This document shows positions 1-64,000 of a DNA stretch of 64,000 bases, piece after piece. Source of the stretch: Polyangiales bacterium. GTDB taxonomy: Bacteria; Myxococcota_A; Polyangia; Polyangiales; Polyangiaceae. The translations under genes were made by a program, and so were the position numbers. The DNA lies in contig JBBRLQ010000009.1 in the NCBI GenBank assembly GCA_038231275.1, forward strand, positions 160,001 to 224,000, read 5' to 3'. Below the pieces are notes generated by a model, which worked only from the letters and a program-made list of their open reading frames with translations, searched no databases and was not told the origin of the DNA. How positions within the stretch are numbered: position 1 is the first letter of the stretch; the number at the start of each line of letters is the position of its first letter.

Positions 1-2
1 TC

Positions 3-782
3 GCGAAGGAGCTGCCGCCCAAGACCGAGCTGTTCCACCGCGTCGAGCTTTCTGGAAAGCAGCGCGATCTCTACGAGCACATCCGCGTCGCCGCGCACGC
101 CGACGTGCGCAAGGTGATCCGCGGCAAGGGACTCGCCGCGTCCACGATCGCGATCCTCGACGCGCTGATGAAGCTGCGTCAGGTCTGTTGCGATCCGCGC
201 CTCGTTGCGATGGACGCCGCGAAGAGCGTGAAGGAGTCGGCGAAGTACGACGCGCTCTTCGAGCTCTTGGACACGCAGCTCGCCCAAGGCCACCGCGTGC
301 TCCTCTTCTCGCAGTTCACGAGCATGCTCGCGCTCGTCGCCGAGGGCCTGCGCGAGCGGCAGGTGGAGCACCTTGTCCTGACCGGAGCCACCAAGGATCG
401 TCAGGCCCGCGTCGATGCGTTCGAGCGCGGCGAGGCCGACGTCTTCCTCATCAGCCTGAAGGCAGGCGGCACGGGGCTGAACCTCACGAGCGCGGACACC
501 GTCATCCACTACGATCCGTGGTGGAACCCCGCGGCGCAGGCGCAGGCGACCGATCGCGCGCACCGCATCGGGCAGAGTCGCCCCGTCTTCGTCTACAACC
601 TGTTCGTCGCGGGCAGCGTCGAGGAGCGCGTCGTGCGGCTCCAACAAAAGAAGCGCTGGCTCTCGGCGACGCTCCTCGGCGACGAGGGCGCGTCGAGCAG
701 CATCAGCGAGCAGGACGTCGACGCGCTCTTCGCGCCGCTCGACGAAGAGGGGCCGCCTCCGAGCTCACGCCGCGCGCGCTGA
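3..782 (+). CDS. SNF2-family helicase, C-terminal part (5' truncated by window)
   Basis: Open frame from base 3 (AKELPPKTE...); motifs LMKLRQVCCDP, LLFSQFT, LISLKAGGTGLNLT, DPWWNPA, QATDRAHRIGQ. Confidence 0.93.
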   Translation, partial: AKELPPKTELFHRVELSGKQRDLYEHIRVAAHADVRKVIRGKGLAASTIAILDALMKLRQVCCDPRLVAMDAAKSVKESAKYDALFELLDTQLAQGHRVLLFSQFTSMLALVAEGLRERQVEHLVLTGATKDRQARVDAFERGEADVFLISLKAGGTGLNLTSADTVIHYDPWWNPAAQAQATDRAHRIGQSRPVFVYNLFVAGSVEERVVRLQQKKRWLSATLLGDEGASSSISEQDVDALFAPLDEEGPPPSSRRAR

Positions 783-804
783 GGCGCCGCGCCACCACGT
801 CGTC

Positions 805-1044
805 TCAATCGAGCGCTTCGGCGAGATCTTCGGCGTACGCCGCCATGCACTTCGGGGGAGTATCCCCGTAGCCGTGCGCATCCCAGAGGTCGACGAGGCG
901 GCTCCAGTCGTCGGCGCCCTCGAGCTCCGGTCGCGCGCGCTCGACGCGGTGGATGCCGCTGGGACGGTGCTCGTCTTGGCCCGTTTGCTCCCCTGTACGC
1001 GCGTTCGTGGGGAGCTCGACGGTGGGTGCTGCGGGCGACGCCAT
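805..1044 (-). CDS. Small hypothetical protein (79 aa)
   Basis: ATG at 1044 (MASPAAPTVELP...) lies 14 nt downstream of a sigma54-like element; no recognised family. Confidence 0.5.
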   Translation of the reverse strand: MASPAAPTVELPTNARTGEQTGQDEHRPSGIHRVERARPELEGADDWSRLVDLWDAHGYGDTPPKCMAAYAEDLAEALD

Positions 1045-1056
1045 GACGAAAAAGCT

Positions 1057-1073
1057 TGCAACCCACGGGCCAC
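1057..1073 (-). promoter_or_regulatory. Putative sigma54 -24/-12 promoter
   Basis: Minus strand GTGGCCCGTGGGTTGCA = TGGC..., GG-N10-GC, TTGCA. Confidence 0.6.
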
Positions 1074-1217
1074 CTGAAAAATCGCAAGTTTCGATGGGGG
1101 TCCGTGCGCAAACCGCGCACGTTAGGCACCCTCGCGCGCAGGCACCGTCGACAACCCGTCGCACTGCCGTTGGCGCGCCGACACCGGGCCTATGTGGGGT
1201 GGACGGTGGCCGTCCGA

Positions 1218-2930
1218 TTAGTCGGCGCGAGCGGAGGGTGCCATCGAGGGCGCGCTCGGCCGTGGTGGAGCGGCCGTGCTCACGGCGGATGCGGATGGGG
1301 ACGCGGACGGCGTGATCGGGGGGACCGACGTGACAGATGTGACTGGGATCACGGAAGGTGGACCCGCGCTCGGTGGAGCGACCGCGGAGGGAACCGACGG
1401 CGCGCGTTGAACCGGCACCCTCAGCTCGAAGGCGAGGCGCGCAGCGAACGCGAGCACGATGGCGGCGACGAGAACGATCGCCACGATCAGCACGCGCTGG
1501 CGCGCCACCTCGCCCGCGTCCGTCGGCTCCGCGCGCGACGGGTACGCCTGCGGCGGTCCGATCTCCGGCAGGCTCGGCTGCGGCGCACGCGGGGGCGGCG
1601 GTCCCTGAGGTCCCGCCCCTGCCGCGCGCGCCGTAACCTGGGCGACGAGCTGCGCGATGTTCGCGATGCGCTCGGTCCGGAGCACGCCTTCGCCGAAATG
1701 CGCCGGGGCCTTCGGTTGCGACGCCGGCGTAGGCGCGGTGGGGTGCGGTCGTGGAGGCGCGGCCTTCGCCGGCGGCGGTCCAGGACCCGCGGTCGACATG
1801 TTCGGGGCGCCGGCCGTGCGCTCCGTCGTGTCGGTGAGCGCGATCGTCCGGTCAGACCGCGGCGGCGGCTCGGTAGGCGGCAACGCCAACGTTCGATCGC
1901 TGCTCTCGGGATGCGACGACGGCGTCGGCTCGGGCGGCACGTCGGACGCGAACCACGGGCGCGCGTTCTGGTATTGCGTCTTGTCCCCTTCGGCGAGCAC
2001 GTCGTCGTCGAGCTGCGGAATGCCGCTCTCGCCGGTCCGGGTGTGCGGCGACGTCCGCGCGAGCGAGATCGCCGCGTAGGCGCGACGCAGCGCCGTCTGC
2101 ATCGCGCCGGCGTCGGGCCAGCGATCTGTCTTCTCGAGCTTGAGCGACCGATCGATCACGTCGACGAGCTGGACCGGGACCCACGGCGCCGCGACCGCCA
2201 GCGAACGCGCCTGCTTGGTCGACGTCGCGATGATGTGATCACGCAGCGTCGACGCCAGGTGCACGGCCTCGCCGGACAAGAGGAAGAAGAGGGTGGACCC
2301 GACGCTCCACAGATCCGACCGCCCGTCGATCTCGTCGGGGTGCCCGCCCATCTGCTCCGGCGCCATGAAATCCGGCGTCCCGAGCATCAGGCCCACGCCG
2401 GTCTTGTCGCCCCCCGCGCGGCGCATCTGCGCGACGCCGAAGTCGAGGACCTTGACCTCACCCTGATCGGTGAGAAACACGTTCTCGGGCTTCACGTCCC
2501 TGTGCACGATTCCGTGCTGGTGGGCCGACGCGAGGACGTCGAGGAGCTTGTCGGCGACGGTGAAGACCTCGTCTACGGGCAATCGCCCGCCGAGCCGCCG
2601 CCGGCGCGCTTCCAGCGACTCGCCCTCCAGGAGCTCCATCACGAGGAAGACGCTGCCCTCGCTGGAGTCGTCGTCGAGGACCTTCACGGCGCCGGCGTGA
2701 CCGACCGCGTTGGAGACGTATCCCTCTCGCAGGAAGCGCGCCCGCACCTCGGGGTCGCGTGCGAAGGAGCTGCGGAGGAGCTTGATGGCGACGCGGTTGC
2801 CGTTGCGGTGCGTCGCGGAGTAGACCGTCGCCATTCCACCCGCGCCCAGACGAGCGTCGATCCGCCATTTCCCGCTCAGGGTCTGGCCGACGAGTGGCGA
2901 GTGCTCCGAATCTTCGTCTCGCGCTTGCAC
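1218..2930 (-). CDS. Membrane-anchored Ser/Thr protein kinase (Hanks type)
   Basis: GAGGMATVY, VAIK, HRDVKPEN, DFG, FMAPE; Pro-rich linker; TM VLIVAIVLVAAIVLAFAA; start set at GTG 2930 (uncertain). Confidence 0.92.
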   Translation of the reverse strand: MQARDEDSEHSPLVGQTLSGKWRIDARLGAGGMATVYSATHRNGNRVAIKLLRSSFARDPEVRARFLREGYVSNAVGHAGAVKVLDDDSSEGSVFLVMELLEGESLEARRRRLGGRLPVDEVFTVADKLLDVLASAHQHGIVHRDVKPENVFLTDQGEVKVLDFGVAQMRRAGGDKTGVGLMLGTPDFMAPEQMGGHPDEIDGRSDLWSVGSTLFFLLSGEAVHLASTLRDHIIATSTKQARSLAVAAPWVPVQLVDVIDRSLKLEKTDRWPDAGAMQTALRRAYAAISLARTSPHTRTGESGIPQLDDDVLAEGDKTQYQNARPWFASDVPPEPTPSSHPESSDRTLALPPTEPPPRSDRTIALTDTTERTAGAPNMSTAGPGPPPAKAAPPRPHPTAPTPASQPKAPAHFGEGVLRTERIANIAQLVAQVTARAAGAGPQGPPPPRAPQPSLPEIGPPQAYPSRAEPTDAGEVARQRVLIVAIVLVAAIVLAFAARLAFELRVPVQRAPSVPSAVAPPSAGPPSVIPVTSVTSVPPITPSASPSASAVSTAAPPRPSAPSMAPSARAD

Positions 2931-3140
2931 GGTCCCCCAGAGAGGCTTCCTGCTTACGTCAACCTTCACGACTTTATAGAACAAACCGCAACGCGGCCAG
3001 GAAGAGCTGAAGCGCCGCGTCCAAGCGTGAGACCGCCGCGGACATTTCGCGAGAGGTCGGCAGGTGTCCCCGGACACCCCCGTCCATGTCGCGGACACCC
3101 GGGTGCGGCCCGAAGCGTCGGAAAAATGGGCATTTGTGCG

Positions 3141-3157
3141 CTGGCACGCGCCTGGCT
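3141..3157 (+). promoter_or_regulatory. Putative sigma54 promoter of comM
   Basis: CTGGCACGCGCCTGGCT, GG-N10-GC; ATG 14 nt after the GC. Confidence 0.55.
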
Positions 3158-3169
3158 CTAGCGGTGACC

Positions 3170-4720
3170 ATGCTCGCCACCGCGCTCGCCACCACGCTCA
3201 TCGGTCTCGACGCCCAGCTCGTTCGCGTCGAGGTGGAGGTGCTTCGCGGCGTCCCTCGCTTCGAGCTCGTGGGCCTCGCGGAGGCGGCGGTGCGAGAGAG
3301 CCGCGTGCGGGTGAAGAGCGCTCTCGCCAACGTCGGCGTGGATCTCGGCGAGTACCAGATCGTCATCAACCTCGCGCCGGCGGACGTGAAGAAGACGGGG
3401 AGCGCCTTCGATCTCGCGATCGCGGCGGCGACCATGGCGGCCGTCGGCGCGGTGCCCACGGAGGCGCTCGCGGGCGTGCTCTTTCTAGGGGAGCTCTCGC
3501 TGAACGGCGCGGTCCAACCCGTGCGCGGCGTCCTCCCCCAGCTCCTCGGCGCGCGGGCGCGAGGGTGCAAGCGCGCGGTCGTCCCACGCGCGAACGAAGG
3601 AGAGTGCGCGCTCGTGGAGGACGTGGACGTCCGGACGGCGGCCACCCTCGACGAGCTCGTTCGCGCGCTTCGCGGCAAGGAGAAGCTTCCACGCGCCGCC
3701 GCGCCGCCTCCCGACGATCCGCTCGCGGACGCAGACGATCTATCCGAGGTGCGCGGTCAAGGAGGGGCGCGGCGCGCGATCGAAATCGCCGCCGCGGGCG
3801 GCCACAACCTCCTCATGATCGGCCCACCGGGCTCGGGCAAGACGATGCTCGCGCGCCGCCTCCCGGGGCTGCTCCCGCCGCTCTCCAAGGAAGAAGCGCT
3901 GGAGGTCACCGCCATCCACAGCATCGCCGGCCTCCTCGGGCGCACGCGCGGCCTCTCCCGCCAGCGGCCGTTTCGCGCGCCGCACCACACGGTCAGTGAG
4001 ATCGGCCTCGTCGGCGGCGGCGGGGAGGTCGCGCGTCCGGGCGAGGTGAGTCTGGCGCATCAAGGAGTCCTCTTCCTCGACGAGCTGGCCGAGTTCCGGC
4101 GCTCCGCGCTCGAGGCGCTGCGCCAGCCGATGGAGGACGGCGTGGTCACCATCTCGCGCGCGCATGTGAAGGCCACGTTCCCCGCGCGTCCGCTCCTCGC
4201 GTGCGCGATGAACCCGTGCCCCTGCGGCTACCGCGGGGACGGCACGCGCCGCTGCGCTTGCACGCCCGAACGAATCCGCGGGTACCGCTCGCGCCTCAGC
4301 GGTCCGCTCCTCGATCGCATCGACGTGCACGTCGTCCTACCTCCCGTCGTCGTGAACGATCTCCAGAGCAACGACGCCGGCGAATCCAGCGCCTCTGTTC
4401 GCGAGCGCGTGGCGCGTGCGCGCGCGATTCAGGGAGATCGACGTGCACGTCGCGAGGTCGGCGCGAGCACCAACGCGGCGCTTCGACCCCGCGACCTCGA
4501 GCGCGTCGCTGCCCTCTGCGACGGTGGCCGCAGGCTCTTGTCCACCGCCGTCGAGCGCCTCGCGCTCTCTGCGCGCGCGTACGGCAAGGTGCTCCGCGTC
4601 GCGCGCACGATCGCCGATCTCGACGGCGCAAACGCGATCGCGCCGGCCCACCTCGCGGAGGCGATTGGCGCGCGCGTCCTCGATCGCGCCGGCGGCGACG
4701 CCAATCAAGACGCGGCCTGA
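3170..4720 (+). CDS. comM: YifB/ComM family AAA+ ATPase (Mg-chelatase-like)
   Basis: [28 protein letters not shown], Walker [46 protein letters not shown]. Confidence 0.93.
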
Positions 4721-4803
4721 CCCGCGCGTCCCAGCACCACGCACGCGGAGGCGCCCCCGACCCTCCGCGCGTTCACCGTTCGGGGACCGAAGGAGACGAG
4801 ACC

Positions 4804-5832
<1,029 letters not shown>

Positions 5833-5847
5833 ACGAAATCGCACAGA

Positions 5848-5886
5848 CCGGCGCGCGCGGCGGGCGGGTCTCGCCGCGCGCGTCGG
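5848..5886. terminator. GC-rich hairpin between convergent genes
   Basis: CGCGCGCGGCG (5852-5862) pairs with CGCCGCGCGCG (5872-5882), just after the recA stop; no U-tract. Confidence 0.45.
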
Positions 5887-5981
5887 GCGACGCCTTCCGA
5901 AGGACATCGACCGCCACTGGGGCGCCTCGACCGTCGCGCGATCGACGGACCGCGGAGATTGCCCACTCGGTTCCCGCCAAG

Positions 5982-8001
5982 TTAAGGGGCCGCAGCCGCA
6001 TAGCCGTCCTGCCACTGACTACGGATGACGAACGGCTGAGCGAGCTGGGCCACGTTTCCGAGGAACAGTTCGATGCTCTGGTAGCTCGCCCCGTTGAAGT
6101 CCACCCAAGTGGCCGCCGCGACGGTCGCAGTTGCCAGCGCCCCCGTCGCGTCGAACGCGAGTGTGCCAGCGCCGACGTCGACGTTCGTCCCCGGCGTGCC
6201 ACCCTTGAGGCAGCCACCATCAACGAGCAGGTGATAGTCCCACGCGTCAGGCCCCGTCTTCGCGAAGTAGGCGTCGACCGCGCAGGCTCCGCCGAGAGAG
6301 TCGTAGACCAGCATCGACGTCCGGAAATTCGACGAAGCCTCGGGCGAGGCGGGGTCGAACGGGAGAGCGGGCACGGAAGCGTCCGCGTCGAGGTTTCCGC
6401 CGATGGCCATCACCGAGGTCGGCCGCGGAGGAGAAAACGCGACGTGGGCGTTCTGCGTTACGGAGACTCCGGCGCAGGCGAGGGTCGACGGCGGCGGCGC
6501 GAGCTCCGTCACGCTGCGGAAGCGCAGGGTCAGCGGTTAGAGCGGGGTCGGCGCCAGGGAAGCTCCTCGTGAGAGGGACGAGGATCGCCGTGCTCGACAG
6601 CATGCCGTCACTGTCGAAACGGAGCTCACCGCTACCAAGCGCGACCAATGCGGCCGACGTCGCGCCAAGAACTCCGGAGCCAGCCGCCTCCACGGCGTAG
6701 CTCCACCGGTGGAGGTCCGTCTTGGCGAACGTGATGGCGACCCAAAGCCCGGTGGTGAGTGGATCGTACGCTCGGACGGTCGTGCCCGCCGGAGCGTCCG
6801 CGTCGAGGTTTCCGTCGACGACGATGCCGACGGTGGCGTGCACCGCCCCCGGCACCCCGATCATCGACGGGGACGTGAACTGCGTGACGCCAGCCCGCCC
6901 GGTCCCTCTGAAGGCAATCGGGGCTCCGAAGCTCAGCGCGATGGGCTGATCGGGCAAAGCGTCGACGAACGACACCCGCGTGGCCGTGTCGACCCAGACC
7001 GTGTTGAGCGCCCCCCCGTACGTGAACGTGAGGCTGCCGCTGCCGACCTCCACGTTGGTGCCTGGTGTGCCGCCCACGAGGCGAGCGCCGTCGATCAGCG
7101 CGTGGTAGTCCCAGGCACCGCAGGCCGTCCTCACGAAGTAGATGCCGATGGGTTGTGCGACGCCTTGCGTGTCACGCACCGTGGTCGTCACCCCGGCGTT
7201 CGAGGTGCTGGAAGGATCGCGCGGATCCCATGCGCGGTAGAGCATCCACGACCACGCGTCGAGGTTGCCTGCGATGTCGACGCGCGCGCCCGCGGGCGGT
7301 GAAGGGGCCGGTGACACGTGCTGGTGCGTGATGTGGCCGTCTTGCGCCAATGCGAGCACGACGGAAACGGCGTCCTTCTGGGCCGACGTGTAGGAACCGA
7401 GCCCGAAGTGAACCCCGATCGCCTGGCGCGACGTGGCGCTTCGGAAGCTAATCGCGATCGGCGCGACGTTCGCGACGTTGACGAGCGCACCGGTCGCGTC
7501 GAACGCGAGCGTGCCGCTCCCCACCTCGGCTTGGATGCGCGAAGCTCCGTCTTCGACGTCCGCACCCTCGGTGAGGGCGTGGTAGTCCCACGTGGCGGGA
7601 CCGGTCTTGGCGAAGTAGAAGACGAGCGGGTGGGCGGCGCCGTTCTCGTCCGCGATATCCACAGACACCGAATAGCCGGAGGTCTCCGCCGGTATGTCTG
7701 GATCGAACGGACGGGACGACACGGGTCGACGCGCATCGAGGTTCACCGCCATCGACACCTTCTCCGTGGCCATCGACACGAAAGAGCCGCCGCTGTGTTC
7801 GGGGAGCACGGGCGGAGCGCCGCGCGGAGAAGGCCCGCGCGCAGAGTCGCTCGAGATCGAGGGCCCGCCGGGTGCGCGCCCTCCGTCGTGATCGGGCGGG
7901 GAGGTCACGACTTCGGGCGGCGCGCCGGTGGGAGCGGGGCTGAGGCTGCATCCGGCGAGAAGAGCGGACAGGAGGAGCACTCGAGCAGCGGGGGAAATCA
8001 C
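5982..8001 (-). pseudogene. Lipoprotein with four tandem FlgE D2 (FlaE)-like domains, frameshifted at 6539 (real or sequencing error)
   Basis: Lipobox LLAGC; four repeats of NLDA...(FDP)...D..G......YFxKT...W.Y...G.G.L.F...G.L; ORFs 6247..8022 and 5982..6512 join in frame if base 6539 is removed. Confidence 0.8.
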
Positions 8002-8013
8002 GGCGCCATGCTG

Positions 8014-8030
8014 AGCAAGCACCGTGCCCT
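8014..8030 (-). promoter_or_regulatory. Putative sigma54 promoter of the FlgE-D2 repeat gene
   Basis: Minus strand AGGGCACGGTGCTTGCT, GG-N10-GC; GTG 8001 is 14 nt after the GC. Confidence 0.6.
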
Positions 8031-8160
8031 CGCCGCGAGAGCGTACGTCGCCAACTCTTCAAGCCCCGCACCAATGTTGGCGCCAGCCCGCTGACGGCCC
8101 GGTGGCAAGATCGCGTCCGTCAGGCCGCGCCAGCGCGCGCGCAGCTCTGACCGGACCCGG

Positions 8161-8397
8161 TCACTCCACCGCGACCGCTTCCGCCTCCTTGCAGAGCAGC
8201 GTCGCCGCGCTGTAGCTCGGGTTCTCGATGCACTCCTTTCTCCACAAAACCTCGTACCCGTGGGGGCACGCGCTCGCCGCGCCTGCGACGGTGAATGGCT
8301 CGATGTGCACCGGCGCGTACGCCGGGCTGGCGGCCGGTCGGTCGTTGCAGGCGTAGAGCAACGCGAGCGCCGCCAAGACGGCGAATCGGAACGTCAT
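8161..8397 (-). CDS. Small lipoprotein
   Basis: MTFRFAVLAALALLYAC lipobox; three further Cys. Confidence 0.6.
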   Translation of the reverse strand: MTFRFAVLAALALLYACNDRPAASPAYAPVHIEPFTVAGAASACPHGYEVLWRKECIENPSYSAATLLCKEAEAVAVE

Positions 8398-8507
8398 ACC
8401 TGCTAGATGGAGCGCACGCGCGCCGCTGATCTCGACTTCGACCGCCTCCGCGTCCCGAGCCGCCGGAAAACGGACTCCGGTGTCGTCGAGCGAATGGCCG
8501 CCTTAAG

Positions 8508-9065
8508 ATGTATCCTGCCCTCGTGCTGAGCCTCCGTCACACCTGCCGAACGTCGCGCGTGCTCGCCCACGCATTCGTCCTCGCCTGCGCCGCGTGGGCG
8601 TGCACGGCGTGCGCGAAGAAGCCCACGATGCACCTGAACCACGCCGAGATCAGCGGCTTTCAGGTGGCGACGTTCCCGCCGAGCGTCGTCATGACCGTGG
8701 TCGTCGACGTGTTCAACCCCAACGGCTACGACGTCGCCATTCGCGCGATGCGCGGCCAGGTCATCATGGCGGACAAATACACGATCCCCCTGGATTACCG
8801 GCCCCCCGGCGACGGCCTCTGGCTCCCCGCCGGCAGGACGACGCAAGTAAGCACGCCCGTCGCGATCCCGGTGAACCTCGCCATCGCGCTCGTGGGCGAG
8901 GCCTTCGCGTCGCCGACGATCTCGTATCGCCTCGTCGGCAAGGCCGACGTCACCGGCACGCGCTCATTCCAGATCGAGAAGGACGACTACGCGCTCGACG
9001 AGCCGGGCACCGTCACGCGCGAGCAAATCCAGGCGATCATCCCGAACACGCTGCGCCCCTACTGA
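8508..9065 (+). CDS. LEA type 2 / WHy domain lipoprotein
   Basis: Signal ending CTAC; VDVFNPNGYDV (NPN motif); beta-rich with YRLVG; start may be GTG 8523. Confidence 0.75.
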   Translation: MYPALVLSLRHTCRTSRVLAHAFVLACAAWACTACAKKPTMHLNHAEISGFQVATFPPSVVMTVVVDVFNPNGYDVAIRAMRGQVIMADKYTIPLDYRPPGDGLWLPAGRTTQVSTPVAIPVNLAIALVGEAFASPTISYRLVGKADVTGTRSFQIEKDDYALDEPGTVTREQIQAIIPNTLRPY

Positions 9066-9089
9066 CTCGCCTAGCTGCGCCGTGCGCGC

Positions 9090-10364
9090 TCAGGCGGTCG
9101 GCCTCTCCGCTCGGAGGAAGTAGGTCTCCATGGTGCCCTTCCCCTTCACGGCCACCTCTCCACGCGCCGTGAGCTCGAAGCGGTCGCCGAGGCGTTCGCG
9201 GACCTCGCGGGTGACCTGAATTTCCTGCGGGACGCCGCTCGACTCCATGCGGCTCGCGGTGTTCACCGTGTCGCCCCAGAGATCGTAGATGAACTTCCGC
9301 TTGCCGATGACGCCGGCGACCACGGGACCGCAATGGACGCCGATCCGAAGCTTCAACGTGTACCCGCGCGCCTGGTCGAGGGCCTCGATGGCCGCGCGCA
9401 TGCCGAGCGCCATTCGCGCGATCGCCGCGACGTGATCCTCCTTCGGCTCCGGCAGACCCGCGGCCACCATGTAACAGTCACCGATGGTCTTGATCTTCTC
9501 GAGCCCGAGCTCCTCCGCGAGGCCGTCGAAGGCGGAGAAGATCTCGTCGAGCACTTTGACGAGCTCATCAGGCGTGAGCGTCTGGCTCAGCTCGGTGAAG
9601 CCGACGAGATCGGCGAAGAGGACCGTGACGTCGGGAAACGCGTCGGCGATCGTACCGTGATGGTCCTTGAGGCGCGCGGAGATCGCCGCCGGCAAGACGT
9701 TGAGCAGCAGACGCTCCGACCGCTCGTGCTCGACCGCGAGCTTGGCCTCCGCGCGCGACGTGTTCAGCGACGAGTTGTGCGCGACGAAGAGGAGCGTGCC
9801 GAATACCGCCAGCTGCGAGCCGATCTCGATGGTGGTGCTGACTTCGTCGCTCAGCCGGATCGTGAGCGACGGTGGGACGGCGACGACACGCGCGACGACC
9901 GCGCACGCGATGCTGAGCGCCGCCAAGCTCCACTTGGAGCGAGAGTCGGCGTCGAACAAGAGGAAGCCTGCCGTCCCCGCGACGAAGAAGTAGTAGTGAA
10001 AGCCGCAGTCGACCATGACCGCGGAGGCGACGAGGGCGACGAGGTTGACCGCGACGATCAGCGTGGCGCGCGCGGTGCGCTGGTGGCCGCTCCGCGCGAC
10101 GAACGGAACGGCCATCACGAAGGGGAGCGCGACGAGGTTCACGATCGCGAGGCCGCGAAAGCGCTCGCCCCCGGCGAGGAAGGCCGCCGCGAAGCCCGCG
10201 AAGCTTAGCACCGCCATCGCCGCGCTCTGGTTCGTCAGGCGGCGGCGGCGCCCCTCCGCGGACGCCGTGTCCCCGATGCCAAACGACGAAATCCGCTCCC
10301 ACGCCGACACGTGTGCTCTACGACCATCTGCACGCTCCTGGATCCGAGGTGATTCGTGTCTCAT
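9090..10364 (-). CDS. Membrane-bound class III adenylate cyclase
   Basis: About 6 TM, SERLLLNVLP, VLFADLVGFT, EKIKTIGDCY (Lys), YDLWGDTVNTASRMES (Asp), VKGKG; ATGA overlap with upstream stop. Confidence 0.92.
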   Translation of the reverse strand: MRHESPRIQERADGRRAHVSAWERISSFGIGDTASAEGRRRRLTNQSAAMAVLSFAGFAAAFLAGGERFRGLAIVNLVALPFVMAVPFVARSGHQRTARATLIVAVNLVALVASAVMVDCGFHYYFFVAGTAGFLLFDADSRSKWSLAALSIACAVVARVVAVPPSLTIRLSDEVSTTIEIGSQLAVFGTLLFVAHNSSLNTSRAEAKLAVEHERSERLLLNVLPAAISARLKDHHGTIADAFPDVTVLFADLVGFTELSQTLTPDELVKVLDEIFSAFDGLAEELGLEKIKTIGDCYMVAAGLPEPKEDHVAAIARMALGMRAAIEALDQARGYTLKLRIGVHCGPVVAGVIGKRKFIYDLWGDTVNTASRMESSGVPQEIQVTREVRERLGDRFELTARGEVAVKGKGTMETYFLRAERPTA

Positions 10365-11398
10365 GGAAGCTTGGTCCGCGCGCACCGGAAGCCGATCTGG
10401 GTCGAGCTTCGTGTTCCCAGGCGTGAGTCTGCCGAGCGGTTTTCGATGTCGAGCGGCCGGCCGACGAAGCCGCCGCCGCGCACTGGCACGGAGCTCGTGG
10501 TCCGGGGGTCGCCGGCGTAGTCGTCGGGCAGCGTCGACGGCGGGGTGCCGACGCGCGGCGTCCCCCACGCCCACTCCCTCAGCCCGCCCGTGAGATCATG
10601 GACAGCGTCCCTCGAGACGTCGCCGGGCGCCGCGGGGAAGGGCTTGGGGAAGCCGCAGCTGTTGCTGTCGGTGAGGCCCACGCCAACGATCGCGTCGGCG
10701 CACGTGGAAGGCGGCGTGTCGCCCGACGAGTACTTGCGGTGCTGCCCGCGTCCGGACGCGAGCCAGTACCACTCGACCTCGGTGAGCAGGCGCATCTTGC
10801 GGAATGCGCAGATCGCGGCGGCCTGCGCGAACGTGACGCAATTAATCGGAAGGGTCGCGTCGCCGACGAGGTAGGTCGGTGCGTCGCCTGCCTCTTGCGC
10901 GAGCGTGGAGCTCCGCTCGCATTTCGGCGTGTCACGGTACTCGGCCGTCGCGACGGACGGATCGTCGGCCGGATACCACCGCATGATGTTCGCGTACGGG
11001 CCGCCAGGGTCGAGGGTGCACGTCTGGCCCGGGCACGGGCTCGGCGCGGACGCGTCGAGCCACGCGCGAAACTGGCCGACTGTCACTTCGTGAACGTCGA
11101 CGAAGAGATCGTGGGAGAGGCGCGTCGCGGAGATCGTCGCGTCGACGTCGTCCCAGACCATCGTGACGGGGCCGGCGGTGGGAACGAAGATCGTGTCGGC
11201 CGGGCCTCCTGTTTCGGGACCGTCTGCGTCGCGCGCACCGTCGCCCTCGCCCGCCTCGTGGCTCGCGGCGTCGGAGTCGTCGTTCGCGGCGTCGGAAGCG
11301 CCTCCGTCGACGGCGCCGCCGGGGCGGGCGCCGAAGTCCTGAACGACGAAGCATCCGCACGCGACCGCCCCGAGGCCGAGCCATTCGAGTCGGATCAT
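10361..11398 (-). CDS. FGE-sulfatase (SUMF1-like, CLec fold) domain lipoprotein
   Basis: Lipobox AVACGC; FVDVHEVTVGQF, PINCVTF, RLLTEVEW, DLTGGLREW, VRGGG, IGFRCA. Confidence 0.85.
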   Translation of the reverse strand: MIRLEWLGLGAVACGCFVVQDFGARPGGAVDGGASDAANDDSDAASHEAGEGDGARDADGPETGGPADTIFVPTAGPVTMVWDDVDATISATRLSHDLFVDVHEVTVGQFRAWLDASAPSPCPGQTCTLDPGGPYANIMRWYPADDPSVATAEYRDTPKCERSSTLAQEAGDAPTYLVGDATLPINCVTFAQAAAICAFRKMRLLTEVEWYWLASGRGQHRKYSSGDTPPSTCADAIVGVGLTDSNSCGFPKPFPAAPGDVSRDAVHDLTGGLREWAWGTPRVGTPPSTLPDDYAGDPRTTSSVPVRGGGFVGRPLDIENRSADSRLGTRSSTQIGFRCARTKLP

Positions 11399-12177
11399 CG
11401 TGGCCCCATCGCCGCGTCGATCTGCGGTAAAAACAGGCTCTCCGGAAACCGCGCGCGGAACGAGCGTTCGTGGCGGGCGGCCTCGTCGCGCCGCCCGAGC
11501 GAGGCGAGCGCGAGGATGCGAAGCGCGTCCCTCTCTTCACTCAGCTGGCCACGCGGGAACGCGGCGGCGTGTCGCTGCACGGCGTCGAGCGCAGCGGCAG
11601 GATTTCCGTGCGCGATCCCGCTCCGCGCCGCGTCGATCAGCGCACGCTCGCGCGCAAGATCGCTCTTGCGGTCGCCGCTCGCCGCGGGGAGGGGGGCGGC
11701 GGAGGATGCGGTCACACTAGGCGCGGGGGCGGTCGGCGCCGCCACGGCGGACGGATCCTCCTTGGGGGCAGCGGTCGGCACCTGAGGAGGCGCGGTCGTC
11801 GCGGTGGTCGCCGTGGCAGAGATCGGAGGCGGCGTCGTCGCGCGCGGCACTCGGCGATCGACGACGGCGCCGGTCACCGCGCCGACCGCGAACGTCGCCG
11901 CGAGGAGCGCCGCGAGCTTGCCCGCCGCGAGGGTGACCGGCTTGGCCAGCGCGGATGGCGCCGCGCCCTCCGGCGAGAGGCCGCCCGTCCCGCCTCCTGG
12001 CTCCTGGCCTCCTGGCTCATGGCCGAGGGCCACGGGTGTCTCCATCAGTCCGGGCGCTGCTGCCTCGAGGCGCGAACGCACGCGCTCGCGGAGAGCTGAG
12101 GTCCCCGCGTCGGAAGTGTGGCGCTCCTCGGCAAGCAGCGCGCGCGCGAGGTCGGAGATGGGCGGAAGATCGCTCAC
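11395..12177 (-). CDS. Putative anti-sigma factor (TM + C-terminal TPR-like helices)
   Basis: Follows ECF with GTGA overlap; single TM; LARERALID...HAAAFPRGQLSEER...FRARFPES. Confidence 0.7.
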   Translation of the reverse strand: MSDLPPISDLARALLAEERHTSDAGTSALRERVRSRLEAAAPGLMETPVALGHEPGGQEPGGGTGGLSPEGAAPSALAKPVTLAAGKLAALLAATFAVGAVTGAVVDRRVPRATTPPPISATATTATTAPPQVPTAAPKEDPSAVAAPTAPAPSVTASSAAPLPAASGDRKSDLARERALIDAARSGIAHGNPAAALDAVQRHAAAFPRGQLSEERDALRILALASLGRRDEAARHERSFRARFPESLFLPQIDAAMGPR

Positions 12178-12689
12178 CGGGCCATCCCTTCTTGCGAGAG
12201 GCGAGCGGCTGCGGTCTCGAACTCTTGCCGCGCCACGCGAAGCCGTGAATACACCGTGTTGATCGCGACCGACAGGACCTCCGAGATCTCTTTGGCGCCG
12301 AAGCCCTCCAGGTCGTGCATGACGAAGACCTCCCTCCGGTCTGGATCCATTCGTTCGAGGGCGCGCAGCGCCAAGGTCTTCGCTTGCGTCGTGCTGGCGC
12401 GTTGCTCAGGGGTGTCTGTGTGCGGAACCTTCGTGTCGATATCGTCGATCGGCTCTGCCCTCCGCTTGCGCCGATGGTTCGCCGCGACGCGGAGCGCGAA
12501 GCCGAAGATCCACGGTCGCAGCGGGCGCCGAGGATCGTACGCGTCGAGCTTGGAGTGGATGGCCAGAAACGTCTCCTGCGCGGCGTCCTCCAAGTCGCGG
12601 TCGGGGACGCCGAGCCGCCGATGCGCGCGGCAGACATACTCGAACTCCGACTCGAAGATCGTCCGCATCGTGCTCGTCGCGCCGCTCAC
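12174..12689 (-). CDS. ECF sigma factor
   Basis: RRLGV...DLEDAAQETFL, LRPWIFGFA, REVFVMHDLEG, EISEVL...NTVYSRLRVAR; GTG 12689 overlaps upstream TGA. Confidence 0.9.
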   Translation of the reverse strand: MSGATSTMRTIFESEFEYVCRAHRRLGVPDRDLEDAAQETFLAIHSKLDAYDPRRPLRPWIFGFALRVAANHRRKRRAEPIDDIDTKVPHTDTPEQRASTTQAKTLALRALERMDPDRREVFVMHDLEGFGAKEISEVLSVAINTVYSRLRVARQEFETAAARLSQEGMAR

Positions 12690-13678
12690 GGGCGGAGCTC
12701 CACCGCGATCCCGAGCCCGACGGCGATGGGCGGGGCCGTCCAGACGTCCGCGCCGTCGGCGTGGAAGCGCGTGCGGACCACGTTCGCGAGCACGTCGACC
12801 GCCGGAGTGACGCACAGGCGAGGCGACGCGCAAAACGGAACCCCGACGCGCGCACCTGCCCACGCGGCCACGGTCACACGGTCGGAGGCGAGCCCTTCGA
12901 TTTCGCCTCGCGCCACACCGAGCGATCCGACCAGACACCCGAGGAGCCATGGCCTGCGATGACACGCGACCGCGCTGCCGGCGGCGAATAACGCGCGGGC
13001 CCGCTCGGGCGGCGTGGACACGAAGCCGGCGGTGGACTCGACCATCGCCTCGAGGCCAAGCGCCCACGCTCCGCTCCACGCGAACGCTCCGACCCGTGCG
13101 CCCAGCGTGACGTCGGGCCCGCGGCCGATCGTCGCTTGAGGCGCGATCTCGAGCGAAGGCTCGAACCGCCGGGACGACGTCGCCGCCGGGTCCTTGGTCT
13201 CCGAACGAGGCGGTGCGAGCGGCTGCGGCGGAGGCGGCGAAGCCGGTGGAGGCGGCGGTGCCGGGGAGGGCTCGGGCGCTGGAGGCGCGGTCGCCCCGGT
13301 CCCCAGCGGGTCCAAGATCATGCTCACCGCGATCGCCACTGAGTCGCCGAGCTCACCACATTCGCTTCGGCTCGCTTCGAGCTCGCGCCGACCGAGGACC
13401 GACTCACCGCGCAGCACGACTTCGGCGCGCACTCTCTTCTTGTCGTCGTGCAGCGTGACCACGAGGGTGCGCGCCGCGCCCGGTACGAACGGATCGAAGC
13501 CGAGCCTGCCGACCACGTGGTCTCGAAAGTCGCGCTCGGTCGGGCACGTGGGCTCGGTCGCCTGGTTGCGGTACTCGAGCGATACGGCAGGTCGCGCAGG
13601 CGCCGGGGCTTCGGCGGCCGCAAGCGCCGCGTGCAGGACGAGCGCCGGTCCAAGTCCGATCGCTGCACCACGCCGCAC
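12686..13678 (-). CDS. Exported protein with Cys-pair N-domain, Pro linker and beta-strand-rich C-domain (possible outer membrane protein)
   Basis: Signal peptide ..AALAAA; CP...C; alternating hydrophobic strands at the C-terminus. Confidence 0.65.
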   Translation of the reverse strand: MRRGAAIGLGPALVLHAALAAAEAPAPARPAVSLEYRNQATEPTCPTERDFRDHVVGRLGFDPFVPGAARTLVVTLHDDKKRVRAEVVLRGESVLGRRELEASRSECGELGDSVAIAVSMILDPLGTGATAPPAPEPSPAPPPPPASPPPPQPLAPPRSETKDPAATSSRRFEPSLEIAPQATIGRGPDVTLGARVGAFAWSGAWALGLEAMVESTAGFVSTPPERARALFAAGSAVACHRRPWLLGCLVGSLGVARGEIEGLASDRVTVAAWAGARVGVPFCASPRLCVTPAVDVLANVVRTRFHADGADVWTAPPIAVGLGIAVELRP

Positions 13679-13715
13679 CGACGGAGCGTACCACCTCGCC
13701 GTTCGTTCCTGGCGC

Positions 13716-14639
13716 TCACCGGCAACGGCCTCGGCTCGGCATGATCATCGTCCCCGATGGGCCCTCTGCGCCGCGAACCACCGGCAGCTCCGCGGTCGCT
13801 TCGAAGGCACTCGGGTCGCGATGCGCCGTGCGGTCCCACGACCATGGGATGGAGGAGCGCACCTCCTTCAGGCCGGACAGAACCGCGCCGCCATCCGCCG
13901 GGCGCTCCGCCGGATCGGGCGACAGCATTCGCGCGACGAGATCGTCGAGGAGCGCCGGGATGTCCGCGCGCAGCTCGCTCGGACGTCGCTCGCGAACCGG
14001 CTCCCACGGCGCGGCGCCCGACGGGGGCTCCCCGGTCAAGCAGTGGAAGAGGACCGCGCCGAGCGAGTACACGTCCGAGCGCGCGTCGGCGCGCTTCGCG
14101 TCCACGCGCTGCTCGGGGGGCATGTACTCCATCGTTCCCATGAACGTGCCGGTGGCGGTGAGCTCTGCGGAGTCGCGGAGCGGCCGCGCGAGGCCGAAGT
14201 CGAGCAGCTTGACCCGAGCGACGTCGCCGTCCGGGAGGATCAGGTTCATGGGCTTCAGATCACGATGCACGAACCTCCGCACGTGGGCCCAGGCCATGGC
14301 GTCCGCCACCGGCAGGGCGAGGCGGAGCACTTCGTCCAAGGACAGACGAACGGATCCGAGGCGGTGTTCGAGATCCTCCCCGTCGAGCCACTCCATGGCG
14401 AGCCACAACTTCCCCGTGCGACTCCGTCCGTGGCCCCGGTAGCGGACGATGTGCGGGTGATCCATCGCCGCGAGCACCGTCGCTTCCTGCCGGAAGCGCT
14501 CGTGCAGGCTCGGCGACGGGATCTTCAGCGCGACGGGCGAGGCGGTGACCCGATCCCAGGCTTTGTAGACGATGCCCATGGCCCCTCGTCCCGCCACACG
14601 CAAAATTTCGAAGCGCGCGTCGACTTTCGGCGTGGACAT
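13716..14639 (-). CDS. Cytoplasmic Ser/Thr protein kinase
   Basis: GRGAMGIVY, VALK, HRDLKPMN, DFG, YMPPE, SDVYSLG; no TM. Confidence 0.9.
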   Translation of the reverse strand: MSTPKVDARFEILRVAGRGAMGIVYKAWDRVTASPVALKIPSPSLHERFRQEATVLAAMDHPHIVRYRGHGRSRTGKLWLAMEWLDGEDLEHRLGSVRLSLDEVLRLALPVADAMAWAHVRRFVHRDLKPMNLILPDGDVARVKLLDFGLARPLRDSAELTATGTFMGTMEYMPPEQRVDAKRADARSDVYSLGAVLFHCLTGEPPSGAAPWEPVRERRPSELRADIPALLDDLVARMLSPDPAERPADGGAVLSGLKEVRSSIPWSWDRTAHRDPSAFEATAELPVVRGAEGPSGTMIMPSRGRCR

Positions 14640-14800
14640 CCACCGACCCTCAGCGGGAGCTGCGTCGTATGCGCGAACCGACGGCATCGTGCACGACGAG
14701 GACCTCATGGTCAGCACTTGTCGCCAGGGCGGACTTCCGTCGAAAATAAATGGGATCGAGAAGGACGACCACGGGAAGGCGGGCCGGGTACGGTGGTCGG

Positions 14801-15910
14801 ATGCGCGTCACCGAAACGCTCGGTCCGGCCTGGGACCACATGCGGCGCCTCCTGTTCGGCCCCTTCACCATCGGGACGTGGTTCTCGTTCGGCTTCATCT
14901 TCTTCCTGCAGAGCTGCACGGAGGGGAGCGGCAGCAGCAACTTCCGCGTGCCGGACATGAGCGGGTGGGGTGGCGGCGGCGGCGGAGGTGGTGGCGGCGG
15001 AGGCGGTGGCGGCGGTGGCGGCGGCGGCGTTCCGGGAGGCGGAGGCACCGGCGATCACATCGCGGGCCTCGCGCCGTGGCCGTTCTCCGGTCTCCCTGAT
15101 CTCGACACCGGGCTCCTCATCGGGCTCGGCATCGGCTTCGCCTTCGCGATGGTGGCCCTCGCGGTCGTCGCGCTCTGGCTCGGCACGCGCGGGCAGATGA
15201 TGGCGATCCGGAGCGTCGCGAGCGGCAACGCCGGGATCGGCGAGACGTGGTCGGCCACCGGGGCGCCCGGGATCGCGCTCTTCAAGTTCCACCTCGCGCT
15301 GATCGGCATCGGCGTGCTCGTCTTCCTTCCGCTCGCCGGCGGCGGCGCGCTCGTCCTGGTCCCGGTCTTTCGCGGCGTGTCGCGCATCGAGGACACGTGG
15401 CCGGCGCTCCTTGCATTGGGTGCGCTCGTCTTCGTCGCGGCGATTCCGTTCTTGCTCGTCGGCGCCCTGACGAGGAACTTCGTCGCGCCGGTCATGCTGA
15501 AGGAGGGCGTCGGCGCGCGCGACGCGTGGAAGCGCTTCTGGGCCGTCGGCAAGGAGCACGTCGGGAAGATCATCCTCTACTTCATCCTCCGCTTCTTCTT
15601 CGCGATCGGCGTTGCGATCGTCGGGACGATCGCGGGGTTCGTCACGTGCTGCATCGGCTTTTTGCCCGTGCTGCACCAGACGCTGATGGCGCCTTGGTAC
15701 GTGTTCGAGCGCGCGTGGGCGCTGGAGGTGCTCGCCTCGCTCGGCCCGGAGTTCGACCTGATCCTGCGCGCTCCGGAGCCGCCGCCGTGGGGAGGCCAGG
15801 GGGGGCAGGGAGGGTACGGGCAGCCCGCCTATCCAGGTGGCTACGGCCCGCCGCAACCGCCTCCGCCTCCGCTCCCTCCCTATGGCGGCGGCTACGGCCC
15901 GCCGCCGTAG
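14801..15910 (+). CDS. Polytopic membrane protein with poly-Gly insert and Pro/Gly/Tyr tail
   Basis: Several TM segments, FVAPVML, VTCCIG; TACGGT 6 nt before ATG 14801. Confidence 0.75.
   Translation: MRVTETLGPAWDHMRRLLFGPFTIGTWFSFGFIFFLQSCTEGSGSSNFRVPDMSGWGGGGGGGGGGGGGGGGGGGGVPGGGGTGDHIAGLAPWPFSGLPDLDTGLLIGLGIGFAFAMVALAVVALWLGTRGQMMAIRSVASGNAGIGETWSATGAPGIALFKFHLALIGIGVLVFLPLAGGGALVLVPVFRGVSRIEDTWPALLALGALVFVAAIPFLLVGALTRNFVAPVMLKEGVGARDAWKRFWAVGKEHVGKIILYFILRFFFAIGVAIVGTIAGFVTCCIGFLPVLHQTLMAPWYVFERAWALEVLASLGPEFDLILRAPEPPPWGGQGGQGGYGQPAYPGGYGPPQPPPPPLPPYGGGYGPPP
14968..15046 (+). repeat. GGN poly-glycine tract
   Basis: Run of GGC/GGT/GGA codons encoding about 20 consecutive Gly. Confidence 0.85.
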
Positions 15911-16575
15911 ATCGCCTCAACGAGCGCGGGACCGCAGGTGTCGACGATCGCGTCGGCGCCTGCCGCGGCCAGCTCTGCGCGCGCGCCGCCGTGCGTCCCC
16001 ACGCCGACGACGCGTGCGCCGATCGCTCGCCCTGCGCAGACGTCGTGCTCGGTGTCGCCGACGACGACCACTGTGGTTGCGGCGGTAGCGACCTGTGCGC
16101 ATCGCGTGACGGCGGTGCGGAGGATCGCGTCGCGCGCTTCGGCGTCGCAGCCGTAGCCGCCGCGATCGAGGTCGAAGAGCTCGAGGAGGCCCGCCGAGCG
16201 GAGCTTGAGCGCCGCCCCCGCGCGGACGTTGCCAGTGCCGATCCCGACGATCGATCCGCGCGCCCGGCACGCCGCGAGCACCGATGCGACGTCTCCCACC
16301 GGCCGATAGCGGCGCTCCGACAGGATCGCCTCGAGCTCCTGCAGGTACGCGTCGAGCAGCTCGGCGACGGTCGCCTCGTCCTCGGGCGCGCCGGCCTTCC
16401 GGAGCAGCGCGCGCGCGATTGCTCGGTCAGTGCCTCCGGCGAAGCGCACGCCGCTCGACGACGACGAGACGCCGAAGACGCGATCCATCGCGCGATCGAT
16501 CGCCGCGCGGCCCGGGCCGGGGGCACCGTCGAAGGTGAGCGCCGTGCCGTCGAGATCGAAGAGAACGATGTGCAT
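15892..16575 (-). CDS. HAD family hydrolase
   Basis: MHIVLFDLDGT, GTGN, VVGDTEHD. Confidence 0.9.
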   Translation of the reverse strand: MHIVLFDLDGTALTFDGAPGPGRAAIDRAMDRVFGVSSSSSGVRFAGGTDRAIARALLRKAGAPEDEATVAELLDAYLQELEAILSERRYRPVGDVASVLAACRARGSIVGIGTGNVRAGAALKLRSAGLLELFDLDRGGYGCDAEARDAILRTAVTRCAQVATAATTVVVVGDTEHDVCAGRAIGARVVGVGTHGGARAELAAAGADAIVDTCGPALVEAIYGGGP

Positions 16576-16610
16576 CGTGTGAGGAAAGAATAGCGCGAAC
16601 GGCTCTCGCG

Positions 16611-17468
16611 TCACTTGTTGAACCGGCTCACCAGGTTCTCCGTGACGCCGCGCTCCCAGAGCTCTGCGGCGATTCCCTTCACGTGGTCCCACGCGGCGGC
16701 GGGGCGCGGCGGGGCGCGCACGCGGCTCCGCGCTCTCACGTTCGCGCCGACGCGCCGCATCCACGCGCGCTCGTCGTCGTTCATCGGGCCGCGCGCGAGC
16801 GCCTCGAGGACGCCGTCGAGCTCGTCCGCGTTCTTGGGACCCGCGAGGCATTGAGCCACCGCGGGATGCGTGAGCACGAAGCGGTAGCAATCCGCGCCAC
16901 GTGGCTGCGCGTCGCCAGGCGGCGCAGCGCCTTCGGAGAGGAGCGTGCCCCATCGCGTCGCGGTGTACGCGACGACGCGCTTGCTGCGTGCGCTGGCGAG
17001 GGGCAGGACATCGTCCTCGGCGCCAGTGTGCGCCGCGTTGTAGCGGACCATCACGCCGTCGAGCGCGTCGTCGCGGAGGAGGGCGTCGAACGTGGGCCGC
17101 GCGTGGCAGGAGACGATGATGGAGCGGACGACGCCGCGCTCCTTGAGGCGCGTCGCGGCGTCGATGAGCGCGCGCGGCGGCGGGGTGTTCCAGAAGCCGA
17201 GGCAGAGCACGTCGATCGTGTCGACGCCGAGCCGCGCGCGGGCGAGCTCCACCGACGGACGGATCATCCAGGGCTCGCGCGCGAACGTCTGAATCGCGAT
17301 GCGCATCCGATCGCGCTCGCGCCGCGCGAGCCTGCGCACTGCGCCGCCGAAGTCGCCGCGGCGCAACGCACCCCAGAAATACGAGCGCAGGCCGCGCTCG
17401 AATGCGCGCTCCACCTCGCGCGCCGGCAACCCGTAGCTCGACGCGAGCGCGATGCGGTCGCCGTCCAT
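16611..17468 (-). CDS. Aldo/keto reductase-fold protein (degenerate active site)
   Basis: RLGVDTIDVL, LKERGVVRSIIVSCH, MVRYNAAH, YRFVLTHPAV...GPKNADEL. Confidence 0.75.
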   Translation of the reverse strand: MDGDRIALASSYGLPAREVERAFERGLRSYFWGALRRGDFGGAVRRLARRERDRMRIAIQTFAREPWMIRPSVELARARLGVDTIDVLCLGFWNTPPPRALIDAATRLKERGVVRSIIVSCHARPTFDALLRDDALDGVMVRYNAAHTGAEDDVLPLASARSKRVVAYTATRWGTLLSEGAAPPGDAQPRGADCYRFVLTHPAVAQCLAGPKNADELDGVLEALARGPMNDDERAWMRRVGANVRARSRVRAPPRPAAAWDHVKGIAAELWERGVTENLVSRFNK

Positions 17469-17568
17469 GTCGCCCCAGCGTAGCAGCGGCGCGCCGCGAG
17501 GGCCTGCGAGGCTCGCGAGCCTGCGCGAGCGACGGCGTCGAATTTACGGGATTTTCGGCATGACGTAC

Positions 17569-17585
17569 GTGGCGGGCTCCTTGCA
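17569..17585 (+). promoter_or_regulatory. Putative sigma54 promoter
   Basis: GTGGCGGGCTCCTTGCA, GG-N10-GC; in-frame GTG 17600 is 16 nt after the GC. Confidence 0.5.
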
Positions 17586-17599
17586 CTCGAATGGCCGCC

Positions 17600-18916
17600 G
17601 TGAGCTCTCGCGCGCTTCGACGGGTGGCGTTCTGCTTGGCTCCGCTCGTTCTCGCCGCCTGCTCCGACGGAGCCGCCGGCCCCGCAGCGACCCTCGACGT
17701 GCCGCCCGGCGCTCTCGCCTCGTCCGACGGGGGCGGCTCGCCCGACGCAGGGTTTTTGGGAAGCGACACCGGAGCGCCCGACCCTCCCGCGCGCGACGCC
17801 GGTCCGCCGGACGCGCAACCCATTCCGTGCCCCACCGGACTCGCCGCCCGCTGGACGTGCGACGGAAGCGCGCGCCAACGCTGCGTCGACGGCCGTCTCC
17901 TTCGCGACGCCTGCGCGTACGGTTGCGCGGACGCTGCGGACGGTGACGACGCCGCGTGCACGTGCGGCCCCAACGCGTCCTTCTCGCACTGGAACTGCCT
18001 CGCCGACGGAGACCTCCACGCATGCCCCGGCGGCGTGTACGTGGGTCGGGCGTGCGGCGCGGGTGGATGCGCAGCCGGTCCTCTCGGCACCAACGATGTG
18101 TGTATTATACAATCATCGAGCCTCGCTTCCGTCGTCGCGCGCCTCGGTGGCGAGTGCGGGCAGTTCTCTCCCGGCACGACCTGCGGTATCACCGTTCGCG
18201 ACTTGGTCACCGGCGAGACGGCGAGCGCCCGCGGCGACACACCGTTCGTGAGCGCCAGCTCCGCCAAGGCCCTCTGGGTCGCCGCCGCGCTCTACGACGT
18301 CGGCTCGGACGCCGTCGCGCCGCACGCCGACGCCATCTTTCGAAACTCCGACAACTACGAGTCCGGCGCCGTGATCGATCTCCTCGCGTCGCCTGCCCGC
18401 GTGAACACATTCATGTGGAACGATCTCGGCCTCGCGACGAGCGGCTACTGCGCGTGGGGATTCGGTCACCCGCGCAACGCCTCGAACTGCCCGCCGTCGA
18501 TGGGCGGCGACAACTTCTTCACGTCCGCGGACGTCGTCGCGTTCCTGACCGCGCTCTGGGACGGCTCGCTCCTCGGCGCTGCGACGAGCAAGACCGAGCT
18601 CGAATGGATGAAGCTATCGCCTCGCTCCGGCTACGGCGGGTGGCTGGGCACGCTGCTGCCGGCCGCCGCGCGCGCGACGATGCACCACAAGGCGGGCTGG
18701 CTCCCTCCGTCGGTGGTCCCCGGATATTCGAACGCGAACGAACTCGGGATCGTCGAGCCGCCGGGCGGTCACGCGTATGCCGTCGCGCTCCTCTTCGACG
18801 GCGGCACGAGCTACGACGAGAAGCAGCTGCCTACGCTCGAGTACGCGTCGTGCGTCGTCTACCACGCGGTCCTCGGCGACGCGGCGGACCCGTTCGCAGG
18901 CTGCACGCATCCCTGA
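17600..18916 (+). CDS. Lipoprotein: Cys-rich N-domain + serine beta-lactamase/PBP-like hydrolase
   Basis: VLAAC lipobox; SSAK (SxxK), SDN, HKAG; alternative start ATG 17591. Confidence 0.82.
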   Translation: MSSRALRRVAFCLAPLVLAACSDGAAGPAATLDVPPGALASSDGGGSPDAGFLGSDTGAPDPPARDAGPPDAQPIPCPTGLAARWTCDGSARQRCVDGRLLRDACAYGCADAADGDDAACTCGPNASFSHWNCLADGDLHACPGGVYVGRACGAGGCAAGPLGTNDVCIIQSSSLASVVARLGGECGQFSPGTTCGITVRDLVTGETASARGDTPFVSASSAKALWVAAALYDVGSDAVAPHADAIFRNSDNYESGAVIDLLASPARVNTFMWNDLGLATSGYCAWGFGHPRNASNCPPSMGGDNFFTSADVVAFLTALWDGSLLGAATSKTELEWMKLSPRSGYGGWLGTLLPAAARATMHHKAGWLPPSVVPGYSNANELGIVEPPGGHAYAVALLFDGGTSYDEKQLPTLEYASCVVYHAVLGDAADPFAGCTHP

Positions 18917-18931
18917 GCGCTTCGATCACTA

Positions 18932-19705
18932 TCAATCGATCGGCGTGGCGTTGCGCGCGTGCGTCAGGACCGGCGCCGGAGAGAGCCCGCCGGTGTTCGC
19001 GACGAAGATGGCCACGTGCTGCGTACGGTGCGGCTGTCCCGCCTCGTCGCGCACGACGTCATGCCAGCGCGCCACGAGCTCTTGCTTCGGGAGGTACGCG
19101 TAGCTGCCGGGCGTGCTGGGATCCATGAAGAAGTAGACGTCCTCTTCGGCGGCGGACGGAGTCGACGGCACCGCGGCCTTGCCGGCGCCGACGAGCACGA
19201 CGTAGTGACCGTCGTCGTAGTCGCTCTCCCACGGCACTTGCTCGGTGGCGTGTGTCCGCTCCTGCCATGCCTCGATGTCCACGATCGTCGGCTCGCCGCG
19301 CGCGAGGGCGCGATCGAGATCGTCCGTCGTCGCTTCGGTCCGCAGTTCGGCGGTCAAGCCGGTTTGCATCGCCGCGAACGAGGCGATCGCTCGCGGCTCC
19401 GTGCCGTCGTGCGATGTCGTCCCGAGCGCCTCGATGAGATCGCCCTCGGTCGTCTCGCGGAAGCTCTCCGGCTTCCAGTAACGAAGAACGGAGAGCAGCG
19501 CCGCGTTCCCGCACGTGTAGTCCGTGCGCTGCGGGAGAAGCGGCACGCGCAGCGCTTCCGAGGGGAGCGGGATGGCGCCCGGATTGGCGGCGGTCGAGTG
19601 CGGGGCGGGCGCGGCGGCGTCCGAGGTCGCCGTGAAGCACAGCGCGCCGATCGCGACGCAGACGAGCGACACGGGCGAGGCGAGGGCCTTTCGGAGCGAC
19701 CGCAA
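18932..19705 (-). CDS. Exported C39-like cysteine peptidase
   Basis: Signal peptide; QRTDYTCG (Gln, Cys), GHYVVLVG (His), FMDP (Asp). Confidence 0.85.
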   Translation of the reverse strand: MRSLRKALASPVSLVCVAIGALCFTATSDAAAPAPHSTAANPGAIPLPSEALRVPLLPQRTDYTCGNAALLSVLRYWKPESFRETTEGDLIEALGTTSHDGTEPRAIASFAAMQTGLTAELRTEATTDDLDRALARGEPTIVDIEAWQERTHATEQVPWESDYDDGHYVVLVGAGKAAVPSTPSAAEEDVYFFMDPSTPGSYAYLPKQELVARWHDVVRDEAGQPHRTQHVAIFVANTGGLSPAPVLTHARNATPID

Positions 19706-19719
19706 GCGTTGAATCTAGC

Positions 19720-21306
19720 TCAAAAGCGGGCGCCGAGCATGGCCCCGCCGGTCGCCCCCGGGACCCCGCGTACGCGCGCGGCTTCGCGCAGGAAAAGCAC
19801 GCTCGCCCGTGCGCCGAGCTCGCCGAAGAGCGTGGGGCCCAGGTCCACCCGGTACGCGGCGAGGACGTCGGGGCCGACCACGAACGCGCCGCTGTGAGTG
19901 GCGGCAGCGCCGGACTGCGACGGTTCGAGCGTCTGCCAGAGCCACCCCGCGCGCGCGCCGCCGCCGATCCGCAGCATCGAGGTCGCCCACGGCACCCGAA
20001 CCTCGAGCCCCGCGCGTCCGAAGCCGGTGACGAGGCGCTCGGTCGTGTCCGGAAGCGTGCGTCCCGCGAAGTCGGCGCCGCCGCCGATCGACAGCGCGAG
20101 CTTGCCCCACGCGTACGCGTACCCGCCGCGAGGTCCGTGCACGAGGCCGGTGCGTGTGTCGGCGCCTGCGTCGTAGCCCGCCTCGATCTCGTGATGCGTC
20201 GCGCGCGCGGGCGCGGCGATCACGTCGGCGTCCCCCTTCGAGGCGACCGCATCGAGCGTCGACGTCGCGAAGTCGCGCTCCTCGAGCTTGCGCTCCTCGC
20301 CTGCGACGACGGCGATCTGCGCCATGCCGCCGGTCGCGCCGAGACGCCGCTGAACGACGTAGCTCCCCGGCGGCACCGCCAGCGCGATGCGGCGATCGGC
20401 CGAGCCCCACAGCTCCGACACGACGCTCTTCGCGGCGCCGGCGTACACGAGAAAATGCGTGTCCTTCGCGATCGGCAGCGACAACGTCGACATGCGCGGC
20501 GCCGTCTGCGTCAGGACCACCGGCGACAGCTCGTGGAGGTTCACCACCGCCTCGGGCTTCTGCATGACGCCGCTGCTCTTCGCCGAACGGATGAGGGTCT
20601 GCGAGTAGGCGAACGCGAAGCTCTCGTCGAGCGTCACACGCGCGTCGCCGTTGGCGTCGGCGGCGCCGCGCAGCCCATTGAGCCACGCGTGCGTGAAGAG
20701 CGCGCCGCGGAGCTCGTCGGACTCCTGCGCCGCCTCGCCGTCGCTCGACGCGTGGAGCCACACCTGCCCGGTCGCCTGCGTGCTCGTCGTCGTCGAGATG
20801 GTGAACGGCTCGTCCTGCACAAAGCCCTTGTCGCGCGTGGTACGGCACGCGTCGGTGATCGCGATGCGGAGCGCGGCGGGCACTTGCTCGAGCTTCGCCG
20901 CGACCTCGGTCAGGAGCACGCGCTCGTCGCCGAGATGGAGCGCCTCGCGATCGCCATGGCCGCTGAAATAGAAGACGAGCGTGACCTCTTCGGGCTTGTG
21001 CTTCTTCGCCTCGTCGGCGCCCTTCTCGAACGCGGCGAGTAGCTGCGCACGGGTCGGCTCGGCGAGGACGAAGGTGTGCTCGGGCTTCACGCCGCCGAAC
21101 GCGACGAGCACGTCGCGAACGCGCGCGGCGTCGGTGTCGGCGTACTTGAGCGGGTGCTCGGCGGCGAGGCCAAGCTTGTGTCCCGCCGCGACGAGGATGC
21201 GCACCGGCTCCGCGCGCGCAACGCTGCACCACGTAGACGCCGCGGTCAGCACGAACGCCGTCACGAACGGCAACGCGCGCCTCGATCGGCCTCTACGCCC
21301 CGTCAC
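19720..21306 (-). CDS. Exported caspase-family (C14) protease with C-terminal beta-barrel-like domain
   Basis: Signal ..SVARA; LKYADTDA, FYFSGHG (His), ITDACR (Cys), AQESDEL..ALFTH..LNGLRGAAD; ends ..LGARF; GTGA overlap. Confidence 0.87.
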   Translation of the reverse strand: MTGRRGRSRRALPFVTAFVLTAASTWCSVARAEPVRILVAAGHKLGLAAEHPLKYADTDAARVRDVLVAFGGVKPEHTFVLAEPTRAQLLAAFEKGADEAKKHKPEEVTLVFYFSGHGDREALHLGDERVLLTEVAAKLEQVPAALRIAITDACRTTRDKGFVQDEPFTISTTTSTQATGQVWLHASSDGEAAQESDELRGALFTHAWLNGLRGAADANGDARVTLDESFAFAYSQTLIRSAKSSGVMQKPEAVVNLHELSPVVLTQTAPRMSTLSLPIAKDTHFLVYAGAAKSVVSELWGSADRRIALAVPPGSYVVQRRLGATGGMAQIAVVAGEERKLEERDFATSTLDAVASKGDADVIAAPARATHHEIEAGYDAGADTRTGLVHGPRGGYAYAWGKLALSIGGGADFAGRTLPDTTERLVTGFGRAGLEVRVPWATSMLRIGGGARAGWLWQTLEPSQSGAAATHSGAFVVGPDVLAAYRVDLGPTLFGELGARASVLFLREAARVRGVPGATGGAMLGARF

Positions 21307-22064
21307 GGCGCCTCCCACTCGACGCTCAACGTCCGCACGCCATCGGCCCGCTTGCCGTTCGGCTGCTTGCCGTTCGGCTGCTTGCCGTCGCGCGCCCGCT
21401 TCACGTCGGCTGGCGCGCCGACGAGGATCGTGCCGTTCGCGCGGTGCTCGTCGATTCGTACCGATTTCTCGGAAAAATGCGTCCCCGCGTCGCGGATTGC
21501 CTCCGGCATCAGCTCGACCCAGCTTCCATCGTCCCCCAGCACGCCGGCGAGTATGGCCTGAGAACGGTCCAGCGCAACCTCGACGCGCAACCGGTCCCCC
21601 GGGCGAACCCGCACGGTCCCGACGAATCGATCTTGCGCGCCGGTGCGATCGCGCACGACCGCGAGCTGTACGCCACCCTTGAACGTCGTGTCAGGATCGT
21701 TCTCTGCCAACGCAACGGGCGCGACGGAGGCGGAGCCAGGCGTGGTGGCCGTGGTCGTCGTCAGCGGCGCTCGAAGGAAGAGCACGGCGGCGGCCGCGGC
21801 GGCGAGGGGCACCCCTGCGGACGCGAGGAGGGTGAAGCGGCGTCGTGTCTCGTGGCGCCGCGCCTCGCCGAGCGCGCGGTCCATCGGTGTGCGCATCGTG
21901 AGGGTCTTGGCGCGCGCGACGAAGCCTCGGCACGCGTCGCATCCTTCGACGTGCGCGACCACGCGCGGCGAGTCTTCGCCCGCGGCGAACGCTTCGAGAT
22001 CGAGCGCGCTCGGATGGCTGGAAGTCGGGGTGGGTCGAGTGGGTTCGGTGGGCGCCTGGGTCAT
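21303..22064 (-). CDS. Putative zinc-binding anti-sigma factor (HxxxCxxC + TM + periplasmic domain)
   Basis: HVEGCDAC, TM LAAAAAAVLFL, FKGG, VRPGDRLRV; ATGA overlap with ECF. Confidence 0.75.
   Translation of the reverse strand: MTQAPTEPTRPTPTSSHPSALDLEAFAAGEDSPRVVAHVEGCDACRGFVARAKTLTMRTPMDRALGEARRHETRRRFTLLASAGVPLAAAAAAVLFLRAPLTTTTATTPGSASVAPVALAENDPDTTFKGGVQLAVVRDRTGAQDRFVGTVRVRPGDRLRVEVALDRSQAILAGVLGDDGSWVELMPEAIRDAGTHFSEKSVRIDEHRANGTILVGAPADVKRARDGKQPNGKQPNGKRADGVRTLSVEWEAP
21351..21388. repeat. 15-nt tandem repeat (GKQPN x2.5)
   Basis: CTTGCCGTTCGGCTG x2 + CTTGCCGT. Confidence 0.8.
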
Positions 22065-22576
22065 GACGCGGCCTCCTCGGGCGGCTCTTCGAGGCGAAGG
22101 CGAAGCGTGCCGCGAAGCTCCTGCGCGCGCTTGTTCACGGTGACGCGCGACACGCCGAGCTCGTCGGCGGCCTCCGACTGGGTCATCCCGTCGACGAAGA
22201 GCATGATCGCGAGCGTCTGCTGATCGGGGAGCAGCGCGTCGAGCGCTTCGAGCACGGCCCGTCGCGCGTCGACGTCGACGCCGGGCGCAGGTCCCAGCGC
22301 GTCGACGTCGTCGATGGGCAACGCTTCACGCACGCGCTTTCGTCGCCGCAAGAGATCGAGGCTCGTTCGCTCGACCGCGCGGCACAGCCACCTGAACGGC
22401 GAGGCCGCGTCGCGGAGCGGCTCGCCGCGGCGGAGCAACGTGGCGCAGAGCTCGTGGAGCGCGTCCTCCGCGAGAACGTCGTCGCGCAAGAGAAGGCGGC
22501 ACCGTCGCTCGAGCAGCGGTCCATAGCGGCGATACACTTCGCTCACCTCGCTGGCGGTCAGACCGCGAAAGATCAC
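22061..22576 (-). CDS. ECF sigma factor
   Basis: YRRYGPLL, AEDALHE, FRWLCR, DGMTQSEAADELGVSRVTVNKR. Confidence 0.87.
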   Translation of the reverse strand: MIFRGLTASEVSEVYRRYGPLLERRCRLLLRDDVLAEDALHELCATLLRRGEPLRDAASPFRWLCRAVERTSLDLLRRRKRVREALPIDDVDALGPAPGVDVDARRAVLEALDALLPDQQTLAIMLFVDGMTQSEAADELGVSRVTVNKRAQELRGTLRLRLEEPPEEAAS

Positions 22577-22596
22577 GCGACCTCGATGCGCTCAGT

Positions 22597-22621
22597 GCCT
22601 GACCGGAAAAGACGGTCAGGC
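22597..22621. terminator. 9-bp hairpin upstream of the ECF gene
   Basis: GCCTGACCG-gaaaaga-CGGTCAGGC followed by CTTCTTT on +; role on the coding (-) strand unclear. Confidence 0.4.
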
Positions 22622-22662
22622 CTTCTTTCAGGAGCGTTTCGCTCCGCTGCGCTTCGCTCCAC

Positions 22663-23799
22663 TCAGTCCACCGACGCGTCGAAGCTGCCGCCGTCGAGGT
22701 CGCCCGAATCCTTGAACGGGCCGGCGTCGGAGGAGGTGATCGCCACCGTGCAGGGCCACCCGAGCGGCACCTTGGCGTCGACCGTGAGCGACTCGCCGCC
22801 GATGCCCGCGCAGGGCAGGTCGGGGTAGAGAATGTCGCTCGAGCAGAGCCCCTCGGGCGGCGCGGGCGGCGGCGCGGGGCACGAGACGTCGTATTTCCAG
22901 CTGCGCCCGTCGGCGGAGCAGTGGAGCTTGGGATCGGTCGGCGACGGATAGCCGCTCGGGCCGCTCCCGCCGGTCGTCACGTTCGGGGTACCCGTCGAGC
23001 CGCTGTTGCCGGTGTCGAGCGTCGTCGAGCTACTCTGGCACACTGCGCCTGGCAGGCGCGGCGTCGACGACGAGAGCTTCAGCTCCACCTCGTTCAGCGG
23101 CAGCCAGCGCCCCTCGCTCCACGCGAGGTTGAAGCCCTCGACGGGGAGGATGCCGGACTTGTCGCGGAGCTTCTCGTAATCCAGCGAGCCGCCGCCGCGA
23201 AGATCCGCGATGAACAGCTCCTTGTTGCCGCCGAGCAGCCGATCGGGCGACGCGGCGGTGGAGCCGTTGAGGTCGAGCGCGCCGTTGCCGTTCGCGTCTT
23301 CGTAGACCACGAAGCCCGCGACCGCGACGGTGAGCGCCGGCCCGATCTGTCCACCCGCCTGTCCACCCGCCGTGTCCTTGATGCGAATCGCGTGGGCGGC
23401 GACGCCTGCGTCATCCGAGCCCGTGTTGCCGGTGCTCCCGCTGCCGCCGCTGCCGCTCGACGGCGGGCTCGACTGGCCGGGCGCGCTGACCGTGCTGTCG
23501 CTGCCGGACTCGTCCATGAAATACGCCTCGGGCGGCGTCTCGAGCGTCATCGAGAAGCGCCCGCCGGAGATCGCGACGTCGGCGCCCACCGCGTAGCCGC
23601 CCGTCTTTCCGGCGCGCCAAACCAAGGCGACGCGCGCGCTCGACGACGCGCCGGTGCCGGTCAACGCTCCCGAGATCGTGGCGACCTTGCCCGAGCCCTT
23701 GATCGTCGGATCGCTGATCCCGCCGCACGCGACGGCGAGGGCGACGAGGGAGGCGCTGGCGGAAGCTGCGAAGAAAGCGCGTCGAATGGGCATGGGCAT
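22663..23799 (-). CDS. Lipoprotein of unknown function
   Basis: LAVAC lipobox; YEDANGNGALD Ca-loop-like motif; Cys-rich C-terminus. Confidence 0.75.
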   Translation of the reverse strand: MPMPIRRAFFAASASASLVALAVACGGISDPTIKGSGKVATISGALTGTGASSSARVALVWRAGKTGGYAVGADVAISGGRFSMTLETPPEAYFMDESGSDSTVSAPGQSSPPSSGSGGSGSTGNTGSDDAGVAAHAIRIKDTAGGQAGGQIGPALTVAVAGFVVYEDANGNGALDLNGSTAASPDRLLGGNKELFIADLRGGGSLDYEKLRDKSGILPVEGFNLAWSEGRWLPLNEVELKLSSSTPRLPGAVCQSSSTTLDTGNSGSTGTPNVTTGGSGPSGYPSPTDPKLHCSADGRSWKYDVSCPAPPPAPPEGLCSSDILYPDLPCAGIGGESLTVDAKVPLGWPCTVAITSSDAGPFKDSGDLDGGSFDASVD

Positions 23800-23897
23800 C
23801 TCCGAGGAAGAGGTTCTTGCCCCGTAGACGCAGCGAGCGGGGGAAGGTGTAAAGCACGCCTCGAAGATTTATCAAACCTACACGAGCCTACACGGCT

Positions 23898-24329
23898 TCA
23901 TCCGTGCGGGAAGAGCGGGCGCCCGTAGGGCAAAAACGGCCACGGCATGCCCATCAAAATCAAGATGAGGGCGATCGCCGTCCACATGACGACCTTGCGC
24001 TTGCGCGTCTCGTCGTCCTTCGCGCGGCGGCCCGCGACGCGGCCCACGTGCACGATCGCGATCGCGATGATCATCGCGAATGGGTGCTCCACCGCCCAGA
24101 AGCGGAGCGCGTGATCCTTCATCGCCGCCTTCATGTTCGACAGCGCGAGCTGCGTGACCGGGCTCACGGCCGTGTACATGAGGAGACCGAGCAGGGCCTG
24201 CGTGTCGGCGGCGATGACGAGGGCGAGCCCCGGCCGCTTCTCGAGCGGCCGCGCGAGGGTCCACACGGCCGCGCCGACGAGGAGCCAGCGGACTAGTCCG
24301 TGCAAAAAGAGCAGCGTGGAATAGAGCAC
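23898..24329 (-). CDS. Four-TM membrane protein with conserved-looking His residues
   Basis: LHGLVRW, DTQALLGL, VEHPFAM, VHVG, MPWP. Confidence 0.75.
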   Translation of the reverse strand: MLYSTLLFLHGLVRWLLVGAAVWTLARPLEKRPGLALVIAADTQALLGLLMYTAVSPVTQLALSNMKAAMKDHALRFWAVEHPFAMIIAIAIVHVGRVAGRRAKDDETRKRKVVMWTAIALILILMGMPWPFLPYGRPLFPHG

Positions 24330-24338
24330 GCGGCCACC

Positions 24339-24824
24339 TTACCGTGCGGCTCGCCCTCGTGGCCCCTTCTTTCGCGCGCGCGCGACGGCGAGGGGGCCGC
24401 GCGGCTTGCGGGGCTTGGGGACCTTTCCGATCCGCGGATCGCGCGCGCGCACGAGCTCGCACGCGCGGAGCACTTCGTCCTCGAAGGTCGCGGCGTCGGC
24501 GGGGAGGATCTGCCACCCGGTCTCGCCGCCACCCGCGAGGACGCCGATCGCGCGGAGGCTCGGCATCTCCGCGCGCAGCGTCGCGTGGTGCTCGCGCACG
24601 GTGGCTACCCACACGCCGTTGTCGCGCGGATGGCTAGGCCGATCGCGCAGCGCGAAGACGATCTTGTCGTCCACGTAGACCGCCGTGCACCCAAAGAGCG
24701 GCCGCGTCGTCGGCCCGACCGCATCGAGCTCGGCCAGGACGAAGTCGAACGGCACCGGTTTGCTGCGCGCGGCGGCGAACAGCGCCTCGTCGGGGCGCGG
24801 GGACATCCTCTTCTTCGGCCGCAT
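24339..24824 (-). CDS. TfoX N-terminal-like domain protein
   Basis: TTRPLFGCTAVYVDDKIVFAL resembles the R-MFG---Y----IF motif; start uncertain. Confidence 0.6.
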   Translation of the reverse strand: MRPKKRMSPRPDEALFAAARSKPVPFDFVLAELDAVGPTTRPLFGCTAVYVDDKIVFALRDRPSHPRDNGVWVATVREHHATLRAEMPSLRAIGVLAGGGETGWQILPADAATFEDEVLRACELVRARDPRIGKVPKPRKPRGPLAVARARKKGPRGRAAR

Positions 24825-24906
24825 GCGCTCGCGTAGGATAGTCGCGCCTCGCCCGGAGCGCTGCACGAAGACTACGCGCGCGCGTCGAAGGTCACGACCG
24901 GCACGC

Positions 24907-25875
24907 TCACGGCGTGACGGCGCCGTTCCAGCGATCGCGGAGGTACGGCAGCATCGTCTCGTTCATGCCCCAGATGTGATCGATGTGATCCTTCACGCCT
25001 TGCCCCTCGAAGCCCTTCACGTGGAAGGCGCCGCGGTGGCTCTCGTAAATCTGTCGCATGTTGCGCGGACCGACGGTGGCGTTGACGGTCTTGGGCGTGC
25101 TCGTGATCTTGAGGAGCGTACCGATCGTCTCTCCCGCGCTCGGGTAGCCGTACGTCGGGATCGACGAGTGCGTGAGCACGAACAGCTTCTCGCCGCGGAA
25201 CGCCGCCTCCGCGATCTTCGCGTATTTCGCGAGGGGGGCTTCGTTGACGACGCGCTTGCGCTCGTCGGAGTAGCCGGAGTGCAGGCCGTCGGCGAGGAGC
25301 ACCGCGTCGATGCGCTTGACCGTCGCAGGATCGCGCAAGAGGGCGCTCACCGCGCCGTAGCCCGCGCTCCACGCCGAAAGCGCGATGCGTCCGACGCGGG
25401 CGCCAGGCGCGCGGCCGCTCTTGTCGACGTGGTGGTCGGTGGCGTTGAGGATGCGCGTCAGGGCCGCCGGATCGCGAAACGCGTCCTCGTAGGGGCCCGA
25501 GCCCATGCCGAGGTTGACGCTCACGACGACCGCGTTGAGGTGCGTGCGCTCGACGTTGGTGTCTTGCGCCTCGTGCATCCCGTGAAAGTGGACGACGACG
25601 TCGTAGCTGCCGTTCGCGGCGTGAAAGAACGTCGGGATGTAGAGATCGCAGTGACCGAAATGCGCGTGGTACGCGGGCTCGGGCGACGGCTCGGCGGCGT
25701 GCTCGTTCGCTTTCTGCGAGCGGCTGTCGGCCGGCGAAATGCGCGCTTGCGATTTCGGACCGCGATCTGCGCTGCCCGTCGCGCCAAGAGTGCGGGGCGC
25801 CGCGACGAGCGCGAGCGAAATGGCGGCGATCGAAAAGGCCGTGCGACCGATCCTCGTGGCTCCGACTCGACCCAT
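24907..25875 (-). CDS. Exported alpha/beta hydrolase-fold protein
   Basis: VVVHFHG, LSAWSAGY nucleophile elbow, LLADGLH, DHIDH. Confidence 0.7.
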   Translation of the reverse strand: MGRVGATRIGRTAFSIAAISLALVAAPRTLGATGSADRGPKSQARISPADSRSQKANEHAAEPSPEPAYHAHFGHCDLYIPTFFHAANGSYDVVVHFHGMHEAQDTNVERTHLNAVVVSVNLGMGSGPYEDAFRDPAALTRILNATDHHVDKSGRAPGARVGRIALSAWSAGYGAVSALLRDPATVKRIDAVLLADGLHSGYSDERKRVVNEAPLAKYAKIAEAAFRGEKLFVLTHSSIPTYGYPSAGETIGTLLKITSTPKTVNATVGPRNMRQIYESHRGAFHVKGFEGQGVKDHIDHIWGMNETMLPYLRDRWNGAVTP

Positions 25876-26061
25876 CCGCGTCCGGCCCACTTCAAAGTTC
25901 GGGCCGGCGCCTCGACGCCAGCGCAACCGTTGGAAATCGCGGAAAGAACGTGCCTGGATGGGGTGGATAGCCCCTGAGTCGGGCGGGCCGCTGATGAGAC
26001 CGGGAGGCCGCAACCCAAATCGCTCGACAGACGATCTTTCGCGTGGTTGAAGAGATGCGCG

Positions 26062-26826
26062 ATGCGTCGTTCTTGGCCGGATGCGTCAGAGGCGTTGGGG
26101 TTCGAGGGGCAGGTGCTCACGCGGGGCACGGCGCTCGTCGACTTTCGGCTTCCCGTTCCCGAGGGCGTGTTTCAGGCGGGAGAGGACAGCGTGGTCTTCG
26201 TCGCACCAGCGATATCGTCGCTCCCCGACGAGCCTGCGCGCGCGAGTCGGCCGTCCTTCCCCGGCGCGCATTGGCTGACGCCGCCGCCGGAGCTCTCGGA
26301 GGAGATGCGCGCGCGCTCGTCGCGCCCTGATCCGCGCGAGATCGACGACGACGAGCCCACGCTCCCCGTCATCCCGCTCTCCCGTCGCCGCGGCACGGGC
26401 GACGCGCTCGCGTCCGCGGGCGAGGAGCTCGTCGGGCGCACGCCGGCGGCGCGTGTCGCCCGTGTCGGCGTGGTGGTCTCGCTGATCTTCGCGGGCCTCG
26501 CCGCCCACGCGCTCGGGAACGCGCACCCCGCGGTCACGGCATCGGCTGTGGCGACACCCGACGCGAACGCGCACACTCCGGTCGCGGCCCTCGTCACGCG
26601 GACCTCGAAGACCGGGACCGACTCGGCCCACGTCGCCGCCGCGCCCGCGCCGGTGGTCATCTCCGGTGCGCCCGTATGGATCGTGCTCTCGCCGTCGCGT
26701 GGGGTGACCTCGACGACCAAGCGGCCGGGCGAGCCGCTCGCGCCGCTCGTGCCAGGCGTTCCCGAGACCCTCGGTCTCCCGCGTCCCGCGCCGCCCCCGC
26801 CGCGCTCGGAATTCGCGCGTCTTTGA
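26062..26826 (+). CDS. Hypothetical single-TM protein
   Basis: ORF fills gap; TM VGVVVSLIFAGLAA; low-complexity flanks. Confidence 0.45.
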   Translation: MRRSWPDASEALGFEGQVLTRGTALVDFRLPVPEGVFQAGEDSVVFVAPAISSLPDEPARASRPSFPGAHWLTPPPELSEEMRARSSRPDPREIDDDEPTLPVIPLSRRRGTGDALASAGEELVGRTPAARVARVGVVVSLIFAGLAAHALGNAHPAVTASAVATPDANAHTPVAALVTRTSKTGTDSAHVAAAPAPVVISGAPVWIVLSPSRGVTSTTKRPGEPLAPLVPGVPETLGLPRPAPPPPRSEFARL

Positions 26827-26854
26827 CGGCGCCTCGCGCTATTCTCTTGCCAGC

Positions 26855-28516
<1,662 letters not shown>

Positions 28517-28548
28517 CGTCAGGTAGTCGCGTCGCGTCCGAGTGGAGC

Positions 28549-30120
28549 TTACTTGCGGCGGCGGACGAGGCCGCGGACGTCTTCGAGATCCGCGCGAGAG
28601 AGCTCTCCGGTCACGACCATGAGGACGACGTAGACGACGCCGAGCGCACCCGCGAGGAGGACGACGGCGTAGCGGCCCACGTGCGGCAAGCTCGGTCCGG
28701 CCACGAAGGCGATCGCGACGGCAGCGCCGACCCGCGCGGCGGTCTTCCATGGAACGAACGCGCCGGCGACGCGGACCACGGCGACGACGCCGGCGACGAG
28801 CGCCAGGCCGAGCGCGCTGGTCGTGGCGGCCGCGGTGGAGATGAGCTGGATGCGCCCGAACGCGTCGGTCGGCATCGCGAAGAAACACGCGAGACACACC
28901 GCGGCGCACGCGCAGATGGTGATGCTCGCCGCCAAGCGCTCGCGTCCGAGGCTCGCGAGGACCGTCATGGCGACGCCGAGCAGCGCGAACGCGGCCTGGC
29001 CGAGCGCGAGGAGGCGCAGCGTGTCGTGACCGCGCGACGCCACTTCGGACCCGTAGGCGAACTCGAGAAGGCCGCCGGGGACCGCGACGATCACCGACAC
29101 CATGAGGCCGCCCGCGATCGTCGCGATTCGCGCGCCGCGTGCGACGTAGCGGGCGACTGCGGCGGTGTCCCCTTCGCTCTTCGCGTGCGCGAGCATCGGG
29201 AAGAGGACCTGCGTCACGCTGAAGAGGAGCTGGTAAGGCAGGAACGCAAAGAGCTGGCACGCGCGGTAGACGCCGACCCACTCGTCGGCCGCCTTCGCGG
29301 GATCGGCCGCGTTCGTGACGAGCGCCCCTTCAGAGAGGAATCGCCCGAGGACGGTGATGTCGATTTGCATCAGGACGTTGGTGCCCAGCTGCGCGAGCGC
29401 GAGCGGGAGTAGCTGCGCGAGGTATTCACGAGGCGAGGGGACCTCGGGCGCTCCTTCGCCGCCCGGCCTCCCGGTTCCGGCGCGGCGCGCGGCGAGCGGC
29501 ACGATGCACGCGGCGGCGAGGACGAACCCGCTGATCGCCCCGAGCGCGCCCGACATGCCGCGCCGCGCGAACGCCCACCCGAGGCCGAGCATGCCGATGG
29601 TGCGGAGCACCGCGAACGTCATGTCGAGCGACGCTTGCCGCGTGAACTGCGCGCGCCCGTTCAGCATCCCCACGAGCGGCGCGTACAGGCCATAGAGCGC
29701 GACCACGCCGGACGCGACGATCAACGGCGCGACGACGTGCGGCGCGTGCTCGAATTTCCCGACGAGCGGCGCGGCCGCGGCAAAGAGGAGCGCGAGCCCG
29801 AGCGCGAGGGGCACGTGCACCTTGAGCGTCGCGCGCAGGGCCTGCTCTTCCAGCAGCGCTCCCCTTGCGCGCGCGCGCGCACGCGCGACAGTGCGGCTGA
29901 CGCCCTGGATGGAGGACGACACGACGACGTTGTTCACGACGCTCGCCACCGCGAGCACGCGCGACAGCGCGCCGTACCCTGCGAGCCCGATCAGGCTCGG
30001 CAGCACGGTCTGCTGCACGAGCCCGATCACGATGAAGAACGCCTTCGCCGCGAGCACGGCGACACCGCCGCGGCCCGCAGCCCGCGCGCGCTCGTCGCCC
30101 GCCGCGACCTCGCCCTTCAC
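28549..30120 (-). CDS. MOP-superfamily polysaccharide/lipid II flippase-like transporter
   Basis: About 12-14 TM; G..GYG in the first loop, VGVYRAC, VLFPMLA. Confidence 0.75.
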   Translation of the reverse strand: MKGEVAAGDERARAAGRGGVAVLAAKAFFIVIGLVQQTVLPSLIGLAGYGALSRVLAVASVVNNVVVSSSIQGVSRTVARARARARGALLEEQALRATLKVHVPLALGLALLFAAAAPLVGKFEHAPHVVAPLIVASGVVALYGLYAPLVGMLNGRAQFTRQASLDMTFAVLRTIGMLGLGWAFARRGMSGALGAISGFVLAAACIVPLAARRAGTGRPGGEGAPEVPSPREYLAQLLPLALAQLGTNVLMQIDITVLGRFLSEGALVTNAADPAKAADEWVGVYRACQLFAFLPYQLLFSVTQVLFPMLAHAKSEGDTAAVARYVARGARIATIAGGLMVSVIVAVPGGLLEFAYGSEVASRGHDTLRLLALGQAAFALLGVAMTVLASLGRERLAASITICACAAVCLACFFAMPTDAFGRIQLISTAAATTSALGLALVAGVVAVVRVAGAFVPWKTAARVGAAVAIAFVAGPSLPHVGRYAVVLLAGALGVVYVVLMVVTGELSRADLEDVRGLVRRRK

Positions 30121-30142
30121 GGACTCCCTTCTGTCGCTCTAC

Positions 30143-30814
30143 TTAGAAGCTGGAGCCGTACTGGCCGCGGAGCTCGTCGTCGATCGTGGTGAAGATCATC
30201 GCGATGTCGAGGAGAAGCATGACCGACGCCGTGACGATGCCGGCGATGCAGAAGCCACTGCCCTTGAACATCATCGGGTTCGATTTGACCTTGTTCAGGC
30301 CGACGATGCCGCAAACGATGGCGGCGATCGGCACGGGCGCGCCGAAGTAGCCGCAGCAGCAGAGCGGCACCGACACGATGCCACACACGAGCGCGGTGAT
30401 CGCGAGCGGGTGGAGCTTCGCCTGGCCGCCCATCGGATCCATCGGACCGCCGAAGCCACCGCCCGGGGGACCGCCATAGCCGCCGCCTGGCGGACCGTAC
30501 CCGGGGGGACCGCCCTGTGGGGGACCACCCTGCGGGGGACCGCCATAGCCGCCGCCTCCGGGAGGACCGCCGTACCCGCCGCCTCCGGGAGGACCGCCGT
30601 ACCCGCCGCCACCCGGGGGACCGCCCTGCGGGGGACCGCCGTATCCGCCGCCGCCACCGCCGCCAGGGGGAGGACCATATCCGCCGCCACCGCCGCCCGG
30701 GGGAGGACCATATCCGCCGCCACCGCCGCCCGGAGGAGGCCCACCGTATCCGCCGCCGCCCGGAGGCCCGTATCCACCGGCCGCTTCGATCTGCCCCTGC
30801 TCGCTCGTCGTCAT
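30143..30814 (-). CDS. DUF4190-like membrane protein with long Gly/Pro/Tyr repeat
   Basis: LAITALVCGIVS, AIVCGIVGL..KG.GFCIAGI; SD GGAGG. Confidence 0.8.
   Translation of the reverse strand: MTTSEQGQIEAAGGYGPPGGGGYGGPPPGGGGGGYGPPPGGGGGGYGPPPGGGGGGGYGGPPQGGPPGGGGYGGPPGGGGYGGPPGGGGYGGPPQGGPPQGGPPGYGPPGGGYGGPPGGGFGGPMDPMGGQAKLHPLAITALVCGIVSVPLCCCGYFGAPVPIAAIVCGIVGLNKVKSNPMMFKGSGFCIAGIVTASVMLLLDIAMIFTTIDDELRGQYGSSF
30450..30780 (-). repeat. Degenerate coding tandem repeat GGGGYG(G)PPP
   Basis: About 10 imperfect units such as GGAGGACCGCCGTACCCGCCGCC on +. Confidence 0.85.
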
Positions 30815-30900
30815 GCGCACCCTCCGAGGCAGACAGCCTCGCACGAGAGAGCGCGCGAGTGAACGTCGAAATCGCCAAATACGTTGCTATCTTTCCGGCC

Positions 30901-31362
30901 ATGGTACCGGCAGCGGGTCTGGATGCGGCTCACCCGTCGAGGGACGCGGCCCCTGAAGACCACCGGCAAGGCGCATACCCCGCGCGAGCTCTTGGCGTCG
31001 CGGCGGCGTGGGTGCTCGGTGCCCTTCCGGCGGCGACCGGCCTCACGCGCTGCCCGGTCGCTCTCTTCACGCACCACGCGTGCCCGGGATGTGGCCTCAC
31101 GCGCGCCGTTCGCCTCCTCTTCCATGGGGACGTCGCCGGCTCCCTCCACATGCACGCCCTCGCGGTCGCGGTCGTGGCCTCGAGCGGCCTCATCATGCTC
31201 GGAACCACCTGGGCGGCGTATCGCCGCGGAACCCCCACCGATCTGTTGCAGGTGCCGTTCGGCCGCTTCGCCGCGTGGGCGTTCGTCGTGGTCCAGGTGA
31301 CCCTCCTCCTCTATTACGTGGCCCGTCTGGCCGGCGCGTTCGGTGGCCTTCCGCCGGTGTGA
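30901..31362 (+). CDS. DUF2752-like membrane protein
   Basis: CPVALFTHHACPGCGLTRA motif followed by TM helices. Confidence 0.82.
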   Translation: MVPAAGLDAAHPSRDAAPEDHRQGAYPARALGVAAAWVLGALPAATGLTRCPVALFTHHACPGCGLTRAVRLLFHGDVAGSLHMHALAVAVVASSGLIMLGTTWAAYRRGTPTDLLQVPFGRFAAWAFVVVQVTLLLYYVARLAGAFGGLPPV

Positions 31363-31368
31363 GCCAGG

Positions 31369-32493
31369 TCAGCGGGCCGCGCGGACGCTGATCGGCTTCT
31401 GCCGAACGAAGATCTCGTCGGGGAGCGCATGTAGAACGCACGCATCGTCACGCTCGAAGGCGTGGACGGCGTATCCGCGATCGATCGGGGTGCGATCGCC
31501 GACCAGGAGCACGCGGCCGTTCTGCACCCACGCGAGCCCGCGGATGCCCTTGTCGAAGCTCTCGCTCGGGCCGATCACGTTCTTCGCGAGGACCGCGCCG
31601 GTCTGCGCGTCGAACGTCGCAAGCGAGGTGCGGTTCAACGTCGGCGTGGCGTCGGCGAGGACGACTGCGCCACATCGGTTCTTCACGGCGACCTCTGCGA
31701 CGCTCCCGCCGAGATCGGCCTCGTGCACCAGCAGCCGCGTCGTCCCGGTCGCGACGTCGAACCGCTCTACCCCCGCCGCGGCCTCGTCCGCCGCGTCGAA
31801 GTTGCCGGGCATAGCGAGAAAGAGCCCGCCCGCGTCCTCGACGATCGTGTTGAACGGATTTTTCCCTGCGAGCTCCACCACAGCCTCGACAGCGCGCGTC
31901 GCGACGTCGATCCGGAGCATCTGCGACGGCTGCTTGGACCGGAGCTGATCGCGATCGTCGAGGCGCTCGAGCGTCACGAACGCCTTCGGGCCAGCAGCCG
32001 TGTCGACGATGCGGATCGCGCTCGCCTGCGGGTTCCCGTCGGCGTCGTAGGACGACAGATCGATCGTCGTCGTCGAGGCCGGCGTCACGATCGCGAGGTT
32101 CGGCAGGTTGTACCGCGGAACCCAGAGCGCGCCGTCGGGCGCCGCGGCGACGTCCTGCGGGTTTGCGGTGACCTTCTTCGTGGGGTCGTTGAGATTGAAG
32201 CGGTGCCCGTCCAAATAATTGCCGCAGGTCGGATCGATCTCGAAGACGGTCCCGTCCTTGCGATTCACGAAGAAGGCGCGGCCGCGTGACACCGCGAGGG
32301 CAGGATCTCCTCCGAGGTCTCCGCCAAAGTCGAGGTGCCCGCCGCCGTCGACGACGACGAAGCCGACGCCGCTCGACGAATAGTCGCTCACCGCGATGAG
32401 CGCGTCCGATCCGCACGCCGTCGTCGGCGAGGGAGGAGGCGCATCGGCGTGGCACCCGATGACGCAGGCCAGCGCAATCCATCGTGCACGCAT
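31369..32493 (-). CDS. Beta-propeller lipoprotein
   Basis: VIGC lipobox; blade-like motifs FFVNR, NPQDVA, LWVPRY, AFVTLERLD, GKNPF. Confidence 0.72.
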   Translation of the reverse strand: MRARWIALACVIGCHADAPPPSPTTACGSDALIAVSDYSSSGVGFVVVDGGGHLDFGGDLGGDPALAVSRGRAFFVNRKDGTVFEIDPTCGNYLDGHRFNLNDPTKKVTANPQDVAAAPDGALWVPRYNLPNLAIVTPASTTTIDLSSYDADGNPQASAIRIVDTAAGPKAFVTLERLDDRDQLRSKQPSQMLRIDVATRAVEAVVELAGKNPFNTIVEDAGGLFLAMPGNFDAADEAAAGVERFDVATGTTRLLVHEADLGGSVAEVAVKNRCGAVVLADATPTLNRTSLATFDAQTGAVLAKNVIGPSESFDKGIRGLAWVQNGRVLLVGDRTPIDRGYAVHAFERDDACVLHALPDEIFVRQKPISVRAAR

Positions 32494-32503
32494 GGCGCGC
32501 AGT

Positions 32504-33037
32504 CTACTTCATGTGCATCGGATCGAGCGGCGTTCCGTCGGGCCCGTATCCGGCCTGGCGCCAGCGGTCCACGTCGTTCGTCGGGACCGGGCCCGGCAGC
32601 GGCGGCGGTGGCGACAGATCGCGTACCTCGACCTGGCAGCGTCCGCGGATGCGCTCGATTTTGATGCGCAGCGGGCGCGTGTCGGCGCCGACGTGGACGT
32701 CCTCGAAGAGCGTCTGCGACGCGCCGACCGAGAGCTTCCCGCCGCTCACCCGCGCGCGCACATAGTTCGCGACGAGCTCGGGCTCGACGTCGCCCACCGC
32801 GAGGCCTTCGGTCTGGAACTTCCACTGGAGCTCCATCACGTGCGGCATGCGAAGGCCGAAGATCGAGTCCTTGCCCTCGGCGAGCTCGCCGTTCGCCAGA
32901 TGATCGACCGGCGCCGCCTGCTTCGGGCGCGCGGGCGCCGGAGACGACGCGGCGGTCGTGTCGGGCGGCGGGGGAGGGCCCTTGCCGCACGCCGCCAGCA
33001 TCCCGCCGGCCAGGGTCGCGATGGCGATGCGCTTCAT
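32504..33037 (-). CDS. Lipoprotein directly downstream of pilY1
   Basis: MLAAC lipobox; 19 nt gap after the pilY1 stop. Confidence 0.72.
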   Translation of the reverse strand: MKRIAIATLAGGMLAACGKGPPPPPDTTAASSPAPARPKQAAPVDHLANGELAEGKDSIFGLRMPHVMELQWKFQTEGLAVGDVEPELVANYVRARVSGGKLSVGASQTLFEDVHVGADTRPLRIKIERIRGRCQVEVRDLSPPPPLPGPVPTNDVDRWRQAGYGPDGTPLDPMHMK

Positions 33038-33056
33038 GGGATCCGTGCCGTGGAGC

Positions 33057-36000
33057 TTACTCCACGATCGACGCCCACGAGTCGATCCTCGTCTTCATCT
33101 TTGGCGAGGGGAGGTTGATTTGCAGGCTGCCGCCCAGCTGGTTGGGCTGCTTGGTGGTGTTCTTGGCGGTAGCCTTCGTCGAGGCCGACGCCACGATCGA
33201 GTAGCTCGCCTGGCTGAGGTTCGAGAGGCCGGTGTACGTACCTCCCGTGAACGTGTCGTTCGCGGCGCTGGCGTCCGAGCAGGGGGGCGTCGCCTGAAGC
33301 GCGACGCCGGTGATCACATGGCCCGTGAGCCCGACGTCCGGGAGGTCGGCGGCCGGGATCGTGAAGGGCGACGCCGGGGTCTTGATCCATTTGCCGTTGT
33401 CGGCGCCGCCGCAGCCGACGTTGTTGCCGATGGAGCACGACGCAGGGGCCGCGAAGTCCATGCCCCAGATCTTCCCAGCGCCGGTCTGGCAGACGTTGCC
33501 CGCCGAAGGAGCGAACGTCGCGAAGTACGCGGCGCCGTCGAACACAGTCATCGGGCCCGTGACGCGCTCGCCGTCCGCCCACGGCAGGTACCAGTTCACG
33601 TACGACTGGCCGGTGCCGACCGTCTCGCGGAGCGAGTAGACGAAGTTGAAGGACGCGCGGTAGTCGTCCTTGTCGTTGTCTTTGCCCGGCATGAACACGG
33701 TCGTCGAGAACGTGTCCTGATCGCCGGTGGCCACGTGCATGACGAGGTTGCCCGCGCTGTCGAGCGACGTCACCGGGAGAACCGAGATCGGCTGGCCGAT
33801 GGCCGCCATTTGGTTGGCGTTGCTCGGCTTGCTGCCGGTCGTCGGCGCCGGGAGGTTGGCCGCCGAGAGCGCGTCCGTGTTGAACGCGTCGAAGAAGATC
33901 TCGCCGATCCACAACGCCGGGTTGTTGTTGGAGACGTCGAAGCGCCAGATCGTGCCGTCGATGTCGCCGACGTAGAACTTCGTCGCCACCGCGCCGACCT
34001 GCGCGGGGTAGACGACCGGTGTGCCGGTCATCGGCGAGTCGAGCGGCGTGTTGGTCTGACGGCTCTTGGCGGCGATGATGCCCGGGATGTCGTTGAGCGT
34101 GGGCGTGCCGGCGGTGTAGCGGCCGAAGGTGCGGATGATCTCGCCGGTGTCGAGGCGCACGATGGTCACCGAGCGTCCCGCAACGCCGCCGCCGATGCCC
34201 GCCCCGCCGCACGAGACGGAGCTCCATTCACGCACCTTGGTGCGCGCGGGAAAGAGCGAGCCCGCCGGGAGCTTGTTGGTCGCTTTGGTCGCGCGCGTGC
34301 AAGTACCGGTCGGCGAGCCGCTCACGCCGCCAGGGAGGATCGCGACGCCAACCTCGTGCACCACCGAGCTCGAGTCGGCGATGGCGAGGGTCGTGATCGC
34401 CGGCGTCGCCGAGTGGCTCCCGAAGAGCTGCACCTCGTTGGAGGCGACGGGGAGCTTGGCGAGCTGCCAGAGGAAGTGCGGGCCCTTGCCGCTCGTGTAC
34501 ACGGTGTTGCGCGCCGGCACCGGGCTATCGGCGGGCGCGGGCGGCAAGGTCGACGTCGACGCGTTCCAGTGCCCCGTTCCGAGTTGCGCGACGAGCGGGT
34601 CGGAGATGTCGAGGGCGTAGTATCCGGTGCCGGCCGAGCCCATGCCCGCGACGAGCGCGGTGTGCCACGGCGTGACCAACGACGTGTCGGTGCGGTCGAA
34701 GACGACGTCCTTCGCGATCGGCGCGCCGTCGAGCAACGTCGATCCGCCGCCCGGATAGTTCGACTTCAACGCAGGCAGGACGGCAGGCGGGATGAACGAC
34801 CACATCTCGTTGTTCGTCGGCGCGTTCGAGGTCGTGCACGTGGCCGGGTTCGTCCCGGCGACGTTGATGGCCGTCGCTCCGTTCGTGTACGAGAAGCCCT
34901 TCGGGGGCGGCTCGCTCGTCGCGTCGAACGCGTGGAGGAGGCCGTCGATCGTCACCGCATAGAGCACCTGCGGCCGATTCTGGTTGTTCGTCGCGAACGC
35001 GCGATAGGAATCGTCGCGCGCTTGGGCCGACGGCGGCGGCACCACGACGGGGTTCGCGTGGAGGATCGCGCCGAGCGCGCTGAAGTTGTTGGCATTGCCC
35101 TTCGCGCGCGAGAAAAAGCCGGCGAAGTCGTACGTGCCCGAGGTCGGGCTCGGCGTCACCGCTTGGCCGAGCGCGAAGCCGAGCACGGCCTTCTCGCACT
35201 CTACCGCAGAGAGCTGCCCGAACGCGGTGCCGATCCATGTGAACGCGGGGCAGGGGCTGTTGATGCCAAGGTAGGTCGGAGTGAGCGTGCTCATGAGCGC
35301 GGTGAGGTCGGCGCCTATCTCGAAGCCCTGTCGTGCGGTCGCGCCGTCGACGTCGCTCGGGATGTACTGGCGCATCGTCATCGTCGAATCGATGGGCGTG
35401 CCTTGATCCTGAACGGTGAGCACGTTGCGCGTCGTAGAGTTCGAGTCCACGTTGATGCGGAAGTCGTCGCCCGCCGAGCAGTCGATCGGCTGGACGACGG
35501 CCGGCGGCGACTTCGACGTGTCGCACTTGGTCCGGATGCGCTGGACGCTGCCCGACCAGGGCCACGCGTTGGAGTTCTTGGAGTTTCCGGAACCCGGCGC
35601 CGGGTTCGTCGTGTCGAACGACGCAAGGTACTGCGACGAGACGGCGATCGAGCTCGCGAGCGACGAGAGCACCGGGCTGAACGAAGGCACCGTCTTCGAC
35701 GAAGCCTTGTCGGTGATCTGGCCGAGGATCGCGGAGAAGACCTTGCTCAAGTCCTGCCCGTTGTCGACGAAGTATGCGCCGACGCCGGGGGTGCCCGACG
35801 GCGTCCCGGCGATCGCGATCTTCTGGAGCATGCAGCAGGCTTCGAGCGGGCCGCCGACCGGCGGATCGAGGCCCGGAACGTTCGCGGTGTTGCAGATCAG
35901 GTCGCCTGTGGGCGTGAACTTCGGGGGCGCGCCGGGAGCGACGATCAGGTTGCTGTCGCATTTCGTGTTGAGCGGAAGCCCCCCGGCCGGGGACAGATCC

Positions 36001-37427
36001 GTCGACATCGCGAAGCCGATGACGAAGGTGGTCACGGTCGGGAAGGTGCCACCCGGACCGCCGGCGGCGAGGTCCTTGCTGATGTCCTCGGAGCGGTCGT
36101 TGTTGCTCGTCAGGGTGAAGGGGCATTTGCCGACGTTCGGCGCCGTCTGGGTCTGGCACGAGCGCTCGAGGTCGAGGTTCGGCGTGCCGTCCGTCATGAG
36201 GACGATGTACTGATCGCGGCAGCCAACGACGCCGGCGCCGTTGGCGCTGCTCGAGTACGGATCGCTCCGATACGGGCCGTTGGGATCGTTGAAGAAGTAA
36301 TTGCGCGCGTCCCACAGCATGCCCTGGATCGGCGTGGCGCCGTACGGACGGGTCGCGAGCATGACGCGCTGCACGTAGTCGTTCGTCGCCTCGACGTCGG
36401 TGAGCGGCGCCGCCGGATCGGGGAAGGTGACCATGCGCCCTTCCCACATCGGCGCGGCCGGGTTGCGCGCGCCGACCTCGAAGTCGGCGAGCGTTGCGCA
36501 CTGATCGGGTCGCCCCTGGCACTGGCCGCCTGCGCCGGGCCACGGACAGGCGCCGGCCAGCCACGTGACGCCGTCCCACGCCGGGAAGTAGCTGAAGTTG
36601 CCGTCGAAGAAATTCGCCGGGAGGTTGTTGACCGGCGTCGACGTGTCCATGCCGGTGCCGGCCTTGGTGTCTGCGTCGAACGTCATGAGCCCGAAGCGGG
36701 CGAGATCGCGCGCCGAGTCGATGACGCCGTCCTGGATCTGCGTCATCGCAGCCAGATCCGGGTTGCACGACTGCGAGAGCGGCGCGGTCTTCGAGGCCGT
36801 CGAGAAGATCTTGGACGCGTCGAACACCGCGAGCGCGTCGGCGCCGTACTCATCGGCGTCGTTCTTCGTCTGCCGGTGCGAGCCGAAGCCGGCTGCGCCG
36901 ACGCCGGTGCCGGACCCGCCATTGTCGGAGAGGTACCATGGGCCGACGGTGCAGTAGTTGCCGGCGCTGTCTTGGCTGACCGGGCGGTGGTAGGGCACCG
37001 TGTAGCCGTAGTCGTAGGGCTTCGCCCCGTTGACGGTGTACTCGTCGCGGAACGTCGGTCCCGAGCGATCCTGCGCCATGCAGAAATACCCGTTCGAGAA
37101 CTGACCGGTCATCGTCTGGAGGATCGTGCCCCAGCGATTGGCGCAGGTTGCCGTGAACGGGCCGGTGCCCGGGGTGAGGACCGAACATTTCGAGGGCAGT
37201 CCGGGGCAGTGCACGGGGTCGGCATTTCCGCCGCTCGACTCCGGATCGGTCCCGTCGATCATCGCCTCCATCGAGCCCGAGTTGTCGAGCAGGAGCATGA
37301 CGTTCGGGAGCGGCGGCGTCGGCGTCGTCTGCGTCTTCTTCGCGAGCGCGTGCCCGGCCACTGCCGAAGCGGCGACGCAGACGCCGATGGCCGAAACCAC
37401 ACGGAGGAATCGGGCCGGATTACGCAT
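33057..37427 (-). CDS. pilY1: PilY1-like type IV pilus adhesin (vWA + beta-propeller)
   Basis: Sec signal; MIDAS LLDNSGSM...GATP...MTDG; propeller motifs LGAILHANP, DGLLHAF, EMWSFIPP, LDGAP, YYALDISDP, YVGDIDGTIWRFD; SD GGAGG. Confidence 0.88.
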   Translation of the reverse strand: MRNPARFLRVVSAIGVCVAASAVAGHALAKKTQTTPTPPLPNVMLLLDNSGSMEAMIDGTDPESSGGNADPVHCPGLPSKCSVLTPGTGPFTATCANRWGTILQTMTGQFSNGYFCMAQDRSGPTFRDEYTVNGAKPYDYGYTVPYHRPVSQDSAGNYCTVGPWYLSDNGGSGTGVGAAGFGSHRQTKNDADEYGADALAVFDASKIFSTASKTAPLSQSCNPDLAAMTQIQDGVIDSARDLARFGLMTFDADTKAGTGMDTSTPVNNLPANFFDGNFSYFPAWDGVTWLAGACPWPGAGGQCQGRPDQCATLADFEVGARNPAAPMWEGRMVTFPDPAAPLTDVEATNDYVQRVMLATRPYGATPIQGMLWDARNYFFNDPNGPYRSDPYSSSANGAGVVGCRDQYIVLMTDGTPNLDLERSCQTQTAPNVGKCPFTLTSNNDRSEDISKDLAAGGPGGTFPTVTTFVIGFAMSTDLSPAGGLPLNTKCDSNLIVAPGAPPKFTPTGDLICNTANVPGLDPPVGGPLEACCMLQKIAIAGTPSGTPGVGAYFVDNGQDLSKVFSAILGQITDKASSKTVPSFSPVLSSLASSIAVSSQYLASFDTTNPAPGSGNSKNSNAWPWSGSVQRIRTKCDTSKSPPAVVQPIDCSAGDDFRINVDSNSTTRNVLTVQDQGTPIDSTMTMRQYIPSDVDGATARQGFEIGADLTALMSTLTPTYLGINSPCPAFTWIGTAFGQLSAVECEKAVLGFALGQAVTPSPTSGTYDFAGFFSRAKGNANNFSALGAILHANPVVVPPPSAQARDDSYRAFATNNQNRPQVLYAVTIDGLLHAFDATSEPPPKGFSYTNGATAINVAGTNPATCTTSNAPTNNEMWSFIPPAVLPALKSNYPGGGSTLLDGAPIAKDVVFDRTDTSLVTPWHTALVAGMGSAGTGYYALDISDPLVAQLGTGHWNASTSTLPPAPADSPVPARNTVYTSGKGPHFLWQLAKLPVASNEVQLFGSHSATPAITTLAIADSSSVVHEVGVAILPGGVSGSPTGTCTRATKATNKLPAGSLFPARTKVREWSSVSCGGAGIGGGVAGRSVTIVRLDTGEIIRTFGRYTAGTPTLNDIPGIIAAKSRQTNTPLDSPMTGTPVVYPAQVGAVATKFYVGDIDGTIWRFDVSNNNPALWIGEIFFDAFNTDALSAANLPAPTTGSKPSNANQMAAIGQPISVLPVTSLDSAGNLVMHVATGDQDTFSTTVFMPGKDNDKDDYRASFNFVYSLRETVGTGQSYVNWYLPWADGERVTGPMTVFDGAAYFATFAPSAGNVCQTGAGKIWGMDFAAPASCSIGNNVGCGGADNGKWIKTPASPFTIPAADLPDVGLTGHVITGVALQATPPCSDASAANDTFTGGTYTGLSNLSQASYSIVASASTKATAKNTTKQPNQLGGSLQINLPSPKMKTRIDSWASIVE

Positions 37428-37463
37428 GACCAATTCCTCCAATGACGATGGGACGAGGCGCGA

Positions 37464-38222
37464 TCACTGTGGGCATGGGATCGGTCCTCCGGTGACCCTT
37501 CCGCGCCCCGTTTCGAGGCTGGAGGACCCGTAGATTTGCAGGTTGTTGGCGAGGCTCTGCGGCGGCATGACCTGCCCGTACGTCGTCACGGAGAACGAGA
37601 CCGGACACAGGCTGAGAGTCGTCTGGCTCTGCCCGATGTTCGCGTTGCCGGCGAGCGGCTCGTAAAATTGCGTGTCGGTGATCTCCACGCTGAAGTTGCC
37701 CTCGAGCTGCACCGCGCCGGTCGCGCCGGGGCCGGCGAACGACGGGAATGCTTGGGCGGCGGTGCGGAGCGGTGCCGTCAGCCCCACCCACCCCTGCGAG
37801 AGATCGCTCATGCGCAGGATTTTGCACGCGCGCGAGCTGGCGCTGGCCGTCACCGGGACCGCCTCGAGCGACGCGCAGTGGTTGCGCGGGAACGTGTCGT
37901 CGTAGTCGCCGACCGATTTGGTGGAGAGAAGCCCGGGCGTCCGCATCATCGCCTCGATCGCGATGGCGTAGTCCGGCCCCAACTTCGCCGAGGCCGCGAC
38001 CATGCCGTACTCGGCGAGGTAGTGCGTCTGCAGGGCTTGCCGCTCGTAGCCGGCGCTCTTGATCTCGGTCGACGCGCTGATCAGCGCGAAGGCGCCGAGC
38101 GACACGAGCACGCCGATCGTCATCGACACGATGAAGACGACCGCGCCGCCCTGCCGCGCGCGCCGGCGTGCGCGACGCTTCGCGACGACGAGAGAGGAGC
38201 TCTGGTGCGTTTGCGTCGTCAT
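37464..38222 (-). CDS. pilX: PilX-like minor pilin
   Basis: Basic leader, G/AVVFIVSM without Glu5, YLAEYG; ATGA overlap. Confidence 0.75.
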   Translation of the reverse strand: MTTQTHQSSSLVVAKRRARRRARQGGAVVFIVSMTIGVLVSLGAFALISASTEIKSAGYERQALQTHYLAEYGMVAASAKLGPDYAIAIEAMMRTPGLLSTKSVGDYDDTFPRNHCASLEAVPVTASASSRACKILRMSDLSQGWVGLTAPLRTAAQAFPSFAGPGATGAVQLEGNFSVEITDTQFYEPLAGNANIGQSQTTLSLCPVSFSVTTYGQVMPPQSLANNLQIYGSSSLETGRGRVTGGPIPCPQ

Positions 38223-39598
38223 GGGTAGGCCGCCCCCGCGAGGTTGTTGAGCGCCACCTCGGTGATGGTCTCGCGGACGCGCGCGAACGCCAAGCACGGA
38301 GCCGCCGAGGGGCTGGTGCAGTACCGGTACATGTACTTGTAGTCGGGCGGCGCGTAGCTGGGCGGGCTCACGACGCTCAAGCGATCGGCGATCGCCGTGC
38401 GCGTCGCGAGACGGACGCGAACCGAACGAATGCGCTGCGGCCCCGTCGCACCTGCGCTGGGGGAGCCGCCGTAGAGGGCGTTGTTCCCCGATATGTCGTC
38501 GAACGGGTAGGTGCTCTGCACGCGCACCGGGTTCGGGACCGCCGTGCCGCTCCCCGCCGTGCTGTCGACGGTGAACGCGAACTTGAGATCCACCGCATAC
38601 TCGGCGACCAGATCGGGCGTCCCCACCTCCGTGCCGGCCGAGTCGAGGTAGTAGCGATAGAGGTCGAAGCGAGCAGGGTCGGCCACCGTCGCGAGCGGCG
38701 CGTACGCCACGTCAGGCGGAGCCAGCTTGTACCGCACGGTCAGCGCCGGGCTGACCGTCGAACCTGCGAGGAACGCCGACTGCCCGCCGTTGTTCGTGCT
38801 CGCGTTGGGCGTGACGAGCGTGGGAGTGGAGCCGAGATCCACGAACGGCACGCCCGCGGTGACGCCCGCGGCGCATGCGTCGATGTACTGCACGCGCCCC
38901 TGGAGATCCTGGATGCGCACGACGAAGCGCTTCGTCGCGACGGGCACGAAATTGCGCACCATCATGTCGTTCGGGCCGCTCGCTCCGCCCGTCTTCAGGA
39001 CGCGCCAGGAGGGGGGATTGTCGAGCGCGAGCAAGAGCTTCGGCCCGCCGCACCCGGAGATCGCCCCGAGCTGCTGGATCGAGTACCCATCGACCGTGTT
39101 CATGTTGCCCGTGATGTCGATCGCGTCCGGGCTCAGGTTGTTGTTGTTCGAGTAGGGTTTGCTGTCGTCGGTGCCGGCCGTCGTCCCCGCAGGGAAGCCC
39201 AGCGCGATGTTGGCCTTCTTCGCCGAGCCGCCGACGAAGAGGCGGATCCCGGCCATCCGCTGGACGATGAACGGCGCGCCGCCCAGGTTGTAGTTGGAGA
39301 CGATCCGCGGATCGCCGAGGATGTTTGGGCTCGTCATGAACGCCGCGCGCCCCAGGTCGGCACGGAGTCGATCGATCGCGGTGCGCACCGAAAACTGCGC
39401 CTGCGAGGCGCGCATGTCCTCGTGGAAGCTGTTCGTCGCCTCTTTCGAGAGACCCACGACCGCGATTCCGACGAGCAGCCCGCCGACGAGCGCGACGGCG
39501 AGCTCGATGAGCGTGAAGCCGCCGGCGCGGCGACGTGCGCGTGCGCGTGCGAGGACGGATCGGGGGATGGAGGGAGGCGTCGTCATTCTCTCCGTCAT
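38219..39598 (-). CDS. pilW: PilW-like minor pilin
   Basis: G/FTLIELAVAL prepilin site; LRADLGRAAF; LVAEYAVDLKFAF; IRSVRVRL. Confidence 0.82.
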   Translation of the reverse strand: MTERMTTPPSIPRSVLARARARRRAGGFTLIELAVALVGGLLVGIAVVGLSKEATNSFHEDMRASQAQFSVRTAIDRLRADLGRAAFMTSPNILGDPRIVSNYNLGGAPFIVQRMAGIRLFVGGSAKKANIALGFPAGTTAGTDDSKPYSNNNNLSPDAIDITGNMNTVDGYSIQQLGAISGCGGPKLLLALDNPPSWRVLKTGGASGPNDMMVRNFVPVATKRFVVRIQDLQGRVQYIDACAAGVTAGVPFVDLGSTPTLVTPNASTNNGGQSAFLAGSTVSPALTVRYKLAPPDVAYAPLATVADPARFDLYRYYLDSAGTEVGTPDLVAEYAVDLKFAFTVDSTAGSGTAVPNPVRVQSTYPFDDISGNNALYGGSPSAGATGPQRIRSVRVRLATRTAIADRLSVVSPPSYAPPDYKYMYRYCTSPSAAPCLAFARVRETITEVALNNLAGAAYP

Positions 39599-40278
39599 TC
39601 TCCGAGCGGGGTGAGGCGGAGCATCGTCGAGGCGTAAACGAAGTGGTAGACCGCCGGGCCGCCGGTCGCGCCGTCGGGGCCGTTCGTCGCGCCGAGCGCC
39701 GCAGTGTCGCAGAAGCCGTTGCCGCCCGAGTAGGGGGCCGTAGCGCTCTGCGTGAGCTGACGCGGCCAATAGACGCGAACCTCCGCGCGGACGAGATCGG
39801 CAGCCCCGCCGTCGGCCGACGCGCTGTCGAGCCAGATGTTGACGCAAAACGACGCGTCCCCGTACTTGTCCTGCGCGAGGTCGCGCCCGAGAATGTCGAA
39901 CGCGGGGCAGAGTCCGTCGGCGTTGGAGCCCGTCGCCGTCGCCGGACACAGCGTCGTGGGCATCGCCCACTTGCCGTAGTAGGTGCTCGTCAGCTTGATG
40001 TAGTTGGTCTGGCCGAGCGGCGTCGCGACGCTGTTCTGCGTCCACATCATCGCGTCGCGCCGAAGCCGCTCCAGCCAGTCGCGCGCGATGGCGTTCGCCA
40101 TGTCGAGCTTTCGCGCGTCGGAGTTGCCCTGAATCGAGGCGCGCTGCATCGCGATGACGCTCGCCGCGCCGACCGCGAAGACGGTCATCGCCATGAGCAC
40201 CTCGATCGCGGTGTACCCGCGCGCGCGGCGTCGGCTGCGGATCGCGAGGGTCTTCGAGGAGGGTGTAGGCATCGTCAT
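39595..40278 (-). CDS. pilV: PilV-like minor pilin
   Basis: RG/YTAIEVLMAMTVFAVG; IARDWLERLR; VRVYW. Confidence 0.8.
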   Translation of the reverse strand: MTMPTPSSKTLAIRSRRRARGYTAIEVLMAMTVFAVGAASVIAMQRASIQGNSDARKLDMANAIARDWLERLRRDAMMWTQNSVATPLGQTNYIKLTSTYYGKWAMPTTLCPATATGSNADGLCPAFDILGRDLAQDKYGDASFCVNIWLDSASADGGAADLVRAEVRVYWPRQLTQSATAPYSGGNGFCDTAALGATNGPDGATGGPAVYHFVYASTMLRLTPLGE

Positions 40279-40283
40279 CAGGT

Positions 40284-41018
40284 TTAGTTCGAGTACAGGC
40301 GCGCAACGCCGGCCGGCGGGACGAGCACGTGACGCTTCAAGCCGATGCCGCTCGTGCATCCGCCGCCGCGCCGCATGCAGACGTCGACGTCGATGAACGT
40401 GTTGCCGACCGCGAATGCCGGGATCGCCGAGCCGGTCGACACGTACGTCCGGCCGGCGGGGGTGAAGCAGACCCACGCGATCGACACGCCGGAGCCGCCG
40501 GCCGGGTTCCCGGTGCGATCCACGTACGCGACGTCGATCGACGATTGGAAATCGAGCGTCACGTCGAGGTTCAGGTTGTAGTCGAGGGCGTCGAGCGGGA
40601 GGGCGTTGCTGGTCGGCGGCGGAGATGCCGGATCCCACGACGGGGTGAGGCAGCTGGCGATCGGGGTGCGGTTGGTCGTGTCCGACGTCGGGGCACTGCC
40701 GTTGGTCGTCGCGTTGGCGGTGACCGCCTCGAAGACGCGGAACGTCCCACGATCGGCGGCGCCCGACGCCGTCATCATCACCGCGACCGCGCCGCCGCGA
40801 CCGATCGCCCGAAGACGCGCGCCCCGCAGGATCTGCGCGACCTGCATCGAGTTGTTGTAGGCGTGCCGATCGTCGCGCGCGCGGATCATCGACGGGATCG
40901 CGAGCGCGGCGAGCACGGAAACGACGATCACGACGACCATCAGCTCGATGAGCGTGAACCCTCGCGCCGCGCCGCGCGCGGTCCTTATCGAAGCACTTCG
41001 TTCAGGAAGGGATCGCAC
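40284..41018 (-). CDS. fimU: FimT/FimU-like minor pilin
   Basis: RG/FTLIELMVVVIVVSVLAALAIP; LRGARLRAI; CFTPAG. Confidence 0.8.
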   Translation of the reverse strand: MRSLPERSASIRTARGAARGFTLIELMVVVIVVSVLAALAIPSMIRARDDRHAYNNSMQVAQILRGARLRAIGRGGAVAVMMTASGAADRGTFRVFEAVTANATTNGSAPTSDTTNRTPIASCLTPSWDPASPPPTSNALPLDALDYNLNLDVTLDFQSSIDVAYVDRTGNPAGGSGVSIAWVCFTPAGRTYVSTGSAIPAFAVGNTFIDVDVCMRRGGGCTSGIGLKRHVLVPPAGVARLYSN

Positions 41019-41031
41019 CGTGTTCCTTTTT

Positions 41032-41048
41032 AGCAAGGCGCGTGCCCC
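41032..41048 (-). promoter_or_regulatory. Putative sigma54 promoter of the minor pilin operon
   Basis: Minus strand GGGGCACGCGCCTTGCT, GG-N10-GC; GTG 41018 is 15 nt after the GC. Confidence 0.62.
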
Positions 41049-41220
41049 CTGGATGAGGCGCCTCGCGTGGGAAATTCTAGCGATTTTCTCCCTACGAGGG
41101 CCAAGCAAAGTCGAAACGATTGCCGGGCTATGAAAAAGCTGCGAGGCGCCTCGATGTGGGTGCGGCGGCCGTGGTGGCGACGCGGTAGACGCATCACTCC
41201 TCGCGGAGTACACGGTGGGA

Positions 41221-42357
41221 ATGACGCGATTCTTTCCGTCGATCGTTCTCGCCGCGGCGCTTCCTCTTCTTGTTACCGCGTGCCCGTCGAAGGACTCCGC
41301 GAAGAAGGATGAGCCGCCGCCTCCGCCGCCGCCGGCGAGCGCGGGGCTCAGCCCTGGCGCGTGCACGGGGGGCGGCGGCGAGGTGAAGGATCCGGTGAGC
41401 ACGGCGTTCTTCCCGCGCGCGGCCGGCGGCTTCTGCCTCGACCCGAACGGCGAGACGAAGACGTACGGCGAGAACGCGAAGCACGCGAAGGAAGAGGTCT
41501 GCACCACGCTCTTCGACGGCGAGTGCGAGATCTACATGCGCTACCGGCTCACGCGCGTGGTGGCGCTCCGCTACGTCGACGGCGCCGGCAAGGGCGCGAC
41601 CGTCGACGTCATCCTCTCGACGTACGCCGACGTCCCCGGCGCGTACGCCATGTTCACCAAGCGCGTCATCGCCGACAGCGATCCGGCGGAGGACTCGGCG
41701 CCGAAGCCGATCGCCGCGGGCGGCGCGGCGGTGCTCGGTACCGGGCGCGCATACCTGTGGCGCGGGCAGTACATCGCCGAGCTCCAGTACAACAACGAGC
41801 AGGAGTCGCCGGAGCAGCTCACCAAGTCGAGCGGCGCAGCGCTCCCGATCCTCGCGAAGGAGGTTGGCGCGAGGCTCCCTGGCGCGCTCGACAAGCCGCC
41901 GTCGGCGAAGGCGCTGCCCGAGGTCGGTCTCGTGAGCGCGCAGGCGATGCAGCTCGTCGAGAAAGAGCTGCTGGGCCTGAAGGGCCTCGGCGCCGGCGCG
42001 ATGGGTTACTACAAGGACGGCGACAAGCGCTTCCGTGAGGTCGCGTTCGTGAACGCCGACGCCGAGCAGGCGAAGGACGGAATGAAGCTGCTGGCGAAGC
42101 GGCCCGAGGCACTGCCCGTCGCGGGGGTCGGCGAGGACGCGTCGCTCGTCGTGATCAAGCAAGGCGAGACGAAGCTCGAGTACCTCTTCGCGCGTAAGGG
42201 GCCGCTGCTCGCGGGCGTCGGCGACGACGACTATGCGGCGCAGAAGAAGCTCTCGAAGGACGAGAAGATCGCCAAGCTCAAGGCGTGGCTCGCCGGCAGC
42301 GCGGCTCCTGCAGGTTCGGCGCCCGCACCTTCCGCTTCGGCGTCCGCGAAGAAGTAG
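41221..42357 (+). CDS. Lipoprotein of unknown function
   Basis: LVTAC lipobox; LFDGECEIY, GAYAMFT, WRGQYIAEL. Confidence 0.75.
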   Translation: MTRFFPSIVLAAALPLLVTACPSKDSAKKDEPPPPPPPASAGLSPGACTGGGGEVKDPVSTAFFPRAAGGFCLDPNGETKTYGENAKHAKEEVCTTLFDGECEIYMRYRLTRVVALRYVDGAGKGATVDVILSTYADVPGAYAMFTKRVIADSDPAEDSAPKPIAAGGAAVLGTGRAYLWRGQYIAELQYNNEQESPEQLTKSSGAALPILAKEVGARLPGALDKPPSAKALPEVGLVSAQAMQLVEKELLGLKGLGAGAMGYYKDGDKRFREVAFVNADAEQAKDGMKLLAKRPEALPVAGVGEDASLVVIKQGETKLEYLFARKGPLLAGVGDDDYAAQKKLSKDEKIAKLKAWLAGSAAPAGSAPAPSASASAKK

Positions 42358-42456
42358 CTGCCGCTGCGTCGAAGCGACGAGGAATGGCGCGCCGCCGGAG
42401 GTGATTGGCGCCGGCACGGATGCGCCGTTTTTCTCGGTGGGTAGTGTGCCCTCGCC

Positions 42457-43323
42457 ATGAAGAAGAGACCCTTGAATTCGAGCTCCTTTGCGGCGCTCGC
42501 GGCGTGGCTCCTCGCGGGCGGCGCGGGCGCAGCGGCCGCCGGGTGCGCGATTTCGACGGGAGAGTCTAGCGTCGACGCCGGCGACGTGGGGGGTGGCGAT
42601 CTCGCCGACGCCGCGTCGCTCTTCGACGCGACGACGGGCGACGCGGCGTCGGGCGACGGTGGCCCTGGGACCGACGCGCGCAACGACGCGCCCCACGACG
42701 GACACGCCGACCAGAGCGTGCCACCTCCGCCGCCGCCTCCACCTCCACCTCCACCTCCTCCGCCGCCGACATCGCTCGACCTGCACCAGGTCACGCTCTT
42801 CGACAACCCCGCCACCCTCGCGGACTGGCCGATCACGACCAAAATCACCGCCGTCGAGTTCCAGTACAAAGGGAAAAACGGCGTCTTCGTCGAGTTCTCC
42901 AAGCGCGACGGCGCCGGGAGCTGGCCCGACATCGTGCCGCCGGGCTGGGATGGCCCGCTCGAATTCACGGTCGGCATGGTCGAGAACATCGGCGGGCAGT
43001 GGTACGGGTCCTCGGCCGTCGAGTTCTGGCGCGGCGTCGACGTGGTGCTCGGAGGGAACGTCTCGTCGGACATCGTGACCGGCGGCCCGTGCACGACGTT
43101 CGGCCTCGGCTCGACCTGCCAGGTCGCCAAGAATTGGTACTACGACGGCCGCTGGGGAAACCTGGCGGGCTACCAGCCGGCCCCCGGCGAGACGATCGGC
43201 ATCTTCGTCGTCGCCGGCAACCTGCGCGGCGTGAAGGATGGCAGTCAGTCGCCCGTTCTGGAGCGATCCGACGTCGTCTTGATGCCGATGCCCGGCTTCG
43301 GCGGAGCACGCTACACCTTCTAG
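42457..43323 (+). CDS. Lipoprotein with poly-Pro linker and Trp-rich domain
   Basis: AAGC lipobox; about 16 Pro; WPDIVPPGWDGP, NWYYDGRWG. Confidence 0.75.
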   Translation: MKKRPLNSSSFAALAAWLLAGGAGAAAAGCAISTGESSVDAGDVGGGDLADAASLFDATTGDAASGDGGPGTDARNDAPHDGHADQSVPPPPPPPPPPPPPPPPTSLDLHQVTLFDNPATLADWPITTKITAVEFQYKGKNGVFVEFSKRDGAGSWPDIVPPGWDGPLEFTVGMVENIGGQWYGSSAVEFWRGVDVVLGGNVSSDIVTGGPCTTFGLGSTCQVAKNWYYDGRWGNLAGYQPAPGETIGIFVVAGNLRGVKDGSQSPVLERSDVVLMPMPGFGGARYTF

Positions 43324-44156
43324 CTTCTCGATTCCTTGCCGCGGGCGCGCCACACGCTTGGCGCCTCGAATCCGCACCGGTGAAAGAGCGTGCTGAGGTG
43401 CTGCGGCGAGGTGAGGCCCACCTCGAGCGCGACCTCGGTGATGCTCACGTCGGAGTCCTCGAGCCGCCGCTGCGCGAGTCGCACGCGCGCGACGTCGAGC
43501 TCCTTGCGAAACGTCGTGTCGTGCTCGCGGAGGCGGCGCTGGAGGCTACGGGTGGACAGCGCCAGGGCGCGCGCCGCCTCCACCGGGGTCGCGCGCGGGT
43601 GGTGCTCGAGGAAGGTCCCTAGCTCCCGCACGATCGCCGGCACCGAGCGCGCCTCGCGGCGAACCCTCCCGAGCTCTTCGAGCAGCGGCGCGTCGTCTGC
43701 GCAGCCGAGCCAGGCCAGCGCCGCCTGCGCATCCTGGAAAATCTCCGCAGGGAACGATATCGGCGCGAGCGTGGTGAAGCCGACGGCGATGGCCCCCGCG
43801 AACTCGCCGCGATGCACGACCGCGACCCTCGTGATGCGCGACTCGAGCCCCGCGAGGCTCCTCGTCACGTACTGCGAAAGCGCGGCGAAGACGCTCGGGC
43901 TCATGCGCTCGATCTTGGACGCGTCGAAGAGCGTCGCGTGCGGGCTGCACGCCTCCGACACGCGCAGGTCGGCGCACGCTGTCCACACCTCCACGTCCTC
44001 CGGCGACGGCGTTCCCCACACGATCGTGCCGGAGAAGCCCCCATGCTTCGCGAAGAAGGAGAGCCACGTGCGCCCGACGAAATACTTTCCGCGCGGGTCG
44101 GGCGACAGCGCGAGGATGGTCTCCGCGCGCTCGAGGAGGGGCGAGGTCGTGGCCAC
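43320..44156 (-). CDS. AraC family transcriptional regulator
   Basis: ARALALSTRSLQRRL, ITEVALEVG....HLSTLF......PSVWR. Confidence 0.9.
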   Translation of the reverse strand: MATTSPLLERAETILALSPDPRGKYFVGRTWLSFFAKHGGFSGTIVWGTPSPEDVEVWTACADLRVSEACSPHATLFDASKIERMSPSVFAALSQYVTRSLAGLESRITRVAVVHRGEFAGAIAVGFTTLAPISFPAEIFQDAQAALAWLGCADDAPLLEELGRVRREARSVPAIVRELGTFLEHHPRATPVEAARALALSTRSLQRRLREHDTTFRKELDVARVRLAQRRLEDSDVSITEVALEVGLTSPQHLSTLFHRCGFEAPSVWRARGKESRS

Positions 44157-44192
44157 GTCACGCGCGAGGGTAGCGCAGTTTGTGGCGCAATT

Positions 44193-45182
44193 TCAGAGGA
44201 GGGCCTCCGCCGCCTCGCGCTCGAGGTTCACGCGCTCGAGGCTCGTGCGCTCGAAGCACTCGTCGGGGACGCCGCGTCGCTTGCGCGAGAGCCGGCTCGC
44301 CGCGATGAACCGCGTCGTGACCGGATCGTGGTAGCCGCTTGCATCGGGGAGCCCCGGCACGTGCTCGCGGTGGTAGTGCACGATGCGGTTCATCAGCACG
44401 TCGCGCGCCCACTTGCCGACGAGCGACGCCAGGCACACGAGGAGGTTCGACGCGTCGGCGTCGCGCACGAACGCGATCGTGCCGACGCCGGGGATTGCGT
44501 ACGTGCTCTTGGCGCGCCCTTCGTCGATCGTCGCGTGCAGGCGCCCGGAGAGCGGGCCGAAGTGATCGGGGTACCGATCGAACCCGCCGACCTTGCCGCA
44601 GATCGCCAGCACGTCGGCGCCGGCGTCCTCGCGCGCGCGGAGGACGAGCCGCTCCATCGCGTGCAGGTCCACCACGAAGCGGCTCCGCCCGCGGTTCGTC
44701 TCGGCGTTGAGCCGTTTGGCGCAGGCGATGTGGACGCGCGCGCCGACGACCTCGACGCCGCTTTTGGCGAGCTTGTCGAGGTCGCGACCGATCTGCGCGA
44801 CGAGGCCGGGCTCCGCCACGAGACCGCCCGCTTCGCCGCCGGTCCCCCAGCACTGATCGCCGTGGCTCGTGGGGCACGGGGCGCGGAGGGTCTCGCGGGC
44901 GTCGAGCGCCAGCGCGAAGACGAGCTCGTCGATCGATCGCGGCGCCGGTGCACCGGACCGCGCCAGGAGCGCGCGTCCCCACGCCTCTCCTAGAGAGCTG
45001 TCGCCGTACGAGACGAGCGCCTTCGAGTCGCCGAGCCGCGCGCGCATGCGCCCCTTCGGCCGCGCGCAGGCAACCCTCTCTCCTTCTGCCGTCGTCCGCG
45101 CCAGCACGGAGGTGACCACGAGGGGACCGAGCCGCGGCCCAAGACCATTCTCGTCGACGCCCACGCAAAACCCGAACGACAT
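44193..45182 (-). CDS. Divergent RNase HII-like protein
   Basis: GVDENGLGPRLGPLVV, GDSK, DAD, LASLVGK, SGY. Confidence 0.72.
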   Translation of the reverse strand: MSFGFCVGVDENGLGPRLGPLVVTSVLARTTAEGERVACARPKGRMRARLGDSKALVSYGDSSLGEAWGRALLARSGAPAPRSIDELVFALALDARETLRAPCPTSHGDQCWGTGGEAGGLVAEPGLVAQIGRDLDKLAKSGVEVVGARVHIACAKRLNAETNRGRSRFVVDLHAMERLVLRAREDAGADVLAICGKVGGFDRYPDHFGPLSGRLHATIDEGRAKSTYAIPGVGTIAFVRDADASNLLVCLASLVGKWARDVLMNRIVHYHREHVPGLPDASGYHDPVTTRFIAASRLSRKRRGVPDECFERTSLERVNLEREAAEALL

Positions 45183-45219
45183 CCCCGTATCCTAGCGAGA
45201 AGGTTGAGCTAGCGCCCCG

Positions 45220-45248
45220 TTGACGTCCGCGATTCCGATGCGTAGGTT
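45220..45248 (+). promoter_or_regulatory. Putative sigma70 promoter of dksA
   Basis: TTGACG-N17-TAGGTT. Confidence 0.55.
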
Positions 45249-45327
45249 CCCTCGCCTCGAAAAGGGGACCCATGGGCGCCGCATTTGGCTACGCTCGGCC
45301 CTTCCCTCAAATTGCGGAGATGGCGCG

Positions 45328-45690
45328 GTGAACAAAGCCCAGCTCAAGAAGTTCAAGACGCTCCTGACCGAGAAGCGTGACGAGATCGTCAAGAAGGCGA
45401 AGCAGACCCTCGAAGAAGACATGGCGCTCGACGCCAACGATCTCCCGGACGAGATGGACCTCGCGTCGAGCGAGTACCTCCAGTCCTTCACGTTCCGACT
45501 CCGCGGCCGCGAGAAAGCGTTCCTCGACAAGATCACCAAGGCGCTCACCAAGATCGACGACGGCTCGTTCGGCGTCTGCGAGGAGTGCGGCGAGGAGATC
45601 TCGATCAAGCGCCTCGAAGCCCGCCCGGAGACGACCCTCTGCATCCGCTGCAAAGAGGATCAGGAGCGCGTCGAAAAGGACTTCGGCTAA
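45328..45690 (+). CDS. dksA: DksA/TraR family RNA polymerase-binding factor
   Basis: DEMDLA tip (DxxDxA), CEEC...RLEARP...CIRC; SD GGAG before GTG. Confidence 0.9.
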   Translation: MNKAQLKKFKTLLTEKRDEIVKKAKQTLEEDMALDANDLPDEMDLASSEYLQSFTFRLRGREKAFLDKITKALTKIDDGSFGVCEECGEEISIKRLEARPETTLCIRCKEDQERVEKDFG

Positions 45691-45727
45691 AAATTAGCGC
45701 AGGCCCGTAATCGAACAGCCGGGCTGT

Positions 45728-45744
45728 CTGGCGTGCTCGATGCA
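45728..45744 (+). promoter_or_regulatory. Putative sigma54 promoter
   Basis: CTGGCGTGCTCGATGCA, GG-N10-GC; ATG 45756 is 13 nt after the GC. Confidence 0.45.
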
Positions 45745-45755
45745 TTGCGGAGGGC

Positions 45756-47204
45756 ATGGCTCCGTTCTCACCTGCACGTCGCGACGCGCTGCGCCTCGGC
45801 GTGGGTGCGATCCTCGCGGCGTGCAGCGGTTCGCCGGTGGGGAACGACGAGGCGGCGTCGGCGCTTGGCCACCCTGGTTCGCCCGGACCGGGTGGTGCGA
45901 GCGATCCAACGTCGCCGGATGCGGCGTCGCGTCGCGCGCCGGTGCTCGTTCTGGGCGCTGGCATCAGCGGCCTTTCCGCGGCGCGTCGCCTCGAGGCGCG
46001 CGGCTTCACCGACGTGCGCGTGATCGAGGCGCGCGATCGCATCGGCGGGCGCATCCAGACGGACCGCTCGACGGGCGTGCCGTTCGACATGGGCGCCGCG
46101 TGGGTGCACTACGCAAGCGACAGAACGAACCCGCTCATGGCAATGGTGAAGGCGGCGGGGCTCGCGCCGAGGCCGACGAACTGGGATCGTTTCGACGCGT
46201 ACGACGAGCTCACCGGGCGGGTGCCGTCGACCACGCTCGACGCGGCGACTTCCCGGATGGACGCGGCGTTGAAGAAGCTGCGCGCGAAGGTGCGGGCGCT
46301 CGAAGACCGGCACGTGGCGCTCGATCAGCTCCTCGGGCCGATCCTCGCGTCGAGCTTCTCGGGCGCACCCGACGAGCAGCGCATGCTCGGCCTGATGCGC
46401 GGCTACTACGTCGAGAACGAGTACGCGACGGAGCTCGCCGAGATCGGCGCGTACGACCTCGCCGATGCGCCGACGAAAGAGAACGATCAGCTCGTGGGTG
46501 GCTACGACGTCCTCCTCGAGTCGCTCGCGCAGGGGCTCCGCGTCCAGCTGTCGGAGCCCGTGACCCACGTGCGCGTGGCCGGTGGAGAGGTCACCGTCCA
46601 GACCACGCGCGCGTCGTACACGGCCGCGGCGGTCGTCGTGACGCTCCCGGTCGGCGTGCTGCGCGCGGGCGCGGTAAGGTTCGACCCGCCGCTCCCCGAC
46701 GCGAAGCGGCAGGCGCTCGCCGACATCGGCGTCGGCGACTTCGAGAAGGTCGTTCTCCTTTACGATCAGGCGTTCTGGGCGTCGGGCGCGCACGGCTTCG
46801 GCTTCGCGTCGGCGTCCGAAGACGTGGCCAAGCTCGTCCTCGACGCGCACGAGGTCGCGGGCGCGCCGGCGCTCGTCGCGATGATCACCGGCGCTGCTGC
46901 CGCGAGGGCCTCGGGGATGTCCGACGCGGATCTCGGCGCGCGGACGATCGCGCAGATCCAGGCGATGTTCGGGGCGCAAATTCCGGCACCCACGGCCGTC
47001 CTGCGGACGCGATGGCACGACGATCCGTTCGCGCGCGGCGCGTATACGTACCCGGGCGTCGCCGATCTTCCGCGCGCGATCGCCGCCCTCGCGGCCCCGA
47101 TCGGTCGTCGCGTCTTCTTCGCCGGCGAGGCGACCGACCCGACGTGGTGGTCTTTCGCCCATGGCGCGTACCTCTCGGGCATTCGCGCCGCGAACGAGGT
47201 CTGA
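45756..47204 (+). CDS. Flavin monoamine/polyamine oxidase family, Tat lipoprotein
   Basis: ARRDAL..LAAC; LGAGISGL, EARDRIGGRI, DMGAAWVH, W..DPFARGAY, FFAGEAT, HGAYLSG. Confidence 0.88.
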   Translation: MAPFSPARRDALRLGVGAILAACSGSPVGNDEAASALGHPGSPGPGGASDPTSPDAASRRAPVLVLGAGISGLSAARRLEARGFTDVRVIEARDRIGGRIQTDRSTGVPFDMGAAWVHYASDRTNPLMAMVKAAGLAPRPTNWDRFDAYDELTGRVPSTTLDAATSRMDAALKKLRAKVRALEDRHVALDQLLGPILASSFSGAPDEQRMLGLMRGYYVENEYATELAEIGAYDLADAPTKENDQLVGGYDVLLESLAQGLRVQLSEPVTHVRVAGGEVTVQTTRASYTAAAVVVTLPVGVLRAGAVRFDPPLPDAKRQALADIGVGDFEKVVLLYDQAFWASGAHGFGFASASEDVAKLVLDAHEVAGAPALVAMITGAAAARASGMSDADLGARTIAQIQAMFGAQIPAPTAVLRTRWHDDPFARGAYTYPGVADLPRAIAALAAPIGRRVFFAGEATDPTWWSFAHGAYLSGIRAANEV

Positions 47205-47231
47205 AGCGAAACGCTCTTGACGGAAAGCGGC

Positions 47232-50117
47232 TCAGCCCTTCGCGCGCTTGCGCTCGTCGCGGGCGTCGGTCGCGCGCGCGAGGACGTCCTTGAGGTAGTG
47301 GCCGGTGTAGGAGCGGGCTTCGGCGGCGATCGTCTCGGGCGTCCCCACCGCGACGATCTCGCCGCCGCCGTCGCCGCCGTCCGGGCCGAGATCGATGACC
47401 CAATCCGAGCACGCGACGACGTCGAGGTTGTGCTCGATGACGACGATCGTATTGCCCTGGTCGCGCAGATCGGTGAGCGCGGTGAGAAGCACCTCGATGT
47501 CGGTGAAGTGAAGGCCGGTAGTCGGCTCGTCGAGCACGTAGAGGGTGCGCCCGGTGGCCTTGCGGGCGAGCTCGCGCGCCAGCTTCACGCGCTGCGCTTC
47601 TCCGCCGGACAACGTGGTCGCCGGCTGCCCGAGGGACAGGTATCCGAGGCCGACCTTGCGGAGCGCCTCGAGGCGATCGAACACGCGCGGGATGGCGTCG
47701 AAGAGCTCGATGGCCTGCTCCACCGTCACGTCGAGGGCGTCGGCGATGCTGAGGCCCTTGTACCTCACCTCGAGCGTCTCGCGGTTGTACCGCTTGCCGC
47801 TGCACGTGTCGCACGTGACGAAGATGTCCGGCAGGAAGTGCATCTCGACGCGCAGCACGCCGTCGCCCTGGCACGCCTCGCAGCGCCCGCCCTTCACGTT
47901 GAAGGAGAAGCGCCCGGCCTTGTAGCCGCGGGCGCGCGCGTCGGGGAGGCCCGCGTACAGCTCGCGCAGGAGGGCGAACACGCCGGTGTACGTCGCCGGG
48001 TTCGAGCGCGGCGTGCGGCCGATCGGTGCTTGATCGATCGATATGACTTTGTCGATGTGGTTCAGTCCGTTGACCGCGTCGCACTCGCCGATCGGCGCGG
48101 TGGCGGAGTAGAGCTTGGAGCGCGCCGCGGGGAGTAGCGTGTCGACGATCAGGCTTGATTTTCCGCTCCCGGAGACGCCGGTGATCGACGTCATGAGCCC
48201 GACGGGAATCTCCGCCGTCACGTTCTTGAGGTTGTGCGCGCGCGCGCCGACGACGCTGACCGTGGGCTTGCCGCGCGCCTTCCGCTTCGTAGGCACCGGT
48301 AGCTGCTTCTTGCCGCTGAGCCACGGCCCGGTGATCGATGCCGGATTCTTCATCAGCTCGGCGGCGGTACCCTCGGCGACGATCGTCCCGCCGTGCATGC
48401 CGGCGCCGGGCCCCATGTCGACGACGTGGTCGGCGGCGAAGATGGCCTCGCGATCGTGCTCGACGACGAAGACGGTGTTGCCGAGATCGCGGAGCCGCGT
48501 CTGCGCTTCGATGAGGCGCGCGTTGTCGCGGGCGTGGAGGCCGACGCTCGGCTCGTCGAGGACGTAGAGGACGCCGACGAGCGCGGCGCCGATCTGCGTG
48601 GCGAGTCGGATGCGCTGCCCCTCGCCCGACGAGAGGGTCTGCGCGCTGCGATCGAGGGCGAGGTAGTAGAGGCCGACGTCGATGAGGAAACCCAGTCGCG
48701 CGGCGACGGCGCGGAGGAGCGGCTCGGCGATCGCGTGCTCGCGCGCGCCGAACTGGGCCTCGGTGCCGAGCGTTGCGACGAACTCGCGCAAGCGCCGGAG
48801 CGGAAGCGCGCCGAGCTCGCTGATATCGCGCCCGCCGAGCTTCACGGCGAGCGCCTCGGGCCGCAGGCGCCGTCCCTTGCACGCGTCGCACGTCCGCGTC
48901 ACGCAGAAGCGGCCGAGCTCGTCGTCGCCGATGCCGCCTTCGTCGACGTCGGGATCGTCGTCGCCGCCGCCCTGCTCGGGGCCCTCCTGTCGGAGGCGCT
49001 GCTCGAGGCGAGGGACGATGCCTTCGTACGACTTCTTGCGGCCGGTGCCGCGCTTTGCGCGCGTGTCGCCGTTGCCGAACAGGAGCTGCGTGCGCTGCTC
49101 GTCGGGGAGCTTGTTCCAGACCACGTCGGGGCTGACACCGAGCGCCTCCACGGCGCGTGAGAGCTCCGTCGCGAGCGCCACCGAGCCGCGTCGCCCCCAC
49201 GCGAAGAGCGCGCCTTCACGAAGCGTCCGTCCACCGTCGCCGACGCATCGTTCGGGATCGACCACTGTGCGCGCGCCGAGGCCGTCGCAGGAGGGGCACG
49301 CGCCGTGCGGCCCGTTGAACGAGAACATGCGCGGCTCGATCGGTGGCAGCGAGATGCCACAGTCGACGCACGCGAAGCGCTCGCTGAGCCAGAACGGCTC
49401 CTCGCCCTCGACATGCGCGAGCATGCGCCCCTCGCCGATCTTCAGCGCGAGCTCGACCGAGTCGGTGAGCCGCCCCTTCAAGCCCTCCTTCAAGACGAGG
49501 CGATCCACGATGACGTCGAGATCGTGCAGCTTGCTCCGGTCGAGCTCGATCTCGTCGCCGAGGTCGATCACCGAGCCATCGACGCGCGCGCGCACGAAGC
49601 CGTCGCGGCGGAGGCGCTCGAGCTCGAGCTTCAGCTCACCTTTGCGCGCGCGGCAGATGGGCGCAAGCACGCTCATCTTCGAGCCCTCGGGGAGGGCGAG
49701 GATGCGATCGGTGATCTGCTGAACGGTCTGCGCCTCGATGCGCTTGCCGCAGCTCGGGCAGTGCGGGACGCCAACGCGCGCGAACAGAAGACGCAGGTAG
49801 TCGGCGATCTCGGTGACGGTGCCGACGGTCGAGCGCGGCGACTTCGACAACGGGCGCTGCTCGATCGCGATCGCGGGCGATAGGCCGTCGATCCGCTCGA
49901 CGTCGGGCTTGGCGAGCTGCTCCAAGAACTGCCGCGCGTACGCGGACAGCGACTCGACGTAGCGGCGCTGCCCCTCGGCGTAGATCGTGTCGAAGGCGAG
50001 GCTGGACTTACCGGAGCCGCTCGGCCCCGTGAATACGACGAGCTTCCCCCGCGGCAGCGAGATGCTCACGTTCTTCAGATTGTGCTGCCGCGCGCCGACG
50101 ACGACGAGCCGGTCCAT
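47232..50117 (-). CDS. uvrA: Excinuclease ABC subunit A
   Basis: [28 protein letters not shown], Zn fingers, [28 protein letters not shown]. Confidence 0.97.
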
Positions 50118-50138
50118 GGATAGCCGGGCTTAGCACGG

Positions 50139-51362
50139 TCAAGAGGCCCCGGCGAGCGCGCCCTCCAGATCGCGCCACAGGTCTTCCGCGGCCTCGATCC
50201 CTACGCTCAGGCGCAACAGGCCGTCGGTGACGTCCGCGAGCATGCGCGCCTCCTTCGACATGGTCGAGTGGGTGGTCGACGCGGGGTGCACGAGGAGGGT
50301 CCGGACATCCCCGAGGCTGACGGCGTGGGTCGCGACGCGCACCCCCTCGAGAACACGCTTGCCACGATCGAGCGCCGCGTCGCCGCCGAGATCGAACGAG
50401 ACGAGCGACCCAAACGCGTGCATCTGCGCGCGCGCGCGGACGTGCCCTTCGTGGCCTTCGAGCGACGGGTGGTACACGCGCGCGATCTTCGGGTGCGCGA
50501 CGAGGCGCGACGCGAGCGTGGCGGCGGTCGCGCACGCCTGCTGCTGGCGGAGCGCGAACGTGCGGAGACCGCGGTCGACGAGGAACGCGTTGAACGGCGC
50601 GAGCACGCCGCCGAAGCCCTTCACGACGAGGTCACGCGCGACGTCCACGAGCTCCCTGCGCCCCGCGAGCGCGCCGCCGATCGCGTCGCCGTGTCCGCCC
50701 AGCGCCTTCGTCATCGAGTGCACGACCAGATCGACGCCGAGCGCGAGCGGCGTCTGCGCGAACGGCGTCGCGAAGGTGTTGTCGGCGATCGTGAAGAGGC
50801 CGTGCTCCTTCGCGAGCGCCACGATCGCCCCGACGTCGGTGACCGCCAGCACCGGGTTCGACGGCGTCTCGAGGTAGAGCACGCGCGTCTCTTTGCGGAT
50901 CGCCGCGGCGGTCGCGACGAGATCGCGCGCGTCGACGAAGGTGGTCGTCACACCAAACCGCGGCAAGCGCTCGCGAAGGAGCCGCGCGCTCTCGGCGTAC
51001 ATGGATCGCGGCGCGACGACATGATCGCCGCTCTGGCAGATCGACATGAGCGCGCCGCTGATCGCCGCCATCCCGCTCGCGGTGACCGCCGCCGCCTCCG
51101 CCCCCTCGAGCGCGGCGATCTTCTTCTCGAGCGCGTCGATGTTGGGGTTGCCCCACCGCCCGTAAATGTACGCGTCGTTCTCGCGCCGGAACGCGCCCGC
51201 CGCCTCGTCGGCGCTCTCGAACCCGAACGCCGACGAGAGCGTGATCGGCAAATCGAGCGCGCCGTGACGCGCGAGGTCCTCGCCGGCGTGGACGCACGTG
51301 GTCGCGAGCTGGGCGGCGCGCGCGGCGAGGACAGCCGCGTAGGGAGAGTGGGGGTCGATCAT
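50139..51362 (-). CDS. Cys/Met metabolism PLP enzyme (methionine gamma-lyase/MetZ-like)
   Basis: YGRWGNP, ASGMAAI, LETPSNP, DNTFATP, HSMTK (PLP Lys), AVSLG, HPASTTH, RLSVGIE. Confidence 0.9.
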   Translation of the reverse strand: MIDPHSPYAAVLAARAAQLATTCVHAGEDLARHGALDLPITLSSAFGFESADEAAGAFRRENDAYIYGRWGNPNIDALEKKIAALEGAEAAAVTASGMAAISGALMSICQSGDHVVAPRSMYAESARLLRERLPRFGVTTTFVDARDLVATAAAIRKETRVLYLETPSNPVLAVTDVGAIVALAKEHGLFTIADNTFATPFAQTPLALGVDLVVHSMTKALGGHGDAIGGALAGRRELVDVARDLVVKGFGGVLAPFNAFLVDRGLRTFALRQQQACATAATLASRLVAHPKIARVYHPSLEGHEGHVRARAQMHAFGSLVSFDLGGDAALDRGKRVLEGVRVATHAVSLGDVRTLLVHPASTTHSTMSKEARMLADVTDGLLRLSVGIEAAEDLWRDLEGALAGAS

Positions 51363-51444
51363 CGCCGCGAAGTATGGGGGACGTCGCCGCCCGCGAAAAG
51401 TGCGGGTTTGCACCGAGGTCGGGCAGAGGCTACATCCCCAGGCG

Positions 51445-52581
51445 ATGCGCGCTCGCGTCCTCTTCTTCTTCTGTGGGGCCACCCTCTCGCTGGCGACGAT
51501 CGTCGCCTGTTTCCCCGAGTTTCAGGTCTCGGGGTCGAGCGGCGGCCCCTCCGACGGCGCCGCCGGTCAAGACGGGACGCTCCCGGGTCAGGACGGAAGC
51601 AGCGGATCGAGCGGAAGCAGCGGCACCAGCGGATCGAGCGGAAGCAGCGGATCGAGCGGAAGCAGCGGCACCAGCGGAAGCAGCGGATCCAGCGGCGGCA
51701 CCGACGGTGGCGGCGACGGATCCTCGGGCAACGTCGGCGGCATGATCCTCATCCCCCAGACCGGCCCCGGCGGCTTCGCGTACCACCAGGGCAGCTCCTC
51801 CTCCCAGGTGACCATCAGCCACGATTTCTACCTCGACGCGAAGGAGGCCACCGTCGCCCGCTTCAAAGACTGGGTGAACGCGGCAATGCCGCTGCCGTGC
51901 GAGAGCGGCAACGAGTGCTCGCTCGATCCCGGCGGCCCGCACCAGTACGAGATGCGCTGGCAGACGTCGTGGAACCTGAAGGCGCGCTCGGACAACTACA
52001 AGAACGTCAACTGCACCAAGACCGACAACGCGTTCAACGGCGCGCCCACCTACAACGGCGCCGCGGGCGACGTGCCGATCAACTGCATCAACTGGTACAC
52101 CGCGATGGCGTTCTGCTGGTTCGACGGCCAGAGGCGCGTCGCGACGCAGATCGAGTGGCAGTGGGCGGCGACGGGCCGCGGACGCGGGCGCACGTACCCC
52201 TGGGGCGATACTCCGGCGCCCAACGACTGCACCCTCGCGGTGTGGAAGGGGGCCGACGGTGGCGCGCTCAACAACTACAACGGCTGCGGCTTCCCGCTCG
52301 CGGGCGGCAGCGCGCCGGCCGGTGCGTCGTTCGACGGCGTGCTCGACATGGCGGGCAGCCTCTACGAGTGGACGTGGGACGACGACTGGAACACGCTCCC
52401 GTCGCAGCTCCCCACCGACTACAGCGGCAACTCGATCGACGGCGGCATCTTCTCGCGCATCAGCCGCGGCGGCGGGTACACCTCGAACGCGGTCGACGTG
52501 ACGACGCAGACGCAGAACAACTACTCCGTCGACTCGTACGTCGCCGACATCGGCGTGCGCTGCGCGAAGACGAAGCTCTGA
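51445..52581 (+). CDS. FGE-sulfatase (CLec fold) domain lipoprotein
   Basis: IVAC lipobox; FYLDAKEATV, PINCINW, EWQWAA, YPWG, DMAGSLYEW, RGGG, IGVRCA. Confidence 0.87.
   Translation: MRARVLFFFCGATLSLATIVACFPEFQVSGSSGGPSDGAAGQDGTLPGQDGSSGSSGSSGTSGSSGSSGSSGSSGTSGSSGSSGGTDGGGDGSSGNVGGMILIPQTGPGGFAYHQGSSSSQVTISHDFYLDAKEATVARFKDWVNAAMPLPCESGNECSLDPGGPHQYEMRWQTSWNLKARSDNYKNVNCTKTDNAFNGAPTYNGAAGDVPINCINWYTAMAFCWFDGQRRVATQIEWQWAATGRGRGRTYPWGDTPAPNDCTLAVWKGADGGALNNYNGCGFPLAGGSAPAGASFDGVLDMAGSLYEWTWDDDWNTLPSQLPTDYSGNSIDGGIFSRISRGGGYTSNAVDVTTQTQNNYSVDSYVADIGVRCAKTKL
51595..51699 (+). repeat. 9-nt Gly-Ser-Ser tandem linker repeat
   Basis: GGAAGCAGC/GGATCGAGC/GGCACCAGC units, about 11 copies. Confidence 0.85.
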
Positions 52582-52599
52582 TGGTCTAGCTCTGACGCT

Positions 52600-53592
52600 C
52601 TAGAAGGTGCCGACGAGCCCGGCGCCTCGTCCGACGGGCGCGATGCGCACTTGCGCGGCGGTCTTGTCCTTCCCGCCGATCACGAGGAGGCCGACGCCGG
52701 CGCCGGCCGACAGGACACCGAGCCCGAAGAGGCCGATGCCGAGCGCCGTGTACGTCTTGCCGTTCGCGATGTCGTCCGACGCGGCGGGCGGGCAGCTCTT
52801 TCCGTCGGCTCCGCACGCGGCGTCGAGCTTCGAGATCTCGTTGCCGCGCAGCACGAACATCACGACGCCGCCCGCGACCGCCGCGCCGCCGACACCGACG
52901 AGCACCCAGCCGAGGGTCGCGTTGGGATTTCCGGACGCGCGAGGTGTCGTGTCCTTGATCGACTCGGTCTGCCTCGGCGTCTGCGCGTCGGCGACCGGAG
53001 CAGGCGCGGGCGCGGCGTCGTCGAGGTCCGGGACGCTGAGCTTGGCCGTGGTGCCGGCGCCGGCGACCTCGACCTTCGCCTTCCATGCGCGCTTGCCGGG
53101 CGCGCTTGCGACCACGGCGTGCTCTCCCGGATCGACGGGAACTGCCTCTCCCCACTGCGCCTGCCCGACGAGCTCGCCGTCCCGTTTCACTTCGAGCCCC
53201 GCCGGCCGCCCTTCGACGGGCACGACGATCGCGAGGCGCGAAAGCTTCGGCTCGAGCGCCGCCGCACGATCCCGCGCGGCCTTCTCGCGATCCTTCTGGC
53301 CCGCCATTTTCGTCTGCGTCGCCGCGCTCACGAAGTGCGCCCACGCGCTCGCCGTTCTCCCGGTGTGCTCGTAGCAATCGCCGAGGTTGAACTTGGTCCC
53401 GGCGGTCGCCGAAAGACGCAAGCTCTCCTCGAGCTTCGGGCACGCCTTGTCCCATTTCCCGTCGGCGATGAGCTTCTTCGCGTCGTCGAAGAGCTGCTGC
53501 GCGACCGCATCGTCGGCCGCGCGCGCGTCGCTTCCCGCGAGCAGAGCCCCGGCGAGGGCGAGCGGCATGAGGGTTCGTCGGCGGAGGTTCAT
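52600..53592 (-). CDS. Exported TPR + PEGA-like domain protein
   Basis: Signal; ACPKLEES...NLGDCYEHTGRTASAW; VPVDPGEH; ends GLVGTF; ATGA overlap with kinase. Confidence 0.8.
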   Translation of the reverse strand: MNLRRRTLMPLALAGALLAGSDARAADDAVAQQLFDDAKKLIADGKWDKACPKLEESLRLSATAGTKFNLGDCYEHTGRTASAWAHFVSAATQTKMAGQKDREKAARDRAAALEPKLSRLAIVVPVEGRPAGLEVKRDGELVGQAQWGEAVPVDPGEHAVVASAPGKRAWKAKVEVAGAGTTAKLSVPDLDDAAPAPAPVADAQTPRQTESIKDTTPRASGNPNATLGWVLVGVGGAAVAGGVVMFVLRGNEISKLDAACGADGKSCPPAASDDIANGKTYTALGIGLFGLGVLSAGAGVGLLVIGGKDKTAAQVRIAPVGRGAGLVGTF

Positions 53593-55040
53593 TCGCGATC
53601 GTCGAAGAGGCCTTGAGGCTTGGTGGGCGGTGTCACGGTAGACGAGGGCGAGACGGGGGGCTTCCCCGGCGAAGGCTTCGCCGCGGGAGGCTTCGCGGAC
53701 GAGGCAGATTTGGTCGCGGGCGTCGGCGTCGCCGCGGCGCCAGCGATCGCCGTCGAGTTTGCGGTCGCCGTCGCGGTCGTGGTCGTGGTCGCGGTCGCGG
53801 TCGCGGTCGTGGTCGTGGTCGCGATCGTCGTCTCCGGAAGAGGCGCGGCAGGCTGGATGGTCCCTTGTTTCACATGCGGTCGCGCGAGCCCCACCCCGAG
53901 CGCCGCAGCGAGCAGCGCCGAAGCGACGACGACGCCCCCTCCGATCAGCCGCCAATTCCGCGGTTTCGGAGCGTCCGGCTTGGTATCGACCCACGCGCTC
54001 GCGGTGCGCGTCGGGCCCGACGACGACGGTGACAGCGCGCGATGACGCGGCGGATCGGAGCGCAGCGTAGGCGCGGTCGCGACGGCGTACGTCGACGGGC
54101 TGACCATCACGCGCCGCACGCGCGTCGCCGCGAGCTGCGCATCTCCCGACGCGAACGGCGCCAGCGCTTCGGCGAGCGCGGCCACGTCCGGGTACCGATC
54201 CTCGCGCGCCTTCGCCAGGCACCTCGAGATGACCGCTTCGAGCGCTTCGGGCGCGTCCGCGCGCGCGGACCTCAGCGTCGGCGGCGCGTCGCGGATGATC
54301 TTCGCGGCGACGTCGGCCGTCGTCTCCGCGTAGTACGGCGGCGCGCCGGTGAGGAGCGCGTAGAGGATCGTACCGAGCGCCCAGATGTCCGCGCGCCCGT
54401 CGACGTCCTTCGTCGAGCGGAGCTGCTCGGGGGACATGTAGCAAGGCGTCCCCATGATCGTCGCGGTCGTCGTGACGTCGTTCCTGCCGTCGTCCTGGAT
54501 CTTGGAGATGCCGAAGTCCAGCACCTTCACCTTCGGCATCCCGTCGGCGCCGCGCACCACGAAGAGGTTCGCCGGCTTCAGATCGCGGTGCACGATCCCG
54601 AGCGCGTGCGCCGCCGCGAGCGCTTCGCACGCCTGGATCACGTAGGAGACCGCATCGGCGACCGGCATCGGCCCTTCGATCTCGACGAGCTGCGCGAGGT
54701 CGTGGCCGTGCAAGTACTCCATGACGATGTACGGCGTGCCGCTCTCGAGGCGCGCGACGTCGAGGACGCGCACGACGCCCTCGCTCTTGATCTTGATCGC
54801 CGCGCGCGCCTCGCGAAGAAAACGAGAGACCGCGTCGGGGCTCGGCACCGCGCTCGGCAAGAGGAACTTGATCGCGACCTTCTCCTCGAGCTCGAGGTGC
54901 GTCGCCGCGAGGACCACGCCCATGCCGCCGACGCCGAGCACGCGCTCCAGGCGATACTTTCCCGCGAGCACCTCGCCGGGGCGCGGCACCCCGTGCGGGA
55001 GGGCCTCCGGGAGCGAGGCAGGGTGGGTCGGGATCGTCAT
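53589..55040 (-). CDS. Membrane-anchored Ser/Thr protein kinase
   Basis: GVGGMGVV, VAIK, HRDLKPAN, DFG, YMSPE, DIWALG; TM; Thr/Ala tail. Confidence 0.94.
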   Translation of the reverse strand: MTIPTHPASLPEALPHGVPRPGEVLAGKYRLERVLGVGGMGVVLAATHLELEEKVAIKFLLPSAVPSPDAVSRFLREARAAIKIKSEGVVRVLDVARLESGTPYIVMEYLHGHDLAQLVEIEGPMPVADAVSYVIQACEALAAAHALGIVHRDLKPANLFVVRGADGMPKVKVLDFGISKIQDDGRNDVTTTATIMGTPCYMSPEQLRSTKDVDGRADIWALGTILYALLTGAPPYYAETTADVAAKIIRDAPPTLRSARADAPEALEAVISRCLAKAREDRYPDVAALAEALAPFASGDAQLAATRVRRVMVSPSTYAVATAPTLRSDPPRHRALSPSSSGPTRTASAWVDTKPDAPKPRNWRLIGGGVVVASALLAAALGVGLARPHVKQGTIQPAAPLPETTIATTTTTATATATTTTTATATANSTAIAGAAATPTPATKSASSAKPPAAKPSPGKPPVSPSSTVTPPTKPQGLFDDRE

Positions 55041-55125
55041 GGAAGGTGCGGCGAATGCTTAGACGGGGCTCGGCGTGAAACCGTTTACGCGGGGCCCCAA
55101 ACGTGTGTGTAAACATGCCACAAAT

Positions 55126-56043
55126 TCAACGCTCGCGCCTCCCCACTCCGGCGAGCGTCACCACGAGGCCGCCGGCGATGACGAGCGCCATCCCCAGGAG
55201 CGCGTCGGCGCCCGGTTTTTCCCCGAGGAAAATCGCCCCGAGCGCCGCGCTGACGACGACCGCGAGGTAGCCCATGCCGCTGATCCGCGCAGCCCGCTCG
55301 AGGGCGTACGCCCGGGTCATGCTCAGCTGGGCGAGGCCTGCCGAGAGCCCCGCCGCCAGCATCGCGCCCGCGTCGTGCGCGTCGGGGACGTGAAAGTGCG
55401 GAATGGACAGCAGCAAACAGACCGTCGCGGCGACGAGCGAGAAGTGGAGCGAGATCGCCTCGGGCCCCTCGGTGGGGCTGATCTTGCGGAGAAGGATCAT
55501 CGCGTTCGCGGAGAACATCGCGGCGAGCAAGGCAATGCCCGCGGTGACGAGCATCGCCGGAGTTCGAGGCGCGCCTCCGCCGAAGACGAACGACGGTTGC
55601 AAGATGAGGACGACCCCCGCGACGCTCAAGGGCAGCGCGATCGCGACGCGCTTGCCGGCGCGCTCGTCGAGGAAGAAGGGCGACAGCAGCGCGATGAAGA
55701 CGGGCGAGAGGTTCACGAGCGTCGTCGTGTCGCCGAGGCCGAGCGCCGGCGAGCCGAGCGCGTAGAACGTGCAGAGCAGCGCCGCCGTGCCGAAGATGCT
55801 GCGGAGCCAAATGCCCCGACGGTTCTTCACGACGAGCGGCGCCATACGCGCCCGCCCCACGCCGTACGCCACCATCGCCCCGATCGCGGCGCGCGTGCCC
55901 GCGACGATCGTCCAGTGCGTGTGGGCGCTCCCCACCCGGGCGAAGAAGCCCATCGTCGCGAAGAGCACGGCGCTCACCGCCATCCAACTGAACCCTGCGA
56001 GGCTCGACCCTTTGCCGGACGGCGGATCCGAATGGACCCTCAA
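55126..56043 (-). CDS. DMT/EamA family transporter
   Basis: About 10 TM; LRSIFG, SPVFIALLS.FFLDE, AQLSMTRAY, IFLGE; TTG start 56043 or ATG 55983. Confidence 0.88.
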   Translation of the reverse strand: MRVHSDPPSGKGSSLAGFSWMAVSAVLFATMGFFARVGSAHTHWTIVAGTRAAIGAMVAYGVGRARMAPLVVKNRRGIWLRSIFGTAALLCTFYALGSPALGLGDTTTLVNLSPVFIALLSPFFLDERAGKRVAIALPLSVAGVVLILQPSFVFGGGAPRTPAMLVTAGIALLAAMFSANAMILLRKISPTEGPEAISLHFSLVAATVCLLLSIPHFHVPDAHDAGAMLAAGLSAGLAQLSMTRAYALERAARISGMGYLAVVVSAALGAIFLGEKPGADALLGMALVIAGGLVVTLAGVGRRER

Positions 56044-56103
56044 GAGGACGGCACGATACCACAGCGACTCCGATCCGACGGGCGCGTGGTAACTTGAAGA
56101 GGC

Positions 56104-57033
56104 ATGCCGCCGGACGACAAGAAGCCGAAGCGGATGGGGCCGATTCGAACGGCGCCGCTCGAGGACTCCGAGGCGCTCCGTGCCGCGCTCCAACGCGAGC
56201 TGCAGAAGGCCGCGGCGCCGTCGCTCCTCGTGATCGCCGGTCCCGACGTCGGCCTCCGCGTGCGCCTCGACCGGACCCTCGAGATTGGTCGCGACCCCGC
56301 GAGCAACTTCGCCCTTCGCGACGAGAGCATCTCGTGGCAGCACCTGCGCGTCGAGGATCGCGGGAGCGGAGAGTGGGCGCTCGTCGATCTCGGGAGCACC
56401 AACGGCACCATCCTCAACACCGAGAAGTGCGCGGGCGAGCGTCGGTTGTCGGCCGGCGATCGCATCCTCATCGGCAAGACGGTGCTCGAGTTCCAGCTCG
56501 CCGACAGCTTGCGCGAGGGATTCAACGCCGAGGTGCAGCGCCTCCTCAACGTCGACGAGCTGAGCGGCCTCTGGGTGAAGCGCCGCTTCGACGCGCAGCT
56601 CGAGACCGCCGCGAGCGCCGTCCGCGCCGGGAGCATGCCGGTGCTGAGCGTCGTCGTGATGGACATGGACGGCGTGAAGGGCATCAACGACACGCACGGC
56701 CATCACATGGGCGCGTTCGCGATCGGCGAGGCCGGCCACGTCATCGGGCGCGTCATCGGCGATCGCGGGTTCTCGACGCGCTTCGGGGGCGACGAGTTCG
56801 CGTCGGCGCTGCCGGGGTTCACGAAGGAGCAAGCCGTCGCCGTCGCGGAGGAGGTGCGCCACGCCGTCACGGCGCACGTGTACGAGAAGGGAGCCGTGCG
56901 TGTGCACCCGGGCCTCAGCGCCGGCGTGGCCACGCTGCCGGGCGACGCGACGGACGCCGAGGGGCTCTTCCGTGAGGCCGACCAGGCCATGTACCGGGCA
57001 AAGCGCGCGGGAAAGAACCGCGTCGCCACGTAA
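56104..57033 (+). CDS. FHA-GGDEF dinucleotide cyclase
   Basis: FHA IGRD..ISWQH..DLGSTNGT; DMD, NDTHGH, RFGGDEF, ADQAMYRAK..GKNR. Confidence 0.92.
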   Translation: MPPDDKKPKRMGPIRTAPLEDSEALRAALQRELQKAAAPSLLVIAGPDVGLRVRLDRTLEIGRDPASNFALRDESISWQHLRVEDRGSGEWALVDLGSTNGTILNTEKCAGERRLSAGDRILIGKTVLEFQLADSLREGFNAEVQRLLNVDELSGLWVKRRFDAQLETAASAVRAGSMPVLSVVVMDMDGVKGINDTHGHHMGAFAIGEAGHVIGRVIGDRGFSTRFGGDEFASALPGFTKEQAVAVAEEVRHAVTAHVYEKGAVRVHPGLSAGVATLPGDATDAEGLFREADQAMYRAKRAGKNRVAT

Positions 57034-57132
57034 GAAGTCGCGTAGATTGGGAGGGTCGAATACGATTTCGGCCAGCGCCCCGTCCGGGTTTGGCGAGGCG
57101 CGTGCGGCGGCACCCTGCGAGGGAAAGAGCGC

Positions 57133-60100
57133 ATGCTCAAGGTCGAATGCGAGTCCTGTAAGGCGCCTTACCAAGTCGACGAGCGGCGGGTTCCACCGAC
57201 CGGCCTCAAGATGCGGTGCCCCAAGTGCGGTCACACGTTCCTCGTGACGAACGCGGCGGCACCCGGAGGAGGCGGAGGCGCGGCGACGGTCGTGTCGGCG
57301 GCGCCGCCGATTCCGAAGAAGACGATGGTCGGCGTCGGCGCGGTGCAGGCCCCCTCGCCTGGGCGCCCCCCCGCGCCTCCCGCCCCGCCTCCGCCGAAGC
57401 CGGCCGCGAAGAGCGGGCCCGACAGCCTGCCCGCGGCGCTAGGCACGCTCGACGAGTCGGATCTTCCCGCGATACCGGACGTCGCTGGGCTTCCCGCGAT
57501 GGTCGCGCGAAAGCCGGCGGGCTTCGGCGCGCCCGCGATCCCGCGAGGCCACGCAGTGCCGGCGCCCGCTCCGTCGGTTCCGATGTCGCCGTCGGGTGGT
57601 CTCGACTTCGGCGAGATCGAGCTGCCGTCCGCGATCGCGCGTCAGCCCATCGCCGACCTTCCGTCTGCGCGCCGCGCGCCGCCCCCCGCGGCCGGCGCTC
57701 GCCCGCCGACGCACGATTTTTCGAGCGTCCCGATGCCGTCCGTCGATCTTCCGTCGGCCAAGCGCGGCGGCGTCCCCACGCGCGGCGGCTTCGGCTCGCT
57801 CGATGCAGAGCTCCCGTCCATCCAGAACAACCTGCCGCAGGCGCGCGGCGGCGGCTTCGGCGAGATCGATCTCCCGGCGGTCCACGGCGGCGACTTGCCC
57901 GCGCGGCAGAACGATCTGCCGATGACGGCGCAGAACAACCTGCCGATGATGGCGCAGAACAACCTGCCGATGACGGCGCAGAACAACCTGCCGATGGCGC
58001 AGAACAACCTGCCGATGGCGCAGAACAACCTGCCGATGGCGCAGGCGATGGGCCACAACCTCCCGATGCCCGCGGGAAACCAGAACCTGTTGCCGCAGAC
58101 GGCGCAGGGGCAGGGGCTCTTGCCGTCGTTCGGCGATTTTGGCGAGCTCGATCTCCCGCGCGCCCAGCCGATGGGGATGCAGCTCCCGTCCGCGCATCGC
58201 TCGCCGCAGTCTCAGCAGCCGTACCCGCCCAGCGGGCCGCCGGGTCCCGACGGATTCGGCGAGCTCGATCTTCCGCCGGCGAACCGCCAGCCGAGCGGCG
58301 CGCCGCCCGCGTTCAACGTGCCGACCGTACCGCCGCCGGGCGGTTCGGGAGCGCCGCCGGGGACGCCGATGGGCTCGCTCCCGCCGGCCGATCGGCGCGG
58401 TGGGGTCGGCTTCGGAGAGGTCGACCTCGGCGGCGAGGCCGCGGGGACCGAGATGCGTTTGTCGGGGCCCGCCCCCGCGATCAGCTCCGGGACGCTCGCC
58501 GGCGACGCGGCCGCACGCGCCGCGCACGAGGCCGTCGAGTCCGAGGCCGCCAAGCGTCGCGCGCGCACCGTCGTCGTCCAGAAGTCCTCGCGCGCACCGA
58601 AGATCGTCATCGGCGTGGTCGCGGTCATCGTCGTGGTCGGCATGCTCCTCCAGCTCGCGCCCGGCGTCGGCGCCTTCGGGCACGTGTGGATCAGCGACAA
58701 GATGAACGCCAGCGAGTACCTCCGCGCCGCGCAGCAAGGGGCCGAAAAAGCCCGCAAGCGAATGGGGACGGACACCTACGCCGAGGCGCGCGGCGCCGCC
58801 GAGGAGCTCGCGCAGGCCCACGCTCATTCGCCGCGCGCGCGTCCGCTCGCCGCGTACGCCGCGCTCGCGCAGTACATGACCGAGATGCGCTTCGGGCGCG
58901 ACTCGCAGGCGAACGCGCGCGTCTCGCAGTGGCTCGCCGAGGTCCCGCCAAACGCCGATCCGAAGTACACGCCCGTCGCGCAGGCGGCGCAGGCAGCGCT
59001 CGCCGGAGATCTGCCGAAGGCGCGGCGCATGCTGGACACCGCCGCCAAGCTCGCGGGCGCCGACCCGATCGCGCAGGACATCGCGTTCACGCGCGGTGAG
59101 GCGGAGCTGCTCGCGAAGGATGGCGCCGCCGCGGTCGCCGCGTTCAAGAAGGCCGTCGAGCTGACGCCTAGCGCGCGCGCCCACTTCGGTCTCGCGCGAG
59201 GGTACGACTTGCTCGGCGACGCGAAGAAGGCGGCCGAAGAGGTCGATCTCGCGCTGAAGGCGTCGCCCAACGACGCAGGCGCGCTGACCCTCCGCGCGCA
59301 GCTCGCGTGGCGCAAAGCGCACGACGAGGTGTCGGCCCAGAAGGACCTAACCATCGTGACGGACGGCGTGGCCAAGGCGACGGCGTCGGTCGGCGAGCAA
59401 GCGCGCGCGCACGCGGTGCGCGGAATGGTCTACCTCGCGAAGGACCGCACCGCCGAAGCGCGCGCGTCGTTCGACCAGTCGCTGAAGCTCGACCCCCGCA
59501 GCGTCCTCGCGCTCGTCGGGCAGGGCGAGGTGCTCTTCCAGGACAGCCGCCACGCCGAAGCGCTCACCCGCTTCGACACGGCGCTGCAGACCGATCCGCT
59601 CAACATCGACGCCATCGTCGGCGACGGGAAGACGCAGATCGCCCTCGAGAAGCTCACGGACGCCAAGACGCAGCTCTCGGCGGCGCGCGCCAAATTCCCC
59701 AAGGACATGCGCGTCGCGCTGTGGCTGGGCAAGGCCGAGGAGGCGCTCGGCAACAAGAAGCAGGCCGAGGATCAGTACCTCTCGGCGATCGATCTCGCCG
59801 ACACGACGCAGCCCGAGGCGGTCTCGGCGTACGTGGCGCTCGCGACCCTCCTCGCGACGCAGGGGCGCGCGGCCGAGGCCGAGGCGAAGCTCGATCAGGC
59901 GAAGCAGAAGCTCCCCGACTCGGCGCAGCTCCAGCGCGCCTTCGGCGAGATCGCGGCCGCGCAGGGGCAGTACCAGCGCGCCGTGGCCTATTACGAGGCG
60001 ACCCTCGAGCGCGATCCGAACGACGTCGGCACGCGCTTCCGTCTCGGCTCGACGTTGCGCCGCATGCGCAGCATGGACGCCGCCGCCGCCCAGCTCGACA

Positions 60101-61047
60101 AGGTCGCGGAGGCCGACAAGGAGTACCCCGGGCTCTCGCTCGAGCGCGGTCTCCTCTACGAGGAGTCGGGCGAGGTCGAGAAGGCGCTCGAGATGTTCAA
60201 AAGCGCGCTCGCCAAGTTCCCGGCCGACATCGATCTGCAGCTTCGCGTCGGCGCGATGTACGCGATCGTCGGGCAGCCCGACAAGGCGATCGAGATGATC
60301 CAGAAGGTCCTCGAGCTGCGCCAGAACAGCGCCGAGGCGCACCACTTCCTCGGCCGCGCGCTCCTCCAGAAGGGAGCGCTCCAGAACACGCGCGCGATGC
60401 GCGAGCTCCGCAAGGCCGTCGATCAGGATCCCAACCGCCCCGAGTACCACCTCTACGTCGGCTGGGCGGCGAGCGACGCGACCCCGGCGGACCTGAACCT
60501 CGCGCGTTCCGAGATCGAAAAGGCCCTCCAGCTCGATCGGCTCCTCGGCGACGGGTACTGGCAGCTCGGCGTCGTCGAGTACAAGCAGGGGGTGATCGAC
60601 GACGGCATCCGGCACCTGAAACGCGCGCTGGAGCTGAAGCCGACACGCTTCGAAGCGCACGCCGCGATGGCCGAGTGTCTCTCGCAAAAGAACGACGTCG
60701 TCGGCGCGCTCGCGGAGTGGAAGAAGGCGGTGGATGCCGACGACAGGCGCCCGTACTGGCGCTACCGCTACGGCAAGCTCCTCGCGGACAGGGGGGCGAC
60801 GGCGGAAGCGGCGAAGCATTTGTCGTTCGCGGCCCAGAACGCCGAAGGGGACACGCCGCGACCCGGGTGGTTGCCCGACGCCGAGTTCAATGCGGGCGAG
60901 GCGCTCCGAAAAACCGGCAAGAAAGCAGAAGCGATCGAGCGCTACCGGCAGTACCTCGGGATGGCTCCGCCAGGCGCCGCGGACAAGCGCGACGCGGCCA
61001 AGGCGCTCCAGGATCTCGGCGCGCCGTACGATCCGCACGCGCTCTGA
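57133..61047 (+). CDS. Zinc-ribbon (MJ0042-type) / disordered linker / TM / periplasmic TPR protein
   Basis: CESC...CPKCGHTF; Pro-rich linker; TM IVIGVVAVIVVVGMLL; long TPR array. Confidence 0.88.
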   Translation: MLKVECESCKAPYQVDERRVPPTGLKMRCPKCGHTFLVTNAAAPGGGGGAATVVSAAPPIPKKTMVGVGAVQAPSPGRPPAPPAPPPPKPAAKSGPDSLPAALGTLDESDLPAIPDVAGLPAMVARKPAGFGAPAIPRGHAVPAPAPSVPMSPSGGLDFGEIELPSAIARQPIADLPSARRAPPPAAGARPPTHDFSSVPMPSVDLPSAKRGGVPTRGGFGSLDAELPSIQNNLPQARGGGFGEIDLPAVHGGDLPARQNDLPMTAQNNLPMMAQNNLPMTAQNNLPMAQNNLPMAQNNLPMAQAMGHNLPMPAGNQNLLPQTAQGQGLLPSFGDFGELDLPRAQPMGMQLPSAHRSPQSQQPYPPSGPPGPDGFGELDLPPANRQPSGAPPAFNVPTVPPPGGSGAPPGTPMGSLPPADRRGGVGFGEVDLGGEAAGTEMRLSGPAPAISSGTLAGDAAARAAHEAVESEAAKRRARTVVVQKSSRAPKIVIGVVAVIVVVGMLLQLAPGVGAFGHVWISDKMNASEYLRAAQQGAEKARKRMGTDTYAEARGAAEELAQAHAHSPRARPLAAYAALAQYMTEMRFGRDSQANARVSQWLAEVPPNADPKYTPVAQAAQAALAGDLPKARRMLDTAAKLAGADPIAQDIAFTRGEAELLAKDGAAAVAAFKKAVELTPSARAHFGLARGYDLLGDAKKAAEEVDLALKASPNDAGALTLRAQLAWRKAHDEVSAQKDLTIVTDGVAKATASVGEQARAHAVRGMVYLAKDRTAEARASFDQSLKLDPRSVLALVGQGEVLFQDSRHAEALTRFDTALQTDPLNIDAIVGDGKTQIALEKLTDAKTQLSAARAKFPKDMRVALWLGKAEEALGNKKQAEDQYLSAIDLADTTQPEAVSAYVALATLLATQGRAAEAEAKLDQAKQKLPDSAQLQRAFGEIAAAQGQYQRAVAYYEATLERDPNDVGTRFRLGSTLRRMRSMDAAAAQLDKVAEADKEYPGLSLERGLLYEESGEVEKALEMFKSALAKFPADIDLQLRVGAMYAIVGQPDKAIEMIQKVLELRQNSAEAHHFLGRALLQKGALQNTRAMRELRKAVDQDPNRPEYHLYVGWAASDATPADLNLARSEIEKALQLDRLLGDGYWQLGVVEYKQGVIDDGIRHLKRALELKPTRFEAHAAMAECLSQKNDVVGALAEWKKAVDADDRRPYWRYRYGKLLADRGATAEAAKHLSFAAQNAEGDTPRPGWLPDAEFNAGEALRKTGKKAEAIERYRQYLGMAPPGAADKRDAAKALQDLGAPYDPHAL
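57907..58041 (+). repeat. Near-perfect coding tandem repeat QNNLPM(T/M)A / QNNLPMA
   Basis: Three 24-nt units then three 21-nt units of CAGAACAACCTGCCGATG(ACG)GCG. Confidence 0.92.
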
Positions 61048-61075
61048 GTCGAACCGCGTCGGCGCGGGCAGCCCG

Positions 61076-62236
61076 TCAGCCGCAGCCGAACGCCATCGTC
61101 ACCTTCGCCGACGCGTCGTCGAGCACCGCCTCGCACGCGCTCCCGCGGAGCACGATGCTGCGCGGCTTGTCGTTCGCGTCGTATTGCCATCCGTTCGACG
61201 GATCTTGCGGGAGCACCGTCGTGACGCCGCCCGACGCGAGGGTGACCTTCGTCCGCGCGGGATCGAACGACGAAAAATCGCCGGTAAGTTCGAAGGCGCA
61301 AAGGTTCACTGTCCGCGCGCGCACGTCGTGGAGGGCCGCGAGCATGTCAGCGGCGAGCTGCTGCGGGGTCTTGTCCTTCGAAGGCGTGATCTGGATGTGG
61401 CAAAGGTCCTGGAGGATGTCCGCATGTGGAACGCACTGCGGGCTCGTGCGGGTGCCACCGGCCACTGCGACGTCGCCCATGAACGCCGGATCGTAGTCGG
61501 CCCACGACTGGGGCGGGAACGGGCCGATGCCGATCGCGAACGTCGACAGCGAGGGCGAGAGGGCGAGCTGATCGCCCACGAGCAACACCGTCTTCGCCTT
61601 CTCCACGTCGACCTCGCCGGCGGCCGATGCCGCGGTCGGTGCGCCGTCGCTGACAAGCACCAGCACGCGACGCCCCGGCGCACGCAGGCGTGGCTCGGGG
61701 ACGTACGAGCGCAGCACCGCGTAACCGCCGGTGAGCGCGGGGAACGTCGGCGTCGGGCCGATGGGGTACATGTTCGCGATGCGCGCGTTCAGGGCGGCGA
61801 ACTGCTTTGCGTCGACGAATGCCGGCGTCACGTCCACCGCCGTGGGGTAGGGCCCGTCACCGCCCGACGGATCCTTGGTCCCCGAGAAGACCAAGAGGCC
61901 GAGCGACACCGACGGATCGGCGTGCGCGAGGTACTCGTCGAAGAGGCCGCCGAGCGCGAGCTTCGCCGCTTCCCACTTGCCGTCGTCGAGCATGCTCCCC
62001 GAACCGTCGAGGACGAGCTCGATGTAGGCCGGCGCCGGCTCGCGGGACGGCACCTCGTGCACGCAGACGGATCGCGCGTCGCCGCCACCGTCGCCATCGT
62101 TCGCGCTCGTGTCGCCGAGCGCGTACAGCTGCGACCGCGCGCCGCACGCCGCGCCGACTGCGACGAACCCGAACGCGACGACGGCCGGCGCCGCGGCGAG
62201 CGCGCCCCGGCGAAGCGTCGACCAGGTGTGCCACAT
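61076..62236 (-). CDS. vWA domain lipoprotein
   Basis: GAAC lipobox; MIDAS LDGSGSM, GPTPT, VSDG; C-terminal GWQYD..LRGSAC..FGC; start uncertain. Confidence 0.83.
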   Translation of the reverse strand: MWHTWSTLRRGALAAAPAVVAFGFVAVGAACGARSQLYALGDTSANDGDGGGDARSVCVHEVPSREPAPAYIELVLDGSGSMLDDGKWEAAKLALGGLFDEYLAHADPSVSLGLLVFSGTKDPSGGDGPYPTAVDVTPAFVDAKQFAALNARIANMYPIGPTPTFPALTGGYAVLRSYVPEPRLRAPGRRVLVLVSDGAPTAASAAGEVDVEKAKTVLLVGDQLALSPSLSTFAIGIGPFPPQSWADYDPAFMGDVAVAGGTRTSPQCVPHADILQDLCHIQITPSKDKTPQQLAADMLAALHDVRARTVNLCAFELTGDFSSFDPARTKVTLASGGVTTVLPQDPSNGWQYDANDKPRSIVLRGSACEAVLDDASAKVTMAFGCG

Positions 62237-62372
62237 CCTCCCCACAGACCCCATCATGACCGAGTGACCTTCCATGGCAAGACTTCACCGGTTCTCGTCG
62301 CGCCGGACCTTGTCGCCGCGCAAAAGGGCGAACTGTCCCAATCCCCTCGTCGGACGAAGGGGCCGAGAAATT

Positions 62373-63218
62373 TCAGCCTTCGAGCGCCTTCGCGATTCGC
62401 GCAAATGCCGTGACGTCGAGGGTCTCCCCGCGCGCGTTGAGCGACACGCCGCACGCCTCGGCCACACGCGCGAGCTCTGCCGCAGGGGCAAGGCCGCTCC
62501 AGGCATTTCGGAGCGTCTTGCGCCGCGCGCCGAACGCCGACTTGACGACGCGCCGGAACGTCTCGGTCTCGAGCGCGCGTGGCGGGCGGACGGGGGTGAG
62601 GCGCACTACGGCGCTCGTCACGTCGGGCGCGGGATGGAACGATCCGGGCGACACCTTCATCACGCGGGACACGTCGAACGACGCGCGCACGAAAACCGTG
62701 AGCGCGCCGTAGATCTTGTTGCCGGGGGACGCGAGCAGGCGTTCGGCGACCTCGTGCTGCACCATCACGACCACGCGCTCGAGGCGGTCTGCGGACAGGA
62801 CCGCGCGTTCGAGCAAGGCACCGGTGATCTGGTAAGGGAGGTTTCCGCAGAGGACGCGCGGCGAGTTCTGGTCTTCTTCGCCGAGCATCTTCGCGTAGTC
62901 GACGGTCTGCGCGTCGTCCTCGACGATCGCGAGGCGACCCGCATCGACGTCGGAGGCGAACGCGCCGGCGAGGAGGGGGACCAGATCGCGATCGCGCTCG
63001 ATGGCTGTGACGTGGCGCGCGCGCGCCACGAGAGCAGCGGTGAGGGCCCCCGTGCCGGCGCCGATCTCGACGACCCGCGCGCGCCCGACCTCGCCGTCCG
63101 GAACGCACGCGGCGGCGATGGCGCGGACGACGTGCTCCGAGACGAGGAAGTTCTGACCGAAGCTCTTCTTCGGCGCGAGGCCGGCCTCGCGCAGGACCGA
63201 CCGCGGGTCCCTCGTCAT
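62373..63218 (-). CDS. rsmA: 16S rRNA m6,2A dimethyltransferase
   Basis: KKSFGQNFL, VEIGAGTG, GNLPYQI, MVQHEVAERL, F.PAPDVTSAVV, RRKTLRN. Confidence 0.96.
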   Translation of the reverse strand: MTRDPRSVLREAGLAPKKSFGQNFLVSEHVVRAIAAACVPDGEVGRARVVEIGAGTGALTAALVARARHVTAIERDRDLVPLLAGAFASDVDAGRLAIVEDDAQTVDYAKMLGEEDQNSPRVLCGNLPYQITGALLERAVLSADRLERVVVMVQHEVAERLLASPGNKIYGALTVFVRASFDVSRVMKVSPGSFHPAPDVTSAVVRLTPVRPPRALETETFRRVVKSAFGARRKTLRNAWSGLAPAAELARVAEACGVSLNARGETLDVTAFARIAKALEG

Positions 63219-64000
63219 AGGTCGCCTTCGCGCGGGCCCGGCGCGGGCGCGGGCTTCGCGGTGCGCCGCTCGATGTTCTGCGCGCGCACGCCCATCTGAC
63301 GGAGCGCCCGCTCGGCGCGCGCGCGTGACGCCCGCGAACGGACTCGCACGGCGTCCTCCACCGCCGCCGCGACGTTGGGAGGCGGCGCGATCGCGGCCTC
63401 TTCCGGCGTCAGCGCCTCGAGCCCCGCGTCAGGGGGACCGACGCTGACGTCGAAGCGTGGCACCGTCCACCGCACGACCGCCCGCTTCGCGCGCAGCTTC
63501 CGCACGGCGCGCGCGGTGGCCTCCTTCTTCACCGGCGCGGGCGCCCACACGTGCACGATGCTGGGCTTCTGCTTCTCGGTCGAGAGCTTGTCGAGCACCG
63601 TCGCGATGGCGAGATCCGCCCTCTCGCGCTCGCCGTCGAGGCGCGGCGGGACCTCGATTCCGAACGACGCGAGGTAGTGGCGGAGGCGCTGCTCGCGCGC
63701 GGCCTTCGCGTACGGGAGGCGCGGCGCGAACGGGGCGCGCGCGCGGAGCTGCTCGCTGCGCGCGGCGAGCTGGTCGAGGTTGCCCTTCGGAATGTCGCCG
63801 AGACCGCGAGGATCGAGCGGCCGCGCGTGCTCGGCGACGCGCTGCGCGATCTCCCACTCGTCGAGCTCGCACCGGTCACTGTCCACCATGCTCGCCGCGC
63901 TCGCGAGGGCCGCGGCGATACGGACCGCGTGCGCCGCCCCGCTCGCGGGCGCGATCCACGTGCGCAGCCGCGACGCGGTCACGATGAGCCCCACGTGATC
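63215..64000 (-). CDS. C-terminal part of a probable DUF58-like protein (5' end outside window)
   Basis: Frame open to the window edge (DHVGLIV...); ATGA overlap with rsmA; family call rests only on the D-VGL motif. Confidence 0.5.
   Translation of the reverse strand, partial: DHVGLIVTASRLRTWIAPASGAAHAVRIAAALASAASMVDSDRCELDEWEIAQRVAEHARPLDPRGLGDIPKGNLDQLAARSEQLRARAPFAPRLPYAKAAREQRLRHYLASFGIEVPPRLDGERERADLAIATVLDKLSTEKQKPSIVHVWAPAPVKKEATARAVRKLRAKRAVVRWTVPRFDVSVGPPDAGLEALTPEEAAIAPPPNVAAAVEDAVRVRSRASRARAERALRQMGVRAQNIERRTAKPAPAPGPREGDL

Follow-up and report, generated by a model that had tools for sequence, protein, structure and literature searches.

Hook, rod, and filament proteins are viewed as a closed family defined by their terminal helices and by type III export; the D0 helices are required both for this export and for polymerization of the hook, and D2 makes lateral D2–D2 contacts in solved hooks. 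A precedent for direct D2–D2 contacts is FlgE of Treponema denticola, a genuine hook subunit with lysinoalanine-cross-linked D2 dimers. The Polyangia lineage is known for gliding, and its phylum has long been considered nonflagellated. One preprint says in passing that some uncultured Myxococcota MAGs encode flagellar assembly (10.1101/2021.07.06.451402); nothing further on flagella in Polyangia was found in PMC12248157, where it treats Myxococcota, or in PMC11821767, where it mentions flagella.

We analyzed a 64,000-nt stretch of DNA (hereafter the window) whose minus strand encodes, from 8022 to 5982, a lipobox signal peptide (LLAGC), a Pro/Ser/Gly tether, and four FlgE_D2 (PF07559) modules, distributed over two open reading frames, ORF-A and ORF-B. 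The source genome is myxobacterium-like with 70% G+C, and the gene is chromosomal. The features are given below, module coordinates being taken from the envelopes of our own HMM and from the BLASTP span.

7948..8022, minus strand: start codon, then a lipoprotein signal peptide with the lipobox L-A-G-C (Cys25) at its end; sequence, with an AF2 helix over residues 11–23
7798..7947, minus strand: Pro/Ser/Gly-rich tether, predicted disordered, residues 26 to about 75–80; sequence and AF2 pLDDT
7357..7797, minus strand: FlgE_D2 module 1, ORF-A residues 76–222; best PF07559 stretch 94–230, own-HMM envelope, pLDDT about 80–97
6859..7329, minus strand: FlgE_D2 module 2, ORF-A residues 232–388; PF07559 and own HMM
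6849 to about 6429, minus strand: FlgE_D2 module 3, interrupted by the frame change and read in frame A as far as 6541 and in frame B from 6536 on; PF07559 and own HMM
6530..6541, minus strand: +1 frame change site, about 6540, with a frame-B TAA at 6539–6537; three-frame translation, sequence, and GC3 switch
6247..6540, minus strand: out-of-frame tail of ORF-A, 97 codons plus stop, noncoding by composition; GC by codon position
5982..6428, minus strand: FlgE_D2 module 4, ORF-B residues 37–181 (module span 6428–5994), with a short C-terminus and the stop TAA at 5984–5982; PF07559, E = 1e-21
5840..5859, minus strand: terminator-like hairpin 3′ of the gene, on the side of the convergent recA and before it; consensus match only

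ORF-A (8022–6247, 591 aa) starts with GTG at 8022, with an alternative GTG at 8001, and from GTG 8022 (or GTG 8001) reads ...RVLLLSALLAGC, the lipobox Cys being residue 25. Its N-terminus has a positive n-region, a hydrophobic h-region, and a lipobox of the form [LVI][ASTVI][GAS]C (R...VLLLSALLAGC), a call made by eye and by regular expression; the residue at +2 is Ser, which under lipoprotein sorting rules would bear on outer- versus inner-membrane sorting. The tether spans about 55 residues, with pLDDT < 50 over residues 24–41 and 43–80 in the AF2 model. The LLAGC lipobox and the Pro/Ser stalk described in the initial annotation of this DNA were therefore both recovered, as Cys25 of ORF-A and as this Pro/Ser/Gly-rich stretch of low pLDDT, respectively.

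PF07559 matched three stretches in ORF-A (E = 2.5e-35, 122.5 bits, cutoff 22.7) and one module in ORF-B (E = 1e-21, 78.4 bits, cutoff 22.7). In contrast to these four D2 matches, the Pfam families Flg_bb_rod (PF00460, N-terminal D0), Flg_bbr_C (PF06429, C-terminal D0), and LlgE_F_G_D1 (PF22692, D1) gave no match up to E = 10 in either ORF, and only the two strands flanking D2 are kept. The protein ends five residues past the QDGY motif. The initial annotation had proposed four FlgE D2 (FlaE)-like repeats lacking the terminal D0 helices, and had anticipated four D2 matches with none for Flg_bb_rod or Flg_bbr_C; the repeats are borne out by HMM, by sequence comparison with solved structures, and by fold, the absence of D0 holds up to E = 10, and the earlier repeat coordinates are close to the module envelopes (7797–7357, 7329–6859, 6849 to about 6429, and 6428–5994). 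The idea that the gene encodes a genuine but unusual FlgE hook protein, or a misassembled piece of one, draws on the fact that FlgE models are its sole family matches. It is contradicted, and we find it barely credible: both D0 helices and D1 are unmatched, the NCBIfam FlgE models score at most 76 bits against cutoffs of 365–801 (best: 75.9 bits, cutoff 400), the N-terminus is of the Sec/lipobox type, there are four tandem D2 domains against one, and the identical design recurs in independent sequences. The FlgEFG subfamily model TIGR03506 gave 24.5 and 34.6 bits, below its cutoff of 70.25.

Two of the modules resemble FlgE more than they resemble their sibling repeats. Modules 2 and 4 are 45–51% identical to the D2 of Polyangia/Myxococcota FlgE, vs. 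at most 42% to these siblings; for module 2, identity to the D2 of FlgE from a Polyangiaceae MAG (L005) is 46%, and for module 4, identity to residues 154–310 of a Myxococcales FlgE is 50% across 157 aa (BLASTP). Identity between repeats at the protein level ranges from 28 to 42%, module 3 being the most diverged (28–32% to the other modules), with about 16 residues missing after the NLDADAP motif. The 22-nt identity between 6378–6399 and 6793–6814 reported in the initial annotation is present as claimed and codes for the conserved residues G-N-L-D-A-D-A with which modules 3 and 4 begin; apart from it the repeats are, judging from their sequences, old.

Predicted structures agree with the HMM results. 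The AF2 model of module 4 (pLDDT 88.4) matched FlgE in all 25 Foldseek PDB matches at E ≤ 1e-3 (query-normalized TM-score 0.62–0.67, E = 5e-10 to 7e-8), so that the comparison by AlphaFold and Foldseek suggested earlier for this protein returned FlgE alone among significant PDB matches. The AF2 model of ORF-A has three confident domains joined by low-confidence linkers (233–242 and 389–395; pTM 0.44), and no fixed packing between the domains is predicted.

Three-frame translation places ORF-A (8022–6247) and ORF-B (open from 6536, stop at 5984–5982) in different frames. The third-codon-position G+C signal follows frame A down to about 6580 and has moved to frame B by about 6540: GC3 is 0.83 in both coding parts, upstream and downstream of the break, and 0.59 in the frame-A tail (6540–6250), and GC by codon position is 0.87/0.64/0.59 in this tail vs. 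0.67/0.57/0.83 in the coding parts. The first 36 residues of ORF-B are collinear with the tail of module 2 in the alignment, and we therefore interpret the two ORFs as a single gene with a 1-nt frame change or a sequencing error in module 3. The lipoprotein placed by the initial annotation on 5982..8030 accordingly keeps its lipobox and its four D2 modules but is not one reading frame, as a +1 change lies at about 6540.

Two ORFs were called in the ORF list, as would be seen if the locus held two genes by design, a three-module lipoprotein and a one-module cytoplasmic protein from GTG 6512. This arrangement is very improbable, since ORF-B begins mid-module with residues that align with the end of module 2, ORF-B has no signal peptide, the frame-A tail is noncoding by composition, and the relatives are single ORFs ending in the same QDG-type C-terminus as ORF-B. 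Programmed frameshifting was rejected by inference, because there is no slippery motif and the relatives are single ORFs.

The junction at about 6540 is the only one of 23 minus-strand frame switches in the window where the upstream frame is stop-free for >300 nt, so the assembly is not riddled with indels. A real frameshift would make the locus the relic of a decaying pseudogene whose four-module protein has been lost, leaving no more than a lipoprotein of 2.7 modules followed by 97 nonsense residues. This is possible, though short of probable: the deposited contig contains the frame change, the exact 591-aa frame-A ORF stands as a singleton in the protein library, no second frameshift-like junction accompanies it, and module 3 is already the most diverged, with its 16-residue deletion. 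Against decay, module 4 is intact past the break (Pfam E = 1e-21, pLDDT 88, GC3 0.83, and 184 codons free of stops), and any inactivation must therefore be very recent, or the break is a 1-nt assembly error. The window copy is thus a pseudogene or truncated form of very recent date, or else it reflects a 1-nt assembly error, in which case the uninterrupted frame would encode a four-module protein of about 677 aa.

We searched for relatives by exhaustive phmmer, which returned 498 matches at E ≤ 1e-3; the best 149 nonself matches were taken and 126 of these were scanned with Pfam. FlgE_D2 without any D0 or D1 family was found in 89 of the 126, and 43 of these 89 carry at least two FlgE_D2 copies; a lipobox-like N-terminus was likewise seen in 43 of the 89, by a crude regular expression. 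The D2-only architecture recurs in dozens of 50%-identity cluster representatives and in a lipobox protein with two D2 modules from a Polyangiaceae MAG (L008), and the closest relative of the window protein is 39% identical to it in the phmmer search. Cys stands in the lipobox column of 14 of the 18 aligned family members. Six further Cys columns bracket the modules and are filled in 7–14 of the 18 aligned relatives; such Cys pairs would be expected of extracytoplasmic proteins, and all six columns lack Cys in the window protein.

Other searches returned little. No model for the D2-only family is among the NCBIfam models scanned, and no description of D2-only lipoproteins was found in the literature at title/abstract level. 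Phages and plasmids gave no tblastn match to the window protein, viral models gave nothing at E ≤ 1e-3 in Foldseek, a protein-atlas search gave only subthreshold FlaE-D2 clusters (≤0.83), and a word-index homology search, which is weak here, returned only the protein itself and FlgE fragments. The D2-only lipoproteins are an uncharacterized family, not a new system confined to the window. The proposal of a new system with an undescribed architecture thus stands as to the lack of a literature description and fails as to novelty, the architecture recurring in L008 and in dozens of cluster representatives; the search for a lipobox followed by FlgE_D2 repeats that the initial annotation had suggested shows that the window protein is not a one-off.

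The neighborhood gives no indication of a flagellar context. The gene lies near recA, a small lipoprotein, a LEA_2 lipoprotein, and an adenylate cyclase, and Pfam detected no flagellar family among the 45 other window ORFs, in agreement with the earlier statement that the window has no flagellar genes. The neighbors of L008 encode a Ser/Thr kinase and a cytochrome-c-like protein, so that its neighborhood has nothing in common with that of the window gene, and no flagellar genes lie near either. Terminator-like consensus matches in the region numbered 2, vs. 1.2 expected. Because the window copy is frameshifted and its neighbors are uninformative, it is of lower value when taken alone.

We also examined flagella in the wider lineage. 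A degenerate motif scan of GTDB species genomes gave 73 loci, 65 of them with a D2 ORF; 63 of these 65 are complete FlgE by their C-terminal motif, 43 of the 63 being labeled Myxococcota, so that the yield is mostly true FlgE (63 vs. 1 D2-only gene). None of the scanned GTDB loci has two or three motif matches, as the window gene does. Many Polyangiaceae MAGs encode a complete FlgE, a full flagellar cluster is present in the cultured Labilithrix luteola, and at locus L019 flgE lies among fliG, fliH, fliI, fliJ, flgD, fliL, fliN, fliO, fliP, flhB, flhA, and flhF. A hook domain in a flagellum-free organism, as the initial annotation implied, is doubtful in view of the nearest relatives of the repeats, which include complete Polyangia/Myxococcota FlgE, and of the L. 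luteola cluster. Resolution in the D2 domain tree is poor: 14 of its 96 inner branches are starred, and no starred set contains a window repeat. A single clade of all D2-only domains was rejected by the AU test (P = 0.0037), which indicates, at the level of these domain sequences, that the D2-only clusters do not share a single origin.

We modeled module 4 as a dimer, and the median ipSAE over three runs was 0.43, vs. 0.00 for the best of three controls. One of the three runs gave 0.00, contact agreement was low (at least 4%), and partner pLDDT was at least 78; the ipSAE is only just at the mark. Of 30 proteins whose solved structure is a pair of one chain, 20 reached this mark, as did 1 of 23 with a single-chain solved structure, counts that hold only roughly here because our own alignment was used. 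The predicted interface comprises ORF-B residues 65–76, 83–88, and 168–180. The model lends weak support to D2–D2 self-association of the modules, which may associate via the face that abuts D1 in FlgE. Given the contacts in solved hooks and the Treponema D2 dimer, the pass may also reflect likeness to known structures.

The dimer model bears on whether the array partners with or mimics a hook, docking on the D2 lattice of the cell's own hook as a collar, brake, or anchor, or serving as a decoy for phages or predators that recognize hook D2. Full flagellar clusters in related Polyangia, repeats still 45–51% identical to Polyangia FlgE D2, the lateral contacts of D2 in solved hooks, and the ipSAE above its controls are consistent with such a role. 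We nevertheless judge it quite unlikely, since flagellar genes are absent near both the window gene and L008, the predicted dimer interface appears to involve the D1-facing strands and not the outer D2–D2 surface of the hook, and phage records gave no match. A broader version, in which the tandem-D2 lipoproteins are a Sec-exported offshoot of the hook that retains its D2–D2 recognition and forms an envelope or surface array or a hook-docked collar, brake, or decoy, seems to us unlikely as well, if slightly less so.

We favor, with somewhat better than even confidence, a Sec/Lol-exported envelope lipoprotein built of D2 modules co-opted from the lineage's own flgE and probably structural or adhesive. 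The modules would have been taken from flgE of flagellated Polyangia/Myxococcota and duplicated long ago, giving a product in which a flexible tether, about 55 residues long, joins a lipobox signal to four tandem D2 copies that would fold independently, with no D0 or D1. Because D0 and D1 are absent and a lipoprotein signal is present, no type III route is available and Sec export is expected; from what is known of these pathways, the protein would neither leave by flagellar type III export nor polymerize into a hook, and would instead use Sec for export, undergo lipidation by Lgt/LspA/Lnt, and probably reach the outer membrane through Lol. The mature protein would then hang like beads on a string in the periplasm or at the cell surface, most likely in a nonenzymatic role as a structural, spacer, or adhesive envelope protein. 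The roles of adhesin, stalk, or decoy raised in the initial annotation are speculative. Three observations count against this envelope-lipoprotein explanation: the frameshift may mean that the window copy is nonfunctional, the bracketing cysteines of most relatives are absent from it, and no conserved gene neighborhood points to a function.

The outer hook domain persists without its terminal helices in dozens of sequence clusters, tandem-duplicated and apparently both routed through Sec and lipid-anchored, and the finding points to complete flagellar clusters in Polyangia, including the cultured L. luteola. Provided that the modules have kept D2–D2 recognition, the family could serve as a new scaffold of the envelope or interact with the hook; if that recognition has been lost, it would be a clean case of a domain taken over for a new use. 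Should the hook-offshoot reading hold, the type III-exported axial family would have supplied, on more than one occasion, a structural domain to a second surface system, one with a lipid anchor.

Among known proteins, the window protein is close in design to the unnamed D2-only family (P0004, 570 aa with three D2; P0005; P0014; and L008, with two D2), whose members share the lipobox N-terminus and a low-complexity tether, have one to four FlgE_D2 modules and no D0 or D1, and end just past the QDG motif; the window copy differs in having four modules, a frameshift, and no bracketing cysteines. The same search yielded D0-less FlgE cores (D1–D2 of about 340–370 aa; DUF7151 + D1 + D2; and P0031, with two D1–D2–D1 units), which likewise lack the terminal helices but keep D1 (PF22692), unlike the window protein. 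The D2 of T. denticola FlgE (PDB 6NDW and 6NDX) has the same fold as the window modules (Foldseek). Each window repeat corresponds to about residues 154–310 of FlgE, i.e., D2 with its two connecting strands (Salmonella PDB 1WLG, 3A69, and 6JZT; Polyangia/Myxococcota L055, L005, and L019). In contrast to FlgE, the window protein is without the D0 helices and D1, has a Sec/lipobox signal in place of type III export, is encoded outside a flagellar operon, and carries four tandem D2 domains where FlgE has one.

The window protein, a minus-strand product with an N-terminal lipobox, a tether and four FlgE_D2 modules, uses a hook domain yet is no hook protein. It is spread over two overlapping reading frames:

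8022-6247, minus strand: ORF-A (frame A, modules 1 to 3), 591 aa with a GTG start, from the ORF listing and three-frame translation
Open from 6536, first GTG at 6512, stop at 5984-5982, minus strand: ORF-B (frame B, module 4), from three-frame translation

Pfam FlgE_D2 (PF07559) gave three matches in ORF-A (E = 2.5e-35) and one in ORF-B (E = 1e-21), and no other flagellar axial family matched either ORF at E up to 10. The initial annotation had proposed exactly this content, four D2 domains without the terminal D0 helices, and both parts of that proposal stand. Type III export and polymerisation need these terminal helices. NCBIfam FlgE models aligned to the D2 part only, scoring at most 76 bits against cut-offs of 365-801. 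The 22-nt identity taken earlier as a sign of internal duplication is real, and codes for the conserved residues with which modules 3 and 4 begin; elsewhere, identity between the repeats is only 28-42%, which makes the duplication an old one.

At its N-terminus ORF-A has a lipoprotein signal whose last residues are LLAGC (Cys25), and after it a Pro/Ser/Gly-rich segment, as the earlier description of a lipobox and Pro/Ser stalk had it; a GTG at 8001 is an alternative start that shortens the n-region. The 591-aa frame-A ORF is a singleton in the protein library. Upstream at a distance of 138 nt, also on the minus strand, is a small ORF (~78 aa, 8161-8397) with its own lipobox (LLYAC) and four more cysteines; it matched no Pfam family, and may be co-transcribed with the target gene.

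The initial annotation had placed 5982-8030 in a single frame, which does not hold, the frames of ORF-A and ORF-B being different. GC3 equals 0.83 both in frame A as far as 6541 and in frame B from 6536 onwards, but 0.59 in the tail of frame A (6540-6250); a TAA stands in frame B at 6539-6537; ORF-B residues 1-36 can be aligned to the end of module 2; and the QDG-type C-terminus of ORF-B also closes relatives. From these sequence features together we therefore read a single four-module gene, broken by a +1 frame change that lies within ~10 nt of 6540. HMM match, composition and model confidence all show module 4 to be intact. The frame change is either a very recent mutation or a 1-nt assembly error; the assembly is not generally full of indels, because only one of 23 minus-strand frame switches in a frame-switch scan, the one at ~6540, has its upstream frame open for >300 nt further.

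Predicted structures agree with the domain assignment. The model of module 4 (37-row alignment, mean pLDDT 88.4) returned 25 PDB matches at E ≤ 1e-3, all of them FlgE (query-normalised TM-score up to 0.67), which bears out the likeness to the FlgE fold suggested earlier. A sequence search of PDB chains likewise found only FlgE, aligned at residues ~146-317, and by BLASTP module 4 is 50% identical to residues 154-310 of a 428-aa Myxococcales FlgE (E = 6e-45). The repeat unit is D2 with its two connecting strands. The 494-residue frame-A model has a signal helix, disorder at 24-41 and 43-80, and three confident beta-domains joined by low-confidence linkers (pTM 0.44), a predicted beads-on-a-string arrangement. 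Of the 23 PDB matches to this model at E ≤ 1e-3, 20 are to FlgE chains; the remaining three have a probability of at most 0.28.

We searched 1.84 billion cluster representatives exhaustively with phmmer; 498 matched at E ≤ 1e-3, of which 206 reached E ≤ 1e-10 and 8 reached E ≤ 1e-30. P0004 (570 aa, three D2), the top non-self match, is 39% identical. A Pfam scan covered 126 of the best 149 non-self matches among the 498. FlgE_D2 occurred without Flg_bb_rod, D1 or Flg_bbr_C in 89 of these 126 ("D2-only"; a few add TSP_3, FlgD_ig or DUF7151), and at least one flagellar D0/D1 family occurred in the other 37; all 23 unscanned proteins among the best 149 carry the FlgE C-terminal motif by regex. 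Within the 89, 43 have at least two D2 (our own HMM), 43 a lipobox-like N-terminus (crude regex) and 21 both, counts to be read with a query biased towards multi-D2 proteins and with short single-D2 entries that may be flgE fragments. With 89 of 126 scanned relatives D2-only, the design is a recurrent one rather than a new system confined to this window. NCBIfam lacks a model for the D2-only relatives among the 15 scanned, and no published description of such a lipoprotein family was found at title and abstract level. Cysteines bracket the modules in 7-14 of 18 aligned members, just before and just after each D2 (alignment columns 241, 450, 494, 691, 722 and 910), and are absent from the window protein; their placement suggests a disulfide staple linking adjacent N- and C-terminal strands.

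FlgE cores without D0 also exist, as D1-D2 proteins of ~340-370 aa (P0043, P0046, P0062, P0066, P0069, P0070 and others), DUF7151+D1+D2 proteins (P0044, P0067, P0077, P0094) and two D1-D2-D1 units in P0031; some may be fragments, though lengths recur. In the D2-only relatives P0053, P0130 and P0051, D2 modules are joined by thrombospondin-type-3 or acidic double-disulfide repeats weakly like those linking domains in the MYXO-CTERM cohesion protein MtsC, and the C-termini run from a hydrophobic stretch into an Arg-rich one like a C-terminal sorting signal (all below curated cut-offs).

We scanned GTDB species genomes with our own motif (NLD...YF...WxYH), which matches modules 1, 2 and 4, and obtained 73 loci, the window's own genome not being among them: 65 with a D2 ORF and 8 chance matches. 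By C-terminal motif, 63 of the 65 are complete FlgE (43 labelled Myxococcota, mostly Polyangiaceae; 8 "delta proteobacterium"; 8 Bdellovibrionota; 2 Thermodesulfobacteriota; 1 Verrucomicrobiota; 1 Pseudomonadota); one other is cut by a contig end, and L008, from a Polyangiaceae MAG, is the sole D2-only lipoprotein locus. Modules 2 and 4 share 45-51% identity with the D2 domains of these FlgE, more than with their sibling modules. The domain tree is poorly resolved, with D2-only domains intermixed with myxobacterial FlgE D2 and one clade (SH-aLRT 98) in which three FlgE group with P0004, P0007 and P0098. The AU test rejected placing all 63 D2-only domains in one clade (P = 0.0037, log-likelihood difference = 82.8), with the usual long-branch caveat.

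The usual description of myxobacteria is of gliding bacteria without flagella. One FlgE locus is from a cultured myxobacterium:

L019, Labilithrix luteola DSM 27648, NZ_CP012333.1, 3871-19726 (~1.377-1.393 Mb): flagellar cluster

Here flgE lies among fliG, fliH, fliI, fliJ, flgD, fliL, fliN, fliO, fliP, flhB, flhA and flhF, a cluster that looks complete by gene content; full-length FlgE was found in 42 further Myxococcota-labelled genomes, mostly Polyangiaceae MAGs.

Among the genes of the window itself (G+C 68-73%) are recA, comM, several for Ser/Thr kinases, those for FHA-sigma54 and FHA-GGDEF regulators and a PilY1-like pilus cluster, a content that, with its G+C, is compatible with Myxococcota though no proof of it. 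None of 45 ORFs scanned with Pfam was flagellar, as the initial annotation had stated. Other features are:

26708-28516, plus strand: FHA-sigma54 activator
56098-57033, plus strand: FHA-GGDEF protein
33057-41531, minus strand: protein of 1468 aa that weakly matches the PilY1 beta-propeller, and an adjoining ORF with a pilin-like N-terminal methylation motif; probably a cluster for a type IV pilus tip or minor pilins
8508-9065 (plus), 10361-11398 (minus) and 51343-52581 (plus): a LEA_2-domain lipoprotein divergent from the small lipoprotein ORF, and two FGE-sulfatase-domain proteins

With its FHA regulators and four Ser/Thr kinases in 64 kb, the window has the kind of signalling repertoire that is typical for myxobacteria.

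By established pathways, the window protein would be exported by Sec, lipidated by Lgt/LspA/Lnt and probably transferred by Lol to the outer membrane, Ser at +2 presumably being an outer-membrane sorting signal; its four rigid beta-modules would then sit on a flexible tether, either in the periplasm or at the surface. Domain scans matched no catalytic family, and the window gene and L008 share no conserved neighbourhood; we therefore infer a structural, spacer or adhesive role.

Two copies of module 4 modelled together scored 0.43 (median of three runs, one of which scored 0.00) against 0.00 for the best of three controls, with at least 4% of contacts agreeing between runs and partner pLDDT of at least 78. 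In the calibration, 20 of 30 proteins whose solved structures are pairs of one chain came up to this mark, as did 1 of 23 whose structures are single chains; these counts hold only roughly because our own alignment was used. The models weakly favour self-association of module 4, through a predicted interface at residues 65-76, 83-88 and 168-180; the result may stem from likeness to solved hooks and to the D2 dimer of Treponema.

In FlgE, the strands of this interface are those leading into D1. The window protein lacks five of the six features tested for FlgE membership. It fits the unnamed family of D2-only lipoproteins, which we rate as an undescribed yet recurrent re-use of a known domain, the window copy being frameshifted and in an uninformative context.
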